In this document: positions 1-64,000 of the stretch, piece by piece
Layout: every line of letters starts with the position of its first letter
Position numbering within the stretch: position 1 is the first letter of the stretch
NCBI GenBank assembly: GCA_963751345.1
Contig: CAVVUS010000013.1
Span: forward strand, 86,707 to 150,706
DNA: 64,000 nucleotides
Reading direction: 5' to 3'
DNA from: an uncultured Chloroflexia bacterium
GTDB taxonomy: Bacteria; Chloroflexota; Anaerolineae; B4-G1; SLSP01
Translations under genes and position numbers: made by a program
The notes under the pieces: model-generated
Told to the model about the DNA's origin: nothing
The model's input: the letters and a program-made list of their open reading frames with translations, nothing else
The model's database searches: none

Positions 1-141
1 CCACCGGGCGTCGCGCCCGGCGACGCCACGATGACGGCAGGCGTCTATTGGCTCGACTCCCTGGAGCGATGGCCGGTCACCGGCGGGCCGCAGCTCGGTG
101 CGACGGAGGTCGGGCTGGCAAATGTCACGATAGGGCGGTGA
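1..141 (+). CDS. 3' end of a membrane glycosyltransferase-associated protein (partial)
   Basis: Frame 1 reads PPGVAPGDATMTAGVYWLDSLERWPV...IGR*, resembling the C-terminus of the 3360-5832 protein (TGAYWLDTMARWRV...PGR*). Confidence 0.6.
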   Translation, partial: PPGVAPGDATMTAGVYWLDSLERWPVTGGPQLGATEVGLANVTIGR

Positions 142-270
142 GGGCTGGCTGAACCGGCGCGCATACCCGGACACCAAAGATGGCGTCCCGTCGAGGGTCT
201 ACGGCGACAGGAGGCCCGTGTGATTGTATGGCACGTCGATTGCCGGCCTCGTCCTATGCCAAACACAAGC

Positions 271-310
271 CGTGAAATCCGTGCAATCGGCTGAATCCGT
301 GATTCAGACA
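271..310. repeat. Short bipartite dispersed repeat, copy 1
   Basis: GAAATCCGTGCAATCG and AATCCGTGATTCAGACA both recur at 12455-12509. Confidence 0.7.
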
Positions 311-313
311 CCC

Positions 314-1895
314 TTGCGAAGGTTTCCGCACCTTCGCAAGGGTCACTTGCACCGCCTGGCCATCGTCGCCATCCTGCTGCTGGCAGCGGCGCTGCGCTTC
401 ATCGGTCTGGAGCGCACGCCGCCTCCCTTCAACGTCGACGAGGCACTCCACGCCTACGAGGCCTACGCCATCCTGCGCACGGGGCACGACGAGTGGGGCC
501 AGCCCTGGCCGATCACCTTCCGCGCCTTCAACGACTACCGGCGCCCCGCCACCATCTACAGCGCCGTGCCTTTCGTTGCCATCTACGGCCTGACGATCAC
601 GGCCATCCGTTCGATGGCGGCATTCTGGGGATGGCTCTCGATCGTGCTGGTATATCGCCTGGCAAGCGATCTCTTCGACCGCCGCGTTGGGGTAGCGGCG
701 GCGCTGATGCTCACGCTCTCCTCGTGGCACGTCGGCTTCTCGAGGCTTGGCGTCGAGGCCTCCGGGCCGCTGCTGCCTACCATCATCGGCGGCCTGGTCC
801 TGGCGTGGCGGTGGTATAGAACACGCCGTCCCGTGCTCTTGCTGGGCGCCGGACTGGTCTTCGGTCTATCGCTCTACACCTATACGGTCGCGCAGGCCCT
901 CACCCCGCTGCTGGTGGTAGCGATTGGCTTGATCTTCTTCAGCGCCCTCCGGAAGAGCCCACAATGGGGCGCAGCCGCCATCGCGGTCGTCGTCGTGGTC
1001 GCCGTCCCGCTGGCGGTCGCCATCGTCACCAACCCCGTGACCTGGAACCGGCTCAACGCCATTTCCGTTATGGCCGACCCCCAGGCGAACGGCGGCTGGT
1101 TGGCGGTGCGGCAGTGGCTGGGCCACTTCTCGCCGCAGTACCTCTTCCTGACCGGGGATGCCTCGCCGATCCACCATATTCAGGGTTACGGTCAGCTCTA
1201 TTGGATCGAGGCGCTGCTGGTGCCGCTGGGGCTGGTGAACGCTTTCCGCGCGCGGCGCGATCGTCGGGCCGGATTGCTGCTGTTGGCGTGGCTCGCCGTG
1301 AGCGCGGTGCCGCCCGCCCTGACGCGCCAGGATATGGGGTCGCCGAACTCGATGCGGGGCATCGCCGGCGTGGGCGCGTGGGCCGTGCTGTCGGGCTTGG
1401 GGCTGGCCCTGGTGGTGCAGCGGCCTTGGCGACACGTGCGGCTTCGCGCCGTCCTGTCGGGACTCGTTGTGGGAACGCTGTTGTGGAACGCGGGGATGGT
1501 GCTGCACGCCTATTTCACGGTCTACCCGATCCAGTCCGCACGCGCCTATGAATACGGCATCCGCGAGGCGATGGACTACGTGATGGCGCACGAGGACGAA
1601 GTCGACACGATCGTCCTCACCGACTGGATCAGCCAGCCGCACATCTTCGCCGTCTTCTTCGAACGCTACGATCCGGCTGCCTTCCAGGCAACTCACGCGC
1701 CCTACGGTGACAGGCTCTCGGAGAAACTCACGGCGTGGGGCGACAAGTACAGGACGGGCAACGCCGAGGAGCTCTACGAGGAGCTCGACCACGGTCTCTT
1801 CGTCGTGCGGCCTCACATGCTCACGGACGTCATACCCGAACGTGGTCATCCTCCATCCGGACGGCACGCCGGCGTTCAAGGTGATTCGCAAGTAG
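314..1895 (+). CDS. GT-C (PMT/ArnT-like, GT39-type) membrane glycosyltransferase; frameshift near 1835
   Basis: LRF..L...PP.FNVDEALHAYEAY motif and many TM helices; the true C-terminus (VVILHPDGTPAFKVIRK*) is in the alternative frame ending at 1895; start uncertain. Confidence 0.8.
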
Positions 1896-2031
1896 ACGAC
1901 GGCCGTTACCTTCTGGGCTGCTATGCGGTGATGCCCACGCCCTAAGGTCACACCTGGGCAACCCGGAAGGTCCCGCGCCGGGTAGGCAGTCGCGATCGAG
2001 GCCCTTCGCTAGTATGCCCATGGCCTTCAGG

Positions 2032-2037
2032 TATAAT
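2032..2037 (+). promoter_or_regulatory. Putative -10 box for the 2087 gene
   Basis: Perfect TATAAT 50 bp upstream of the ATG, with GGAGG RBS at 2072; no clear -35. Confidence 0.5.
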
Positions 2038-2086
2038 GTCGCCAAGGGGGCACGCCCCCAAACACCTTGACGGAGGATCACCACCC

Positions 2087-3352
2087 ATGCACAGGAGCGT
2101 AGTCTCAGCTATCCTCATAGCTCTGCTCACGATCATCGCCCTTTCGGCCGGCGGCACGACACTGGCCCAGCCGGTCGACGGCCCAGCCACCATGATCGAC
2201 CCGGATCCCGGTACCAACGGCGGCGTCGCCATCCACTCGACCGGCGCCACGAATCTGCTCACCAACGGCGATATGGACCAGCTCGGCTTCTACTTCAGGC
2301 CAAAGAACCACTACGTCGCCGGGATGTGGTTCGAGTGGTGGGCGGATTACACCGCCATCCCCGAGTACATCGACGGCGGCATCTCGTACCACAACCAGTG
2401 CTATCCGGTGCCGGTGGATGGCCACTGTCACAACAGCACCGTGGGCGCGCCCAACAATAGCTCGCAGGGCTACATCCGCTGGGGAGGCCTGTTCGCCGCG
2501 GGTATCTACCAGCCGGTGCACAACGTGATACCGTGCACGCTCTACACTTTCGAGATCTACAACCGCAACGACACGGCAAACTACCACGCCAAGGTCGCCA
2601 TCGACCGGGCCGGTTGGATCATCACCCAGCCCAGCGGCAATCCTCTGGAGAACTGCCCTCCCGATGGCGCCTCTCCCTGTCCCGATCCCTACGTGGCAAG
2701 CTTCCCGAGTACCACGGTATGGTCTGCCGAGTCCCACCAGCCCGCGCTGACCTGGGCGCCCATCAGCGTGACGGCGGAGGCTGCCGCCACGACCATTTCG
2801 GTTTGGACCTACGCCCGTCCCGACTCCGGCCCCTCGCAGTCGGCCTACTGGGACTACGGGTCGCTCGTCCAGACGCCATTCCCTGATGCCACGCTCCCTG
2901 CGCCGGCCTCGTGGTATCCGTCGGACTTCATCTCCAACGTCACGACCCAGGTGAACGGCAACAGTGTCACCATCAACTGGGAGACGGGTGCCGCCGCCCC
3001 TACCCAGGTCTGGTACGCCATCTACGAGCCGGCGGCTGTGGTAACGCCCACCGAGTCGATGACCTACACGACTTACCTCCCGATAGTGGCCGCCTTCCGT
3101 CCCCCTACCCCGACCTACATGACACCGATCGACATCACGTCGACGTCGACGCAGCACCAGGTGGTCATCTCCGGACTGCCCACCGACAAAGCGATCGTCT
3201 TTGCCATCCTCTCACGGCGGCCGGACGGCACGACGTGCGACACGGTGGCCGGTGATCTGATCCAACTGACGCTCTCCACAAACGAGATGATGACCCTCCA
3301 GTCCTCCAAGGCCGCGACACTGCTCCCGGGTCCTGTCGTGCCGGAGCCCTAG
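2087..3352 (+). CDS. Secreted protein: signal peptide, carbohydrate-binding-like domain and FN3-like domain
   Basis: RBS GGAGG; hydrophobic signal peptide; NLLTNGDMD motif; Cys pairs; SVTINWETGAAAPTQVWY FN3-like strand pattern; internal YLPIV motif. Confidence 0.65.
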   Translation: MHRSVVSAILIALLTIIALSAGGTTLAQPVDGPATMIDPDPGTNGGVAIHSTGATNLLTNGDMDQLGFYFRPKNHYVAGMWFEWWADYTAIPEYIDGGISYHNQCYPVPVDGHCHNSTVGAPNNSSQGYIRWGGLFAAGIYQPVHNVIPCTLYTFEIYNRNDTANYHAKVAIDRAGWIITQPSGNPLENCPPDGASPCPDPYVASFPSTTVWSAESHQPALTWAPISVTAEAAATTISVWTYARPDSGPSQSAYWDYGSLVQTPFPDATLPAPASWYPSDFISNVTTQVNGNSVTINWETGAAAPTQVWYAIYEPAAVVTPTESMTYTTYLPIVAAFRPPTPTYMTPIDITSTSTQHQVVISGLPTDKAIVFAILSRRPDGTTCDTVAGDLIQLTLSTNEMMTLQSSKAATLLPGPVVPEP

Positions 3353-3359
3353 CCGTGTG

Positions 3360-5832
3360 ATGGGGGGTCGTATCGCCACAGGACGCCTTGCCGGGGCCGG
3401 CCGGTGGCTGGCCCTGGTCGCTCTGTGGTGTTTCCTCGGCCAGGCCCTGGCGGTCGCCGGTGCGACGTCGATGACGGTCGACGAGGGGCTGCACGTGGCC
3501 AGCGGCTACACGATCTGGCGGACCGGCGACTATCGCCTGATCGAGGAGCATCCGCCGCTGGTGAAACTGTGGCTGGCGATCCCGCTGCTACCGCTGAAGG
3601 ACCTGGCTGACCCGACGACGCTCCCCGCCTGGCAGGAGGCAGCTAAACCGACGACGGAAAGCCTGCCGCTGCTTCAGATGGCGCAGCAATTGCTCTACCC
3701 CCACACGCCGGTCGACGGGTGGCTCTTCCCGGCACGGGCGATGGCCTCACTTCTCGGCGTGCTGCTGCTGGCGGCGCTCTACCGGTGGGCACGCGAGATC
3801 GCGGGCACGTCGGGTGCGCTCTTTGCCGTGGCCCTGGCCGCGTTCGATCCCAACTTGCTGGCCCACAGCGCCGTCGCGACCACGGACATGGGTGCCACAG
3901 CACTGATCCTGCTCTCACTGTGGCAGGGCACGCACTTCCTGAAGCGACCCACGTGGCGGTCCGCCCTGGTCACGGGAGCCCTTCTGGGCTTCGCGCTCGC
4001 CACCAAACTGACCGCACTGCTGCTCGGCCCGGCGCTCGGGCTGGCGGGGCTGATCGCACTGGCGGTCTCCCCGCCCAGGCGCCGCAGGCGGCTCTTCCGC
4101 GGCGGCCTCGCCGTGCTGGCGGCGTGCGCCATCGTCTTCTGGGCCATCTACGGCTTCCAAGTGGGCTTTGTGCCGGGGCTCCCCTTCCCGGTCCCCGCCG
4201 CCGCTCACGCCATCCCGATTCTGCGGCTTCTTGCCCACAGCGAGGGAGGACACCAGGCCTTCCTGCTCGGGGAGAACAGCACCTACGGCTGGCCTGCGTA
4301 TTTTCCGGTCGCATTCCTGCTCAAGACACCCTATAGCCGGCCTGATCGCGATGGCCGTGGGTGTGGGCGGGCTGCTGGCCGGTGCCGTGCGACGGAGACA
4401 GCTCAGCCTCAATGGGCTTCCGGCGGTGTTGTTTGCCGCGGTCTACGTCGTCGCGTCCATCGCAAGTCCCCTCAACATCGGTTACCGCCACCTCCTGCCG
4501 CTGCTGCCGCTGGGCTACCTGGCGGCGGGCGCTGCCCTGGGCCGCCGAAGCCGGTTCCTCCGCCCGGGCTCCCGGTCGCAGGCCTTCGGCCTGCTGCCCA
4601 TCCTGGCGATCGTCTGCGTCCTTGGCCAGGGGAGTGCGACGCTCAGCCGGACGCCGGACCTCATCGCCTTCTTCAATGTCGCCGGCGGCGGCGCCGATCA
4701 GGGGTGGCGCTACTTAGCGGACTCCAACACCGACTGGGGCCAGGGCTACAAGGCACTGGCGCGCTTCCAGAAAGCACAGGGGACCGGCCCGGTGAAGCTC
4801 GCTGCCTTCATCTTCTACGATCCTGCCCTCTACGGCGTCCGCTACACACCACTCCCGCCGCTCGGTGGCGACACGCCCGCACTCTTTCCGTCGCGCTTCG
4901 CGCCACAGCCCGGCGCCTACGTCATCAGCGCCACGCCGCTGGACGGGATCCCCACGGCCGACCCGGAGATGTACGACTGGTTCAGATGGCGCGAGCCCGA
5001 CGCGCGTGTAGCCGGTGCGCTCTTCTATTACGACGTTACGCCGCAGGAAGTCGAGACGGCCTGGGTAGCGGAGTGTACACAGCCCATCGCACCCCTTGAC
5101 AAGGAGGCCATCGAGGCGGGATTCGGCGCGCCTCCGGACCGCGTGCTGGCGTTCGACTGCACCCGCACTTGGGTCCTCCCCGGCAGTGGGCGCGATCCTG
5201 GGGCCACCGTGGTTCACGGAGCGTTGCTGGACGACACGTTGCGAGCCCGGCTGCATCTGACCGCTCCCCAGGCGACCGAGCCCTTCCTGGCGCGGCGGCT
5301 CGGCGAGACACAGATCACCTATCGCCAGCGGGCCTATCGCTTCGACCCGGCGTTCGCCATCTTTCGATCCGACAGGGGTGCCCCTGCCCCACCGCAGGTC
5401 ACGGCCCGAACGGGTCGGGCCGATGCTTCCCTGGCCGAGGTCAGCCGGTCGCGGGCCGCGTCGCTGCCGGTCGCGCTGGACGGGCCGCTGGCCTTCCTCG
5501 GCGCCAGAGCCTATCCGGAGGGCGAGACGCTGGAGGTGGAGACGTGGTGGCGCGTGACCTCCGCTCCCACGGACCGCCCCTTCTCAGTCATGGGCCACCT
5601 CCTCGCGTCAGACGGCACCTCGCTCGGCGTGGACGACGGGTTGGGCGTGGCGCCCAACGCTTTGCGGGAGGGGGACTTGCTGATCGAGGTGCACCGGTTT
5701 GCCACACCCCAGGCAGGCTCGACCGTCTGGCTCCGCACCGGAGCCTATTGGCTGGACACGATGGCGCGCTGGCGGGTCAGCGCTCCGGATGGTGCGGACG
5801 CGATCTTCGTGGCGCTAGAGCCGGGCCGGTAG
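3360..5832 (+). CDS. GT-C (PMT/ArnT-like) membrane glycosyltransferase with C-terminal extracellular domain; frameshift near 4330
   Basis: SMTVDEGLHVASGY, EHPPLVKL, DPNLLAHS..TTD, NIGYRHLLP and DSNTDWGQ motifs across ORFs 3357-5099 and 4168-5832. Confidence 0.8.
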
Positions 5833-5884
5833 CCCATGCCCGGAGCCAACTGACAACCGGTAACTGACAACACCCAACTGTCTT

Positions 5885-6427
5885 TCACCACAGCCGCAAC
5901 TGCATCCGCATCTGCAGCCCTGCCTGCTCCAGCTCCAGCAGCACGGCCTTGCGCTCGACCCCGCCGGCGTAGCCGAGAAGCGCCCCGTCCGCGCCGATGA
6001 CACGGTGGCACGGCACGAAGATGGCAACGGGGTTCGCGCCGACAGCCTGCCCGACAGCCTGTGAGGCGTGGGGCGTGTTCAGGAGCGTAGCGATGGTGCC
6101 GTAGGTGGAGGTCTCGGCGTAGCCGATCCCGCGCAGTTGCTCCCATACCCTCTGCTGAAACGGCGTGCCGCGCAGGTCCAGCGGGAGGTCGAAAGTCTCC
6201 CGGCGCCAGTTGAAGTAGGCGAAGAGTTGGGACCTGGCTTCCACGAGCAGGTCGGTGCGCGCGGGGTCGGGGGACGCGACGCCAAAGCGCGCCATCCGGC
6301 GCAGGATCGGGTGCCCCACGCTGTCCCCAAAGCCGGCGCCGCAGAGACCCTGGTCGGTCGCCCACAGCCATACCAATCCAAGGGGCGTTTCGGTGAAGAT
6401 GATGCTGGACGTTGTCAAATCGGCCAT
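5885..6427 (-). CDS. ogt: Methylated-DNA--protein-cysteine methyltransferase
   Basis: GTPFQQRVW and active-site PCHRVIG motifs. Confidence 0.95.
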   Translation of the reverse strand: MADLTTSSIIFTETPLGLVWLWATDQGLCGAGFGDSVGHPILRRMARFGVASPDPARTDLLVEARSQLFAYFNWRRETFDLPLDLRGTPFQQRVWEQLRGIGYAETSTYGTIATLLNTPHASQAVGQAVGANPVAIFVPCHRVIGADGALLGYAGGVERKAVLLELEQAGLQMRMQLRLW

Positions 6428-6443
6428 GGGTCGTCTCTCCTCG

Positions 6444-8231
6444 TCAATCGCCGAACCGCGGGCTGGTGAGCCGCCAGATGTCCGCGAGGTGCTGCGCCTC
6501 GAACGCCGCCCGCTGGGGCCACGCGTCGCGGTTCAGGACCAGCAGACCATAGCGTCCGGGGGCCTCGGGGATCAGCCCATAGGGCTCCCACCCGCGGGCC
6601 AGCGACAGCGACGTGATTCGGACGGCGTCCCCGACGATCGGCGCACCATCCGGGTTGCCGGCCAGCGCAATGTCCACGTCATCCAACAACATCCCCAGCA
6701 GTACGCTGTCCCGCTGTGCCAGGGTATCCTGCCCCAGTGCCAACACGAGCTCGATGGCGACCGGCTCAGGCTCACGCGGCCTCCGAACAAAGTCGGCCAC
6801 GATCCCCAGACGCTCCCCCTCGGCGGGGCTGAAGAGGATGCCCTCCAGGAAGTGCGCCGATGGATCATAGGCCAACTGGTACGCGCGCATGTCATCCATC
6901 AGGCGAAACTCGAGGTTGAGCAGCGTCTCGCTCTCCGGTGTCACCGACGCCTCCCCAAGCCACGCCTGCCAATTGGCCTCCAACGCTGCCGTGTCGGGCA
7001 GGCCCAGCGCAGTCACCATCGCCTGCCATCGCGCCACGTCGTCCCCATCCTTCACGTCCGCAGAAGCAGCGCAGATACGCGGCAGCTCGTCCCACCCGTA
7101 CTGCGACACGATATACTGCACGACCGCGCCGGCCTCCAGATAGCCGACCTCGTGCTGATGGGTGTAGAAATCGTCGACCAGGGCGGACAGGGACACATAG
7201 CGCGGCGACGAGAGCAGCGCGGCTGCCTTCTCTCGCAGCGGTTCGGGCCGGTAATGCCCGCCCGCGACATAGACCGCCAGTCCCTCGCGAAACATCGAGG
7301 GAGCCCCTTCACAGCCGATGCCCTTATCGAGCCGGTGCGTCAACTCGTGTCGCAGCACCGTGCCCAGGGACGTCGGCGAGTACTGTCGATCCACGTAAGA
7401 GATCGCCACCCAGTCCGACGAAGCATATCCCCCCTGACCCAACACGCGGTCCAGAAGGTAGATCTCCACTGCCTCGTCTGCCGGGCCCAGGCGCGCCGAG
7501 ACATCTGCGTAGGCCTGTTGTGCCTGAAGCACAATCTGGTCAAGGTCGCGCGCCGCTGCCGAGTCGGTCAGGTAATGCAGCCGGAACCCCTGCGTCTCGG
7601 TGATCGCCCATGTGGTGTCCGGCTCGGGAGGAGGAAGCGCTGCGCGCGCCAGGAGTGGGACCGTCAGCGCCAGGCGGTTGTTCTCGAGATTGTCATCGAT
7701 GACGTTCTTCGGGAGCTGGAGCGTCAACGTCAGCGCCTCAGTCGTCGCCGTCTCGGGCATCTGCGCAATCCAATAGAAGCGGGCGCGCTCCACGTTATCC
7801 AGTCCGGAAAGCTCGACGTTGGCCGTGAAATCCGTGCCATCACCCAACATCAGCGCCACGGTTGTGTCACCATCGGCACCGGCGAGCACCGGATCCACGT
7901 CCACCGAGAGGAGGTCGCCGGCATAGAGCGGCCAGGGGAAGAGATGGAAACCGGTGGCGGTCAACTGGGGATCGGCCTCAGGTGTCGGCGTAGGCGAGGG
8001 CGACGTCGTGGGCGTGAAGGTGGCTGCGGGCCGGGGGGTAGCGGTTGCTGCAGGTACGGCCGTGGCCGGAGGCACAGTGGCGGAGGCTCTCGGCGTCGAG
8101 GTGCGCGGTGGCGCAGTCGCCGTCCGGAGCGACTCAGGCAGCGAGGGAACTCCGCAGGCGAGGCTCGACGCGAGCAACGCGCAGAGCACCAGACTGAGAA
8201 CGAGCACAGGCCGCCTGGCGAACGGTTTCAC
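6444..8231 (-). CDS. Lipoprotein with peptidase MA-like zincin domain
   Basis: Lipobox SLAC, Pro/Thr linker, HELTH (HExxH) followed by FREGLA. Confidence 0.7.
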   Translation of the reverse strand: MKPFARRPVLVLSLVLCALLASSLACGVPSLPESLRTATAPPRTSTPRASATVPPATAVPAATATPRPAATFTPTTSPSPTPTPEADPQLTATGFHLFPWPLYAGDLLSVDVDPVLAGADGDTTVALMLGDGTDFTANVELSGLDNVERARFYWIAQMPETATTEALTLTLQLPKNVIDDNLENNRLALTVPLLARAALPPPEPDTTWAITETQGFRLHYLTDSAAARDLDQIVLQAQQAYADVSARLGPADEAVEIYLLDRVLGQGGYASSDWVAISYVDRQYSPTSLGTVLRHELTHRLDKGIGCEGAPSMFREGLAVYVAGGHYRPEPLREKAAALLSSPRYVSLSALVDDFYTHQHEVGYLEAGAVVQYIVSQYGWDELPRICAASADVKDGDDVARWQAMVTALGLPDTAALEANWQAWLGEASVTPESETLLNLEFRLMDDMRAYQLAYDPSAHFLEGILFSPAEGERLGIVADFVRRPREPEPVAIELVLALGQDTLAQRDSVLLGMLLDDVDIALAGNPDGAPIVGDAVRITSLSLARGWEPYGLIPEAPGRYGLLVLNRDAWPQRAAFEAQHLADIWRLTSPRFGD

Positions 8232-8245
8232 CTGATGTCAGCCCC

Positions 8246-9616
8246 TCATCGCGACAGAAGGGCGAGAAAGCGGATCATCGTATCGATGCCCCGCGTGAAA
8301 TTCGGCAGGTGCAGCTTCTCGTTGGGGGAATGGAGGCGGTCGTCGGGAAGCCCGAAGCCCATCAGGATGGTCTCAATGCCCAACTCGGCCCGGAACGTGG
8401 CCACGACCGGGATCGAGCCCCCCTCGCGCACGAAGATAGGCTCGACACCGAAGGTCTCGGCATAGGCGTCGAACGCCACCCGCATCGCCGGGCTGTCGCG
8501 GTCCACAATCGCGCCGGCACCGCCATGCAGATTACGGACCTCGATCGAGACCGAGGGCGGGGCGATCTCGTGCAGGTAGGCCGTTGCCAGCCGGGCAATC
8601 TCCTCGGGGTCCTGGTCGGGCACAAGCCGCATCGACAACTTGGCGTGCGCCTTGCCGGGCAGCACGGTCTTGGCTCCCGGCTCCATATATCCCCCCCAGA
8701 TGCCGTTGACGTCCAGCGTCGGCCGCGCCGTGGTCCGCTCGACGATCGTGTACTCCGCCTCGCCCCAGTCGGTCGGGACGCCCGCCTCCGCCAACCACGT
8801 CTCGCGATCGAACGGGATCTTGGCCAACTCGCGCCGCTCGTCGGGCGCCAGATCCCTGACGCTGTCGTAGAAACCGGGGATCGTGATGCGCCCGCCGGCG
8901 TCCTGCAACTGCGCGATCATCCGGCAGAGCGCGTTCAGCGGGTTGTTGACCGCACCACCGTAGATGCCCGAGTGGAGATCGAAGGCCGGCCCGGTCACCT
9001 CGACCTCGAGGTAGGCCAGCCCCCGCAGGGCATAGACGATGCTGGGCATATCCGGTCCCAGGATGTGGGAATCCGAGATGACGGCGACGTCCGCTGCGAG
9101 CAGATCGCGATGGCTCTCCACGAAGGGCGCAAGGCTCGGGCTCCCGATCTCCTCCTCACCCTCGAAGATGCATTTCACATTGACGGGCGGGGTCCCGGTG
9201 GTCGCGTGATAGGCCTCGACCGCCTTCACGTGAATAAACGCCTGGCCTTTGTCGTCCGCTGCACCGCGGGCAAAGAGGCTGTCACCCCGCACCGTTGGCT
9301 CAAAGGGCGGTGAGGTCCACTCCGAGATGGGATCCGGCGGCTGCACGTCGTAGTGGCCGTAGATCAGGACCGTGGGCGCATTGGGCCCCGCGGCCGACCA
9401 CTCGGCGAAGACGATGGGGTGGCCCGGCGTGGCCATCACTTCTGCACGGGGGAAGCCCGCCGCAAGGAGCTGGTCGCGCAGCCAGCGCGCCGCCGTGTTG
9501 ACGTCGCCTGCATGGGCCGGCTGCGCGCTGATGCTCGGGATGCGAAGGAAGGCCTTGAGCTCGTCAAGGAATCGCTCCCCGTGTTCGTGGGCGTAGGTCA
9601 GGGCGTCATCGGTCAT
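8246..9616 (-). CDS. M20 family dipeptidase
   Basis: YGHYDVQP, ARGAADDKGQ, EGEEEIGS, DLHSG and HSPNE motifs. Confidence 0.92.
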   Translation of the reverse strand: MTDDALTYAHEHGERFLDELKAFLRIPSISAQPAHAGDVNTAARWLRDQLLAAGFPRAEVMATPGHPIVFAEWSAAGPNAPTVLIYGHYDVQPPDPISEWTSPPFEPTVRGDSLFARGAADDKGQAFIHVKAVEAYHATTGTPPVNVKCIFEGEEEIGSPSLAPFVESHRDLLAADVAVISDSHILGPDMPSIVYALRGLAYLEVEVTGPAFDLHSGIYGGAVNNPLNALCRMIAQLQDAGGRITIPGFYDSVRDLAPDERRELAKIPFDRETWLAEAGVPTDWGEAEYTIVERTTARPTLDVNGIWGGYMEPGAKTVLPGKAHAKLSMRLVPDQDPEEIARLATAYLHEIAPPSVSIEVRNLHGGAGAIVDRDSPAMRVAFDAYAETFGVEPIFVREGGSIPVVATFRAELGIETILMGFGLPDDRLHSPNEKLHLPNFTRGIDTMIRFLALLSR

Positions 9617-9642
9617 AGGTCACCTGTGTTGGAGAAAGAATG

Positions 9643-9699
9643 AGATCCTTGGGCTTTTTCCTAGGGCGGACCTTGCCAAACCGGCAAGCTCAAAGGTCT
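9643..9699. repeat. Palindromic intergenic repeat, family B, degenerate copy
   Basis: AGATCCTTGGGCTTT ... AAGCTCAAAGGTCT; related to 26476-26535. Confidence 0.6.
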
Positions 9700-9712
9700 T
9701 TCGCGCGCGGCC

Positions 9713-10381
9713 TCAGGCCGCAGGCACAATCGCCTGGGGCGCGTCGTTCGCCGGGCTGTTCACAAACGTCGACACCGGGTAGGCCGTCATCGCCTCCGCC
9801 GGATACGGCACCAGCAGGTCATCCAGCGCGCCGGACCGCACCTCGGTTGGGTCAAGCCAGCGATCGTAGGCCTCGCGCGGCAGGATGACGGGCATGCGAT
9901 TGTGGATCGGCGACACCAGCTCGTTCGGCTGGGTGGTGAGAATCGTGCACGACATCAAGGGAGTATCGTCGGGACGCCAGATCTCCCACAATCCCGCAAA
10001 GGCGAAGGGCTCGCCCGAAGCCAGCCGCACGTACATCGGCGTCTTCGTCCGGCTGCCGGGCTCGCTCCGCCACTCATAGAAACCATCGGCCAAGATCAGG
10101 CAGCGGCGGCGCCGGTACGCGGCCCGGAAGGCCGGCTTCTCGGAGGCCGTCTCCGATCGCGCGTTGATCAGCCGCGCCCCAATCGAGGGATCCTTGGCCC
10201 AGAACGGGACGAGGCCCCAATGGAAGAGATTGACCGTGTTCAGACCGTCGTTCGGAACCGCTGCGACATCCTGCGTCGGAGCGATGTTATACCGGGGCGG
10301 AAGCGCGCCCGGAAACTCAAAGTCGGGAAACGCCTTCAGAAGATCGCCAAACTGCACCCAAAGGGTGAACCGTCCACACAT
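9713..10381 (-). CDS. SOS response-associated peptidase (SRAP/YedK family, abasic-site crosslinking)
   Basis: N-terminal MCGRF, RYNIAPTQ, INARSET, GFYEW and IHNRMPVIL motifs. Confidence 0.95.
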   Translation of the reverse strand: MCGRFTLWVQFGDLLKAFPDFEFPGALPPRYNIAPTQDVAAVPNDGLNTVNLFHWGLVPFWAKDPSIGARLINARSETASEKPAFRAAYRRRRCLILADGFYEWRSEPGSRTKTPMYVRLASGEPFAFAGLWEIWRPDDTPLMSCTILTTQPNELVSPIHNRMPVILPREAYDRWLDPTEVRSGALDDLLVPYPAEAMTAYPVSTFVNSPANDAPQAIVPAA

Positions 10382-10396
10382 CGTACTACCCCCTTT

Positions 10397-11705
10397 CTAC
10401 TGCACCGGAACCGGCGGCGACACCGGCAGCGGCGAGAGCGGGACCCCGCCGGTGGCGTCTTCCCGCAGCCACTGCTTGCCGTCCACCGAAACACCATTGG
10501 CCCACACCTCCCAGTGCAGGTGCGAGCCGGTTGAGAGCCCCGTGCTGCCCACCGCCGCAAAAGACTGCCCCCGCTTGACGTAGTCCCCTACCTGAACGTC
10601 GATCCGCGACAAATGCCAATATCCCGTCACCAGCCCCCCGCCGTGGTCCAGCAGGACCGCGTTCCCGCGCGTCGTCAAGGTCTCCGCCAACACGACCACG
10701 CCGTCGGCGGGCGCCAGGACCGGCAGCCCCGTCGCCGCCGGGTAATCGACGCCACTGTGGTATCCGTCCACCATGCCGCCATAGGAGCGCCGTCCCCCGT
10801 AATCCGCAGAGACCGGCGGCAAGCTCTGCAGCGGGGCGGAGAGCGGCAGGTCCCAGAGGCGCTGCGGCGACCGGATCGCCCGCCACGGGACCAGATAGGC
10901 CTCCGCGGCGGCCATCACCTCAGGGTCCATCAGTGGCGCCAGCTGCGGCGTAGCTGCGATGACCTGATAGCCGTAGCTCCCGGGCGTCACGTCAATCGTC
11001 AAGGAGAAGTCGACTTCGTTCGCGCCGGAGACTAACTGCACGTCCAGCGGATAGGTCCCCGGATCGACAAGCGCGGAGACGCCCACCGGCACGTAAAGCC
11101 GGGAATCGCCATCGCGATAGCACGGCTCGCTCTGACCGAGCGCTTCAACGTGGCAAAAGGCCACCCCATCCGTCTCGATCATCAGGAATGCCGTCTGTCC
11201 TCGCACCATCGGCTGGGGCGAGAGCGCCACAGCCTTGATAGGATAGGGCAGACAGGTGTTGACTCCGTGTGTCAAGGAGAGCGGTTGCCCTGCAGCAAGC
11301 GCGACGGCACGCGGGGCACGCCAGAAGGGCACGCCGGCATCGAGCAATACGTCGGGGGAGACCCCGAGCCCCCCGGCGTGCGAGACCACCGAGCGGATCA
11401 GCCGGTCCGAGCCCCGGAAGGCCACGACGCTCGCCAGATCGCCCACGCCTAGGAGTGCCTGAGCCGCCGCCACGTGGGCCGGCGGGAGGCCCGTTCGATC
11501 GAGCCAGCAGCGCATCCACGCCGGATCCGGCGCCAAGCGGGCCGTCCGCGGCCTGCGCCAGAACCGGGCGGGCCGCCGCCAGCGTCCCGAGCACCACGAG
11601 CACCACCATCAGACATGCCGCAGCTCGCGCGGTCTCTCGACCTCGCCGACGATTCACGCTTGCCCCATTCACTCGCCTGGATATCGACCCGAACACAGCA
11701 TTCAC
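10397..11705 (-). CDS. Secreted M23 family metallopeptidase; frameshift near 11535
   Basis: HSGVD, YWHL and STGSHLHWEV motifs; signal peptide in the upstream frame (11145-11705); start uncertain (11609 possible). Confidence 0.85.
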
Positions 11706-11747
11706 TTCACTAGACGCCCTATCTTGGGACCCTTCCGGGCACGTCCG

Positions 11748-12230
11748 CTATATCAGCCGTCGTCCTCGCTGAAATCTCTGGTCCTCTACCCAGCCATAGA
11801 GTGCTCCCAGCGCAGCCGTCGCAAGTGCGGTCAAGGGCAGCAGGATGAGAGAGCCCGTCACGATCGTGCTCACCAGTCCTGCACCGAGTCCCACGAAGAC
11901 ACCGGTCCGCAACCACTTTCGCAGGAAAAAGCCGGGCGGAGCCAGGCGGTGTGCGACCACAAAGTGCTCCTCGATGCGGCGCAGCTGCGCCCCCTGATAC
12001 TGGCGTTGAGCCTTGGATCCGGGCAGCTCGGGGAACTCCTCCTCCAGGCGCGTCAACGTGTGCTGATAGCCCTGGCAGACCTCACAACTCTCCGAGAACT
12101 CCCGGATGCGGTTCGCCACCTTCAGCACATAGTCGATCCGGTACTTGGTCCACTGCTTGGCTGTCAGAGCTTCCCGCTGCGCCTCGACGGCCGCCTCCAG
12201 CTTCCTGAACCAGATCTCATCCTTGTACAT
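11748..12230 (-). CDS. Hypothetical membrane protein (CxxC, two C-terminal TM helices)
   Basis: 160-aa ORF with CEVC and a hydrophobic C-terminal hairpin. Confidence 0.7.
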   Translation of the reverse strand: MYKDEIWFRKLEAAVEAQREALTAKQWTKYRIDYVLKVANRIREFSESCEVCQGYQHTLTRLEEEFPELPGSKAQRQYQGAQLRRIEEHFVVAHRLAPPGFFLRKWLRTGVFVGLGAGLVSTIVTGSLILLPLTALATAALGALYGWVEDQRFQRGRRLI

Positions 12231-12322
12231 GTCAGTCCCCCGCCCAGATGACCCTTCGTGACGTCGACACGAAGGATTCTACCCCTGGGACGGCGGGAAA
12301 GCAATTCGGACGGGGAGTCTGG

Positions 12323-12370
12323 AGTGCCGGGGAGCTTGCGCCGCAGACGGCGTGTACAGTCCTCGGCACT
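12323..12370. repeat. Palindromic intergenic repeat, family C, degenerate copy
   Basis: AGTGCCGGGGA...TCCTCGGCACT; related to 22766-22797. Confidence 0.5.
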
Positions 12371-12454
12371 TGGGAGCACATAACTCGGTCCGAAGCGAAG
12401 TCCGTGTCCTCACCCTGCACTTGCGAGGATTCCGCCCGGTATCGATAGGCCGTC

Positions 12455-12509
12455 CGCGAAATCCGTGCAATCGTCCCGCTTCTGAGCGGCCTAATCCGTG
12501 ATTCAGACA
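12455..12509. repeat. Short bipartite dispersed repeat, copy 2
   Basis: Same two blocks as 271-310, separated here by a CCGCT-TCTG-AGCGG hairpin. Confidence 0.7.
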
Positions 12510-12569
12510 GACGCAGGCGCCACGCGTCGGGCCACGGGATACGCAAGAACCCCCAAGCACCAGCCGGGC

Positions 12570-15252
12570 CTAAGGATAGAGCGCGTCGACGTCGACCTCG
12601 GTGCCCCAGATGCGTTCGCCGTCGAGGTCGATCCAACTGCCGGTCTGTACCAGCGTAAGCCGGTCGTCGGGGATGTCCACGAACTGCACCCCGTTCGCTA
12701 CAATGGTCGCCGGGCCGTAGGCGGGCTTCTTGATGTACGCCGCCAGGGCCGCAACTTGCGCCCGGGTCACCGTCACGTCCTGCGCCACCACCTGCGACAG
12801 ATCCTTGCTCGCGATGCCGAAGTTGGCGTCCTCAACGGAGACTCCGGTGGCCGTGAGCTGGCTGGCCTCGCCGACGGACAGGCCCTTGTCGCCCAGATTC
12901 ACCATCCGCACGTCGCTCACCGTGATCTGCGTGCCGCTGACGTCGATGCCGTCAGCCCCGATGTCGTGGAACGACGAGCGCACGATGTCGCCCTGTGAGA
13001 AGTCCGAATCGAACGCGTCTGAGAATGTCGAGGCGAACTCCGTGTCGGCGAAGTGGAAGGTCGTCCGGATCGTGTTCAGCCCGTCCTCGGCTTGGGTGCC
13101 CAGGATGCGGCAGTGGTCGAGCGAGATCGGGCTCTGATAGAACGTGATGCCGCCGGTCAACGTCCACCCCGGCAGCGAGACCGCGACCGTCTTCTCGACC
13201 GTCACGTAAGCCCACGTCGAGGGCGCCCCTGCGTCGATGGACGACGATACCGTGCCACAGATCCTCCGATGGTCCGAGCACGATCGGGGCGTCTTCGGTG
13301 CCGTCGAACTGCAGCGGGCCGCGCGCCAGCAGATAGGCGTCGGGCTCGAACCGGAGGGTCGTGCCCGGAGCGAGTCGCAGACCGTAGCCCTCCGGGAGGA
13401 TCAGGCTGCCGCTCACGGCGTGGGTACCCGCCGGCATCGTGAGCATCCGCGCTGCCGTGTCATCTACCTTCAGGTAGGGGTGCGCGGCCAGCGCCTGATC
13501 GAGTGTGGGCGCAGGAGGAAGGGCGCCCTGCACGATCGAGGGATACGACGCCATCACCGGGCGGGTCACGGTCTCCGTGAGCCCCCACACACGGGTCACC
13601 AGCTGGACTGAGTCCGGATCCACCTCAGGGGGCAGCACCACCGACGTACGCAGGCGCGCATAAGGCATGAACTCCGCATCGGGCGACAGCGCCCTGAGAA
13701 CCAGATCCTCGCCGGCGTCCTCGACGCCAACCACGTTTCCGGCGGCGCCGGGCGTGGCCCAGTCGGCTGCGGCCGGATACCAATCCGGCCCAACCTGCAC
13801 GCCGTCGATCTGCACGGGAAGCCCCAGCAAGTTCCCGACGTCGAGCACGAGCGTGTCTGTCGGCACGTCGGCCGGCCGGTAAGCATAGACCATCTGGGGC
13901 GGGTTGAGCCAGTCGCGGAGCGAGGCCGCCCGCTCGGCAAGCGCGTCCCAGGGCGCGTCGAGCACCCCGCCCCCGTCGGGCGCGGTCACGTCGCCAAACT
14001 CGGGAAGCAGGCTCGCGCGCACCGCCTCGAGGCCACCACCGACGTCGGCTTGGAGTGCCGCAAGGTACGCCGGATCCGTGAACTCCGCCAGCGCCTCGAC
14101 GTAGGCGCGGCGCAACCGGGCGTCCCCATACGCCAGAAGCTCCCGCCGGCCCGCGAGCTTCGTCACGTCCGCCACGGCGCCATCCTCCAGGGCTTGCGCA
14201 TCAAAGGCGATGGGTTCGAGCCGCGTGGTGATGGGGTTGTAGTAGAAGCGCAGATTGTGCCAATCGAGCGCGTGGTTCGCCCCCCAGAGGTCGGCGAGCG
14301 CCCAGAAGCGCGCCATCCGGTCGATATCGAAGACCTCGGAGGCCGGCAACTGCCCCGCCCACCAGGCGCGCAGCTTGCCGACAGCCGCATCGCGGGCCGC
14401 CGAAAGCGTCGGATCGGCATCGACGCCGCCCGAGTCGAATTCGTCGATCACGTGAAACTCGGTGATACCCGGCGGCGTGACGAAGTCGTTTTCGTAGGCT
14501 GCCCAGGTCTCCCACAGCAGATCCTCGTTGTAGCGGATGATGACGCTCTCGCGGCGCCGCTGCGACTCCAAGAGCTCCTTGGCAAACCCCTCCTCCACGG
14601 CATAGACGCCCATCGTCTTCCCGTTCTGGACGACGTGCGCGAAGCTGTATCCCACCGTGAGGATATCCTCGCGCCGCAGGGCTTGCATAAAGGCCCACTC
14701 ATTGGCGTACGTACGCGTCGAGGGGTCCTGGATCGAAAAGACGCGCATCCCCATCACGGCGTCGCCACCCTGTACCTCAATACGATAGGACCACTTGTCG
14801 TGCGCGAAATGGTCACCCCAGTCGCCCTTCAGGCGAAGCTGTACCTGCACGGGGTCGCCATCGCCGACGCGCACCGTGGCAGGGACGAAGTCTGCGTTGG
14901 TGGCCAGCAGGATCCAGTTCTTGAGCGCGTCCTCGCGCTTGGCCTCGATCTTGGCAAAGTCATCTGGCGCAATGTCGATATAGAGCGTAGGAAGGGTGTC
15001 CCCGGCCTCCGGCGAAGTCGGCGTGGCGGTCGGCAGCGGCACAGGCGTCGGCGCAAGGGCGGTGGCGGTCGCTGGGGCCTGAGCTGCGGCCATCGAGTCG
15101 GGGATCTCATTGGCGTGCCCCGCGCGGGCCAGAAGCCAGCCGCCGGCGAAAGCCAGCACAATCAGCGTGACCCACCCCACACGCTGCCCGCGTCCGGCGG
15201 CATGTGCACCGCCCATCGCGTGTCCTGGACCACCGTCAAGCTGCGTACCCAT
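12570..15252 (-). CDS. CotH kinase family protein with C-terminal right-handed beta-helix; frameshift near 13235
   Basis: N-terminal TM; RLKGDWGDH..KWSYRI, YAVEE and HALDWHNLRFYYNP...EPIAFD motifs; beta-helix repeats SDAFDSDFS, DGIDVSG, DKGLSVGE, GIASKD in 12570-13205. Confidence 0.8.
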
Positions 15253-15265
15253 TTCGCGGGCCTCC

Positions 15266-15966
15266 CTACAGATCCGGCGTGGCCATCACGCCGTGGACGT
15301 ACTTCGAGAATCGATCGACGCGCGCCGGGAAACAGGAGACCGCTGCGCTCAGACGCCGCATCGAGGCCGGCGTCACCGGCGCCTTGAGTTCGACGATGAC
15401 CACGTCCTCCGTCCACACAGGGCGCCCGAGATTCGGCAGGCTCGATACCCGCTGATCGTAGGTCGCCAGGCCCAGTGTCGACGGTCAACCGCAGCTCGCC
15501 GTCCGGGGTTGCGTAGTATGCGCGCCGGTAGCTGTTGATGAGGATCGGCACCGGAAATCGCGAGAGCCAGTCGATCCCCGCACCATTGAGGGCAGCACGC
15601 AGATCCTGATCAAAGGTGGCCCAGGATGCTGACGCAAGATCAAAACACGGAGGTCAGCGGCACGATCTCCTTCCACCCGCCGCTCCCCTGCCTGCGCTTC
15701 AGCTCGAGCTGGGCCTGCTCGATGGCGCCCAGATCCGGGCCGTACCAGCGCAAGCGCAGCTTGGCGCGCTCGGCGATGCCCGCCAGGTTGGCGTTCAGCC
15801 CCGCGTAGTCCGCGGTGTCGAAGTAGAGGTTGTTCACCCGGCGTGCAGGATAGGTGCGACGCCAATGCACGGGATGCAGCCGCACCCACGCGTCGACCTC
15901 GCCGAGCAGCACCGCCGGCACGGGAATCTTCACCTCGATCCGGGGCGACGTCGTCAGAATGTCCAC
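15266..15966 (-). CDS. VTC (polyphosphate polymerase / CYTH-like) domain protein; frameshifted
   Basis: RIEVK, NNLYFDT, RAKLRLRWYG, LELKRR, YRRAYY..LRLTVD, IVELK and FSKY motifs spread over three frames. Confidence 0.85.
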
Positions 15967-16218
15967 GTGCCTAACTGCAGCGTGGCCTGTGGTGGAAGAC
16001 GCCGTGAGCTTACCGCGAATGGAGCTCATCGGCCCTCATACCACACCCGACCTGACTTCCGGGCCGACCCGCGGACCGTAGATCCGCCCGGAACGGATAG
16101 GAATGCCGCTGCGCCACCGGTTCGCGCCGGATCTGGCCCCAAGATCTGCCTGGGCGTGATCCGGCGCCGTGCTCGAGCCGGCCACCAGAGGCGCGGGCAT
16201 CCGCTCGGATCGCGCACG

Positions 16219-17751
16219 TCATGGCTGCGCTCCGGCGTCCACGGGCACCCTGACGATCTCGTCGAGGCCCCATAGTCGCGTCGTCAGCACAAGGCTGCCC
16301 AGCCCCGGATCGACCGTGGCAGGCAGGGCCGCCAACGGCACGGTGACCCCGACCTCGACGGGATCGGCACCCACCTGCGCTGCCAGCACGACGGCACCGG
16401 CCCCATCGACCAGGCCATCACCGGTCGCCCACGCGGGATCCAGGGTCAGGCCGCCCTGCTCCCCAATATCGAGCCCCATGACCTCCACCGGAAAGGGAAG
16501 CACCGCGCGAAGCTGCAGGCGAATCGCGCCGATCTCCTCAGATGTCGTGGCGACAAGGGTACGCGACGGCTGTATCTCGGCCAGAATGGCCGACCGGCGC
16601 TTCGCCAGTTCGGCTTCCAGGGCACCCGGCGCGCCGCCCAACGCCACGTAGAGGGCGTCCATCTCAGCTTGAGGGATCAGCGAATCCGGGTATCCCGGCT
16701 GAGCATCCACGGCCAGCCAACGTGCGGTGGCCTTCTGGATGTCGGGATCGTCCGTGAAGCTCGGTGGCAGGGGGGTATTCAGGTCGTAGCGCCATCCGGT
16801 GCTGGCCGGATGCAGCCCGCCGGTGGCCGGATCGTAGATGAAGCCAAGAGCCCGCCAGTCCGGCCGCAGCACGCCATACCAGAGCGCCGCTGCCGCCACG
16901 AGCTGCCCCATCTCATCCGGATCCAGCACCTCGGTCGGCGCCATCTCTCCCCGCTCCAGCGCCGCGACAAGCTCGGCGGCGCGCGCGGGCGCAGTTCCGG
17001 TCACCCCTCCGGTTGCGTCGAGTGGCGTCACCGTCATCGCCGCGTAGGCAAAGCTCGCCTGCGGCGCGGCGAGCCCAGCCGCGGGCAGCCGCCTCGCGTC
17101 AAACGACACCAGGACGCTCCCGGGCGAGACCTCCGCGCCCGCTGACACCGTCTCCGCCATCGATGCCTCCATAGCGTAGATGCCCCAGCGGCTCCCGTTC
17201 ACCTGGACTTGGACGAACCGCCGTTCAGGCACCGGGAGCCCTGCAGCATCGAGCGATCGCAGGAATCCCATAGTCAGGACACTACCGGCATCGGCCGGTC
17301 GAAACGTCGCGTGTCGGACGCCCAGGAGCCCTCGGCCCTCCGTCGAAGTCACCTCAAAGGGAAGGGGCCCGGATGGCACGCCGGGCCAGCGAGAGGGGCA
17401 CAGCGTCGCGCCGCCCGAGTCCCCGGACATCGCGACGGTCGCGGCTACGCAGTCCGCCGGGGTCACCGCGCTCTCTCCCGCCGGCAGGCGATCCTGCGCA
17501 GCGCGCCACTGCTGGTAGGCTGTGAAGTCGACGCTGACCTCAACCGTGGGCATGTCGCTGCGGGCCCGCCACGCAGCCAGTGCCAGGCGTGGATGCCGGA
17601 ATGCCAGATCGAGCGAGGACGCCACACGGCGTGGCTGGCCCACCATGCCTGCAGCAGCCGCCAGCGTGAGAACCACGATGACGCCACCGACCCACCACCC
17701 CCTCCACCTGGCAGCCGGCTTCTTTGCCGCCTCCGCTCTTGTGATGCGCAC
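16219..17751 (-). CDS. Membrane-anchored CotH-like protein, degenerate kinase motifs
   Basis: TM anchor; VQVNGSRWGIYAME; WRALGFIYDPATGGLHP aligns with WHNLRFYYNPITTRLEP of the 12570 paralog; shares the LxTRxWGL C-terminal block. Confidence 0.65.
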   Translation of the reverse strand: MRITRAEAAKKPAARWRGWWVGGVIVVLTLAAAAGMVGQPRRVASSLDLAFRHPRLALAAWRARSDMPTVEVSVDFTAYQQWRAAQDRLPAGESAVTPADCVAATVAMSGDSGGATLCPSRWPGVPSGPLPFEVTSTEGRGLLGVRHATFRPADAGSVLTMGFLRSLDAAGLPVPERRFVQVQVNGSRWGIYAMEASMAETVSAGAEVSPGSVLVSFDARRLPAAGLAAPQASFAYAAMTVTPLDATGGVTGTAPARAAELVAALERGEMAPTEVLDPDEMGQLVAAAALWYGVLRPDWRALGFIYDPATGGLHPASTGWRYDLNTPLPPSFTDDPDIQKATARWLAVDAQPGYPDSLIPQAEMDALYVALGGAPGALEAELAKRRSAILAEIQPSRTLVATTSEEIGAIRLQLRAVLPFPVEVMGLDIGEQGGLTLDPAWATGDGLVDGAGAVVLAAQVGADPVEVGVTVPLAALPATVDPGLGSLVLTTRLWGLDEIVRVPVDAGAQP

Positions 17752-18424
17752 TCAGTCCCCCAGCACGTGCTCCTGCTGCAGCAGGCTGATCTCCGCCGCA
17801 GCAAAGGACGTCTTGAGGTCGGCCACGAGGTCGTTCGCCGTCTGTGGGTCAGGGCAAGCGATGTAATAGGTAAGCTGGAGCGTGCCGTCGCGGCTGTCGA
17901 GGCGGCGGAAGTCGATCACGTCGACGTGGTTGAGCAGACAGGCGTTCACCTGGCTGAGCGAGGCCGAGCCATCGTCATTGACCAGCACGTTGAGATAGAG
18001 GTTGTGAGCGCTGCGTCTTGCGCCCCAACGCCATGCGCACGGCCATGTAGGCCATCAACACGGCGACACCGACCACGGTGACCCAGCGCTGCTCGGCGCC
18101 CACGCCAAGCCCGATGGCAATGGCGATGAAGAGGAACATCAGCTCCTCGGGTTCCTTGATCGCCGTCCTGAAGCGCACGATGGAGAGCGCACCGACCAAC
18201 CCCAGCGAGAGGGCAAGCGACGACTTCACGATCGTGATGACGATCCCCGTGGTCACCGTGAGAATCGGCATCAGCGCCGCGAGCTTCCGCCGGTTCGTGA
18301 TCGCCTGGCCAAAGGCCTGATAGTACCATGCCACGACCAGGCTCAAGGCCAGCCCCAACAGCATATCGACGGCGAACGTCGCCAGGGAGGCGGGCGGAAA
18401 AGCAATCAACTGATCTATAGGCAT
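17752..18424 (-). CDS. DUF4956 family membrane protein; frameshift near 17990
   Basis: VKSSLALSLGLVGALSIVRFRTAIKEPEELMFLF signature; C-terminal soluble part in ORF 17752-17988. Confidence 0.88.
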
Positions 18425-18470
18425 AGTCTACCGTCCCGGAGAATCTGAGATGAGAGCGAGTAAGACCGGT

Positions 18471-18479
18471 ATTATAGCA
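18471..18479 (-). promoter_or_regulatory. Extended -10 promoter (TGCTATAAT) for the DUF4956-CotH-VTC-CotH unit
   Basis: TGnTATAAT 47 bp upstream of the 18424 start. Confidence 0.6.
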
Positions 18480-18625
18480 CGCCCGCCCGGTGCGACATAC
18501 AGAATCGGGCCACGCCGCGGAGGCTCTTCACCTTTGTCGGCGCCCGGCCGACACTCCTCAGGAACGGCCCTCACGGGTTCGTTCCATGCGGATCTATGAT
18601 CCGCCCACGGCAATGCACGACACAC

Positions 18626-21069
18626 CTAGCGCAGGGAGCGCAGCAAGCAGGTGACGCGCAGGCCACGCTGCGACGGGTTGAGCGCGCCCGGCGTGACCGC
18701 CCGGGCGACGCCGTAGCATTGCGCGTCGCCGGAGGCGCAGGCCGGTGGATCGACGACCCAGTCGGCCAGCGCGTCGTTGCTCCCTGTGCCGGTGAAGACT
18801 GCGCCGTCGTCGGCACCCAGGCGGCTGAACGGATCGTCGAAGGTCACGCCGTCACGGAGGACACCAAACGTGGCCGGGGTGACGGTGCGCCCCTCGGCAA
18901 CAAAGTCGACCCCCACGTCGTCGTCGAACGCCGAGGTGGGCCCGGGCGCGAGCAGCACGACGTCGTCGTTGGCCGTTCCAATGCCGAAGCCCGGGTCGGT
19001 CGTCGCGTCGAGGGCGCCGTTCCCCACGTAGAGCACCATCACGCCATCACGCGCATCCAGGTCGTCAGTGGGGAAGGACGCTGCGTTGAGCGGGCTCTCG
19101 GTTGCCACAATCAGGATGACGGTCCCGCAGGGCACAGAGGCCAGCGTGTCCGACGCGGGCAGGATCAGCGACCCCTCGGTGGTATCCGCCCTGGTGGCGT
19201 TGTCGGTGATGCGCCATCCGCGCAAGTCCTGCCCGCCCGGCGCACGAACCAGGAGCTCCAGCCAGTCTCCCTCCAGAGGTCGCCGGCCGAGCGAGGGGTA
19301 GCGGGTAGCATCGTCATTGATCCATAGCTCGTTGATGATCACGTCGTCCGGTGCCGGCGTGTCTCGAGACACGCGGGGCCGAAAGGAGACCGTGAGCGAC
19401 AATGGGCTCGACAGCGTGAGGCTGATCTCACTCACGCCGGGCGCGATATCGATGGCCGGCGACGACATCCACTCACCGACCTCGTAGCCATCCTCGGGCA
19501 CCGCTACGACGTCCACCGCCGTCTGGCGACTGTACCATCCGTCCCACGCCGTTCCATCCGGTGCCACGTGCGTGCCGTTGACGTAGAGAGCTCCCGCGTC
19601 GGGCGGCGTGACCGCGAGATGCAGGGACGTGTCAATGGACGCTTCCTCGGCGACAACAAGAGGCCGCTCGTCGAGAAAGACTGAAAACGCCCGGACCTCG
19701 TCGTCCCACGCCGGCACGCCGGGCCACCGGCCGCGCTCCTGCCCGTAGGCCTGTGAGAGCGGGCCGGAGAACGCAGCAAGGTGGCGTCCCACCGAGGCGG
19801 GCAGCAGGACCGTGTTCAGCAGATCGGCCAACCGCGCCGTGTAGCGCTGCCGGTAAGCCGGATTGGCCATCAGTGCCTCGTGAACCGTCGTCAGGTCCGG
19901 CGCCTGAGCGACCTCACCGGCCGACCCACCCTCGAACGCCCAGAACCAGCGCCCGCCCTGCGGCTGGACGGCGATGATGCTGCCCGCGGGCAGATCGAAG
20001 AAGTGCGAGAGGATGGCGAAGTCGATCAAGTTCTCGATGTCGACGCGGGCCACAGCCTCGGCGTAGGCTGCGTCGCCAGAGAGATCACTGCTCCCCAGCC
20101 ACTCCAACAGCGCCTTCCAGTCGGCTTTCGAGCCATCGCGGGCATCGCCCTCCTGCACGACGTCGGCCTCGCCGATGCCAAGATCGTCCGCCAGATAGAA
20201 GCGGTCGACGCGCTCGGTCAGCCGGTAGATGCCCCACGAGCTGCCGTTCAGAAAGAGCCAAACGAAGCGTCCCTGTGCCGCGGGCAGGTCGAGGTCGCGG
20301 CAAAGCTCCGCCACCACCTGATCGCGCATCGGCGGACCACGCCATGGCACCCGTCGCGGCGTGGTCCCCCGCCTGGAGGAGCAGCCGCTTGTAGCTCTGT
20401 GCGTCGGCAGCCTGGTCGGGAGGATTCGGGAAGAGCGGCGCGTCGAGCCTGGCCTGTCCGTACTCCTGGCGCAAGTAGAGTCGCAGCGTCTGCTTCGGTG
20501 CGTCGAGGGGCTCCCGCCCATCGATCCGCACGCCGGCGGGCACGGCCCACGTCGCATCGCCGTCGAAGCCGGTGATGTACACAGGCCGCTCCCATGCCTG
20601 CCCGCGCCACGAAGGGTTGGCGAGCAGCCCTCCCTCCTCACCCCAGAGGTCGGCAGGTTCGGCCATGATGGAGATGATGGGCAGCGCAGGCTGGTAGACC
20701 GACGGCATATGAGGCGCTAACGACCGGGCCTGCGACGCCACCATCGACCTCGATGGCACGCAGGACATGCACGCCAGGGGTAGCGCTATCCAGCCGTATC
20801 GGGCGGGCATAAGGGGTGCCGACGGTCGCCGACGGCGTGCTTCCATCGAGCGTGGTGATCACGCGTCCCGTGGGCTCCGAGGGGCGCAGCACCACCGCGA
20901 CGTCGCGTGCGTAGACACCGGGCGGCGGAGACAACGTGACCGCGCCTCCCGCGGTGCCCGCGTCCGAACCCACGGCCTGGCGCGAAAGACCCTCTGCGGC
21001 GAAGAGAAGCACGGCGACAGCCGCCACCAGCCCCCCGAGCCCCACCGCTCTTCGAATCGTGGAGCTCAT
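18626..21069 (-). CDS. Secreted CotH-like protein with N-terminal chitobiase/Fn3-associated domain and C-terminal lamin-tail domain; several frameshifts
   Basis: TLSPPPGVY..TLDGSTP; KQTLRLYLRQEYG; MRDQ..; LFLNGSSWGIYRLTER; DVIINELW..DWLEL..DLRGWRITD (LTD) across three ORFs. Confidence 0.75.
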
Positions 21070-21156
21070 CGCGCGCCAACCCACGCGGGCTCACACCCCA
21101 TAGTCCGGGGCGTCACGCATCTCAACTCCAATCGAGCCCACCGACCGGGTCGCGCC

Positions 21157-21288
21157 CACCCGCGCTGGCCTTGTCCGCCGTAGGGACAGGGCGGCATTCA
21201 CCCGTGCTGGCCTCTTCCGCCGTAGAGACGGCGCCCCGCTCACCCGCGATGGCCTTTTCCGCCGTAGAGACGGGGCGGCGCCCCGTCT
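21157..21288. repeat. Three tandem 42-bp units ending in a GTAG-type REP hairpin
   Basis: Units start at 21157, 21199 and 21241 (CACCCGYGMTGGCCT..TCCGCCGTAGRGAC); the last carries GTAG-AGACGGGGC-GGC-GCCCCGTCT. Confidence 0.8.
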
Positions 21289-21347
21289 TCTGCCTGCAGC
21301 ACACCCGGCGCGGGGCCGCACGCCGCCCTGCCCCATAGTCAGGGCCA

Positions 21348-22712
21348 TCATCGTACCGCCAACGTCTGGAGGACAACGCGACTGTCGGCTAGCGGGTTCC
21401 CCGAGCTGTCGTGCGGCACCAGCCGGTCGCCGCTCTCCAGCAAATAGAGGCCCACCGCGACCTCGTAGTCGCCCCTGGCCATGTCAGCAGGTAGCGCGAG
21501 GATATGCTCATCCCGGACATACTCGCCCGGCGCCCACCCGTCGGTCGGATAGAAGCCGTAGACCGGCACGCTGTCATCCTGGGTCACCAGCCCGCCGGCG
21601 CCGTCGAGGACGTGAACAAAGACGCGGTAGCTCTCAACGACCGGTCTGTCGGCCGACCAGAGTAGCACTACGCGAAAGGATGAACCAACCGCGACCCGCT
21701 GCGGCATGTCATAGCCCAGGAGCTGGATCTCGTCGGGGGCACCGCCCCCGCCCGGTCCCGAGAAGACGTAGCGGACAGTGTGATCCATCGGAATTGGCGT
21801 CGCACTGGCATCGGGCGGGTGCACCACCTCGGTGAGGGAAAGGGCATCCTGCGTCTGTCCGCCTTGCGCCTGGTACGGCACGAGCCTGCCGCTGGGCTCC
21901 GCCAACTCGACGGTAATCCGGTACGTGCCCTGGGGCAGATCGTCCGGCGGCGCCAGGACATAGCGCGCCGTCAGACGGGCGTCGGCCAGCGGGGCGATGC
22001 CGGATGGCGCAAGGCGGGCCTCGCTCTGTGCCCAGGTCTTGCCTGTGGCGGCCTCGACCAGCCGGACTGTGACGCGCAACGGTGCGGCGTCGCGTCCCGG
22101 CACGTCATCCCAGAAGAGGGTCAGATCAACCGGCTCGCCGGGCGTCACCCGCGGGCCGGCGACCCGAAACGCGCGCAGCACGACCGCCTCGCTGAGGAAC
22201 TGCCCGGTCATCTCTGTGGTGGCACCGGCATCGAAAGGCGAGGGCGTGTAGGCAAAGAGGGTCGCTGTGCCTCCCGGCAGCCCGGGCGCGGGCCATGCGG
22301 TCAGCGGGCGGTACCGATCCACAAACCACGGCTGCGCGATCACACCATCCCAGGCCACGCCACCCGTCGCAAGGACGTAGTCGGGACGGGCCGTGTCGAG
22401 CGCGGCGAGCACGTCGTACGCGTCGACCGTCACCGGCAGCGCCACCGCATCGCGATCGGCGAAGCAGCGCTCGACGCCGGCGGGCACGGCCACGCTCTCC
22501 TGGGGTAGCGCCTGGGCGTCGAGCCAGGCAGCGACCGCGCCAAAGTCCGGGGTGCCCGAGCAACCGGGTGAGCAGCTCGTCGCACCCAGCACCAGCAACG
22601 AGGCGCCGAGCAAGGCCACGACGGCCCGCACGAGGAGCGGGCGGATCAGGGCTCGAAGGGGTACAAAGGTGTTCACACGGCGCATTCTACCGCTCCAGGG
22701 CATTCCGAGCAA
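21348..22712 (-). CDS. Exported protein with duplicated extracellular domain of the type found on Chloroflexi GT-C glycosyltransferases
   Basis: N-terminal hydrophobic segment; LTLFW...PGTYRI and VVLLWSA..YRVFVHVLD..DDSVP..YPTDGWAPGEYVRDEH..GLYL modules; start uncertain. Confidence 0.6.
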   Translation of the reverse strand: MLGMPWSGRMRRVNTFVPLRALIRPLLVRAVVALLGASLLVLGATSCSPGCSGTPDFGAVAAWLDAQALPQESVAVPAGVERCFADRDAVALPVTVDAYDVLAALDTARPDYVLATGGVAWDGVIAQPWFVDRYRPLTAWPAPGLPGGTATLFAYTPSPFDAGATTEMTGQFLSEAVVLRAFRVAGPRVTPGEPVDLTLFWDDVPGRDAAPLRVTVRLVEAATGKTWAQSEARLAPSGIAPLADARLTARYVLAPPDDLPQGTYRITVELAEPSGRLVPYQAQGGQTQDALSLTEVVHPPDASATPIPMDHTVRYVFSGPGGGGAPDEIQLLGYDMPQRVAVGSSFRVVLLWSADRPVVESYRVFVHVLDGAGGLVTQDDSVPVYGFYPTDGWAPGEYVRDEHILALPADMARGDYEVAVGLYLLESGDRLVPHDSSGNPLADSRVVLQTLAVR

Positions 22713-22765
22713 GACTCCGCCCCCGCCGAACCCGACGCCTCAGGTTCCAGGCACGGCAGAGCGTC

Positions 22766-22797
22766 GGTGCCGGGGACTTTCCGCAGTCCCCGGCACC
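22766..22797. repeat. Perfect 13-bp-stem palindrome, family C
   Basis: GGTGCCGGGGACT-ttccgc-AGTCCCCGGCACC. Confidence 0.75.
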
Positions 22798-22989
22798 TGG
22801 AGGCCCAGCCCCGTTCGCCCGCTGGACTCGTTACCGGGGGACAGGCAACAGCACCCCTTTCAGATGACTTCGCCCCCGTTCTGAAATGTTAGTATGTGAG
22901 AGGCAGGTGAGAGAGGACTTGAGGCGAGGGAAGGGCTAAGCTAGCAGCACTGGGCACAGCCTGAGGTCGAGGGAGCTGTCTTCGGCCGC

Positions 22990-23326
22990 GGGCCGGGCCT
23001 GGCTGGCACACCAGAGGTTGCCCCAGGCGGAGCAACTCATCCTCAGACAGCTGCTCGCACGCGTCGATTTCTCAGAGAAGCAGATCCATGTCGTCGACAG
23101 CGAGATCCCACGTTCGGTGCATGGCAATCGTCGCACCGGGCGTACCATTCTTGAAGGCCACGCGGATAGCGCACCAGGTTTGGTCGACCTCACCGATCAC
23201 GTTCTCCGGGATGGAGATCGTCTAAGCACCCGGAAGACTGCGTTTGTCGGTCGGATGCTCGCTCGATCCACCGTCCCAGAATGGTTCCAGGATCGGTTCT
23301 GCCTCGTTGATGGGTACGATGGTCAT
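22990..23326 (-). pseudogene. Gene remnant with in-frame stops
   Basis: GAGGAG RBS + ATG, then MTIVPINEAEPILEPFWDGG..., continuing as protein-like sequence through TAG and TGA stops; end approximate. Confidence 0.4.
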
Positions 23327-23335
23327 CGTCACTCC

Positions 23336-23881
23336 TCAGTTTGTCAGGATCCCTGTTGGCTTCCCGTCCAGGCTCACCGAATTGGCCTCCCGCCAATACG
23401 TCCGGAGGCCTTCCTCTCCCTGATCCGCCAACCAACTCGTCAACTCGTCGCGATCCCCAACGAAGTCATACAAGGGCACACCTGAGCCGCACGATGTCTG
23501 CACGAGGTCAACGTGCATATCGATGATCTGGCGTGGACCCGGAAGCTGAGGGAAGCGTGAGATCAGATCGGCCCAATCGTCATCCTGTGCATGGACCGAT
23601 CGGGCGTGCCCATACAAACGCAAGATAAGTGGGTCACCCTCGAATGCGCAGAACATCAGTGTCATCCGTTCGTTCTCGATCAAATGCGCCGCGGTCTCGT
23701 TTCCGCTGCCGGTTAGGTTTAGCCAAGCTACGCGGTTGTCGCCCAGGACCCGTAACGTATCCAGCCCCTTCGGTGATACGTTGACCCTCCCGTCTACAGC
23801 GGCTGTTCCCACGAAGTAGATCCTCTGTCGTCCGATAAATGTCTTCATCTCGTCGTTCATTGCTGCGTATCGTTGACCCAT
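23336..23881 (-). CDS. Pyridoxamine 5'-phosphate oxidase-like FMN-binding protein
   Basis: GRVNVSPKG, WLNLTGSGNETAAH, MFCAFEG and QTSCG motifs; GGAGGT RBS. Confidence 0.9.
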   Translation of the reverse strand: MGQRYAAMNDEMKTFIGRQRIYFVGTAAVDGRVNVSPKGLDTLRVLGDNRVAWLNLTGSGNETAAHLIENERMTLMFCAFEGDPLILRLYGHARSVHAQDDDWADLISRFPQLPGPRQIIDMHVDLVQTSCGSGVPLYDFVGDRDELTSWLADQGEEGLRTYWREANSVSLDGKPTGILTN

Positions 23882-24199
23882 CGCTATTACCTCCAAGTGA
23901 TCGTCGCTGTTCATATCTGGCGACCCAAATATAGCTTCGTTCTCGATGCAGTCCAAGCTGCTGGTGCTACCGACCTCTTCCCGGCGCGGTGGGCGTGTTC
24001 CAACTTCGGGGCGACACCAGCGGTTGAGGCAATGCGAATCCTGTGAGGATTCTGTAAGAGCCAGGTTCCCGATCAGTACTAAAGGACTGGGCAATAAGGT
24101 GACTCATTTTGACTTCTAGCGAGGGGGTTTTACACTCAATCATGATTTGTTGTGAGGCAGTCTTGGCAGAGCCCCAATGGACAAATCAAGGAGGTTCTC

Positions 24200-25380
24200 A
24201 TGACGAGTACTTCTTCTCGGAGGAACGGGCGTCTTTGGGAAAAGTGCAGCAGCTCTCCTTGCCCGTGAGAAAGAGATCACCGAGATAGCGGTTGCTAGCA
24301 GGCATCTCGATACCGCACAACGAACCGCATCAAATATCGGTGACAAAGCGCGTGCAGTGTGCGTTGACATCAAAGATCTGACCAAGCTTTCGTCTATCGC
24401 AAGTGATTACAGTATCATCGTTAATGCTGCCGGACCCACGTCTGAAACACAGTTGCCCGCGATCCGGGCGGCTATTGAAGCGGGTGTCCACTACTGCGAT
24501 CTGGGTATTCTCGGGCGAACTGCAGAAAAAGCACTCAAACTGAACTCACAGGCGCAGGCGAAAGGTGTGACCGCCATCATCGGTACCGGCTGGTGTGCTA
24601 TTCGGAGTCTGATGACAGTGCACGCCGCACACCAACTTGACGAAATCGACGAGTTGTTCGCCTGCTTTCAATTCGACTACTCCCAAGGAGGATTCTTCTC
24701 GCCTGGAGAATTTCCTCGCCAGGGTGCACAAGCACGGTCGCGTAGAAACCAGCGCTGTAGATATCATGGAAAGTGCACGCGGTCCCGTCAAGATATATCG
24801 AGCAGGAAGATGGCTCTCTATCGAACCCATCGAAGGTCCAATGGAAATCTTTCATCCGGCGGGAACCATGATCACCGCCTATCCTTTGGATTCCTCGGAG
24901 GCGGTAACCTTACCTGACTACCTGCCTGGGGTGAGAAACATATCCATCTTGATGAGCTTCGTCCCGCCTCCTCTTAACGAGCTCATATTGCAGCATGGCC
25001 ACCGGATGGTGAAAGGTGAAATTGATCCGGCCAGTGCAATCGTGGCATTCTATGAAGCAGCTTTGGCGGACAAGGAATGCTGGCTCGCAACTCCACACGG
25101 TTATCCTGGCGGGTGGTGGATGTGGGCTGGTGTGACAGGGCGGAAGAACGGGCGGAAAGCACGATATCTGTGCTGGCCGGCAATGTTTCTGGATTGGACA
25201 AGCGTTCCCCTCATAATCGTAGCTCTGCGTATTCTAAGGGGGGAAGTATCTATGCACGGAGTCCTGCCACCTGAGGCGTGTTTTGAGCTTGGATCTTTCT
25301 TCGAGGAGGTAGCTAAGTATGTGGGCGAAGAACACCGTGGGAAACCCCTGTTGATCGAGCGCTTTGACTGGCTGGAATAG
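24200..25380 (+). CDS. Saccharopine dehydrogenase-like NAD(P)-binding oxidoreductase; frameshifts near 24204 and 24705
   Basis: [12 protein letters not shown] Rossmann motif, [16 protein letters not shown] and GVLPPE; AAGGAGG RBS. Confidence 0.8.
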
Positions 25381-25484
25381 AAGGTGCATATCCGCTAGAT
25401 CACACAAGCGCCTCAGACCTGCTGCCGAAATGGCGAAATGCGGTAAGCTTGGGGCAGGGATTCGCAGCAAGGGAGGGTATACCG

Positions 25485-26453
25485 ATGAAAGCAGTACGTG
25501 TACACGAGTTTGGCGGGCCGGAAGTCATGGTGTACGAGGAGATCGAGACACCCACGCCGGGGCCCGGCGAGGTGCTCGTCAAGATCGAGGCCGCGGGCGT
25601 GAACTACGTCGACGTCTACCGTCGCAAGGGAAACTACAAGGGAGCACTGCCCTTCACCGAGGGCGAGGAGGCCGCCGGGCGCGTGATGGCGGTCGGCCCC
25701 GGTGTCACCACCGTCCGCCCGGGCGATCTCGTGGCCTACGGGACGTCCCGCGGAGCCTATGCGGAGTTCGCCGTCGTTCCCGAAGCGAGCCTCGCCGTGG
25801 TGCCCGAGGGCATTAGCGCGCGCCAGGCCGCCGCGGTGATCCTTCAAGGCATGACCGCCCACTACCTGGCCACCAGCACCTACCCGCTGCAGGAGGGCGA
25901 GTTGGCGCTGATCCACGCTGCAGCCGGCGGCGTCGGAGGGCTGTTGGTACAGATCGCGAAGCGCCGGGGTGCCATCGTCTTCGCAACCTGCTCGACCGAG
26001 CCAAAGGCCGAACGGGTCCGGGGGCTGGGCGCCGACGAGGTCATCCTCTACTCGCAGACCGACTTCCACGCCGAGGTCATGCGGCTCACCGAGGGGGCCG
26101 GCGTTGACGTGGTCTACGATGGCGTGGGCCAGGCCACCTTTATGAGCAGCCTGAACTGCCTCCACCCACGCGGAATGATGGTGCTCTTTGGCGCCGCCAG
26201 CGGGCCTGTGGCGCCGCTCGACCCTCAGGTACTCAACCAAAAGGGGTCGCTCTACCTGACGCGTCCCACCCTTGGCAACTACGCGGCTACCCGCGCCGAG
26301 CTTCAGCAGCGGGCGACCGATCTCTTTACCTGGATGGCGGCAGGGGAGCTTGACGTGCCCATTGACCGGGAGTTTCCATTGCGAGAGGCGGCTGCGGCGC
26401 ACCGGTACATCGAGGACCGCCGCACGATGGGGAAGCTGCTGCTGATTCCGTAG
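25485..26453 (+). CDS. qor: NADPH:quinone oxidoreductase (zeta-crystallin/MDR family)
   Basis: [36 protein letters not shown] and GKLLLIP motifs. Confidence 0.9.
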
Positions 26454-26475
26454 GTAGGTCCGTCGCTCTCGAAGA

Positions 26476-26535
26476 AGACCTTTGAGCTTTCCTCGTCGTG
26501 CCGACACCTCGTCGACGGGCAAAGCTCAAAGGTCT
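26476..26535. repeat. Palindromic repeat, family B (15-bp perfect arms) between convergent genes; possible terminator
   Basis: AGACCTTTGAGCTTT ... AAAGCTCAAAGGTCT. Confidence 0.75.
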
Positions 26536-26541
26536 CGCTGC

Positions 26542-28192
26542 TCACTCGACCTTGTAGAGGGTCGCCCAGTGGCCTCGCATCCGGAAGCGACGCATCCGGC
26601 TGAGCACCTGCTCGGTGTACTTGCCGGCCACCTCGACAAGTGTGCGGTCTTTCTGGATATCGATGGCGCCGATGCTCTTGCCGGGGATATCGGCCTCGCC
26701 GGCGATAGAGCCCACGACGTCGCGGGGACGCACGCCTTGCGCCTCCCCAAGATCCATCGCGAGCCGCACCATTCCGCCGCTGCTGCGCGATCCTTCGGAC
26801 CCGCGGCGTCGGCCACTGCGCCGGCTGTATGACGAGGTCCGCGCGCCCTTGACCTTGCTGCCGTCGCGAGGATTCGCGCACTTCCGCGATTGGCTCGATG
26901 GGCAGGGTCGGCTCCCCGGCCCGCGCCAGTTGGATCGCCGCGGCGGCGACAGTCTCGGGCGCGAAGCCGAGATCGGTGAGCTGTTTCACCAGACCGTGCT
27001 CCGACTCCTGAATCTGCGTCACCGCCTGGAGCATCTTCTGCAGGAACTTGGCGTCGCGGTGGGCGAGAACCCGTTCCTCCGGTGGCACCTCGGCGCGGTC
27101 GATGGTCTGAAGCGTAAAGGCCTCGATATCGCGGAGCCGGCGGCGCTCCCGCGGCGTAAGCAGCGTCAGCGCGATGCCCGCCTTGCCGGCGCGCCCCGTG
27201 CGCCCGATCCGGTGCACGTAGGCCTCGGGGTCGGTAGGCACGTCGTAGTTGATGACGTGCGAGATGTCCTCGATGTCGAGCCCGCGGGCCGCTACGTCGG
27301 TGGCCACCAGGATCCGGATCTGACCCTCGCGGAAGTGGGCCATCACTCGCTCGCGTGCAGCCTGCGGCATATCGCCGTGGAGCGCCTCGACAGGGACGCC
27401 GCGCGCAAAGAGCTGCTCGGCAAGCTTGGCCGTGCCGACCTTCGTACGGCTGAAGATCAGGACCCGCGTCGCCTCCTCTACCTCCAGCAGACGGGTCAGG
27501 GCGGCGAGTTTGTCGCTTTCGTAGACCAGGTAGTAGCGCTGCTGGGTCGTCTCCAGCGTCACCTGCTCGGGATCGACCGCGATGGTCTCGGGCGTATGCA
27601 TATAGCGCTCGGCCAGGCTGCGGATCGGCTTCGGCAGCGTCGCCGAGAAGAGCGCGGTCTGGCGCGTCTCAGGCGTCTCGCTGAGGATGGCCTCCATATC
27701 TTCGATGAAGCCCATGGACAGCATCTCGTCGGCCTCGTCAAGCACCACCGTGCGGACCGCGTCCAGGTGGAGGATGCCTTTGCGGATCAGATCGAGCATC
27801 CGCCCGGGCGTGCCCACGACGACGTCAACGCCGCGTTCCAGCCGCCGGATCTGGCGGTCGTAGGATTGGCCGCCGTAGATGGCCAGTACGCTGACGCGGC
27901 GGTGTTGGCCGTAGTCACGGAATGCCTTGGCGACCTGCATCGCCAGCTCGCGCGTGGGTTCGATGACGAGCCCCTGCACGCCTCGCACATCCGCCTCGAG
28001 GCGGTGTAACATCGGCAGCGCGAAAGCCGCCGTCTTGCCGGTGCCCGTCTGGGCCTGGCCCAGGACGTCGCGCCCGGCCAACATCGCCGGGATCGCCTTG
28101 TCCTGGATCGGGGTCGGCGTCTCGTACTCCAGTTCATCCACGGCCTGCAGCAACAGCGGGTGCAGGTCAAAAACCTCAAATGCTTCGCTCAT
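26542..28192 (-). CDS. deaD: DEAD-box RNA helicase with C-terminal DbpA-type RNA-binding domain; frameshift near 26830
   Basis: AQTGTGKT, PTRELA, DEAD, SAT and HRIGRTGR motifs; MVRLAMDLG..VRPRDVVGSIA..IGAIDI C-domain in 26542-26772. Confidence 0.92.
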
Positions 28193-28210
28193 CTCGTACG
28201 CTCACTTCCC

Positions 28211-28244
28211 AAGAAAAAAGGCTCTGCCACTTCCGGCAGAGCCT
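28211..28244 (-). terminator. Intrinsic terminator inside the deaD 5' leader (attenuator candidate)
   Basis: Minus strand AGGCTCTGCC-ggaagt-GGCAGAGCCT then TTTTTCTT, about 19 nt before the deaD ATG. Confidence 0.75.
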
Positions 28245-28288
28245 CGCTTGATTCTCTGTGTCTCAAAACAGGTGTGTCTGCAGCACCT

Positions 28289-28297
28289 ATTATACCA
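28289..28297 (-). promoter_or_regulatory. Extended -10 promoter of deaD (TGGTATAAT)
   Basis: Perfect TGnTATAAT about 100 bp upstream of the start. Confidence 0.7.
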
Positions 28298-28457
28298 CGT
28301 TTGGCGCGTCTGCCATTTACTCCGCAGGTTCGGGCAACCGCACGCTCCCGTTCGGGAAGCTGCCTGGCGGTCGGTTTGGTCGAATGGTGCAAATGTGATT
28401 CTGAGCCGAAGGTGAGGAGTTCTGCCGCGCTCGATGGCATCTCGCCTCTTTTCGAGC

Positions 28458-29741
28458 TCAGATGCTCCGGCAGACCTTGGCGACCCGCTTGGCCATCGCG
28501 ATGATCGTCAGAATGGGCGGGTTGCCCAGAGATTTGGGCAGCAGGCTGGCATCGGCCACATAGAGGTTCTCGGGAAGCCGGTCGGAATGAAAGCTCACGG
28601 CTTCCTTTGTCGTAAGGGGTAGCATCCCTCCCGGATGGCCGGCGATCGTGGTGCCCAGGAACATGTCCGCGTCACGTGCACCACAATGGTGCAAGATCTC
28701 CCTACAGATCGCGACGCCCTCATCCAACCTACGCCGGTCGTGGTCCGTGAGGCCCTTATCCAACCTATGCCTCGAGATGGTGCCGAGCCCATCGTCCGCC
28801 AGCTTGATCATGATCGACAAGATATCACCGGCGGGCAGCCGCCAGTCCCGGTTGAAGAAGAAACTCAGGTGGTCGAAGTAGGGAGAGAGGATGATGTGCT
28901 CCCGGGTGGAGACGAATGGCATCGTGACATCTCTGTGCTGGTTACATCCAGGCGACCTGGCTGCAACACACAGAACCGGATCGACAAATAGGCGCGGCTC
29001 ACACGCGATGCCGGAGTTCTGCAAAATCACCGGCGTGCCCAGCCCGCCCGCAGCCAGGACGACCAGGTCAGAGGGATAGAGACGACGGCCCCACGCCGTT
29101 CTCGCCCAGACCCCGATCGCGCGTGCACCCTTGATCGCCACGCTCTCAACCTGGCGACCGGTGATCACCTGAGACCCCTTCTCCTCGGCGACCTTGAGGA
29201 ATCGACGGCTGTCCCACTTCACCCCGTTGGGGCAACCCAACTGACACCGACCGCAGTGCATACAGCGCTCATACTCCCCCATCTTGGGCGTCGGCTGCGG
29301 CCCCAGGCCCAGTTCCTCGAAGATCGCGAACAACCGCCGGGTGACCTCGCGCCACTTTGCCTGGTGCGCAGTGGTCACCGGCACCTCGCGATAGACCTCC
29401 TCGAACTCAGCGTCCAGGTCGATCCCCAGGGCTCTCAGATCCGGGTCCAGGCGCAGAGCGCTTCCTGTGCACAGGGTGGTCGTACCGCCCAGCCCGACGC
29501 CGTTGACCAGAATCATCTCATCGGCTGCGCGCCGGGTCTTGAATGCCGGCATGGCCAACCGGATCTCGCGCTCGTCGAAGAGCAAGCCGAACTGTCTCAA
29601 CTTCTCCAGCTCTCCCAGCCCCGCGCCAAGAGGTCTGAATTCCCTGCCGGCCTCCAGCACCGTCACATCATAGTGGCCCTGGAGTTCCTTGGCCACGGTC
29701 GCGCCACCCGCGCCACTGCCCACCACGATGGCCTTCCTCAC
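28458..29741 (-). CDS. GMC family FAD oxidoreductase
   Basis: VVGSGAGG, GLGGTT, CMHCGRCQLGC, LAAGGLGTP, HPGG and NLYVADAS..GNPPILT motifs. Confidence 0.88.
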   Translation of the reverse strand: MRKAIVVGSGAGGATVAKELQGHYDVTVLEAGREFRPLGAGLGELEKLRQFGLLFDEREIRLAMPAFKTRRAADEMILVNGVGLGGTTTLCTGSALRLDPDLRALGIDLDAEFEEVYREVPVTTAHQAKWREVTRRLFAIFEELGLGPQPTPKMGEYERCMHCGRCQLGCPNGVKWDSRRFLKVAEEKGSQVITGRQVESVAIKGARAIGVWARTAWGRRLYPSDLVVLAAGGLGTPVILQNSGIACEPRLFVDPVLCVAARSPGCNQHRDVTMPFVSTREHIILSPYFDHLSFFFNRDWRLPAGDILSIMIKLADDGLGTISRHRLDKGLTDHDRRRLDEGVAICREILHHCGARDADMFLGTTIAGHPGGMLPLTTKEAVSFHSDRLPENLYVADASLLPKSLGNPPILTIIAMAKRVAKVCRSI

Positions 29742-30290
29742 CGATCGCTCTCCTTCGGCGGCTGCAGCATCGCCCTGCAGCGCGGTCGGCCCTCCGTAAG
29801 CCGCTCCGAGAACGCAAGCCGGCGGCCCCCCGAAAGGCCCGAGAAAACCCCATCGTCCAGGGCAGAGATCAGGTCACAGATCGGACCGGAGTAGACCTCG
29901 GCTAAAGTAGCAGCGTTTCACCGTCACATTGCCCTGGAGATCGCCCTCCATGTCAACCCCGATTGCCCGGTAGAGTATCTGCGCCAGCCTCATCGTCTCC
30001 GCCGTCCTATGGATGCGCGACCATCTCCGAAGCCTTGCGCCCAGGGGATAGGCGTTCCGGTAAAGCTGCGTCTTGAGAGCAGCTATGTCATACCCGTCCC
30101 TGAACGCCTTATCGGCCTGCTCCATGGTGAACAGGGCGTAGCTCTGCAGGCCCGCATCGTGGGAAAGCCGGGACAACGCGGGGCCCGCACACCCGAAGGC
30201 ATCCGCCGTGGCCTCACACAGCTCTGCCAGGAGGACACGACGAATCCATACCGGGAGGCCGGTGGGAAGCATACCCAGCAGGATATTCAT
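29738..30290 (-). CDS. Hypothetical protein, ATC-hydrolase/V4R-like Cys pattern; frameshift near 29900
   Basis: VTVKRCYFS continues in another frame as ICDLISALDDGVFSGLSGG..LTEGRPRC; stop overlaps the GMC start. Confidence 0.6.
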
Positions 30291-30315
30291 CGTCAGTAGC
30301 CTGCGGTGTTGGCGA

Positions 30316-30702
30316 TCAACAAGACCCCGAAGTCATACAGCAGGGCGCGACAGCCACATCCAGCGCTTTGATCAGCACCAAAAGGATGCCGGCGAGGATG
30401 GATATGCCCACAACACCGGGAAGCCGGTCCCGAATGGGCTCTCGCCGCGTCCGGCCCTCGACGAATGGCATCCCCAGGCCGGCTCGGCTGGCGAACCAAA
30501 GGCCGGCGGCTCCCAAGGCTGCATAGATCAGCAGGTTGATACCCGCGCTGAGAAGAAGACTCAAGATGCCGGGGGACGCCGTAGCCGTTGTCGTCAGGAG
30601 ATACGGCTGGATGGCCAACACCGCCGGAACGAGCAGCCCTACCAGAAGCAGGTAGGCCCTCACGTTGAATGGTCGCTTGACCTGCAGCAGAAGGTGTCTC
30701 AT
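30316..30702 (-). CDS. Small hydrophobic membrane protein, possibly a truncated remnant
   Basis: 128-aa ORF with three TM segments and GLWFASRAGLGMP; C-terminus looks truncated. Confidence 0.45.
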   Translation of the reverse strand: MRHLLLQVKRPFNVRAYLLLVGLLVPAVLAIQPYLLTTTATASPGILSLLLSAGINLLIYAALGAAGLWFASRAGLGMPFVEGRTRREPIRDRLPGVVGISILAGILLVLIKALDVAVAPCCMTSGSC

Positions 30703-30780
30703 CGTCTCCTCACTTATACTCGAAAAGTGCCTCTGGGTACCCTGCGGTCTCGTCCGTCGTGGGACGCGGCAGCTCTTCCA

Positions 30781-33654
30781 TTACTGTATCCCTGCTTCGC
30801 CGACGTGGAGGATGGATCGCGATGGCCTGACGCCATCGTAGAGCCCCTCCAGCACATCCTCCAGCCGCTGGGCGATCGCCTGACGTCTCAGCTTGAGATT
30901 GCCGGTGAGGTCGCCGGCCTCGACCGAGAGATCGTTTGCCAGCACCGCCCAGCGCTTGACCTGCTCGGGGTGCGACAAGCCGCGGTTGATCTGGCCGACC
31001 AGGCGGTCGATGCGTTGCCCGGCGTGCGCATCCAGCACCTTGTCGTGGATCCATAGCAGGGCGACACAGTAGGGTCGTTGCTCGCCGACAACCATCGCCT
31101 CGGTCACGCCGGGGATCTCCCTCAGACGCGACTCTACCTGTGCCGGCTGGATGTATTTCCCGTACGACGTCTTGATCAGCTCCTTCTTGCGCCCGGTCAG
31201 GATCAGGCTCCCCTCCGGCGAGAGAGTGCCCAGGTCGCCGGTCGCCAGCCATCCGTCCCGGAAGGGCTGGTCGGTCTCGTCCTCCCCTCCGAAATAACCT
31301 GCCATCACCTGCGGTCCGCGCACCAACACCTCGCCGTCCTCGGCCACGCGGATCTCGGTCTGGGGAAGCGGTTGGCCTACCGTCGCCAGATGATTCGCTC
31401 CGAGGCGGTTCAGTGTGACGAGCGGAGCTTCCGTCATTCCGTAAGCGTTGTGAATCTCGATGCCCAAGTCTCGGAATTCCTTGAGCAGCCCCTCGCCACA
31501 GGGCGCCGAACCGACGATCAGTTGGGCACAGTGGTCGAGGCCGGCCTTGCGCAAGGTCCGCCGGCGAACCAGGGCCCCCAGAGCGCGCTTCTGGAGTTGG
31601 TCCACAGGCCGCTCGCTCGGCAGACTCAGATATCGGCGCCCAATCGGATTGGCAGCCAGTGCCTCCCAGATCTTCTCATAGATGCGCGGCACGGAGAAGA
31701 AGATCGTCGGACGCACGCGGGGCAGCATCCGCTGGACATCCTTCAGGTCCTCCAGGAAGTAGATGTTGACCGGCGCCGGCACGTAATACGGGCAGTAGGT
31801 CGCCAGGATCCCTTCGACGACGTGGTTCATGGGCAGGAAGGATAAGTAGCTGGCGGGCCTGTTGCGCGGCCCCCAGGGCATCAACGACGCCATAGTCTGC
31901 CCTATCCAGCGCAGGTGCTGGTGCTGGAAGCTCACCCCTTTGGACTGGCCCGTGGTGCCTGAGGTATAGCGCAGCGTGGCCAGATCGCCGAACTCTACCG
32001 GCGCCTGGAGCGGCACCGAGCGCCCCTCTCCCCGGGCCAGGAATGCATCCCAGGTCATCACCTGCGGAATCGGACCTGCGGGCACAGGGCCCCGGCAGAA
32101 GGAGACGATCGGCAGGTCCGTCCGGATTTCGCCCAGTCGCTCCAGGATTTTCGGGGCACCCACGAGCAGCAGCCGCGCACCACTGGCCGAGAGGATGTGG
32201 TCGATCTCCTCCGGTGGGCTGGTGTAGTACAGCGGGACGCTCACTGCCCCGATCAGGCCGATGGCTGTGTCGAGGGTCAGATAGCGCGCGCTATTGAGGC
32301 CGACAAGCGCGACCCGTTCTCCCGGCAAGACACCGAGCGCGACCAGTGACCCGGCAGCCGCCAGGATCTCGCGCCGCATTTCGCCGCCGCTGTGCTTGAC
32401 CAACCTCCCCTCCACGATGTCATAGTAGCTGAGCGGCCGGGTCCTGCTTCGAAGGCGGACGAGAAGCTGCTCGTGGACCGTCCGTTCCGAGCCGTGCATG
32501 AAATTGTGGTCAACGGCGTACGCAAGTAGGTGGGGCACGAACTCGCGCCAGTCCAGCCGGTAGGGACCCAACAGCCGGTCGACGTTGTCTCGCTGGAACT
32601 GCTTGCGCTCACTGAAGTAGGGCAGGAGCGCAAGCATGCTGCCGAGCTCGCGCAACCAGGGCTTCCGGCGGCCCTGCGCCGGGGTCACGGCGTGGTCCGC
32701 GGATCCTCGGTCGGACCGGACGTGCTTCCGGGGCAGCGGCAGACGGATGAATAGCGGCCTGGGCAGGCGCATCCCGAGGCGCTCGCGCGCCCAGGCCCGC
32801 ACCAGCCCTAGCAACTCGCCCACCTGGGGCAGCGACCCGGTGGGCGCCGTAAGGTGAAAGGTCAGCCCTTCGGCCTCGGAGCAGAAAGTCAGGCGTGCGA
32901 TGGCCTCGGCCACATAGTCCACCGGCACAATGTTGACCCGTAGAGATCGGCCTGCTGGCACGATGGGCAGCTTGCCGGTGAGATAGAGCCGCAGTGGGAA
33001 GTAGACTGTGTTGAAGGTCCTGATCTCTCCGGTGTCCGCGGCACCCACGATCATCCCCGGGCGGAAGACGGAGACCGGCAGCTTGCTCCTCACCGCCTGC
33101 ACCAGACGTTCGGCTTCGTACTTGCTCGCCTCGTACGCGCAGTTGAAGCCATAGGCTCCGGTGAGGTCCGCCTCTGATATCGAGCCACTCCGCCCACCCG
33201 CTACGTAGGCAGTGGAGACATGCGCATAGCGCTCCAGGCCGTGATCGAGATGCGCAAGATGGGCCAGCTCCAGCATGTTGGCCGTCCCCTGCACGTTGGT
33301 CTTGCGCAGTTCGTCGATCGGCCCATCCAGGCGGAGATCGGCCGCGCAGTGGATAATGTGCGTGACGCGTTGCAGCAGGCGGACATAGGTCGCTTCATCC
33401 AGACCCAGATGTGGCGATGAGACGTCGCCCGGCAGTACCTCAACTCGCACTCCTTCTGTGACGGCACTCGCCAGTTCCGGCCAATCCCACCAGGCGCGGG
33501 ACAGACGGTGGGCTGCTGCCGTCGGGTCTCCGGCGCGCACCAGGGCTATGAGGATGAGACCCCTCTCGTGGACGAGCCTCCGGGCAATCTGGGCTCCCAG
33601 AAAGCCGGTCGCGCCCGTGAGCAGCACACAGCTATGCAATGTGCTGTCGCTCAT
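30781..33654 (-). CDS. Fusion of extended-SDR acyl reductase (NAD_binding_4) and long-chain acyl-CoA synthetase-like adenylation domain
   Basis: TGATGFLG, HCAA, HVSTAYV and YEASK in the N-half; YTSGTTGQSKG, SFLPMNH, NAYGMTE, TGDLG and GRKKELIK in the C-half; single uninterrupted 957-aa ORF. Confidence 0.88.
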   Translation of the reverse strand: MSDSTLHSCVLLTGATGFLGAQIARRLVHERGLILIALVRAGDPTAAAHRLSRAWWDWPELASAVTEGVRVEVLPGDVSSPHLGLDEATYVRLLQRVTHIIHCAADLRLDGPIDELRKTNVQGTANMLELAHLAHLDHGLERYAHVSTAYVAGGRSGSISEADLTGAYGFNCAYEASKYEAERLVQAVRSKLPVSVFRPGMIVGAADTGEIRTFNTVYFPLRLYLTGKLPIVPAGRSLRVNIVPVDYVAEAIARLTFCSEAEGLTFHLTAPTGSLPQVGELLGLVRAWARERLGMRLPRPLFIRLPLPRKHVRSDRGSADHAVTPAQGRRKPWLRELGSMLALLPYFSERKQFQRDNVDRLLGPYRLDWREFVPHLLAYAVDHNFMHGSERTVHEQLLVRLRSRTRPLSYYDIVEGRLVKHSGGEMRREILAAAGSLVALGVLPGERVALVGLNSARYLTLDTAIGLIGAVSVPLYYTSPPEEIDHILSASGARLLLVGAPKILERLGEIRTDLPIVSFCRGPVPAGPIPQVMTWDAFLARGEGRSVPLQAPVEFGDLATLRYTSGTTGQSKGVSFQHQHLRWIGQTMASLMPWGPRNRPASYLSFLPMNHVVEGILATYCPYYVPAPVNIYFLEDLKDVQRMLPRVRPTIFFSVPRIYEKIWEALAANPIGRRYLSLPSERPVDQLQKRALGALVRRRTLRKAGLDHCAQLIVGSAPCGEGLLKEFRDLGIEIHNAYGMTEAPLVTLNRLGANHLATVGQPLPQTEIRVAEDGEVLVRGPQVMAGYFGGEDETDQPFRDGWLATGDLGTLSPEGSLILTGRKKELIKTSYGKYIQPAQVESRLREIPGVTEAMVVGEQRPYCVALLWIHDKVLDAHAGQRIDRLVGQINRGLSHPEQVKRWAVLANDLSVEAGDLTGNLKLRRQAIAQRLEDVLEGLYDGVRPSRSILHVGEAGIQ

Positions 33655-35006
33655 GCTGCCGCCGGAATGGGCACGACCGGACTGGACACAGGCTCCCAGC
33701 CCTGCGCCCGGACGAATTCCCTGAGCAGCGAGCGATTGCGCCGAGCGTCACCCAGGTGTCTCTCATAGCCGCAACGCAACGCATCTCGGACGCACGATGG
33801 GTCCTCCAGCAACCACTCGACGCGCGGCCGTAAGGCTTCGTAGACGTCACCGGCATTCGGCTCGACGAAGAAATCCTCGTAGAGCCCCAGCTCCTGATAG
33901 ATGGTCTGCAGACGCAGGTCGTGGCCGACAGCGATCTGCGGGACCTGCGCCGCCAAGGAGAGCACGCAGGCGTGATAGCGGGAGGTCACCAGCAGGTCAA
34001 GACTGCGCAGGATGGAGGCCATCTGCGAGGCATTGTACTCACGGGAGCAGAAAATCCGCGCTCGGTCGGGATGGGTCATATAGCCGTGCACCTTTTTGAG
34101 CAGGGCCTCATCGAGGGATTCCATGCCGATCAGCGCAACCGGCTTGCCGTACCGTGCGATCACCTCATCGGCTAGGGCCGCGTAGCCGCGCGCCAGCGTA
34201 TCTGTGGCACGGGTACGCTCGGGCGAGCGCGTGAAGTAGTACGGCCACTTGTAGCAGTTGCCCTTGGGACCCCATGGCCGCATGATGACCGGCCATTGGT
34301 AGAAGTCCACCAGCGCCATACCCACCACGCCGCGCCAGGCCTCGGGCCAGGTCCTGGAGAACAGGCCCTTGTCGGCGGGGTCAGGCCGAAAGGTGAAAGC
34401 GTTATCGGCGGTCACGTCCACGGGCGCGGTGACGCCGAGGGAGCGCAGACGCTCCGCAGCCGCCGCCGAGCGGGTGATGATCAGCGAGGTCTTGCTGGCC
34501 TCACGGCGCACCAGTTGCCGGTTGAAGGTCGACTTCACCTCACCCGCGTCCACCGCGTAGGCCAAACAAGGCTTGCCCATTTCGTGAGCGCAGCGTGTCG
34601 TCCACAGATAGGCCCACAGCATCGCGGACGTCCAGGTATCCATATAGGTGCTCCCCTCCACCAGCATCACCAGATCGCTCTCACGAACGAGGCGGCGAGC
34701 AGCAGCGAAGAAGAGGGTCGGCATGGGGGCGATGCGCAAGTTCGGCCCCTCCTTGATGTACCGCCGCAGGTTTGGCGGATTAATGCTGGGGACCGTGATC
34801 ACAGCTTGTGGACCCAGCACCTCGCGCACATTCTCAATGTCGGCTTGGAGCAATGCCTCTGCTCCGGTGTTGTTTGCCCCGTTGTAGCCGAGCATCAGCA
34901 CCCGCGGCGCAGGGCGCGTAGCAGTCGGCGGCGCGCTTCTCGCCCCCTCAGGCCATTGGACCGGTGATCCGGCCAACCCACTCGAACCGGAACTTGGAGT
35001 TCTCAT
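33651..35006 (-). CDS. Polysaccharide pyruvyl transferase family protein
   Basis: GYNGANNTGAEA, LIITRS, TADNAF and LVTSRYHACVLS motifs; stop overlaps the next start (ATGA). Confidence 0.8.
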   Translation of the reverse strand: MRTPSSGSSGLAGSPVQWPEGARSAPPTATRPAPRVLMLGYNGANNTGAEALLQADIENVREVLGPQAVITVPSINPPNLRRYIKEGPNLRIAPMPTLFFAAARRLVRESDLVMLVEGSTYMDTWTSAMLWAYLWTTRCAHEMGKPCLAYAVDAGEVKSTFNRQLVRREASKTSLIITRSAAAAERLRSLGVTAPVDVTADNAFTFRPDPADKGLFSRTWPEAWRGVVGMALVDFYQWPVIMRPWGPKGNCYKWPYYFTRSPERTRATDTLARGYAALADEVIARYGKPVALIGMESLDEALLKKVHGYMTHPDRARIFCSREYNASQMASILRSLDLLVTSRYHACVLSLAAQVPQIAVGHDLRLQTIYQELGLYEDFFVEPNAGDVYEALRPRVEWLLEDPSCVRDALRCGYERHLGDARRNRSLLREFVRAQGWEPVSSPVVPIPAAA

Positions 35007-35042
35007 ATCGTCCCTCTATGCTTTCCTACCTGACTTAATCAT

Positions 35043-35100
35043 AGTCTAGCGCGGCGCGAGGTGGGTCGCATCTGCCAAAGGGGATACTCGCGGGTTATTT
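35043..35100 (-). promoter_or_regulatory. Conserved 35-bp operator/-35 plus -10 (TAGACT), copy 1
   Basis: TCGCATCTGCCAAAGGGGATACTCGCGGGTTATTT at 35066-35100; 17-bp spacer to the -10. Confidence 0.8.
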
Positions 35101-35107
35101 GCACGGT

Positions 35108-35608
35108 TTAGAAGCGAGATCGATACGGAATCAGCCGGTCAACCCTTGCGACGTAATCCTGATACTCCTTGCCAAAGACATTCGCGAGGTGCTTCTCCTC
35201 TGCGCCGATGAAGATCAGCACGCCTGCATATAAGAAGACTGAAGGGACGAAGTAGACCCAGGTGAGCGTGATCAATGCGACGGCCGGAAGGACGAATAGG
35301 GCGACACTGGCGTAGATGGGATTGCGGACGACGCCGTAGGCGCCGGTGGTGACCAGTCTGCCTTTGGGGAAGCCGGCGAGCAGCTGGACGACCGCCGCTC
35401 CCCACAGGACCAGCCCCGGAACGAGTAACACATATCCCACGGGTCTCAGAAAACTGACGCTCTCGGGCAGTGCTGCGACCCGGGGTAGATACGTGCTGAC
35501 CAGGATAGCGCCTACCAACGACGGGAGCATAAAGAGAATGATCTTCCCACCCTGCCCCACGATGCCCATACCGTGCTGCTTCCTGAAGATGCCTGCTATA
35601 GCGTTCAT
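35108..35608 (-). CDS. Isoprenylcysteine carboxylmethyltransferase/PEMT-like membrane methyltransferase
   Basis: LVTTGAYGVVRNPIY and EEKHL..FGKEY..Y..RV.RLIP motifs. Confidence 0.85.
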   Translation of the reverse strand: MNAIAGIFRKQHGMGIVGQGGKIILFMLPSLVGAILVSTYLPRVAALPESVSFLRPVGYVLLVPGLVLWGAAVVQLLAGFPKGRLVTTGAYGVVRNPIYASVALFVLPAVALITLTWVYFVPSVFLYAGVLIFIGAEEKHLANVFGKEYQDYVARVDRLIPYRSRF

Positions 35609-35706
35609 TGTTCTTCTCCTGTTTTCACTCGATCTGCCGGAATCATCAATGTGAGCCTACTGCTCGCGAATTGCGAGACTTCAACGCATGCGAACGGGGG
35701 AACCTC

Positions 35707-37209
35707 CTATTCGCCAACAACAAAAACCGGAGGCTGGACCTCCTTCAGGCAGTTGGTGTCCACCCCCTCAACCGTGCCGAGTTCAACGAACTGGGCCTCG
35801 ATGGACCACCGACAACGGATCTCTGAGCCATCGGACAGCCAGTGCCCCTGGTAGGGCTCAACCAGCGCCAAGGAGTTCGGCCATAGGTCCTTCGACCCGG
35901 CCATATTCTCGGGTGGGCACTGTGGATCCCATGCGCCATTCAGGATCAGGACGGGGACATCCGAGTGTGGCTGAGTGCTCGTGCCTTCCGGCATTTCGCC
36001 TCGCGGCGTAAGCTGGCAGGCAAAGGCGTGGTTCTGGGCCAGGCTGACGTACCAGCCCTTGAGATAGCTGCCTTCACTGAGTTCGGCCACCACGTCAGGC
36101 TCGAAGACGGCCCACTTCTCGTAACAGCGAATCACGTGCTCCATCACCTGTGAACCCCAATCGCCCGGCCCATACCTGAGGTAGAAGTTGACGATGCCCG
36201 TCCACTCGTCGTCTGCGTAGGCTCTGTGGACCAGGCCCGGTAGGCCGGCGGCTTGCCTTGAGTCCAGCATCATCACGCGCAGCACCTCGGCCAACAGATC
36301 ACCGGTGAACGTGATGCTGTCGGAGGCCGGGTCAGCCGGTTCTATGACCTTCGGTTCCCGGCCGAGGCGTTCGAGCAGCCCGGCAAGCTCTGTCCGCAGC
36401 CCAGGGTACGCCGTATGGCAGGCGCTATCCGCCTCGCACTGCGCGAGCAGCAGGTCCATGGCTCTCTGGCCATTCCTCGCCCACAGCTCAAAAAGCGGCG
36501 TATCGAGCAACGTTCCCCCCGAGAGAATGACGCTCCGTACATGCTCTTCGTGCTGACGCAGGTAATACTGGGCCGCTGTGGCACCGTAGGAGTGACCAAA
36601 CAGGTTGATCTTGTCGTAGCCGAGTGCCTCGCGGACCTCATCCAGATCATCCATCGCTACCGACGTCGTGTAGAAGCGCGGGTCCATGTGCTGGTCGATC
36701 TCTTCGAGCACCCCGCTAGCCCATTGCTCTGCTGTGCGCTCCATCTCGGCCTGCGAGAGCCCGGAGAGATCCGGGCCCGGCGGGATCACCACCCGGTTCG
36801 AGCCCCCCGTGCCCCGCTGGTCGACAAAGACCAGGTCGTGGGCATAGGCGAGATCATACGGGAACTGCGGCCCCTTGGCCGCATCTTCGGTGGCCGCGAC
36901 GCCCGGGCCCCCGGCCAGGTAGAAAATCGGGTCGGCGGCCGGGTTCGGGCTCTGCGCCTTGATAACGGCTACGCGAAGATCGATCGTGCGGCCCATGCTC
37001 GAAGTGCGATCTTCGTAGACCCGCAGGGCGCCGCAGAGCGCCGGCGTACTACCAAGGGTACAGGGCTCAAGATCGATGGTGGACCCTGGCGTTGGTGCAG
37101 CGGTTGCAGGCGCTATCGCAGCAGCAGACGGGCCACAACCCATCAGCAGGCTGACCCCCACGAGGCAGATACGACAATAGGTGAAACGCCGCTCACCACA
37201 CTTGCGCAT
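35707..37209 (-). CDS. Lipoprotein alpha/beta hydrolase (TAP-like peptidase/esterase)
   Basis: Lipobox LMGC; LAGGPG, DQRGTG, GHSYG nucleophile, NGAWDP and GH motifs. Confidence 0.85.
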   Translation of the reverse strand: MRKCGERRFTYCRICLVGVSLLMGCGPSAAAIAPATAAPTPGSTIDLEPCTLGSTPALCGALRVYEDRTSSMGRTIDLRVAVIKAQSPNPAADPIFYLAGGPGVAATEDAAKGPQFPYDLAYAHDLVFVDQRGTGGSNRVVIPPGPDLSGLSQAEMERTAEQWASGVLEEIDQHMDPRFYTTSVAMDDLDEVREALGYDKINLFGHSYGATAAQYYLRQHEEHVRSVILSGGTLLDTPLFELWARNGQRAMDLLLAQCEADSACHTAYPGLRTELAGLLERLGREPKVIEPADPASDSITFTGDLLAEVLRVMMLDSRQAAGLPGLVHRAYADDEWTGIVNFYLRYGPGDWGSQVMEHVIRCYEKWAVFEPDVVAELSEGSYLKGWYVSLAQNHAFACQLTPRGEMPEGTSTQPHSDVPVLILNGAWDPQCPPENMAGSKDLWPNSLALVEPYQGHWLSDGSEIRCRWSIEAQFVELGTVEGVDTNCLKEVQPPVFVVGE

Positions 37210-37237
37210 TTGGCTCTCCTCACCGGCATTTGCTCAC

Positions 37238-37295
37238 AGGGTAACGCGCGATGAGGAAATTCGCATCTGCCAAACGGGATATCCTTGGGTTTATT
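37238..37295 (-). promoter_or_regulatory. Conserved 35-bp operator/-35 plus -10 (TACCCT), copy 2
   Basis: TCGCATCTGCCAAACGGGATATCCTTGGGTTTATT at 37261-37295; 17-bp spacer. Confidence 0.8.
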
Positions 37296-37360
37296 CACCG
37301 GTCCGTCCGGGTGTGCGCTAGCATACACCTGCACTCGCCTGGGCGATGGACCGCGTGGAG

Positions 37361-38485
37361 CTAAGCTAGGATACCGAGCTGCCTGGCGCGCGCCACCGCT
37401 TCTGTACGATTGGCGACGTCGAGCTTGCGATAGATGCTCGCCGTGTGAGCTTTGACCGCTGAGCCCCTCCCACTTCTGGCAAAGCTCGAGGCCCGAGGAC
37501 ACAAGCTCGCGAGCCTCGTCCAGCTGGTTTCGCTCTCTCAGTAGATCGCCATAGTCCCTTTGAGTAGCGTCCGGCCAGCGTAGGTAATGGCCCTCCTCCT
37601 GCGCCAGCAGCTGCAGGCAACGCTCGAATAGTTCCGCCGCACGAACGAGCTGGCCTTGATGGGTCGCGATCCGCCCCAGCGCGTCCATGATGCTCGCGGT
37701 GTAGAAGGTGAAGTGATTCGCTTGGCTCAGGAGGGCCTCTTCCCACACGGCGTTGACCTGGTTGTAGTCCCCCTCATAGGAGTGGGCAACGCCTCGCTGC
37801 GCAAGAGCTTCGACCATCGCCTCGCTCTCCGCGGGCACCAGACGTGTCACCTGTTGGCTGGCCTCGATAATCCACGCAGTGTCTCCCAGTAGCGAAGCGG
37901 TGTTGCACTGGATGACGTAGAGAATGCCCAGGAGCTCCTGCTGACCTTTCACAGCCGGCGTGGTCTGGAGGTCACGTTCGGTAGCTCTCAGCCGCTCCTC
38001 GATCCCGGTCAGTTGACCGGTCTCGATCGTGGCAACAGCTTTGACCACGCTGGGCCTCGAACCAGCCTGCGGCCCGTTGGTTGGTGGATGCCCATACGGT
38101 TTGTGCCTGAGAACTTGCCAATGAATCCGCGAGCGTCCTCGCGATCGCGCATAGAGAGCGCCGCCATCTGCAACCCGGCGATCCACCCTTCCGTACGCTC
38201 TTCGAGCGCTGCGACCGAGTCGGGCTCCAACCCGAGGCCCATAACGTCGTTTAGGACCTGGCTGTCCGCCTCATCCAAAGAGAGCCAGGCTACCGGCGTT
38301 TCGGAGCCTGTAACACACGCTGCCACCAGGGCAGTCTTTCCGAAGCCCGCGGGCGCGGTAACCAACGTCAGAGGGCCACGCAGGCCTTGCGCACTCCGCG
38401 CCTGGAGTCGCGGTCGGGGGACGAGCTCTCGCCGGGTGAAGGGCAGATGTAGCTTCGTACGGATGAGCGCGTCAGACGCTTCCAT
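37361..38485 (-). pseudogene. Internally deleted MalT-like LuxR regulator
   Basis: Retains LIRTKLHLP, APAGFGKT, RTEGWIAGLQMAALSM, a TPR-like fragment and VKAHTASIYRKLDVANRTEAVARARQLGIL*, but spans 1.1 kb versus 2.8 kb for the intact paralog. Confidence 0.85.
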
Positions 38486-38548
38486 AGGGCTGAGTATACA
38501 CCTGCCCGGCACCGTGGGAGCGCTGCATAGGGATGGCGGTCACATCTT

Positions 38549-38643
38549 GTAGAGACGTGGCGGTGCCACGTCTCCGGCGGGACAAGCTCCGGACACCGGA
38601 CCTTGTGACGTCGCAGAGAGACGACCCGGCAGGTCGTCTCTAC
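38549..38643. repeat. Inverted pair of GTAG-type REP sequences (REPIN-like)
   Basis: GTAG-AGACGTGGC-ggt-GCCACGTCT and, on the opposite strand, GTAG-AGACGACC-tgccg-GGTCGTCT. Confidence 0.8.
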
Positions 38644-38727
38644 ATTCAAATAGCCAGCGGGCCGTCCGCGCGGTCGCGCAGATACGCTCGCCCCATGGGC
38701 CCGGAGCGAGTCGAGATGGCTACGCCC

Positions 38728-40403
38728 TCACGACATAGGCCAGGCCGGGGCCAGCTCGTGGACGACGAGGGAGCGGACCGCAGCATCGCCACCCACGGCG
38801 TAGATGCTCAGGCCATGCTTGTCAGCGGGCAAGATCACGCCGAGCGGCAGCGCCACCTGACCGTCGTTGCCGAAGATCTCGATCGAGGTGCGGTCGACGA
38901 GAATCTGCAGGCGGATGCAGCCATTGATCGCCGGCAAGGGCACCGTGCGTCCCTCACAGATCAGGGCAGCCCCGGCAACGTCATAGCGCACCGGGATGCC
39001 ACGGATCTCGAGGCCGACCTCGCGCGCGGCGCCGACCGCGAGTCTCGGCGCGGATGTCGAAAAGCTCGCCCTTGACGCCCACCGGCACGGCGTCGCCATC
39101 CCGCAGGGACTGGTCCGGCCAGCACCGCGACTCCCGGTGCAGCCGCGCCACCTCGCGCACCGGCTCGCTGAAGAGCCGCACACCCTCGGGCGTCGTGCGC
39201 AGCGTCAGCTCGCACGGGAAGGTCATCGACTGGTTGAAAGGCATGCCCGGTAGATCCACACGCAGCCACGCGATCTGGATTCGCCGCCCGTCGTCGTCCG
39301 GGATGTCGCTCCAGGTCTGGGCCGCGTACGCATCGCCGCCCCAATTGTAGCGGTGGATCTCCCCTTCGGGGGTGAAGGTCTCGCCGTCGAAGTCCCCGAG
39401 GACATAGCTGCCATCGGCGCCCCAGAAGAGCCAGCGCGAGTCCGCGGGGTTGCCGTCGACTGGCAGCTTGAAGATGTCGGGGCATTCTGTCGCCTCGCCG
39501 AGCGTGAGACTGTCAAGCTGCCGCCACGTCTTGAGGTCGGGCGAGCCAAAGAGCGCGTAGTCGTGACCGTCCAGGTAGAGGGCCATCACCCACTGCCCGC
39601 TCGGCGCGTGCCGGATGACTTTGGGATCGCGGTTGCTGCCGGCGATGTGCCCGAGCACCGGATTCCCGGCGTATTTGGTCAGCGTTCGTCCACCGTCCAC
39701 GCTATAGGCGATGCTCTGGACGAAAGGGTCGCCCGCGCACGTGTAGATGCAGACCAGCGGGGGCCGGCTGCCCACCTGGAAGCCGGTCGTGTTCTCCCGA
39801 TCGACGACGGCGGAGCCGGAGAACATGGTGCCGAGTTCGTCGGGGGCGAGAGCGTCTCCGAGCTCCTCCCAATGGACGAGATCGGGGCTCACAGCGTGTC
39901 CCCAATGCATATTGCCCCACTTCCAACCATAGGGGTTGTGCTGGTAGAAGAGGTGGTATTCGCCTTCGTAGAAGACAAGGCCGTTAGGATCGTTGTTCCA
40001 CCCGCGCTGTGACGAGAAGTGGAACTGTGGACGGTAGGTCTCGTGGTAGAGGCCATCGGGGTCAACGGGCGTATCGGCTTGCGTCGCTGCACCCAGGAGC
40101 GATCCGGGATCCTCGACGTCGTCGATCGTCAGCGCGAGGTCGTGGCCAATCCATGGCCGGAGATCGACGGCTACCCAGAAATCGGGAGCCCCCTCGGCCA
40201 ACTCGATGTCGAAGGCACGGACCTCCTCGCCTGCTACCGAATCTGCAGACGGGCTGGGAGAATCTGCGGGCCTGCAGACGAATCTGCAGGCGGGTCTGTA
40301 GGGGGCCTGCAGACGAGATCCGCACGCGCCGCATCGGCGCACCATTCTTGACGGGCAGCCGAAGGTAAGGTTCCGGCTGAGAAATGCGATACGTCCTGGT
40401 CAT
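38728..40403 (-). CDS. GH32 family beta-fructosidase/levanase; frameshifts near 40300 and 39040
   Basis: WNNDPNG, WGHAVS, FSGSAV, RDPKV, ECPD and YAAQTW motifs; C-terminal LVDRTSIEIF. Confidence 0.9.
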
Positions 40404-40479
40404 GAGCGTCTCCTTGTCTCTTGATCCGTTCCCACGGGCCCGATGGCTGGATATCTTCCTGACAGGCCGGCGACGCCTG

Positions 40480-41335
40480 CTATCGCGCGCACCGGAACCC
40501 AAGGTACTTGCTGCGGGCGGCGGGAAAGGCTGCACCACGCATCGTTGCCCGTATGTTGGCCAAGTTGTACTGCCAGCTACCCCCGCGTATCACTTTGGTC
40601 GTTCCCTCCGCAGGGCCGGGAGGATTCTCCTCTGGCGAGAAGCCGTAGTAGCCTGCGGCATACCAATCGTTGACCCATTCCCAGACGTTGCCGGACATAT
40701 CCAGCGCCCCCACCCAGCTTGCCCCTTGTGGGAAGCTGCCGACCGGCGCGGTGGCGGGAAACTCATCGCCACACCAGTCCGCCGCGCAGTTCGCATATCC
40801 CTGCAGCGGCTCATTGCCCCACGGGTATACATTTCCCTCGGGGCCACGGGCGGCGTATTCCCACTCCGCCTCTGTCGGCAGTCGCGCCCCTACCCATGCG
40901 CAGTACGCATCTGCATCGAACCAGGAGACGCCGGCAACCGGCTGCGTATCGCCGTTCAGTTGCCGGTCACCGGCGTAGTCCGATGCACTGCAAACGCCCG
41001 CCGCGACGCACGGGTCGTACTCCGCGTTGGTGACCTCGGTCTGGTCCAGCCAGAACGCATCCAGGGTCACATCGTGCGCCGGACGCTGGTCGTCCGGCGC
41101 CGAGATCTCTGCCCATCGTGAACGTCCCGGCAGGCACATAGACCATCACCATCCCATCCTGGGTGCGCACCGTGCTCGAGATCACGTCGACCGCCGGCCC
41201 TGGGGATGGCGTCGGCGAGGGCGCGTTCCGTCCGAGACACCCTACCACTAGAAGCCCGATCGCTACGAGGGAACTCAGGATATAGAGCCGTCGATAGCGA
41301 TCCTGTAAAGTCCGTCTGCCACGCAAAACCATCAA
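40480..41335 (-). CDS. Formylglycine-generating enzyme (SUMF1)-domain lipoprotein; frameshift near 41110
   Basis: Lipobox VVGC; VPAGTFTMG, TEVTN, RLPTEAEWEYAARG, DMSGNVWEW, RGGSW and GFRCA motifs. Confidence 0.88.
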
Positions 41336-41704
41336 GTCATTCTCCTCCGGAAGGTTGATCGCACGCTACATACGGGCGAGTCGTTGGCTCCAACCCACCC
41401 AAGCACCGGATCCATCAACTCCTGCGTCAAGCCGTTCACGTACCCTTTATCGGTGACGGCGCAGATCTCGGCATCGAGGACGCCGATGCCGGCAAGCCGC
41501 GTGGCTTCGATCGACCGCAGCGGGTCCGGCAGGCCGAACGCGACGTACGGTGACACAACCTCGCCGACGACCACGAAGTCATCGCGCTTGAGCGCCTCCT
41601 CGATCACGTCGTCGCGCAGGCGAACGACTCGTCCAGTTGCTGAACTGCCGGCGCGCCGCGTCCATCGTGACCACCCCGGCCTTGAAGAGAAGTGCCTCCG
41701 TCAT
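41332..41704 (-). pseudogene. Possible amidohydrolase-like gene remnant
   Basis: GGAGG RBS + MTEALLFKAGVVTMDAARR.. then VRLRDDVIEE in a shifted frame; no catalytic core follows. Confidence 0.35.
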
Positions 41705-41970
41705 GCGCCCTCCGTTGTCGATCCAGTGTTGAGGGTGATTATAGGTGCGGGGAGAGGAATACAAGAGCGGGGGCCCATATGACCGGCGAAAGGGCAGCGG
41801 TGCTCGCGAGGATCGTCGCGACGCCCGAGTCCTACCGCGCCACGGGGAACGCCGCCACGCGCTCAAGCTGCGCAGCGTGCCGGCGCTCCACCCCGCACTG
41901 TCGTGCGGGGTGCCTAAGGAGTCGCGCCCAACAGAGCGCGTGCCGGAAGGAGCTGTAATCCGCCGGCACC

Positions 41971-41992
41971 GGGCCGGGCATATGCCCGGCCC
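41971..41992. terminator. GC-rich hairpin downstream of the FMN-binding gene
   Basis: Perfect palindrome GGGCCGGGCATATGCCCGGCCC. Confidence 0.5.
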
Positions 41993-41998
41993 TTTGCG

Positions 41999-42406
41999 TT
42001 ATCCGTGCTGTGCCCGGACCAGCGCGTTCTCGACAGCCTGGAGATAGGCTTTTGAGGTGAGGGTCGCACCGCTGATGGTGTCCACCTGCAACGATTGCGC
42101 CTCAATCACGCGATCGTAGAGGTCCTGGTGCTGCGTATTCCGGCTCCCCGGGTCCTCACTGACCACCATCTGAATGTCGGCGACCTTGCCCGAGGCCACG
42201 GTGACTCGGCACTCGTTGGCCCGCCACCGATACATCCCCCCGCTGTACGCGCCCTGATACGTCCCATCGTTCAGTTTGCCGAAGTCGACGGCGTCAAGCG
42301 GCAGGCTACGGGCCTCTTTGTGCTCTCTGGCAAGGCAAGACCACCCAATGCCACCACCCACCCCAAGAACCACCACTACCACGAGTGCAATTACCCAACC
42401 GACCAT
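41999..42406 (-). CDS. Membrane-anchored FMN-binding domain protein (flavinylation substrate)
   Basis: N-terminal TM; DGTYQG and VDTISGATLTS flavinylation motif; AGGAGG RBS. Confidence 0.9.
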   Translation of the reverse strand: MVGWVIALVVVVVLGVGGGIGWSCLAREHKEARSLPLDAVDFGKLNDGTYQGAYSGGMYRWRANECRVTVASGKVADIQMVVSEDPGSRNTQHQDLYDRVIEAQSLQVDTISGATLTSKAYLQAVENALVRAQHG

Positions 42407-42600
42407 TTTTCTCCTCCTTGCTATCTGGTGCGACGGCATACGCCTTGGGAGCAGTTCGCCGGTCGCATGTTCCGGGCGGTACTGTGAGCCGCCCGGACCT
42501 CGCCGGCATACGGCGTCGAGTCTCGCCCGGGCAGACCTCAGGACCGGAACCGTCGCGAAGGGCGAGGGAAAGCCCATTAACACAAGGCCCGTATCCGTCG

Positions 42601-43644
42601 CTAGACCACAACCGCCATGCCCGGGCCGCACGCGGGCTGGAAGTACGGCCTTAGCTCCCGTGTCACGTAGACCCGCAGGCTCGCATCCACGAAGATGGCT
42701 TCCGCGCGAGCGTACCCCTCAAGCAACTCGAGCCCCCTCTCCAGTCCGGCAACGAAAAGGGCGGTGGACAGCACATCCGCCACAATCGACCGGTCGGTGA
42801 CGACCGTGACGCTGATCAGACCCGACGCTGCCGGATACCCGGTCGTCGGGTCCAGGATATGGTGCTGCCGCTTCCCGTGACCGTCGGTGTAGAAACGCTG
42901 ATAGTCGCCCGACGTCACGACCGACCGATCCGTGACGGCAAGCACCCCCAACAGCGCACCCTCCTGCCGGGGATGTTGGATGCCGATCTGCCACGGCGTC
43001 CCATCTGGCTTGTGCCCCACCGTGATCACGTTGCCACCGAGATTTGCATAGGCCGACGCAATGCCGTGATCCCTGAGCACTTCCTTGGCCCTGTCACCGG
43101 CGTACCCCTTGCCGATCCCGCCGAGATCCACGGCCTGCCCGGCACGTCCGAGCTCGGCGCTCATCCTCCCGAGGTCCAATCCGAGGTCCCGGTAATCCAC
43201 CAGGGCCAAGCCCCGCGCAAGGGCGGCAGTATCGGGCGTGGTCCGCGTCTCCCTGGCCCGGTGCCAGAGCGCGATCACGGGCGACAGGGTCACGTCAAAG
43301 CACGCGGGGAGCCGGGCCGAGGCCTCGACCGCCCCCGACAGAACGTCGAAGGTATCGACGCTGACATCCTCGGCCCCGCGCCCTGCGGAGCCGTTGACGC
43401 GACTGATATCGCTGCCGGGCAGGAAGCGGCTGAGCAACCGCTCGAGACGCGCGACCTCCTGAATGACGGCGGTCAGGCCATCCCGGGCTCCCGCACCCGA
43501 GGCCTGGTAGCTCATCACCGTGCCCATCGCGCGCTGCGTCGCGCGCGCAGTCCGGCTCTCGTCAGACGGTTCGCCGGCCCATCCCGGTGTCTCGTCCGAC
43601 CGTCCGGTGCGCGTCCGGTCATAGGGTTCCCGGGCATGCTCCAT
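42601..43644 (-). CDS. apbE: FAD:protein FMN transferase
   Basis: AMGT, FDVT, DLGGIGKGYA, NLGGN, TSGDYQR, HHILDP and ADVLSTA motifs. Confidence 0.93.
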   Translation of the reverse strand: MEHAREPYDRTRTGRSDETPGWAGEPSDESRTARATQRAMGTVMSYQASGAGARDGLTAVIQEVARLERLLSRFLPGSDISRVNGSAGRGAEDVSVDTFDVLSGAVEASARLPACFDVTLSPVIALWHRARETRTTPDTAALARGLALVDYRDLGLDLGRMSAELGRAGQAVDLGGIGKGYAGDRAKEVLRDHGIASAYANLGGNVITVGHKPDGTPWQIGIQHPRQEGALLGVLAVTDRSVVTSGDYQRFYTDGHGKRQHHILDPTTGYPAASGLISVTVVTDRSIVADVLSTALFVAGLERGLELLEGYARAEAIFVDASLRVYVTRELRPYFQPACGPGMAVVV

Positions 43645-43718
43645 CCGTCATGTACCGCACGCCACTTCGCTTCGTCATTCGGTGTCTTTGCCTGGCCCTT
43701 CCGCACGTTTCGGTCGCG

Positions 43719-44251
43719 TCATTGTGCGACCATGACGTCGTGCAGGGCCGCGGTGATCTCTGGCGGTCAGATGAGATCGCGTCACGGTCGGTAATGCGGT
43801 AGGCCGACGTGTCCTTCCGCTCCGGCTTCGGCTCAGGCGGCAGCAGGTCGGCAACGTGCAGGTCCACCAGACAGATAGGCGCTTTGGCGAGCCGCTTGGT
43901 CAGATCATCCTTGAGCTTGGCGTTCGGGCCATCGGCACCGCCGCTAATCGAGACAAAGCCGTACCTGTCGATCCGCCCACCGAGCTGCTTGAAGCAGGCG
44001 CGGAACGGAGACGCGACGTAGCCCATCCAGACCGGCCCGACGAAGAGCACCAGGTCGTAGCCCTCAACTCCGTCGACCGGAAGGTCGATCTTGGGCGTCC
44101 GGTTGAGGATCATGTCCCACGTAATCGTGCCCATGGTCCGCGGGCGCGACTCCGTGATGGCGGCGTGGTCGGCCCCGATCGCCGTGGACAGGCTCTCGGC
44201 GAGAGCCTCGTTGTTACCGGTCAGTGAGTAAGAAATGACGATGGTCTTCAT
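43719..44251 (-). CDS. Flavodoxin-like protein; frameshift near 43770
   Basis: VISYSLTGNN and YDLVLFVGPVWMG motifs; probable end ITAALHDVMVAQ* in a shifted frame. Confidence 0.75.
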
Positions 44252-44269
44252 AGCAGCCTCCACATCGGT

Positions 44270-44485
44270 CTACGGGTGAGAGGGGCATCCGCAGATGACC
44301 GAGACCAGGGTCAGGTTGAGATCGCGCACACGCTCCAACACGCCGTGAAGCGCGGCCTGATCGGGCAGCAGGCCCGACAGCAGCGTCACGTCTCCTTCCA
44401 AGTGCGTAAGCTGCAGTCCCGCGAACCAATCCGACCAGCGTTGGTCGAGATGGCCCCTGATCCTGATCTCGTAGTATTCCGGCAA
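44270..44485 (-). CDS. Conserved small hypothetical protein of the type found next to MalT-like regulators
   Basis: YEIRIRGHLD..WSDWF.GL...DQAALHGVL..VRDLNL.LVSV; GAGGAGG RBS with TTG start. Confidence 0.8.
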   Translation of the reverse strand: MPEYYEIRIRGHLDQRWSDWFAGLQLTHLEGDVTLLSGLLPDQAALHGVLERVRDLNLTLVSVICGCPSHP

Positions 44486-44513
44486 TGCCGCCTCCTCGAT
44501 TCGTTACGGACAC

Positions 44514-44571
44514 AGTGTAACGGACGGCGAGGCAGCTCGCATCTGCCAAAGGGGATATCCGAGGGTTTATT
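44514..44571 (-). promoter_or_regulatory. Conserved 35-bp operator/-35 plus -10 (TACACT), copy 3
   Basis: TCGCATCTGCCAAAGGGGATATCCGAGGGTTTATT at 44537-44571; 17-bp spacer. Confidence 0.8.
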
Positions 44572-44582
44572 TGGTGGGTCTA

Positions 44583-44619
44583 GGCGACAGCAGACTGTCG
44601 GCGACAGCAGACTGTCGGC
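44583..44619. repeat. 17-bp tandem duplication of a mini-hairpin
   Basis: GGCGACAGCAGACTGTC x2. Confidence 0.8.
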
Positions 44620-44658
44620 AAGGGCGGTCCGTCGGTGACAGGTGACTACCGGCGCGAT

Positions 44659-47430
44659 TCAGGAGAGGATACGAAGCTGTCGTGCGCGGGCCACCGCTTC
44701 CGTGCGGTTGGCGACGTCGAGCTTGCGGTAAATGCTGGACGTGTGCGCCTTGACCGTGCCGGCGGCGACGACAAGCTGCCGGGCGATCTCCTTGTTGGTG
44801 CTCCCCAGCGCGATGAGGTGGAGGACCTCCATTTCGCGGTCGGTCAGTGGGTCGACCAGAGGGCTCATCGGCAAGGCACTTTCCTGAGTCGGCGCGCCCA
44901 CCTGCGGTTCGGCCTCAAAGTGCGAGAGCAGGTGTGTGGTGTAGTCTCGGGCATTCCCGGGGACGGCGCGAGCCAGCCAGTGGCCCAACAGCAGCTTCAT
45001 AGGCTGGCCCTCATCCAAGAAGAGACGCACGTAGCCTCCGGGTTGGGCCAGGTCCAGGCTGCGACCCAGAGCTGCCAGAGCCTGATCCGTAGCACGGATC
45101 CGCTGCAGCGCGATCGCCTGGAGGAGCAGGATCTCAATGACGCGAGCAGTCCTCCCGGACGACTCGGCTGGCGTTGCCAGGCGCGATAGGAGCGCGATAG
45201 CCTGGTTGGGCCTGTCGAGCGCGATCGCGACGCGTGCCCGGGTGATCTGGATCAGTTCGACCTCGAATCTGGACACGTCGTCCGGGCTCGACGGCTCTGT
45301 GTGATCTGCGGCCCAGCGCGCGGCACTTGCCAGGTCTCCTTCAGCCAGCTCTATCTTGATGCTGGCGACCTCAGCGGCATATCGGGCCTCGGAGAAGACG
45401 GGCTGCGTCCGCACGACCTCCACCGCGCTACCCACGGCTCCCGCAGCATCCGCGATCCGCGCTTGAGCCGCCCATATGCGCGCCATCGTGATATGGGCCA
45501 GGACCAGGTCATCGGACTTTCCCCAGAACGGGAGCTGCGCCAAGGCCCGCTGGACATGGTCCTCGGCGGCGTCCAGGTCATTCCGCTCACACAGCACTTC
45601 CGCGAAGCCCATTTCCACAAGGGCCTTGGCGCCAAGATGCTGTCCGCTGGCCTCAGGGATTGCGCGGGCGGCGACCTGGTAGGTGTCGTACGACTCTCCG
45701 AGAAGGCCCTGGACAGCATAGAGTCGCGCCAGGAGACAGGCCGCAGCCACGGTGTTGATCACCGCCCCCATCGCTCTGCCCAGCTCCACCGTCTCCTGCA
45801 AGATCGGTTGGGCCCTCGCATAGTCGCCGCTCAGGAAGTACTCGTATCCCAGCGTGATGTGCGTGTCCAACTGCAGGGCGAGGTTGCTGTCGGGCACGTC
45901 CTGTCTGGCTGCCAGGCAATACGCGATGGCCCGCCGGATATCGCCGCGCATCGCCGTCACCCGGCTCTTGACATAGGCCCACAGTCCCCGCATGGCACGG
46001 GCGTCGGGCTCGCCCTCCGTGGGAATTCGCGTCTCCGCCACGTCGAGCAGAGCATCAGCCTCGTCCAGCTCCCCAAACCAGGAATGGCTGTAGGCCTCGT
46101 AAATACAGAGCCAGGGCCGGCTGTGGACGAGTTCCTTGCTCAGCGTGCCGGTCCAGGCACGCAGCCAGGCCTGCTCGCCTCGTCTGACCAGCTCCATGTA
46201 GTTCTGCTCGATGCAGCGCTCGACCCGTTCATCGTCCGCGGCCTCCGACGCATAGACAATGGCCTCAAGGATCGACCCGTGCTGGGCGTGCCAATCTGAA
46301 GCGCGGGTCCTGAGCTGGGCCAATCGCTGTGCGCCGAGGACCCTCTGAAGCTGCGCGCGGAGCAGATCGGCGAACAGGTGGTGGTAGCGGTACCAGATCC
46401 GCTCATCATCCAGGGGCACGAGGAAGAGATTGGCGCTCTCGAGGTACTCCAGGTTAGCCGCCGATCGACCCACCGACAGCGAGATTGGGTAAGCCGAGGT
46501 GGGGTCGCGCGACGTTGCCGCTTCCCACTCGTCTTCCAGGACGGCATCGCAGAGCGGCGCGCTCAACCGCTCCAGGATCGACGTTCTCAACAGGAACTGC
46601 TGGATCTCCTCGGATTGGTTGGCCAGCACCTCCTCCAGCAGATAGTCCAGGATATAACGATTCGTGCCGGAGAATCCCTCGATGAACGAAGTCACGTCCT
46701 CGCGGTTGCGCATAGAGAGGGCCGCCATCTGCAGGCCGGCGATCCACCCTTCCGTGCGCCCTTCGAGCATCGCGATCGATTCCCCATCCAGACCCAGGCC
46801 CATCACCTCATTGAGGAACCGGGTTGCCTCCGGCTCTGTGAAACCGAGATCGGCAGCCCGCAGCTCCACGGTCTGTCCGCGCGCTCGCAGACGGGCGAGG
46901 GGAAATGAAGGGTCCGATCGGGTGGCTATCAGCAGGTGGAACGACCTCGGACAGTGCTCGAGCAGAAAGGCAACGATGCTATGCACCTCCTGGCTGTGGA
47001 TGAACTGGTAGTCATCCAATACCAGAACAATGTCCTCGGTCGCAGCATCCAGGTCGTTGATGAGGCTGGTGAGAATGAGGGCCTGGGGCACCCGCTGTGC
47101 CGCGTCCAAAAGCTGTGCGGCCTCGCGCCCCACCGCGGCGTCAGCGGCCTGCAGAGCAGAGGCAAGGTAGCGGAGGAAACGTCCCGGCTCATTGTCATTC
47201 CTGTCCAAAGACAGCCACGCGACAGGCATGCCGCAACCGGGGACACACGAGGCCACCAACGTAGTCTTGCCGAAGCCCGCGGGGGCAGTGACAAGAGTGA
47301 GCGGGCCGCGTAGCCCCTCCGCTACCCGCGCCTGGAGCCGCGGGCGAGCGACCAGCCCCGGCCGGATGTAGGGCAGGTGCAGCTTGGTGTGAAGCAGTCG
47401 ATCAGCGGTCTGCACGAAGGCCCTCCTCAT
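44659..47430 (-). CDS. MalT-like STAND ATPase-TPR-LuxR transcriptional regulator
   Basis: APAGFGKTT Walker A, LVLDDYQ Walker B, TEGWIAG, YRYHHLFA and C-terminal LTDREMEVL..TVKAH..IYRKL HTH. Confidence 0.93.
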   Translation of the reverse strand: MRRAFVQTADRLLHTKLHLPYIRPGLVARPRLQARVAEGLRGPLTLVTAPAGFGKTTLVASCVPGCGMPVAWLSLDRNDNEPGRFLRYLASALQAADAAVGREAAQLLDAAQRVPQALILTSLINDLDAATEDIVLVLDDYQFIHSQEVHSIVAFLLEHCPRSFHLLIATRSDPSFPLARLRARGQTVELRAADLGFTEPEATRFLNEVMGLGLDGESIAMLEGRTEGWIAGLQMAALSMRNREDVTSFIEGFSGTNRYILDYLLEEVLANQSEEIQQFLLRTSILERLSAPLCDAVLEDEWEAATSRDPTSAYPISLSVGRSAANLEYLESANLFLVPLDDERIWYRYHHLFADLLRAQLQRVLGAQRLAQLRTRASDWHAQHGSILEAIVYASEAADDERVERCIEQNYMELVRRGEQAWLRAWTGTLSKELVHSRPWLCIYEAYSHSWFGELDEADALLDVAETRIPTEGEPDARAMRGLWAYVKSRVTAMRGDIRRAIAYCLAARQDVPDSNLALQLDTHITLGYEYFLSGDYARAQPILQETVELGRAMGAVINTVAAACLLARLYAVQGLLGESYDTYQVAARAIPEASGQHLGAKALVEMGFAEVLCERNDLDAAEDHVQRALAQLPFWGKSDDLVLAHITMARIWAAQARIADAAGAVGSAVEVVRTQPVFSEARYAAEVASIKIELAEGDLASAARWAADHTEPSSPDDVSRFEVELIQITRARVAIALDRPNQAIALLSRLATPAESSGRTARVIEILLLQAIALQRIRATDQALAALGRSLDLAQPGGYVRLFLDEGQPMKLLLGHWLARAVPGNARDYTTHLLSHFEAEPQVGAPTQESALPMSPLVDPLTDREMEVLHLIALGSTNKEIARQLVVAAGTVKAHTSSIYRKLDVANRTEAVARARQLRILS

Positions 47431-47508
47431 CCACCGGAGACGTCACCAGCCCGTGAGCTTAGGTCCGCCTGCTGCCCGAGGAGCGCCGAGAGACGTGGGG
47501 ACGCCATC

Positions 47509-48462
47509 TCACCAATAGCTCGCCGCTTGCACCACGTCCGCGTTACCGCCCGAGAGGATGATCCCCACCCGCTGGCCGCGGAAGACCTCCGGGTGCTCGA
47601 ACAGCGCCGCGACCGGCACCGCCGCGGAGGGCTCGATGATCAGCTTCATCCGCTCCCAGACCAGGCGCATCGCGTCGGCGATGCCCTGTTCGGTCACGGT
47701 CACGATCTCGCTGACGTGCTCGCGGATGATGGGGAACGTCACGTCGCCCAGGAAGGTGCGCAGCCCATCGGCGATCGTCTCGCCGTTGGTCGGTGGGTAG
47801 ATCACGCCGTCGCGCAGCGAGCGGAAGGCATCGTCCACCGCCTGGGGCTCTGCGCCGACCGTCCGGCACCCCCCGTGCCCGGCCACTGCCAACGCGGTCC
47901 CCGACAACAATCCACCACCCCCGACCGGCGCCATCACGATGTCGAGGTCTGGTACGTCTTCCAGCAGCTCCAACGCCGCCGTCCCCTGCCCGGCGATCAC
48001 ACGCGGGTCGTTGGAGGGGTGAATGAAGACCGCCCCGGTCTCCGCCAACACCGTCTCAAGCGTCCGCTCGCGGTCCAGCGGGTGCCCGCCCGCGAAGACG
48101 ATCCGGGCGCCGTAGCCGCGCACCGCGGCGACCTTGACCGGCGGTGCGTCCTCGGGCATCACAATCGTAGCCTGGATACCGCGCAGCCCGGCGGCATAGG
48201 CCACGGCCTGCGCGTGGTTGCCCGACGAGTGCGTCGCCACGCCCGCGCGCCGCCTCGGCGTCGGACAGCGAAAACACCGCGTTGCACCCGCCCCGCGCCT
48301 TGAACGCCCCGACCTTCTGCAGGTTTTCGGCACTTCATGTGGCAGCTCTGCCCCAGTCATGCGGTCGAGCGTAGCGCTCGTGAAAACCGGCGTGCGGTGG
48401 ACGTAGGGCCGGATCCGCTCCGCGGCGGCGAGCACATCCTCGTATGTCGGTAGTGCTGGCAT
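47509..48462 (-). CDS. PLP-dependent serine/threonine dehydratase or racemase family enzyme; frameshifts near 48250-48340
   Basis: HRTPV, HSSGNHAQA, GQGTAALE, PVGGGGL, TIADGL, IEPS and SGGN motifs. Confidence 0.88.
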   Translation of the reverse strand: MPALPTYEDVLAAAERIRPYVHRTPVFTSATLDRMTGAELPHEVPKTCRRSGRSRRGAGATRCFRCPTPRRRAGVATHSSGNHAQAVAYAAGLRGIQATIVMPEDAPPVKVAAVRGYGARIVFAGGHPLDRERTLETVLAETGAVFIHPSNDPRVIAGQGTAALELLEDVPDLDIVMAPVGGGGLLSGTALAVAGHGGCRTVGAEPQAVDDAFRSLRDGVIYPPTNGETIADGLRTFLGDVTFPIIREHVSEIVTVTEQGIADAMRLVWERMKLIIEPSAAVPVAALFEHPEVFRGQRVGIILSGGNADVVQAASYW

Positions 48463-48544
48463 CAGTTAGTCTCCCTGGCTATTCCCACCTGACCGTAATG
48501 GGGCCTCGACCGGCTCCCCAACCCCATGGGTCGCAGCTCGTCGG

Positions 48545-50137
48545 TCACAGATCGAGATCCCACGCCTGAAGGTCCTCATACCGGCACCGTCCATCGAAGG
48601 CCAACAGGCCGACACGACCGGTGAAGGGAATCGGCAAGGTGAAAGTCTGCACGTAGAGGTCATCCACGTAGAGCTCGAAGAAGTCGCCGCGCGCGATCAG
48701 CCGGAACGCGTGCGTCTGACCGTGCCGGATGCCGGCATAGGCGGCGTGCCCAAACGGCCCCACCGTGTCCTCACAGGTGAACGCACACGTGCCCTGCAGC
48801 TCACCCGAGCGGCCGATGACCAGCCCCGCCCCTGCGTGGGCATACACGTCGACATCGGTGATCCGGTGATCGGCGTAGGCCAGGTCGCCGGTTCGGGTGA
48901 CGCCAAGCGTGTCGGGGATGATGGCACGCCCCTCGCCCGGGCGAGATTCCAGAAAGAGGCCCGCAGCCGCCGCGTGCTGGTGGCTCGCGATGTGCCCGCG
49001 GTTCTCCCACGCAGTCACACGACCCTCCACAACGAAGCCCCGGTCGGGATCGAAGCGATGGTCGATCAGGACCAGAGCCCCATCGCGCCCGGCCGAGAGG
49101 GTCACGGTATCCTGGTCGAGAGCAAGCGTATCGCGCTCGGTGCGGAGCGAGGTCGCGGGGTGAACCCAACGGAGATCCTCCGGCGGCAGCGGCACGCGAT
49201 CGCCCTTGGCCTTCTCATTCTGCGGCCAATACCGGAGACGCAGATGGCCATCCTCGCAACTGAGCCGCTTGAGCGGGCCGATGCCGAAGTTGTAGCTGGG
49301 GATCTCCGGCGTCTGCCGCGCGCTGAGCCAGAGCGCCACCAGCAGGTCGTCGGGCGTCCTGAACGTATGGCCGAGCCAGGTGACGTCGTGGCGGCTTGTG
49401 CCCGCCAGGCGGAACATCGGGAGATCGGGTCTGAACGGTCCATAGGGCGAATCGCCCACAAACGTGTAGAGCGAGTATCCGTAGCTGTCGAGGTACATGC
49501 GACCCGACATCGAGAGGTAGACCTTGTCGCCGATACGCTCGCAGAAGTTGACCTCCATATGCTGCGCCGGCACCTCGCCCCAATCGATAGTCGCGGGCGG
49601 GAGGACCTCCCAGGTGAGGCCATCGTAGCTCCTGACCATCCCGGCGCCGGGCGGCCCGACATCATCCCGCACCTCCGACGATATGTAGCCGTAGAGGACA
49701 TCCCGGTCGCCCTCCCGCTCCTTGAGGACCATCAGCTCATCCCAACGTTCGTGGTAGATCGCGCGGTCCGGTGCGACGTCATACTCATCACCAAGATGCT
49801 CCCAGTGCAGGAAGTCCTGGGAAGCGTAGACCTTGAAGTGCACGCCCTGCTCGGGGGACGAACAGGTAGGGTAGTAGAAGACCCGCTCCCCGACGCGCAC
49901 CACGCCGAAGCCCGCGTGCGCACCGGCGATGGGGACGACCTCCCGCGCGAGGAACCGCCAGTGGACGCCATCCTCGGAGACCGCGATGTCAAGGGCGATC
50001 GGACGCCCATCGGGGTTGGTCGGGCCCCGGGTTCCCGTGCCGAAGAAGGCATAGAAGGTGCCACGGTCATAGAGGGTGAAGTTGTCCCACGCTCGCTTAT
50101 CGGGGTTGGCGGTCCGGCTCACCGGCGACACGAACAT
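48545..50137 (-). CDS. Putative glycoside hydrolase, five-bladed beta-propeller (GH32/GH43-like) with C-terminal beta-sandwich
   Basis: WDNFTLY..YAFF, SEDGVHW, SQDFLHWE and SYDGLTWE repeats; ELYVDD in the C-domain; GGAGG RBS. Confidence 0.6.
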   Translation of the reverse strand: MFVSPVSRTANPDKRAWDNFTLYDRGTFYAFFGTGTRGPTNPDGRPIALDIAVSEDGVHWRFLAREVVPIAGAHAGFGVVRVGERVFYYPTCSSPEQGVHFKVYASQDFLHWEHLGDEYDVAPDRAIYHERWDELMVLKEREGDRDVLYGYISSEVRDDVGPPGAGMVRSYDGLTWEVLPPATIDWGEVPAQHMEVNFCERIGDKVYLSMSGRMYLDSYGYSLYTFVGDSPYGPFRPDLPMFRLAGTSRHDVTWLGHTFRTPDDLLVALWLSARQTPEIPSYNFGIGPLKRLSCEDGHLRLRYWPQNEKAKGDRVPLPPEDLRWVHPATSLRTERDTLALDQDTVTLSAGRDGALVLIDHRFDPDRGFVVEGRVTAWENRGHIASHQHAAAAGLFLESRPGEGRAIIPDTLGVTRTGDLAYADHRITDVDVYAHAGAGLVIGRSGELQGTCAFTCEDTVGPFGHAAYAGIRHGQTHAFRLIARGDFFELYVDDLYVQTFTLPIPFTGRVGLLAFDGRCRYEDLQAWDLDL

Positions 50138-50277
50138 ATGATAATCCTCCAAGGGCAGCTACGTCCCGGACGAAACACTGCCGGCATGATAGGGCAGGCG
50201 ATGGTTGAGCGCAAGCGCCCGCCCCCTCCGTCCGAGTCCCATCCCAAGCCTCCGGAGCAGAAAGCGAGGAGACGACG

Positions 50278-50670
50278 TCAACGCACGACCTGGAGACCCA
50301 GGTGCGCCTCAAAGGGATCGAAGTCACGATCGCTATGCAGCAACCACAGGCCGTGATCGATCGCGTACGTAGCAATCAAACAGTCGATGGTCTTCCGAAC
50401 GGTGATGCCGCGGCGCCGAAGAGCGCGGTAGTTCTCGGCACTCCGCAACGCGGTCTCCACGCCGCCGATCACTTGGACGGGGAAAGCAAGCAGGGCTTGA
50501 CGAGCCCGGTCGAAGTCAGACTGGCGCCGGAAGCCCTGCAAGACCTCACACAGCGTGATATCGCCCAGGCAAAGCACCTCGTGGCCCACCGCGGCGTCGA
50601 GTCGATCGGTCTGGGGTGTGACTACCCCGTTGAAGTAGTCGATCCAGACGGAAGCATCAACCAGCCACAT
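50278..50670 (-). CDS. vapC: PIN-domain toxin (VapC family)
   Basis: LVDASVWID, EVLQG, TIDCLIA and HSDRDF motifs. Confidence 0.92.
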   Translation of the reverse strand: MWLVDASVWIDYFNGVVTPQTDRLDAAVGHEVLCLGDITLCEVLQGFRRQSDFDRARQALLAFPVQVIGGVETALRSAENYRALRRRGITVRKTIDCLIATYAIDHGLWLLHSDRDFDPFEAHLGLQVVR

Positions 50671-50884
50671 CGTCGTTCCCGTCGGTCCGCAGCGCCGCCA
50701 GATCGCCCTCCCACGTGAGCTGTCCGCGGAGAGCGCGCACCTGTTCCTGACGCCGCAACGTGGTCAGCACCCGCAGCGCCTCCTCAATCACCGCCCGCTT
50801 TGTCTTCAGGCCGGTGAGCGCCAAGGCTTCCTCAACTAGATCCTGGTCCAATACGACATTCGTGCGTCGCGTCTCGCCCATCAC
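50657..50884 (-). CDS. vapB: VapB-family antitoxin
   Basis: RTNVVLDQDLVEEAL.LTGLKTKRAVIEEAL...WEGDL; overlaps the vapC start. Confidence 0.88.
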   Translation of the reverse strand: MMGETRRTNVVLDQDLVEEALALTGLKTKRAVIEEALRVLTTLRRQEQVRALRGQLTWEGDLAALRTDGNDDVAG

Positions 50885-50901
50885 AGCACCTCCTCGGATG
50901 A

Positions 50902-50930
50902 TGTGTATATTGTACCACGATCGTGTGTAT
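50902..50930 (-). promoter_or_regulatory. vapBC promoter: extended -10 TGGTACAAT flanked by ATACACA direct repeats (possible autoregulatory operator)
   Basis: TGTGTAT at 50902 and 50924 flank ATTGTACCA at 50909-50917. Confidence 0.55.
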
Positions 50931-51167
50931 CGGGCGACGCAGGCAGGGTAAGGACGCCGGCGCGAAGCGAGGGGGCGGATTCAGGTGACGACCGCATCCT
51001 TAATACATGCACGGTCCGTGAGGAGTCAAGCGCAAGGATTGCTGCATGGTGTGGCGCGAAGGTGCGAGGGCTGGGGCGAAGGGCGCGCGTCACCAACACG
51101 AGCGCCCGTGTGAGCACGAGAGGCGAACACGGGATGGCATCCGGTCATCCTGGAGCAGCCATAGGCG

Positions 51168-51953
51168 CTACTCGCCCAACCCCTCCCCGTTCTCGACCAG
51201 CTCCTTCAGCCGCTGCGTGAAGCGCGCCGCGGGCGCGCCGTCGATGACGTCGTGATCGAGACTGATGGTCACACTCAGGTATCTGCGTACCTCCACACGG
51301 TGATCGACCACGCCCGGCTTCTCACCGATTCCCCCCAGCGTGAGCTGCAGCGAATGGTTGGGTACCGGGATGCCCCAGCCATTCGCTCTGCCGAACATGC
51401 CGATCGAGGTCACCAGTACCGTGCCGTAATAGTCCTTGACCATCCGGGGGGTCTTCAACAGGGCCCAGAGAAAGAAGCGTCGGGCAAATCCGGGCAGTCG
51501 TACGAACCCCCGGATGAACTTCGATTCCTCGCTGCGCTCGTGCCCTGCCTGGAAATCCCGGATCTCCTCCTCGAGCTCTCGCAGGCTCTTGTGGTTCACC
51601 CCTCTCAGGATGTGAGGCCGGATCGCCTTCTCACCGTCGACGTCGACCTCGAACAGCATGTTCACGTCCACGTCGTCAAAGACGATCAGTTGGCGGCGCC
51701 AATTGCGGTAGGCGTGCATCTCCTTGTTCTCGTCGATGGCTCTACCCAGACAGGCCAGGAAGAAGGCCGAGAAGGATAGCCCTTCGCCCGTCCGGCGTCT
51801 GTAGCCCCGGATAGCCTCGCGGGTACCGGTGATATCGAACTCCACCAGCCCGTGGATCGTGTGCCTGCGGAGTCCCATCCGCCCGCCATCGACCATCAGG
51901 AGCCGCTCCCTGGGATAGGGCAGGGCAGAGAATGCGTCGTGTTTAGCCTTCAT
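51168..51953 (-). CDS. Stand-alone 2-oxoacid dehydrogenase E2-like acyltransferase (catalytic domain only)
   Basis: GTVLVTSIGM and DHDVIDGAPAARF motifs; no lipoyl domain. Confidence 0.85.
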   Translation of the reverse strand: MKAKHDAFSALPYPRERLLMVDGGRMGLRRHTIHGLVEFDITGTREAIRGYRRRTGEGLSFSAFFLACLGRAIDENKEMHAYRNWRRQLIVFDDVDVNMLFEVDVDGEKAIRPHILRGVNHKSLRELEEEIRDFQAGHERSEESKFIRGFVRLPGFARRFFLWALLKTPRMVKDYYGTVLVTSIGMFGRANGWGIPVPNHSLQLTLGGIGEKPGVVDHRVEVRRYLSVTISLDHDVIDGAPAARFTQRLKELVENGEGLGE

Positions 51954-51975
51954 ATGTCGTGTTCCTGTTACTGAA

Positions 51976-53232
51976 TCATCCGAAAACCTGCTGGATGACG
52001 TCCACTGCGTCGTCGACACCTTGTTCGGAGCGAATGGCCCGGCCACAGGCATCGGCACGCTGCCTGATGCCTGGATCTGTCACGGCAAGCGTGATCGCGT
52101 GGGCCAGAGACTCCGCGGTCAGGGACTTCTGCGGTATGGGGTCAGGTCCCACGCCCAACGCCCTGACCCGCGCCCCCCAGAAAGGCTGATCGAGCACAAA
52201 GGGCACGATCACGGTAGGCCTTCCGGCCCGCAACCCTTCCGCCGTCGTCCCGGCGCCGCCGTGATGCACCACCGCCGCCACGCGCGAGAACAGCCAACTG
52301 TGGGGCACAGCGTCGATGACGAATGCCCTGTCTGAGAGAAGCTCGGGACGCATGCCGCCCCATCCGGTGAGCAGCACCCCTCGTTGGCTGCTCTTGTCCA
52401 GCGCGCTCATGACGAGACGGGCCAGGGACTCCGGGTTGCGCCCGGCCATACTGCCGAACCCGATATAGACCGGCGGGTCGCCTGCCTGCAGAAATGCCGC
52501 CAGGTCGGATGGCGGCTGCCAATCGGCCTGGGCATCCAGGAAGAAGTAACCCGTGACGTGCACGGTGTCCGGCCAGTCCGCCGGATGCGGGATGACGGTG
52601 GGGCTATACGCCCCAAGCAGCGGGGTTGACCTCAAAGCACGGTAGAAGCGTCGGGCGCTGTACTTCGATAATCCGAGACGTTGTCTGAAGGCATTCACGA
52701 AAGGCCGGTACCACATCCACACAACCTGGAGCATCAGCCTGCCGGACAGAGTGTTATGCAACCCGCCCAGGTTTCTCTGGATGGGCCACGAGGGTGCCGG
52801 GAAAGCCGTTGTCGCCAGCAGGGGCGTGGGCTCGACGTTGATCATCGGGATATCCAGGGCTTCTGCGATGGATTTCCCGAAAGCACTGAAAACGCCCAGG
52901 CAGATCAGGCCTTCGGCGTCGCGACACGCAGCGTAAGCGTCCTCCGCCATTTCCATCACGACTGGGGCAATCATGGTCCGGACCGCACGAATCGACTTGA
53001 GCGGATTGCCGCCGCCGGTCTCCATGAACTCCCGTCCGGTGTCGCCCGCCATGATCCGCTGGACGTCCCCTCGCAGAGGGGTGAAGCCGACGCCGTGACT
53101 CTCCACGAAGCCCTCGAAATCCGCAGGAGCGGCGAGCGACACGTCGTGCCCTGCGCGCTGTAAGCCTTGGCCCAGGGCGATGCAGGGCTGAATATCACCG
53201 CGTGATCCTGCCGCAAAGATGGTAAGCCTCAT
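51976..53232 (-). CDS. GT1 family glycosyltransferase (sterol glucosyltransferase-like)
   Basis: GSRGDIQP, YIGFGSM, VPHSWLF and HHGGAGTT..DQPFWG motifs. Confidence 0.9.
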   Translation of the reverse strand: MRLTIFAAGSRGDIQPCIALGQGLQRAGHDVSLAAPADFEGFVESHGVGFTPLRGDVQRIMAGDTGREFMETGGGNPLKSIRAVRTMIAPVVMEMAEDAYAACRDAEGLICLGVFSAFGKSIAEALDIPMINVEPTPLLATTAFPAPSWPIQRNLGGLHNTLSGRLMLQVVWMWYRPFVNAFRQRLGLSKYSARRFYRALRSTPLLGAYSPTVIPHPADWPDTVHVTGYFFLDAQADWQPPSDLAAFLQAGDPPVYIGFGSMAGRNPESLARLVMSALDKSSQRGVLLTGWGGMRPELLSDRAFVIDAVPHSWLFSRVAAVVHHGGAGTTAEGLRAGRPTVIVPFVLDQPFWGARVRALGVGPDPIPQKSLTAESLAHAITLAVTDPGIRQRADACGRAIRSEQGVDDAVDVIQQVFG

Positions 53233-53612
53233 TCTCACCCTCGTCATCCGGCAGGCGCTGCGTATAGCCGCCTGCCCGTCCTGCGACGTAGTATAGCCGA
53301 TCGCACAAGCCGGCGCTAGCCTCGGACCCAGGGGGGTGCGCTGCAGCCTTGATTGGCCCAGTTTCCTCGTATAGAATAGAAAAAAGATCTATCACATCCA
53401 CTGGCGGTCCACCAGATGACCACCGCCGGACGTCTGAGCTGCCTGACAATGCCGCCTGCCCACCCATCCGCTCTGCCCAATCGCTTCGCCCCTCCCCCTC
53501 GTATTACGAAACGAACCCATTTTAGAGCGGCAGACTCACAGGCAGAGTGGGACGCATCCGGGGCGCCACGGACACGATGCGCACGCTGGCATGGCAAACG
53601 ACTCGAGCCTCG

Positions 53613-53641
53613 TTGACCTGTATCCGGCAGGATGATAGAAT
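53613..53641 (+). promoter_or_regulatory. Sigma70-type promoter TTGACC-17bp-TAGAAT with extended TG
   Basis: TTGACC 53613-53618 and TAGAAT 53636-53641. Confidence 0.7.
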
Positions 53642-53772
53642 CCCAGCATAGCCTAAGACGCGGACCCGGACAGGGCGGGTTCCCGTCCGCAAAGGGTCAG
53701 GCCGCGTTGCCGACCTTCGCTGGGCTGCCCACCGGCAGATGCAAAGACGCAGCGCTCTCATAGGGGACTACC

Positions 53773-54922
53773 ATGGATATACAACTCAGGGAAGTGCAGA
53801 CATCGAAGGACTTGCGCACGTTCGTCACATTCCCGCTGACGCTCTATCGTGGGGACCCGTACTATGTGCCCGCGTTGGTCTCCGACGACCTCAACACACT
53901 CCGACGCGACAAGAATCCGGCCTTCGACTTCTGCGAGGCCAGATACTGGCTGGCATATCGCGAAGGTCGTGTGGCAGGCCGGATCGCGGCGATCTACAAC
54001 CCGCACCACGTGGAGCACTGGCACCAGCCCTATCTGCGCTTTGGCTGGATGGACTTTGTCGACGATCCGGCGGTCTCCGCCGCGCTTGCTCGGAGCGGCT
54101 GAGGCGTGGGCCCGCGAGAAGGAGCTCACCGCGGTGCACGGCCCCCTGGGCTTCACCGACCTCGATCGCGAGGGGATGCTGGTGGAGGGCTTCGACGAGC
54201 TGGGGACCCTGGCAACATCCTACAACTACCCCTACTACCCGGCCCACATGGAGCGCTTGGGCTACGTCAAGGATGTGGACTGGGTCGAGTACGAGATCCA
54301 GGTTCCCGCCGAGCCCAACGAGAAAATCGCCAGGATCGCCGATATGGTCCTGCGCCGCTACCACTTGCGGAAGCTCCAGGTGCGCAAGAAGTCGGAACTA
54401 CTGGGCTACGCGCACCAGGCGCTGCGGATGGTCAACGAGGAGTATCAGCACCTCTACGGTGTGACACCGCTGACCGACCGGCAGGTCGCGGCCTACGTGA
54501 AGCAGTACTTCGGCTTCCTGAATCCCGTCTTCACCCCCGCGGTCCTGGATGAGAACGATCGACTGATAGCCTTCGGTGTCACGATGCCATCGCTCTCGAG
54601 GGCGCTACAGAAAGGCGGCGGGCGGCTCTTCCCCTTTGGGTTGTTCCACCTGCTCCGAGCCCTGAACCACAATGATCGTGCGGACCTCTATCTGGTGGCG
54701 GTGCGCAGCGAGTACCAGGGCAAGGGCGTAAATGCCGTGCTGATGCATATGATGAGCCAGGTGTTCGCCGCCCGTGGGATCCGCACGGTCGAATCCAATC
54801 CCGAGCTCGAGACCAACGCCGACGTGCAGGGCCAATGGAAGTACTACGAGACACGCCTGCACAAACGCCGGCGCTGCTACATCAAGCACCTGGAGGCCTT
54901 GGATTCCTCGCCCTCGGCTTAA
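53773..54922 (+). CDS. YghO-like GNAT family protein; frameshift near 54090
   Basis: FVTFPLTLY..DPYYVP.L, GRIAAI, GPLGFTD.DREGMLVEGF, YNYPYY and YQGKGV motifs. Confidence 0.82.
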
Positions 54923-54995
54923 GCTGAGTTCGCCGCTATCCGGCTCTAAAGCGACAACTTGCCGCGGCCTTGTTCGCCTCCTCGATCATCGTCAT

Positions 54996-55137
54996 TAGGG
55001 CTATCGCATTTGGACGCGAGGGAACCTTCCGGGAAGCTGAGAAGCGCGTTACGATGTAGGAGCGCTTGCGCTCCCGGGAAGGACAATCGCTGGAGGGGGC
55101 TATGCAGCTTCCCGGAAGGTCAAGTGCGATGGCCCCA
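54996..55137. mobile_element. 142-bp MITE-like element, copy 1
   Basis: Terminal IRs TAGGGCTATCGCATTTG / CAAGTGCGATGGCCCCA; internal IR ACCTTCCGGGAAGCTG / CAGCTTCCCGGAAGGT; second copy at 56407. Confidence 0.75.
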
Positions 55138-55283
55138 TCATGACATGCTTGCCGACGCATGTCAAGCGCAGTATCATGCAGATGGGGAACCCAGCACGAC
55201 CCGCTCCTTCTCCGCACCCACCCATCACCCCACCGGTTCCTACCCGTGACGTTCCGAACGCATCCATAGCGAAGGAGGTTGGC

Positions 55284-55751
55284 ATGCCTACTCCATCGGT
55301 GAAAGCATATCTGGCGGAGAACGGTGTAGCGTATGAGGCCATCCCCTATGGCCATGCCTATGCCGCGCAGCACGTCGCAGCGGAGGCGCACGTCTCCGGC
55401 AAGCAGTTCGCCAAGACCGTGATCGTCAAGGCGGACGACCGGCTGGTGATGGCAGCGGTACCCGCCGACGCGCGCGTCGACTGCGACCGGCTTAAGGCGA
55501 CGCTCCGTGCGGCGCACGTGGAGCTGGCAAAGGAGCGCGACTTCAAGGGAGTGTTTGGCGACTGCGAGGTGGGCGCCATGCCGCCCTTCGGGCCGCTCTT
55601 TGGAGTGGAGGTCTTCGTCGACGAGAGCCTGGCACAGGGGCGGAGCATCGTCTTCCGGAGCGGCACGCACGGCGAACTGATCCGCATGGCGTACGCCGAC
55701 TTTGCCAGGATCGTGGGGCCGCGGGTGCTCGCGCTGGCCTATCGACGATAG
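55284..55751 (+). CDS. YbaK/EbsC (aminoacyl-tRNA deacylase-like) protein
   Basis: FAKTVIVK, DCEVGAMPPFG and SGTHGELI motifs; AAGGAGG RBS. Confidence 0.9.
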   Translation: MPTPSVKAYLAENGVAYEAIPYGHAYAAQHVAAEAHVSGKQFAKTVIVKADDRLVMAAVPADARVDCDRLKATLRAAHVELAKERDFKGVFGDCEVGAMPPFGPLFGVEVFVDESLAQGRSIVFRSGTHGELIRMAYADFARIVGPRVLALAYRR

Positions 55752-55798
55752 CCAGGCGAGACGGTCGCGGGCACACCTCGCCCCGAACGCACCCAGGC

Positions 55799-55845
55799 GC
55801 GTTCACGTGGTGTAGGCACAGGCCGGGCCCGCACCACGTGAACGC
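55799..55845. terminator. 14-bp-stem hairpin between convergent genes
   Basis: GCGTTCACGTGGTG ... CACCACGTGAACGC. Confidence 0.6.
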
Positions 55846-55859
55846 ACAGAGCTGCTACG

Positions 55860-56264
55860 TCAATAGGTGATGACGCGCTGAAGTCCCTTGGCGGCTGTCA
55901 CCCAGCCCTCGACCTGTGCCTGCGAGGGTAGATGGCGCACCAGGTGTTTTGCCTCGTTGGTTTCCTTGATCTTCCCGTAGAGGTTCGCGCCGTTGCGTTG
56001 TGCCAACTCGGGAACCGTGTCGACACCGGCCTCCTCCAGCAGGTCAGCATACTCCTCGCCGATCCCCTTCACTCTGAACAGATCGGCGTGATTCACCCAT
56101 TCGAGGATGAGCGTCCCGCTGATCCCCGTCGCCTCGGCGAGATCATTCCTCCCCTTGGGTGTGGCCCCCCTCTTGAGGAGCGCCTCCACGGTCGCAACCC
56201 CTGCCGCGATCAGTTTCTCACCGTAGACACTCCCGATGCCCTCGACTGCTATGATATTGGTCAT
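55860..56264 (-). CDS. DUF4332 family (HhH-like) protein
   Basis: VEGIGSVY..KL..AGV, WVNHADLFRVKGIGEEYADLLEEAGVDTVPELAQRN. Confidence 0.88.
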   Translation of the reverse strand: MTNIIAVEGIGSVYGEKLIAAGVATVEALLKRGATPKGRNDLAEATGISGTLILEWVNHADLFRVKGIGEEYADLLEEAGVDTVPELAQRNGANLYGKIKETNEAKHLVRHLPSQAQVEGWVTAAKGLQRVITY

Positions 56265-56406
56265 CTTGTACCGCCTCCCTCTGAAGATGGAACAGCCTAG
56301 GTGTACTCCAGAGCGACTGTGCTCCCCGGCAGCCTGCTGAGCCGAGACGATCGCTTCTTAGCCCTATTATAGACGCCTCAGCTACAGTGCAATACGCAGC
56401 ATAGGT

Positions 56407-56548
56407 TAGGATTATCGCATTTAGACGTGAGAGAACCTTCCGGGAAGCTGAGAAGCGCGTTACGATGTAGGAGCGCCTGCAACCCCCGGAAGGACTGCCG
56501 CTGGAGGGCGCTATGCAGCTTCCCGGAAGATCAAATGCGATTTCCCCA
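56407..56548. mobile_element. 142-bp MITE-like element, copy 2 (same orientation)
   Basis: Same length as copy 1, shares an identical core of over 40 bp (GAACCTTCCGGGAAGCTGAGAAGCGCGTTACGATGTAGGAGCGC). Confidence 0.75.
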
Positions 56549-56738
56549 CGGCGTGGGCGGGCTCCGCGATACAGATGCTGCCTCGTATAGCCCTGCGTTG
56601 CATGTGTTTCCCTCTGTGCTACGATGACCCCCAACGACTGAGCGGATGGCAACCTTCTGCCGTTCGAGCCAAGACGGTGCGGCACCCTCGGCGGAAAGCT
56701 GCCTGCGACGACAAGGCGGATTCGCGATAGGAGGCTGG

Positions 56739-58731
56739 ATGAGCACCATACAGACAGTGTCGATCACCACCCCACAGGACATGCAGCGGAGCCGCGAAGG
56801 GGCAGGATCGCTTCTTCGCCAACGCCGCCGACCTTCCCATTTCCTTCGTCTTCGACGGGACGGCCCGCCGTGGCATTCCGGAGGCGTGGCACCCAACGAT
56901 CACCAGGCGCCGAATCGACGCCACCATGATCGAGACCGTCTTCGAGGGCACCGACCCCGAAACAGGGTTGAACGTCCGGGTAGAGGCCACGGAGTACAAG
57001 GACTTCCCGGTTGTGGAATGGGTCGCGTGGTTCACCGCCACCGGCCCCGACCCCACCCCGATCCTCAGCGACATCCAGGCGATGGATGCAGCGCTCGCGG
57101 GCGCCTCGCCCGTCGTGACGCACTGCAACGGCGACTTCTACAGCGCCGACGGCTACACGCCCGAGCAGACCGCGCTCGACGAAGGGAGCTTGCTCCATTT
57201 CGCGCCCCACGCAGGTCGCCCAAGTGACGGCGCCTTCCCCTACTACCGGCTCACGTTCGAGGACTGGGGGATCTCGCTGGCCATCGGCTGGCCCGCGCAA
57301 TGGGCGGTCAGCTATCGCCGGACGGCAGATGGCGTACACATCCGGGCCGGCCAGGAGATCACGAACCTGCGGCTCATGCCGGGAGAGCGGATCCGCACAC
57401 CGCGCATCACCGTTCTCTCCTGGTCCGGCGACGCCTCGCGAGCCGTGAACCTCTGGCGACGGTGGTACCTCGCCCACATCCTGCCCCGGCCCGACGGCCA
57501 ACCGATGCAGCCGCACCTGGCTTGTGCCGCGACCGACGAGGGTGAGGAGTTCACGGCGGCGACCGAGGCTAATCAGATCCGTTACATTCAGGCCTTCAAC
57601 GAACGCGGCATTCGGCCCGACGTCTGGTGGATCGATGCCGGATGGTACCCTTGCTTTGACGAGAAAGGCGAGCGACGGTGGCCGATCACCGGAACGTGGG
57701 AACCCGATCCCGAGCGGTTCCCCCGAGGCATGAAGCCGGTGTCCGACACCGCGGCCCGCCACGGCGCCGATCTGCTGGTCTGGTTTGAACCCGAGCGGGT
57801 GCGACCCGGGACGATGCTCGACACGGAGCACCCCGAGTGCCTGCTCGACGCTGAAGGCGACGTCAACCGCCTGCTCTTCCTGGGCAGTCCGGCGTGCCGC
57901 CAATGGCTGACGGACCACGTCAGCAACCTGATCGCGGACAATGGCATCAAAATCTACCGGCAGGACTTCAACTTCGAGCCGCTGCCGCACTGGCGCGAGA
58001 ACGAGGACGAGGATCGCCAGGGCCTCAACGAGAACCTCCACGTCCAGGGCTATCTGCAGTACTGGGACGACCTGCTGGCGCGCAATCCCGGCCTATGGAT
58101 CGACTCGTGCTCCAGCGGCGGACGCCGCAACGACCTGGAGACGATGCGTCGCGCCGTGCCGCTGCACTACACCGACTACGGCTATGGCGATCATCCGGTC
58201 AAGCTGGCCTTCCACCACACGCTCTTCCAGTGGATCCCCTATTTCAAGGAATCGACGGTCTCGTGGGATCTCGAAGGGGTCAGCCGGTTCGACCACCAGG
58301 TCGATAGCTATTCCTTCCACTGCGCGATGGCGCCGATGCTCTTCGCCACGCTGGATATCCGGCGGGATGACTACGACTTCGCACTCGCAGGCAAGATGAT
58401 CGACGTCTGGCGCCGGTCCGCCGACCTGATCCTGTACGGTGACTACTATCCGCAGACGCCGTTCTACAAGGGCGCCGACCGGTGGGTCGCCTGGCAGTTC
58501 GACCGCCCGGAGGAGGGCCGCGGGCTGATCCAGGCGATCCGTCTCCCGGACGCGCCCGGCGCCGCCTACACCGTGCATCCCGAAGGACTCGACCCCGAGG
58601 CGACCTACGCCCTGGAGAACCCCGAGACCTCGGAAACGCGCGAGCTCACGGGGCGAGATCTGATCGACGACGGCTTGACCTTCGCGCTTGAGCCCCGCAG
58701 CGGCGCGCTGTGGCTGTATCGAACCGTGTAG
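56739..58731 (+). CDS. Alpha-galactosidase-like glycoside hydrolase (GH36/clan D); frameshift near 56815
   Basis: WWIDAGWY, FPRGMKP, VWFEPERV, YRQDFN and IDSCSSGGRRND motifs; AGGAGG RBS. Confidence 0.85.
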
Positions 58732-58922
58732 CGGAATAGCCGAAGGGCTGAGGACCTAACCAGGTGGGGCGCACCAACTACACGTGCACCCCACCCGCTC
58801 TGGGTGCGGCCCACCTGCAGTTGGTGGGGTGCACCCGGCACCCTCATTCCCGCCGCATCTAGGCGTTCCCACCCTTCCTGATGGACCGGGCCCCGATCAC
58901 GCAGGCGCAGTGGGCGACGATC

Positions 58923-59084
58923 CTAGTGGTCAGTCAAACTAATTAAGTGGGGACTGTCATCCTGAGCCGCAGGCGAAGGATCTCACCCTTGCGAGGCAAC
59001 AGGCTCCTTCATGCCGCACGGCAACTGCGTGGGGCGCCCGTTCAGGATGACAGATCCCAAGAATCGGGTTAACCGACCCACTAG
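58923..59084. mobile_element. Nested palindromic element (CTAG-bounded IRs around a GTCATCCTGA-type palindrome)
   Basis: Outer CTAGTGGTCAGTCAA / TTAACCGACCCACTAG; inner TGTCATCCTGA / TCAGGATGACA (58955-59052). Confidence 0.6.
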
Positions 59085-59312
59085 AGGTATCCGGCAGAGC
59101 TCTCGCGCCTCAACGCTGAGTGCAGGTCTTTCTCCACACATAGTTGAGCGCGCACACGCCCGGATCCCCACAATGTGGAGCGCAAGATCCTATGCTCCAC
59201 TGATGACACCCCGGACGTCGCAATGTATGCTAAATATGCTCAATAGGCTAGTGCCCCAGCGTCCGGCACGTACACACGCGATGAGGGAGGCACAGACAAG
59301 ACGCGCGTCGGG

Positions 59313-59666
59313 GTGATTATGAGTCAGCTCTTGGTGTGTGTCAAAGTCATTGACACACAGGGCTACGGTGTGCGGAGTGCTGGCAGCAAGGAAGCGGAGG
59401 CACTGGACATCCTGGAGCAACACGCCACAGAGATCGCCCTGATCTTGAGCGATCTGGTGATGCCCGAGTTGGGGGGACAGGCATTGTTCCACACATTGCA
59501 GGAACGTGTCTGGCGGGTAACCATGGTGATGATGACCGGTCATCCTATGGAGCGCGATCTGCGTGCCCTGCAGGCGCAAGGGCTGGCGGGGTGGATGCTC
59601 AAGCCGTCCACCGTTGAGGATCTGGCGTCAACGCTCGCACAAGCGTTGCAGAACAGGAGCTCGTGA
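59313..59666 (+). pseudogene. N-terminally truncated response-regulator receiver domain
   Basis: EALDIL, LILSDLVMPELGG, MMTG and KP motifs, but the first strand with its acidic pair is missing. Confidence 0.6.
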
Positions 59667-59718
59667 TCCACAGAAGTCTGATGGCGGCGACGGCGGTCCC
59701 GATGAGGAGGATCACCGA

Positions 59719-60240
59719 GTGAGAAACCTGCCAGTGACACATCAGAAGCAAATCCTGATCTTCACGCTGGATGAGCCGCGGTATGCGTTGCGTCTCTCGG
59801 CGGTGGAACGGGTCGTCCGCGCAGTGGAGATCACACCGCTGCCGAAAGCCCCGGCGTTCGTCGTGGGCGTCATCAACGTGCAGGGGCAGATCACGCCGGT
59901 GGTCGTTATCCGCCGGCGCCTGGGCTTGCCGCCGCGCGAAATCAGTCCGGATGACCGGTTCATCCTTGCCCGTACCTCCCGGCGCCTCGTAGCGCTCGTG
60001 GCCGATTCCGTGGAGGGCGTTCATGAACTGACGGATCGAGAGTCGGTAAGCGCCGAACAGGTCTTGCCCGGCGCAGCGTACATTCACGGTCTGGCAAAGT
60101 TGGGCGACAACCTGGTTCTCATCTGCGACCTCGACCAGTTTCTTACCTTCGACGATGAGCGAAAACTGGTGGAGGCGCTGGCGGAAATCGCGCCTGAGCC
60201 GGCGTGCAAGACACGTCAGACGAAAGGGGAGGCGGTATGA
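59719..60240 (+). CDS. cheW: Chemotaxis adaptor CheW
   Basis: ITPLPKAP..VGVINVQGQITPVV and ALVADSV motifs; GAGGAGG RBS with GTG start. Confidence 0.88.
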   Translation: MRNLPVTHQKQILIFTLDEPRYALRLSAVERVVRAVEITPLPKAPAFVVGVINVQGQITPVVVIRRRLGLPPREISPDDRFILARTSRRLVALVADSVEGVHELTDRESVSAEQVLPGAAYIHGLAKLGDNLVLICDLDQFLTFDDERKLVEALAEIAPEPACKTRQTKGEAV

Positions 60241-61636
60241 CGGGCGACCTCTCCGAGGACCGGTTGTCGCAGTTGAGCGACTTCGTCGCCGCCGCGATGG
60301 GCCTGTATTTCCCCCGTAAGCGCTGGGGCGACCTCGATCGCCAGACGAAATTGGCTGCCAAAGAGTTCGGTTTTGCCGGCGCCGAGCCATTTCTGAAGTG
60401 GCTGCTATCGTCGCCCCTGACCCGAGACCAGATCGAGATGCTAGCCAGCCATCTGACGATCTCCGAAACGTATTTCTGGCGCGAGCCGCAGGTCTTTGAG
60501 GCGCTGCGCGACCGGATCCTGCCGGACTTGATCCGCGCGCGGGAAACGGGCGGCAGACGGCTAAGGATCTGGAGCGCGGGCTGCGCTACCGGCGAGGAGC
60601 CGTAATCGATCGCAATCGCGCTCCGCCAGGCGCTGCCTGCGTTGGAAGGGTGGCATATCTCCCTGCTGGCGACGGACATTAACCCTCACATTCTGCGCCG
60701 GGCGGCGGCGGGTGTGTACGGCAAGTGGTCGTTCCGCAATGCGCCGCCGGGGTTCAAGGAAACGCATTTCAGCTGCACGGAGGACGGCAAGTTCGAGATC
60801 CGGCAGGAGATCCGGCAGATGGTGACGTTCGGTTATCTAAATCTGGCGAGGACGTCTTCCCCTCGCCGATGAACAACACCAACGCCATGGATCTCATCTT
60901 CTGCCGGAATGTGCTCATGTACTTTGCGCCGGCACGCGCCCAGCTGGTCGGCCGGCGTCTATTCCGATCCCTGGTCGAGGGCGGCTGGTTCATCGTCAGC
61001 GCCAGCGAGCTCTCCCAGGATACGTTCGCGCAGTTTACCCCCGTCCACTTCCCCGGGGCGATTGTCTATCGCCGGACAACCGAGAAGGCAATTGTGCCTG
61101 CGGCAGCAGCCCAGGCGAGCCCCGCTGCCAAGGAAAACCGTGCGCAAGGTTGAACGAGGCGCGCCTCTACTCCAGCCTCCCTATGAGATGATACGCCCTG
61201 CCGCGCCGGAGAAACAACGGGAGAGGCGGCCCCGATGCCGGACAGAGCGCTCACTGTACGGGTGCTAGCCAACCAAGGCAGACTCGGCGAAGCCCTGTCC
61301 GCCTGCGACGCAGCCGTCGCCGCCGACAAGCTCAACCCCGGCCTGCATTATCTTCACGCTGTAATCCTACAGGAACAGGGTCGGGAGGCCGAGGCGACAG
61401 CCGCCCTCAAGCGCGCCCTGTACCTCGACCCCACCTTTGTCCTGGCACACTTCGCTCTGGGGAATCTGGCCCGGCGCCAGGGCAATGCGGCTGCGGCTAG
61501 GAAGAGCTTCAACAACGTACTGGCGCTGCTTCGCGCGTATGGTCCGGACGACATCCTGCCTGAGGCCGAGGGACTGACAGCCCTCCGATTCAGGCAAATC
61601 GTGCGCGCTACCCTCGAAACAGGAGATATGACATGA
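60237..61636 (+). pseudogene. cheR: CheR methyltransferase with C-terminal TPR (WspC-like); internal stop and frameshifts
   Basis: TISETYFWRE, IWSAGCATGEEP then TAA at 60603, ATDIN, DLIFCRNVLMYF and TPR ALKRALYLDP.FVLAHF. Confidence 0.8.
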
Positions 61637-62262
61637 ACAAGTCAGATCCGGCTGCACCCCACACGGACCAGAGGATTGATTGGAGCGAGGTCCACCAGCG
61701 GCTGGAGAACGCGCGCCGGATACTGGAGCAGGACACCGTTGCGTCCGCACAGGAAAGCCACACCATTCTGAGGGCGCGCGCCCATGTCCCTGCCGGAACC
61801 GCGGCATGCGACCGGCGCGCAGAATTCCTCGAGATTATCGAGTTCCGCCTGGTCTCTGAAACGTACGGCTTCGAATCGGCCTTTGTGCGCGAAGCCTATC
61901 CCCTGAAGGATTTCACGCCGCTGCCCGGCGTGCCTCCCTTTGTGCTTGGCATCGCCAACGTGCGCGGGCAGATTCTATCCATCATTGACCTCAAAAAGTT
62001 CTTCGATCTCCCCGAAGAGGGGCTAGGCCAGCTCAACAAGCTGATCATACTGCGGGACGAACAGATGGAGTTCGGGATCCTGGCTGACGAAATCCTAGGG
62101 GCGCGCTCCATTGCGCTGGACGCAATCCAGGCCGCGCCCCCGACCATCTCCGGGATCGGCGCGGAATACCTGCGCGGCGTCACCGCCGAGCGCGTGATCA
62201 TCCTGGATGGGGAGAAAATCCTGAACGATGAGCGGATCATCGTACACCAGCAAGCGAACTAG
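61633..62262 (+). CDS. cheW: Second CheW (WspD-like)
   Basis: FTPLPGVPPFVLGIANVRGQILSIIDL and FGILADEI motifs. Confidence 0.88.
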   Translation: MNKSDPAAPHTDQRIDWSEVHQRLENARRILEQDTVASAQESHTILRARAHVPAGTAACDRRAEFLEIIEFRLVSETYGFESAFVREAYPLKDFTPLPGVPPFVLGIANVRGQILSIIDLKKFFDLPEEGLGQLNKLIILRDEQMEFGILADEILGARSIALDAIQAAPPTISGIGAEYLRGVTAERVIILDGEKILNDERIIVHQQAN

Positions 62263-62308
62263 CAACCCTAGCCACAGGAGTTCCTATTTACACGAAGGAG
62301 AACCAGCC

Positions 62309-63944
62309 ATCGAGCGCTTCATCAACAACCTGTCCACAAGGGCAAAGCTCATACTGAGCTTTGCCGTTATCCTGATTCTGTTGGGGATCGTGGTCGTCAC
62401 GGCCTATGTCAGCATTACGAATATCACACAGAAGTCAAAAGCGTTACGAGAGGTCCATTTCCAGATAGCCCTCGACCTTGCGATACTCAGATCCCACGAG
62501 AATGCCAACCGGGCAGGTGTCCTGGATATGTTGCTGAACAGTGACAGGTCAGTGTTGGAGGCCGACGAACAGGACATTTCAGAACGTGCACCACAGATTG
62601 ACCGGCTGCTAACCGAAGTGCTCGAACTGAACACGGATCCCACCGTCGATGGCCAGCTCCAGTCATTGGCCAGTGAGTTAACAACTCACCGCGAGACACG
62701 TGAGCATAGATCAGCCTGATCTATGCCGGCAAGCTGACAGAGGCGCAACAACTGGTGACTGGAGTGGGAGCCGAAAGCTACGCGAGGTTGCTCACGCTCA
62801 CGAAGGAAATGGGTGATGCCAAAATCGCGGACGTAGACACCCAACTTGCTCAGAATCAGCAGACGGCCCGCTCGTCCACCATCCTGTTCTTGGTCATCGG
62901 GGGAATCGCGGTCTTGTCGGCGATCGGCATGGTAGTACTCCTGAACCAGGCGATTGCCAGCCCGCTGACCGGCATCTCCGGAGTTGCCGCGCAGATCGCC
63001 GCCGGCGATCTGACGGTCGATCTTCCGGAAGAGCAGCGCCGCGATGAGATCGGCGTGCTGACACGGGCCTTCCGCCGGATGGTGGAGACCCTGCGCCGTT
63101 CGGTGACCGATGTTGCCCATGCAGTCGGACAGCTCGGCTCGTCAGCCAGCGAGATTCTGGCCGCAACGACCCAGGTCGCTTCCGGCACCGGCGAGACCGC
63201 CACCGCCATCAGCGAAACGACCACCACCGTGGAAGAGGTCCGGCAGGCCGCCCAGCTTTCCTCGCAAAAAGCAAAGTATGTCTCCGACAGCGCCCAACGC
63301 GTCGCCCAGATTTCAGAAGACCGGAAAAAAAGCGGTTGAAGGCACCGTCGCGCGGAATCCGGCAGATCCGTGAACAAATGGATTCTATCGCCGCTACGAT
63401 CGTTCGCTTAAGCGAGCAGGGGCAATCCATCGGCGGCATCATCGCCTCTGTCACCGATCTCGCCGATCAATCCAACCTGCTTGCCGTAAATGCCGCCATT
63501 GAAGCCGCACGCGCCGGGGAACAGGGCAAGGGATTCGCCGTCGTTGCGCAAGAGATCAGGAGCCTGGCCGAACAGTCCAAGCAGGCCACGCTGCAGGTGC
63601 GCGACATCCTGAACGACCTGCAGAAGGCGACCAGCGCTGCGGTCATGGCGACGGAACAGGGCAGCAAGGCGGTGGATGCCGGCGTGACGCAATCGGCGCG
63701 GGCGGGTGAGGCCATTCAAGAGTTGGCCGAAAGCGTCAAAGAATCGGTGCAGGCCGCCATGCAGATCGCCGCCTCGAGCCAGGAGCAGGTCGTAGGAATG
63801 GACCAGATTGCAACCGCCATGGAGAGCATCAACCAGGCGGGGGCCGAGACGGCATCCAGCATGGGACAGTCGGAGACCGCCGCCAGGAGCCTTCACGAAC
63901 TGGGGCAGAAGCTGAAACAGCTGGTGGTACAATACAAGGTTTAA
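62309..63944 (+). CDS. Methyl-accepting chemotaxis protein (TM-4HB-TM-HAMP-signalling); start and frame disrupted
   Basis: [12 protein letters not shown] and [27 protein letters not shown] hairpin; three ORF pieces; ATC where ATG is expected after the AAGGAG RBS. Confidence 0.85.
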
Positions 63945-63959
63945 AGGACGGTGGAAACG

Positions 63960-64000
63960 ATGGAGTCAAAGGAAGAGCGATTTCCTCAAGCGACTGAGAG
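63960..64000 (+). CDS. Start of the next gene, probably CheA (partial)
   Basis: ATG MESKEE.F.KRL-like start directly after the MCP; inferred from gene order only. Confidence 0.35.
   Translation, partial: MESKEERFPQATE

Follow-up and report, generated by a model that had tools for sequence, protein, structure and literature searches.

A four-gene operon, possibly for the modification of lipophilic carboxylic acids, on a strain-specific island of an uncultured Chloroflexia bacterium

In the genome of an uncultured Chloroflexia bacterium (GenBank assembly GCA_963751345.1, contig CAVVUS010000013.1, positions 86,707 to 150,706), five successive minus-strand open reading frames raise the question of whether they form one pathway and what that pathway acts on. 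The analysed stretch of 64,000 nucleotides is called the window here, and all coordinates refer to it. The original prediction described an operon of five co-directional genes that makes or remodels a lipid derived from a fatty alcohol, or detoxifies a lipophilic acid. From sequence comparison and predicted structures, the proposal examined here is that four of these genes, designated A, B, D and E, form a horizontally mobile operon whose products would modify a lipophilic carboxylic acid in its free form, with a long-chain fatty acid as the most likely substrate. This proposal is considered to have an even chance of being correct.

Gene A (33651..35006, minus strand, as are all features described below) encodes a 451-aa PS_pyruv_trans-family (CsaB-like) transferase, and gene B (30781..33654) encodes a 957-aa fusion of NAD_binding_4 and AMP-binding domains. 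Gene D (29738..30290) encodes an ATC_hydrolase-like protein with a +1 frameshift at ~29899, and gene E (28458..29741) encodes a 427-aa short GMC-type flavoprotein. The families named originally are those found with Pfam (PS_pyruv_trans, NAD_binding_4 with AMP-binding, and GMC_oxred_N/C), and the family-level activities listed for them (pyruvyl transfer, acyl activation, acyl reduction and FAD-dependent alcohol oxidation) agree with the domain matches. Minus-strand ORFs are present at all five places, but only four are conserved genes, and the ORF between B and D, designated ORF C, is excluded. Two translationally coupled junctions had been claimed. The 4-nt overlap of A with B (33651/33654) was confirmed, while the junction at 29738/29741, where the GTG start of E overlaps the D stop, requires D to be read through the frameshift. 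A motif-bearing promoter ahead of the operon was not recovered: the sigma-70 pattern scan returned 3 sites in 10.8 kb, where 1.9 were expected, with none at 35006-35108 upstream of A, and the claimed motif could not be identified.

The unity of the four genes is indicated by their conservation. Among the 37 related loci found with B, the complete A-B-D-E set is present in 19, and 6 more end at a contig edge and are consistent with it. All 20 Methanobacteriaceae loci fetched contain it as well. The order A-B-D-E is kept across these 19 and 20 loci in at least eight phyla of both domains, in anaerobic bacteria and many methanogens, and the co-occurrence is far above chance. Of the 19 complete loci, 11 have a 4-nt overlap between the D stop and the E start. 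D and E are fused in frame in one locus (L023), and B and D are fused in two proteins (P0023 and P0024). In 12 of the 37 loci, B is found in unrelated contexts with neither A nor E nearby; B can therefore work without A, D and E. No conserved partner of solitary B was recognized, as the neighbours in 8 such loci have nothing in common.

The distribution is patchy. Of 151 Methanobacteriaceae genomes sampled, 59 contain a cassette-type A, against only 2 of another 400 genomes from the phylum of the window and none of 40 close relatives. A role in a methanogen cofactor pathway (side chains of coenzyme B or methanofuran) was considered and dropped, because 92 of the 151 Methanobacteriaceae genomes lack the cassette and bacteria also possess it.

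Between B and D, an insert of ~490 bp contains ORF C (30316..30702, 128 aa), the 5' part of a CPBP/CAAX protease gene that has been truncated. The 18 homologues of ORF C all carry PF02517 and have lengths of 310-332 aa, and the match is restricted to their N-terminal ~125 residues. ORF C itself shows no Pfam match and lacks the PF02517 domain that marks a full-length CPBP/CAAX protease. It is a single-copy sequence in the genome and is missing from all 37 related loci, and it was rejected as an operon gene. Contigs from related strains diverge from the window at 30321-30342. An assembly chimera at this place is considered unlikely, as the sequences to the left and right form parts of a single cassette in its canonical order.

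The protein encoded by B consists of an N-terminal thioester-reductase domain (NAD_binding_4, residues 12-252) and a C-terminal acyl-AMP/CoA ligase (AMP-binding, 419-788; AMP-binding_C_3, 826-941). No carrier domain was detected, PP-binding being absent from the 9 Pfam families matched at E<=0.01. Among proteins of solved structure, B is closest to carboxylic acid reductases (CARs) and fatty-acyl-CoA synthetases; CAR structures 5mso and 5msc are the top sequence matches (E-value 1.8e-40), and the best NCBIfam matches are long-chain-fatty-acid--CoA ligases. CARs and B both combine adenylation and thioester-reductase domains in one polypeptide, and the expected reaction is the conversion of an acid to an aldehyde with ATP and NADPH. 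CARs require a phosphopantetheinyl carrier domain in the arrangement adenylation-carrier-reductase. In contrast, the order in B is reductase-adenylation with no PP-binding match, and its score against the CAR equivalog NF041592 (203.1 bits) is far below the cut-off of 1300. As CARs also take aromatic acids, the word "fatty" is a provisional description of the substrate. A likeness by description rather than by sequence is seen with ElbD, a multidomain protein of ether-lipid biosynthesis in Myxococcus xanthus, which activates and reduces a fatty acid at the entry to a lipid derived from a fatty alcohol. ElbD has carrier and acyltransferase domains, and a pyruvyl transferase, a V4R-like protein and a GMC enzyme are not known from its operon.

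A is a member of the polysaccharide pyruvyl transferase family PF04230 (66.2 bits, cut-off 25.3), with positions 1-279 of the 280-position profile covered. The conserved part begins near the GTG at 34901, and relatives align from residue 36 on. The AF2 model (pLDDT 89) shows a GT-B fold. The best named match is the S-layer enzyme CsaB (TIGR03609, E-value 3.6e-29), which would suit an ordinary transferase of cell-envelope glycans whose adjacency to B, D and E is functionally meaningless. However, the score of 102.1 bits is below the equivalog cut-off of 213.1, A overlaps B by 4 nt, the four-gene order is kept in the 19 and 20 loci of both domains, and no further glycan-synthesis genes are conserved nearby in the loci scanned. 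An ordinary glycan enzyme is thus considered extremely improbable. The score against the WcaK equivalog was 26 bits (cut-off 727).

A search of the PDB with the A sequence matched no chain at E<=0.01, and nucleotide-sugar and generic GT-B enzymes were nearest to the model with Foldseek, with no pyruvyl transferase among the matches listed. For these reasons the donor of A could be other than PEP. CsaB, WcaK and ChtnH share PF04230 membership with A, but A has neither a polysaccharide nor a PKS context. In one preprint (bioRxiv 10.1101/2025.10.24.682833), the reaction proposed for ChtnH is ketal formation at a diol carried by a long alkyl chain, and a homologue in the pyruvyl transferase family is described to esterify a lipid hydroxyl. 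The diol ketalisation proposed for ChtnH is the reaction type proposed here for A.

Gene D was originally called a Cys-motif protein. Its conserved C-terminal part does carry cysteines, but it is out of frame in the window copy. The N-terminal ORF runs from 30290 to a stop at 29874, and the cysteine-bearing part runs in another frame to the stop at 29738. The two frames show 56% and 65% identity to an intact protein of 183 aa from the related locus L004. The protein models as a V4R/Bet3-type, hydrophobic-ligand-binding fold (pLDDT 93). The nearest structures are the phenol sensor domains of DmpR (Z 10.5) and PoxR (Z 10.2), followed by the V4R protein MJ1460 (Z 9.8) and Bet3/TRAPPC3 (Z 9.7), in alignments spanning 132-149 residues against a background Z of 4.4 at rank 50, which places the model in the V4R/Bet3/H-NOX fold. 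Foldseek agrees on a V4R/Bet3-type fold (E-value ~4e-4). This fold binds small hydrophobic ligands, and one Bet3 entry among the neighbours was crystallised with covalent palmitate. Known V4R/Bet3/H-NOX proteins are regulator domains or TRAPP subunits, whereas D stands alone as a protein and is coupled to a flavoenzyme.

D was also compared with the L-ATC hydrolase family. Archaeal orthologues of D exceed the PF14196 cut-off of 28.1 bits (L001, 37.2; L031, 37.4; L030, 33.5), and the nearest Atlas clusters are named ATC hydrolase family. The bacterial copies, including the intact one of L004, have no Pfam match at E<=1e-5, and the N-terminal part in the window likewise lacks PF14196. Nothing in these comparisons points to thiazoline hydrolysis by D.

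E matches GMC_oxred_N (62.9 bits, cut-off 23) and GMC_oxred_C (26.1 bits, cut-off 24.6) and is thus a GMC protein. Four cysteines (C160, C163, C166 and C170) in the motif CxxCGxCxxGC and a C-terminal histidine (H369) are invariant in 18 E sequences, and weak Fer4 matches cover residues 152-182. The short form of MftG aligns with E end to end (residues 4-422 against positions 2-423 of the 425-residue TIGR04542). However, the scores fall below the cut-offs of the MftG-type models (53.7 bits against 400 for TIGR04542; 47.1 against 387 for TIGR03970), and E differs in its invariant motif, in D as an obligate small partner gene and in having no mycofactocin context. Oxidation of long-chain alcohols is known for GMC enzymes such as AlkJ and the long-chain alcohol oxidases.

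Taken together, the cassette probably converts a fatty-type acid to a reduced, pyruvate-tagged lipid; the substrate, the product, each chemical step and the order of the steps are what we infer. B would adenylate the acid and, lacking a carrier domain, would probably make a CoA thioester. Its thioester-reductase domain would then use NAD(P)H to reduce this thioester to an aldehyde or alcohol. A, as a PEP-dependent pyruvyl transferase, would cap one or more hydroxyl groups on the reduced product. D may hold the hydrophobic chain and act with the translationally coupled E, a putative FAD enzyme whose four-cysteine motif is a candidate Fe-S site and which would perform an oxygen-independent oxidation. 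A lipophilic acid or lipid, as proposed originally, is pointed to by the fold of D and by two kinds of neighbours: an NTE-type patatin phospholipase lies after E in 5 bacterial loci, and a TetR gene lies beside many archaeal cassettes. Two points stand against the proposed function: having both a reductase and a dehydrogenase in the pathway seems redundant unless each acts on a different position, and methanogens are not known to require fatty acids.

A more specific version was also considered, in which the product is an undescribed lipid class of methanogens and anaerobic bacteria, namely a fatty alcohol or diol that bears pyruvate as a ketal or as an enol-pyruvyl ether. D would then be Bet3-like and S-acylated on an invariant cysteine, would replace the missing carrier of B, and would pass the thioester to the reductase and the product to E. 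This version is highly unlikely in our estimate.

Some of the neighbours can be read in favour of an inducible detoxification or salvage module, which would reduce and conjugate toxic exogenous lipophilic or aromatic acids; its product would then be destined for disposal and would have no structural or signalling role as a lipid. Long-chain fatty acids inhibit methanogens. The TetR gene adjoins 3 archaeal loci by Pfam and 13 of the 20 Methanobacteriaceae cassettes by tblastn, a MalT/LuxR regulator adjoins the cassette of L004, and an NADPH-dependent FMN reductase (FMN_red) is a frequent neighbour, found beside 7 of the 20 Methanobacteriaceae cassettes. The patchy, transfer-prone spread fits such a module too. 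On the other hand, a PEP-consuming transferase is a costly means of disposal, and the loci scanned show no conserved efflux pump next to the cassette. In the B tree, moreover, the Methanobacteriaceae form a deep and diverse clade, suggestive of a gene that has long been inherited vertically and not of a transient resistance gene. Detoxification is therefore judged unlikely.

Compared with the detoxification module, the conversion of a fatty-type acid to a pyruvate-tagged lipid is the preferred reading, and it would have consequences for methanogens. Should the substrate prove to be a fatty acid, the cassette would give these archaea a dedicated pathway of fatty-acid metabolism, with a bearing on archaeal lipid biology and possibly on methanogen tolerance of inhibitory fatty acids. 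Each of the protein families is familiar, and what appears new is the combination of a carrier-less reductase-ligase fusion, a pyruvyl transferase, a V4R/Bet3-fold protein and a cysteine-motif GMC flavoenzyme. No NCBIfam equivalog scored above its cut-off for the cassette proteins, and a full-text literature search found no paper describing the gene set or the pathway, in line with the original statement that no described pathway with this combination was known. Because the cassette is common in Methanobacteriaceae, a family with cultured strains, its function is directly testable.

In the genome of the window, the operon arrived on a 10.4-kb island. The strain-specific island (28317..38737, 10,421 bp) holds the whole cassette and is absent from two genomes of the same genus. 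One of them (G002) joins window positions 28316 and 38738 through 55 bp, with flanks of 85-98% nucleotide identity, and these positions are likewise adjacent in the other (G015). Neither direct nor inverted repeats were found at the island ends, and Pfam scans of the island ORFs revealed no integrase or transposase. The membrane methyltransferase and the lipoprotein hydrolase noted originally upstream of the operon are both present on the island. The former (35108..35608) is PEMT/ICMT-like (PF04191, 33.5 bits), and the latter (35707..37209) is an alpha/beta hydrolase (Abhydrolase_1 and Abhydrolase_4) with a TAP-like C-terminus and a lipobox-like LLMGC near its N-terminus. By tblastn the methyltransferase has no match in the 37 related loci, and the hydrolase has none in these loci or in 5 same-genus genomes. 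Judged by these searches, both lie outside the conserved cassette.

The window copy appears to be decaying, with D frameshifted, a foreign fragment between B and D, and a regulator in pieces. The regulator is of the MalT/LuxR type, and its counterpart upstream of A in L004 is intact (908 aa, TPR_MalT and GerE domains). In the window, only remnants are left at 37364..38485. By tblastn, residues 1-76 correspond to 38485-38258 (67%), residues 190-253 to 38284-38096 (69%), and residues 878-908 to 37456-37364 (90%). This cassette copy may make nothing, D being frameshifted, and for this genome it is recently acquired island cargo that looks partly inactivated. Alternatively, the copy is intact and functional, the frameshift at 29899 being an assembly error and the CPBP fragment a harmless insertion. 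The genome is a metagenome bin (93% completeness, 5.6% contamination), A, B and E (~5.5 kb of coding sequence) are free of frame breaks, and contig pieces 99% alike from the near-identical runs X1 and X2 leave 29744-30191 uncovered. A metagenome contig from run X3 does lack one base at 29899, but it belongs to a different strain (90-96% alike). The extra base lies outside any homopolymer run, and the regulator remnants and the truncated CPBP gene are two further independent signs of decay on the island. An intact copy is rather doubtful on this evidence.

Just outside the island, the pattern scan recorded its only strong hairpin (28245-28218) and TATAAT-type site, at 28218..28316. The hairpin was considered as a terminator of the cassette and rejected. 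Both elements are kept in the island-free G002 and are thus native to the upstream region of the DEAD-box helicase gene.

Four genes and one gene fragment are encoded on the minus strand at 28458-35006. Gene A (33651-35006) encodes a PS_pyruv_trans protein according to Pfam. Gene B (30781-33654) encodes a 957-aa protein with an N-terminal NAD_binding_4/thioester-reductase domain (residues 12-252) and C-terminal AMP-binding (419-788) and AMP-binding_C_3 (826-941) domains; no PP-binding domain was detected in it by the Pfam search (E ≤ 0.01). They are followed by ORF C (30316-30702; 128 aa, without a Pfam family), by D, an ATC_hydrolase-like small protein whose ORF, as read in the first frame, runs from 30290 to a stop codon at 29874, and by gene E (28458-29741), which encodes a 427-aa GMC flavoprotein with weak ferredoxin-type Pfam matches over the CMHCGRCQLGCP stretch. 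Two junctions had been predicted to be translationally coupled. The overlap of A and B was confirmed and is 4 nt, while at 29738/29741 the end of D overlaps the GTG of E only if a frameshift in D is bridged. A different frame encodes the conserved C-terminal third of D, with its stop at 29738, and the two pieces, 56% and 65% identical to the intact 183-aa orthologue of the bacterial locus L004, meet near 29900.

The A-B-D-E operon is real and conserved. One genome per species was scanned with B as the query, and 37 loci were obtained from bacteria (Chloroflexota, Actinomycetota, Acidobacteriota, Spirochaetota, Atribacteria, Fermentibacteria, and a Syntrophothermus bin) and archaea (Bathyarchaeia, Methanomassiliicoccales/Thermoplasmata, and Methanobacterium). 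A tblastn search with the window proteins, complemented by a second D search with the L004 and L031 (Methanobacterium ferruginis) queries, showed the four genes A-B-D-E, in this order, in 19 of the 37. Six loci (L003, L008, L010, L021, L024, and L032) are ended by contig edges and are compatible with the cassette. Solo B, with A and E not nearby, was found in 12 loci, among which L015 and L016 have short flanks; eight solo-B neighbourhoods shared no gene. One complete Bathyarchaeia genome carries both a solo B and a separate full cassette. None of the 37 loci gave a tblastn match to the window's ORF C, PEMT-like methyltransferase, or hydrolase.

A quick maximum likelihood tree was built from 39 B sequences, leaving out 20 cut or frameshifted rows, and sequence composition was flagged in 21 rows. 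Solo B forms a single clade (SH-aLRT 93), and the bacterial cassette B forms a separate one (SH-aLRT 97), in which the window adjoins L004 and L005. The Methanobacteriaceae B sequences (21 rows) group in a clade that is both deep and diverse (SH-aLRT 99).

B was detected in none of 40 genomes from the genus, family, and order of the window (completeness 81-100%), and cassette-type A was present in 2 of 400 other sampled genomes of its phylum. Among 151 sampled genomes from the family of M. ferruginis, 59 carry cassette-type A, counting the query genome, and all 20 loci fetched from cassette-positive genomes contain the ordered A-B-D-E. The cassette is thus common in Methanobacteriaceae, which makes it testable. 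In one Methanobacteriaceae genome (G537), three equal-scoring cassette-type A copies are located on contigs C2, C7, and C11, representing either a duplicated region or assembly redundancy. In M. ferruginis itself, B is split into two overlapping ORFs (L031:10001-11488 and 11485-12846, within 10001-12846), either by a frameshift or as a true division of reductase and ligase in a cultured strain.

The cassette copy in the window is cargo on an acquired island. On both flanks, the window is collinear with G002, a genome of the same genus (85-98% nucleotide identity), in which window positions 28316 and 38738 are joined via 55 bp; G015, another genome of the genus, shows the same adjacency. Thus, 28317-38737 (10,421 bp) is strain-specific. 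This island contains E, D, the C fragment, B, A, the methyltransferase, the hydrolase, which is absent from five same-genus genomes, and three short pieces (37364-38485) left from a MalT/LuxR regulator, whose intact counterpart lies upstream of A in L004. Neither repeats nor integrase genes were found at the island ends. A hairpin and a TATAAT-type site at 28218-28316 are kept in G002 and belong to the helicase gene. A full-length MalT/LuxR-type regulator encoded outside the island (44665-47415, minus strand) shares 45% identity with the cassette regulator of L004. Within the window, G+C is lowest at 24001-26000 (0.571 versus about 0.65), where neither of the two ORFs on the plus strand (24637-25380 and 25364-25816) matches a Pfam family. 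A CotH kinase-like protein and an ORF with a chitobiase C-terminal domain (18626-21084, minus strand), both upstream of the helicase region, are unrelated to the cassette.

The 18 matches of ORF C are CPBP/CAAX proteases of 310-332 aa, and the alignments cover only their first ~125 residues. ORF C sits in a ~490-bp insert between B and D seen in no other locus, and contigs of related strains from three metagenome runs (X1, X2, and X3) part from the window at the lower edge of this insert (30321-30342). An X3 contig over 29618-29983 has one base fewer at 29899, the exact site of the D frameshift. The X1 and X2 contigs, with pieces 99% alike, leave this site uncovered, so the frameshift may be an assembly error. 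The window cassette is probably losing function.

The AF2 model of D (pLDDT 93) was compared by VIA-align with 48,161 chains. The top matches were the phenol-sensor domains of DmpR (Z 10.5) and PoxR (Z 10.2), followed by the V4R protein MJ1460 (Z 9.8), Bet3/TRAPPC3 (Z 9.7), and H-NOX domains. Foldseek returned the same families, with TRAPPC3 crystallised with covalent palmitate at the top. The predicted fold of D is V4R/Bet3, a fold type that binds small hydrophobic ligands. In the Atlas, D is among clusters named ATC-hydrolase, and V4R and TRAPP are weaker candidates; judged by sequence, D would be a marginal member of PF14196 at best. C127, C138, D145, and C171 (L004 numbering) are invariant in 18 aligned sequences, and this set may form a zinc site resembling that of the phenol sensors. 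The D stop and the E start overlap by 4 nt in 11 of the 19 loci. D and E are fused in frame in L023, which calls for caution as a long-read bin. Fusions of D to B, or to the C-terminal subdomain of B, are seen in two database proteins, P0024 (1125 aa) and P0023 (329 aa). Both are the sole members of their clusters, so they may have arisen by loss of a stop codon.

No NCBIfam equivalog covers A, B, D, or E. Among solved structures, B is matched best by carboxylic acid reductases and fatty-acyl-CoA synthetases, and its C-terminal region resembles, in the translation, the long-chain acyl-CoA synthetase signature. B would work like carboxylic acid reductase or ElbD, but their defining carrier domain is missing and the domain order is reversed. 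E has an invariant C-terminal His, and each of the four cysteines in its CxxCGxCxxGC motif is also invariant. The alignment of E to the short MftG-type GMC model extends over the full length of both, with a score far under the cut-off; E is a GMC enzyme, not MftG. The fold of the A model (pLDDT 89) is GT-B, and the solved structures closest to it are those of nucleotide-sugar enzymes. A falls within PF04230 and outside the CsaB and WcaK equivalogs. In a preprint, ketalisation of a diol borne by a long alkyl chain is proposed for the PF04230-family member ChtnH, and esterification of a lipid hydroxyl for a homologue, giving a precedent for non-sugar acceptors (10.1101/2025.10.24.682833). No description of the A-B-D-E gene set was found in the literature searched. 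As in the original prediction, the operon is still uncharacterised, a novel combination of known enzyme kinds.

B would adenylate and thio-esterify a free lipophilic acid, and its reductase domain would yield the aldehyde or alcohol. A would put a PEP-derived pyruvyl unit on the hydroxyl group(s), and D would hold the chain for E. The oxidation by E would be flavin-dependent and oxygen-independent, and would suit the strictly anaerobic hosts. The chances that the cassette has such a general acid-to-modified-lipid function are about even, and this ranks above pure detoxification, which seems rather unlikely. Genes for TetR (13 of 20) and FMN_red (7 of 20) lie near the fetched Methanobacteriaceae loci; Pfam confirmed both families in L026, L030, and L031, and FMN_red is also upstream in L002, L005, L007, L022, and L023. 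A ~790-aa protein is encoded 3' of E in five bacterial loci; in L009, Pfam identified two cNMP-binding domains, an NTE P-loop-like domain, and a patatin phospholipase domain, and L007, L022, L036, and probably L023 were assigned by BLAST clustering. These TetR, FMN_red, and patatin neighbours fit lipid remodelling and inducible detoxification alike. In a Chloroflexota bin, a solo B (L019:6494-9841) lies directly 3' of genes for an aldehyde:ferredoxin oxidoreductase and a ThiF-family protein, which in this one locus fits an aldehyde as the product of B.
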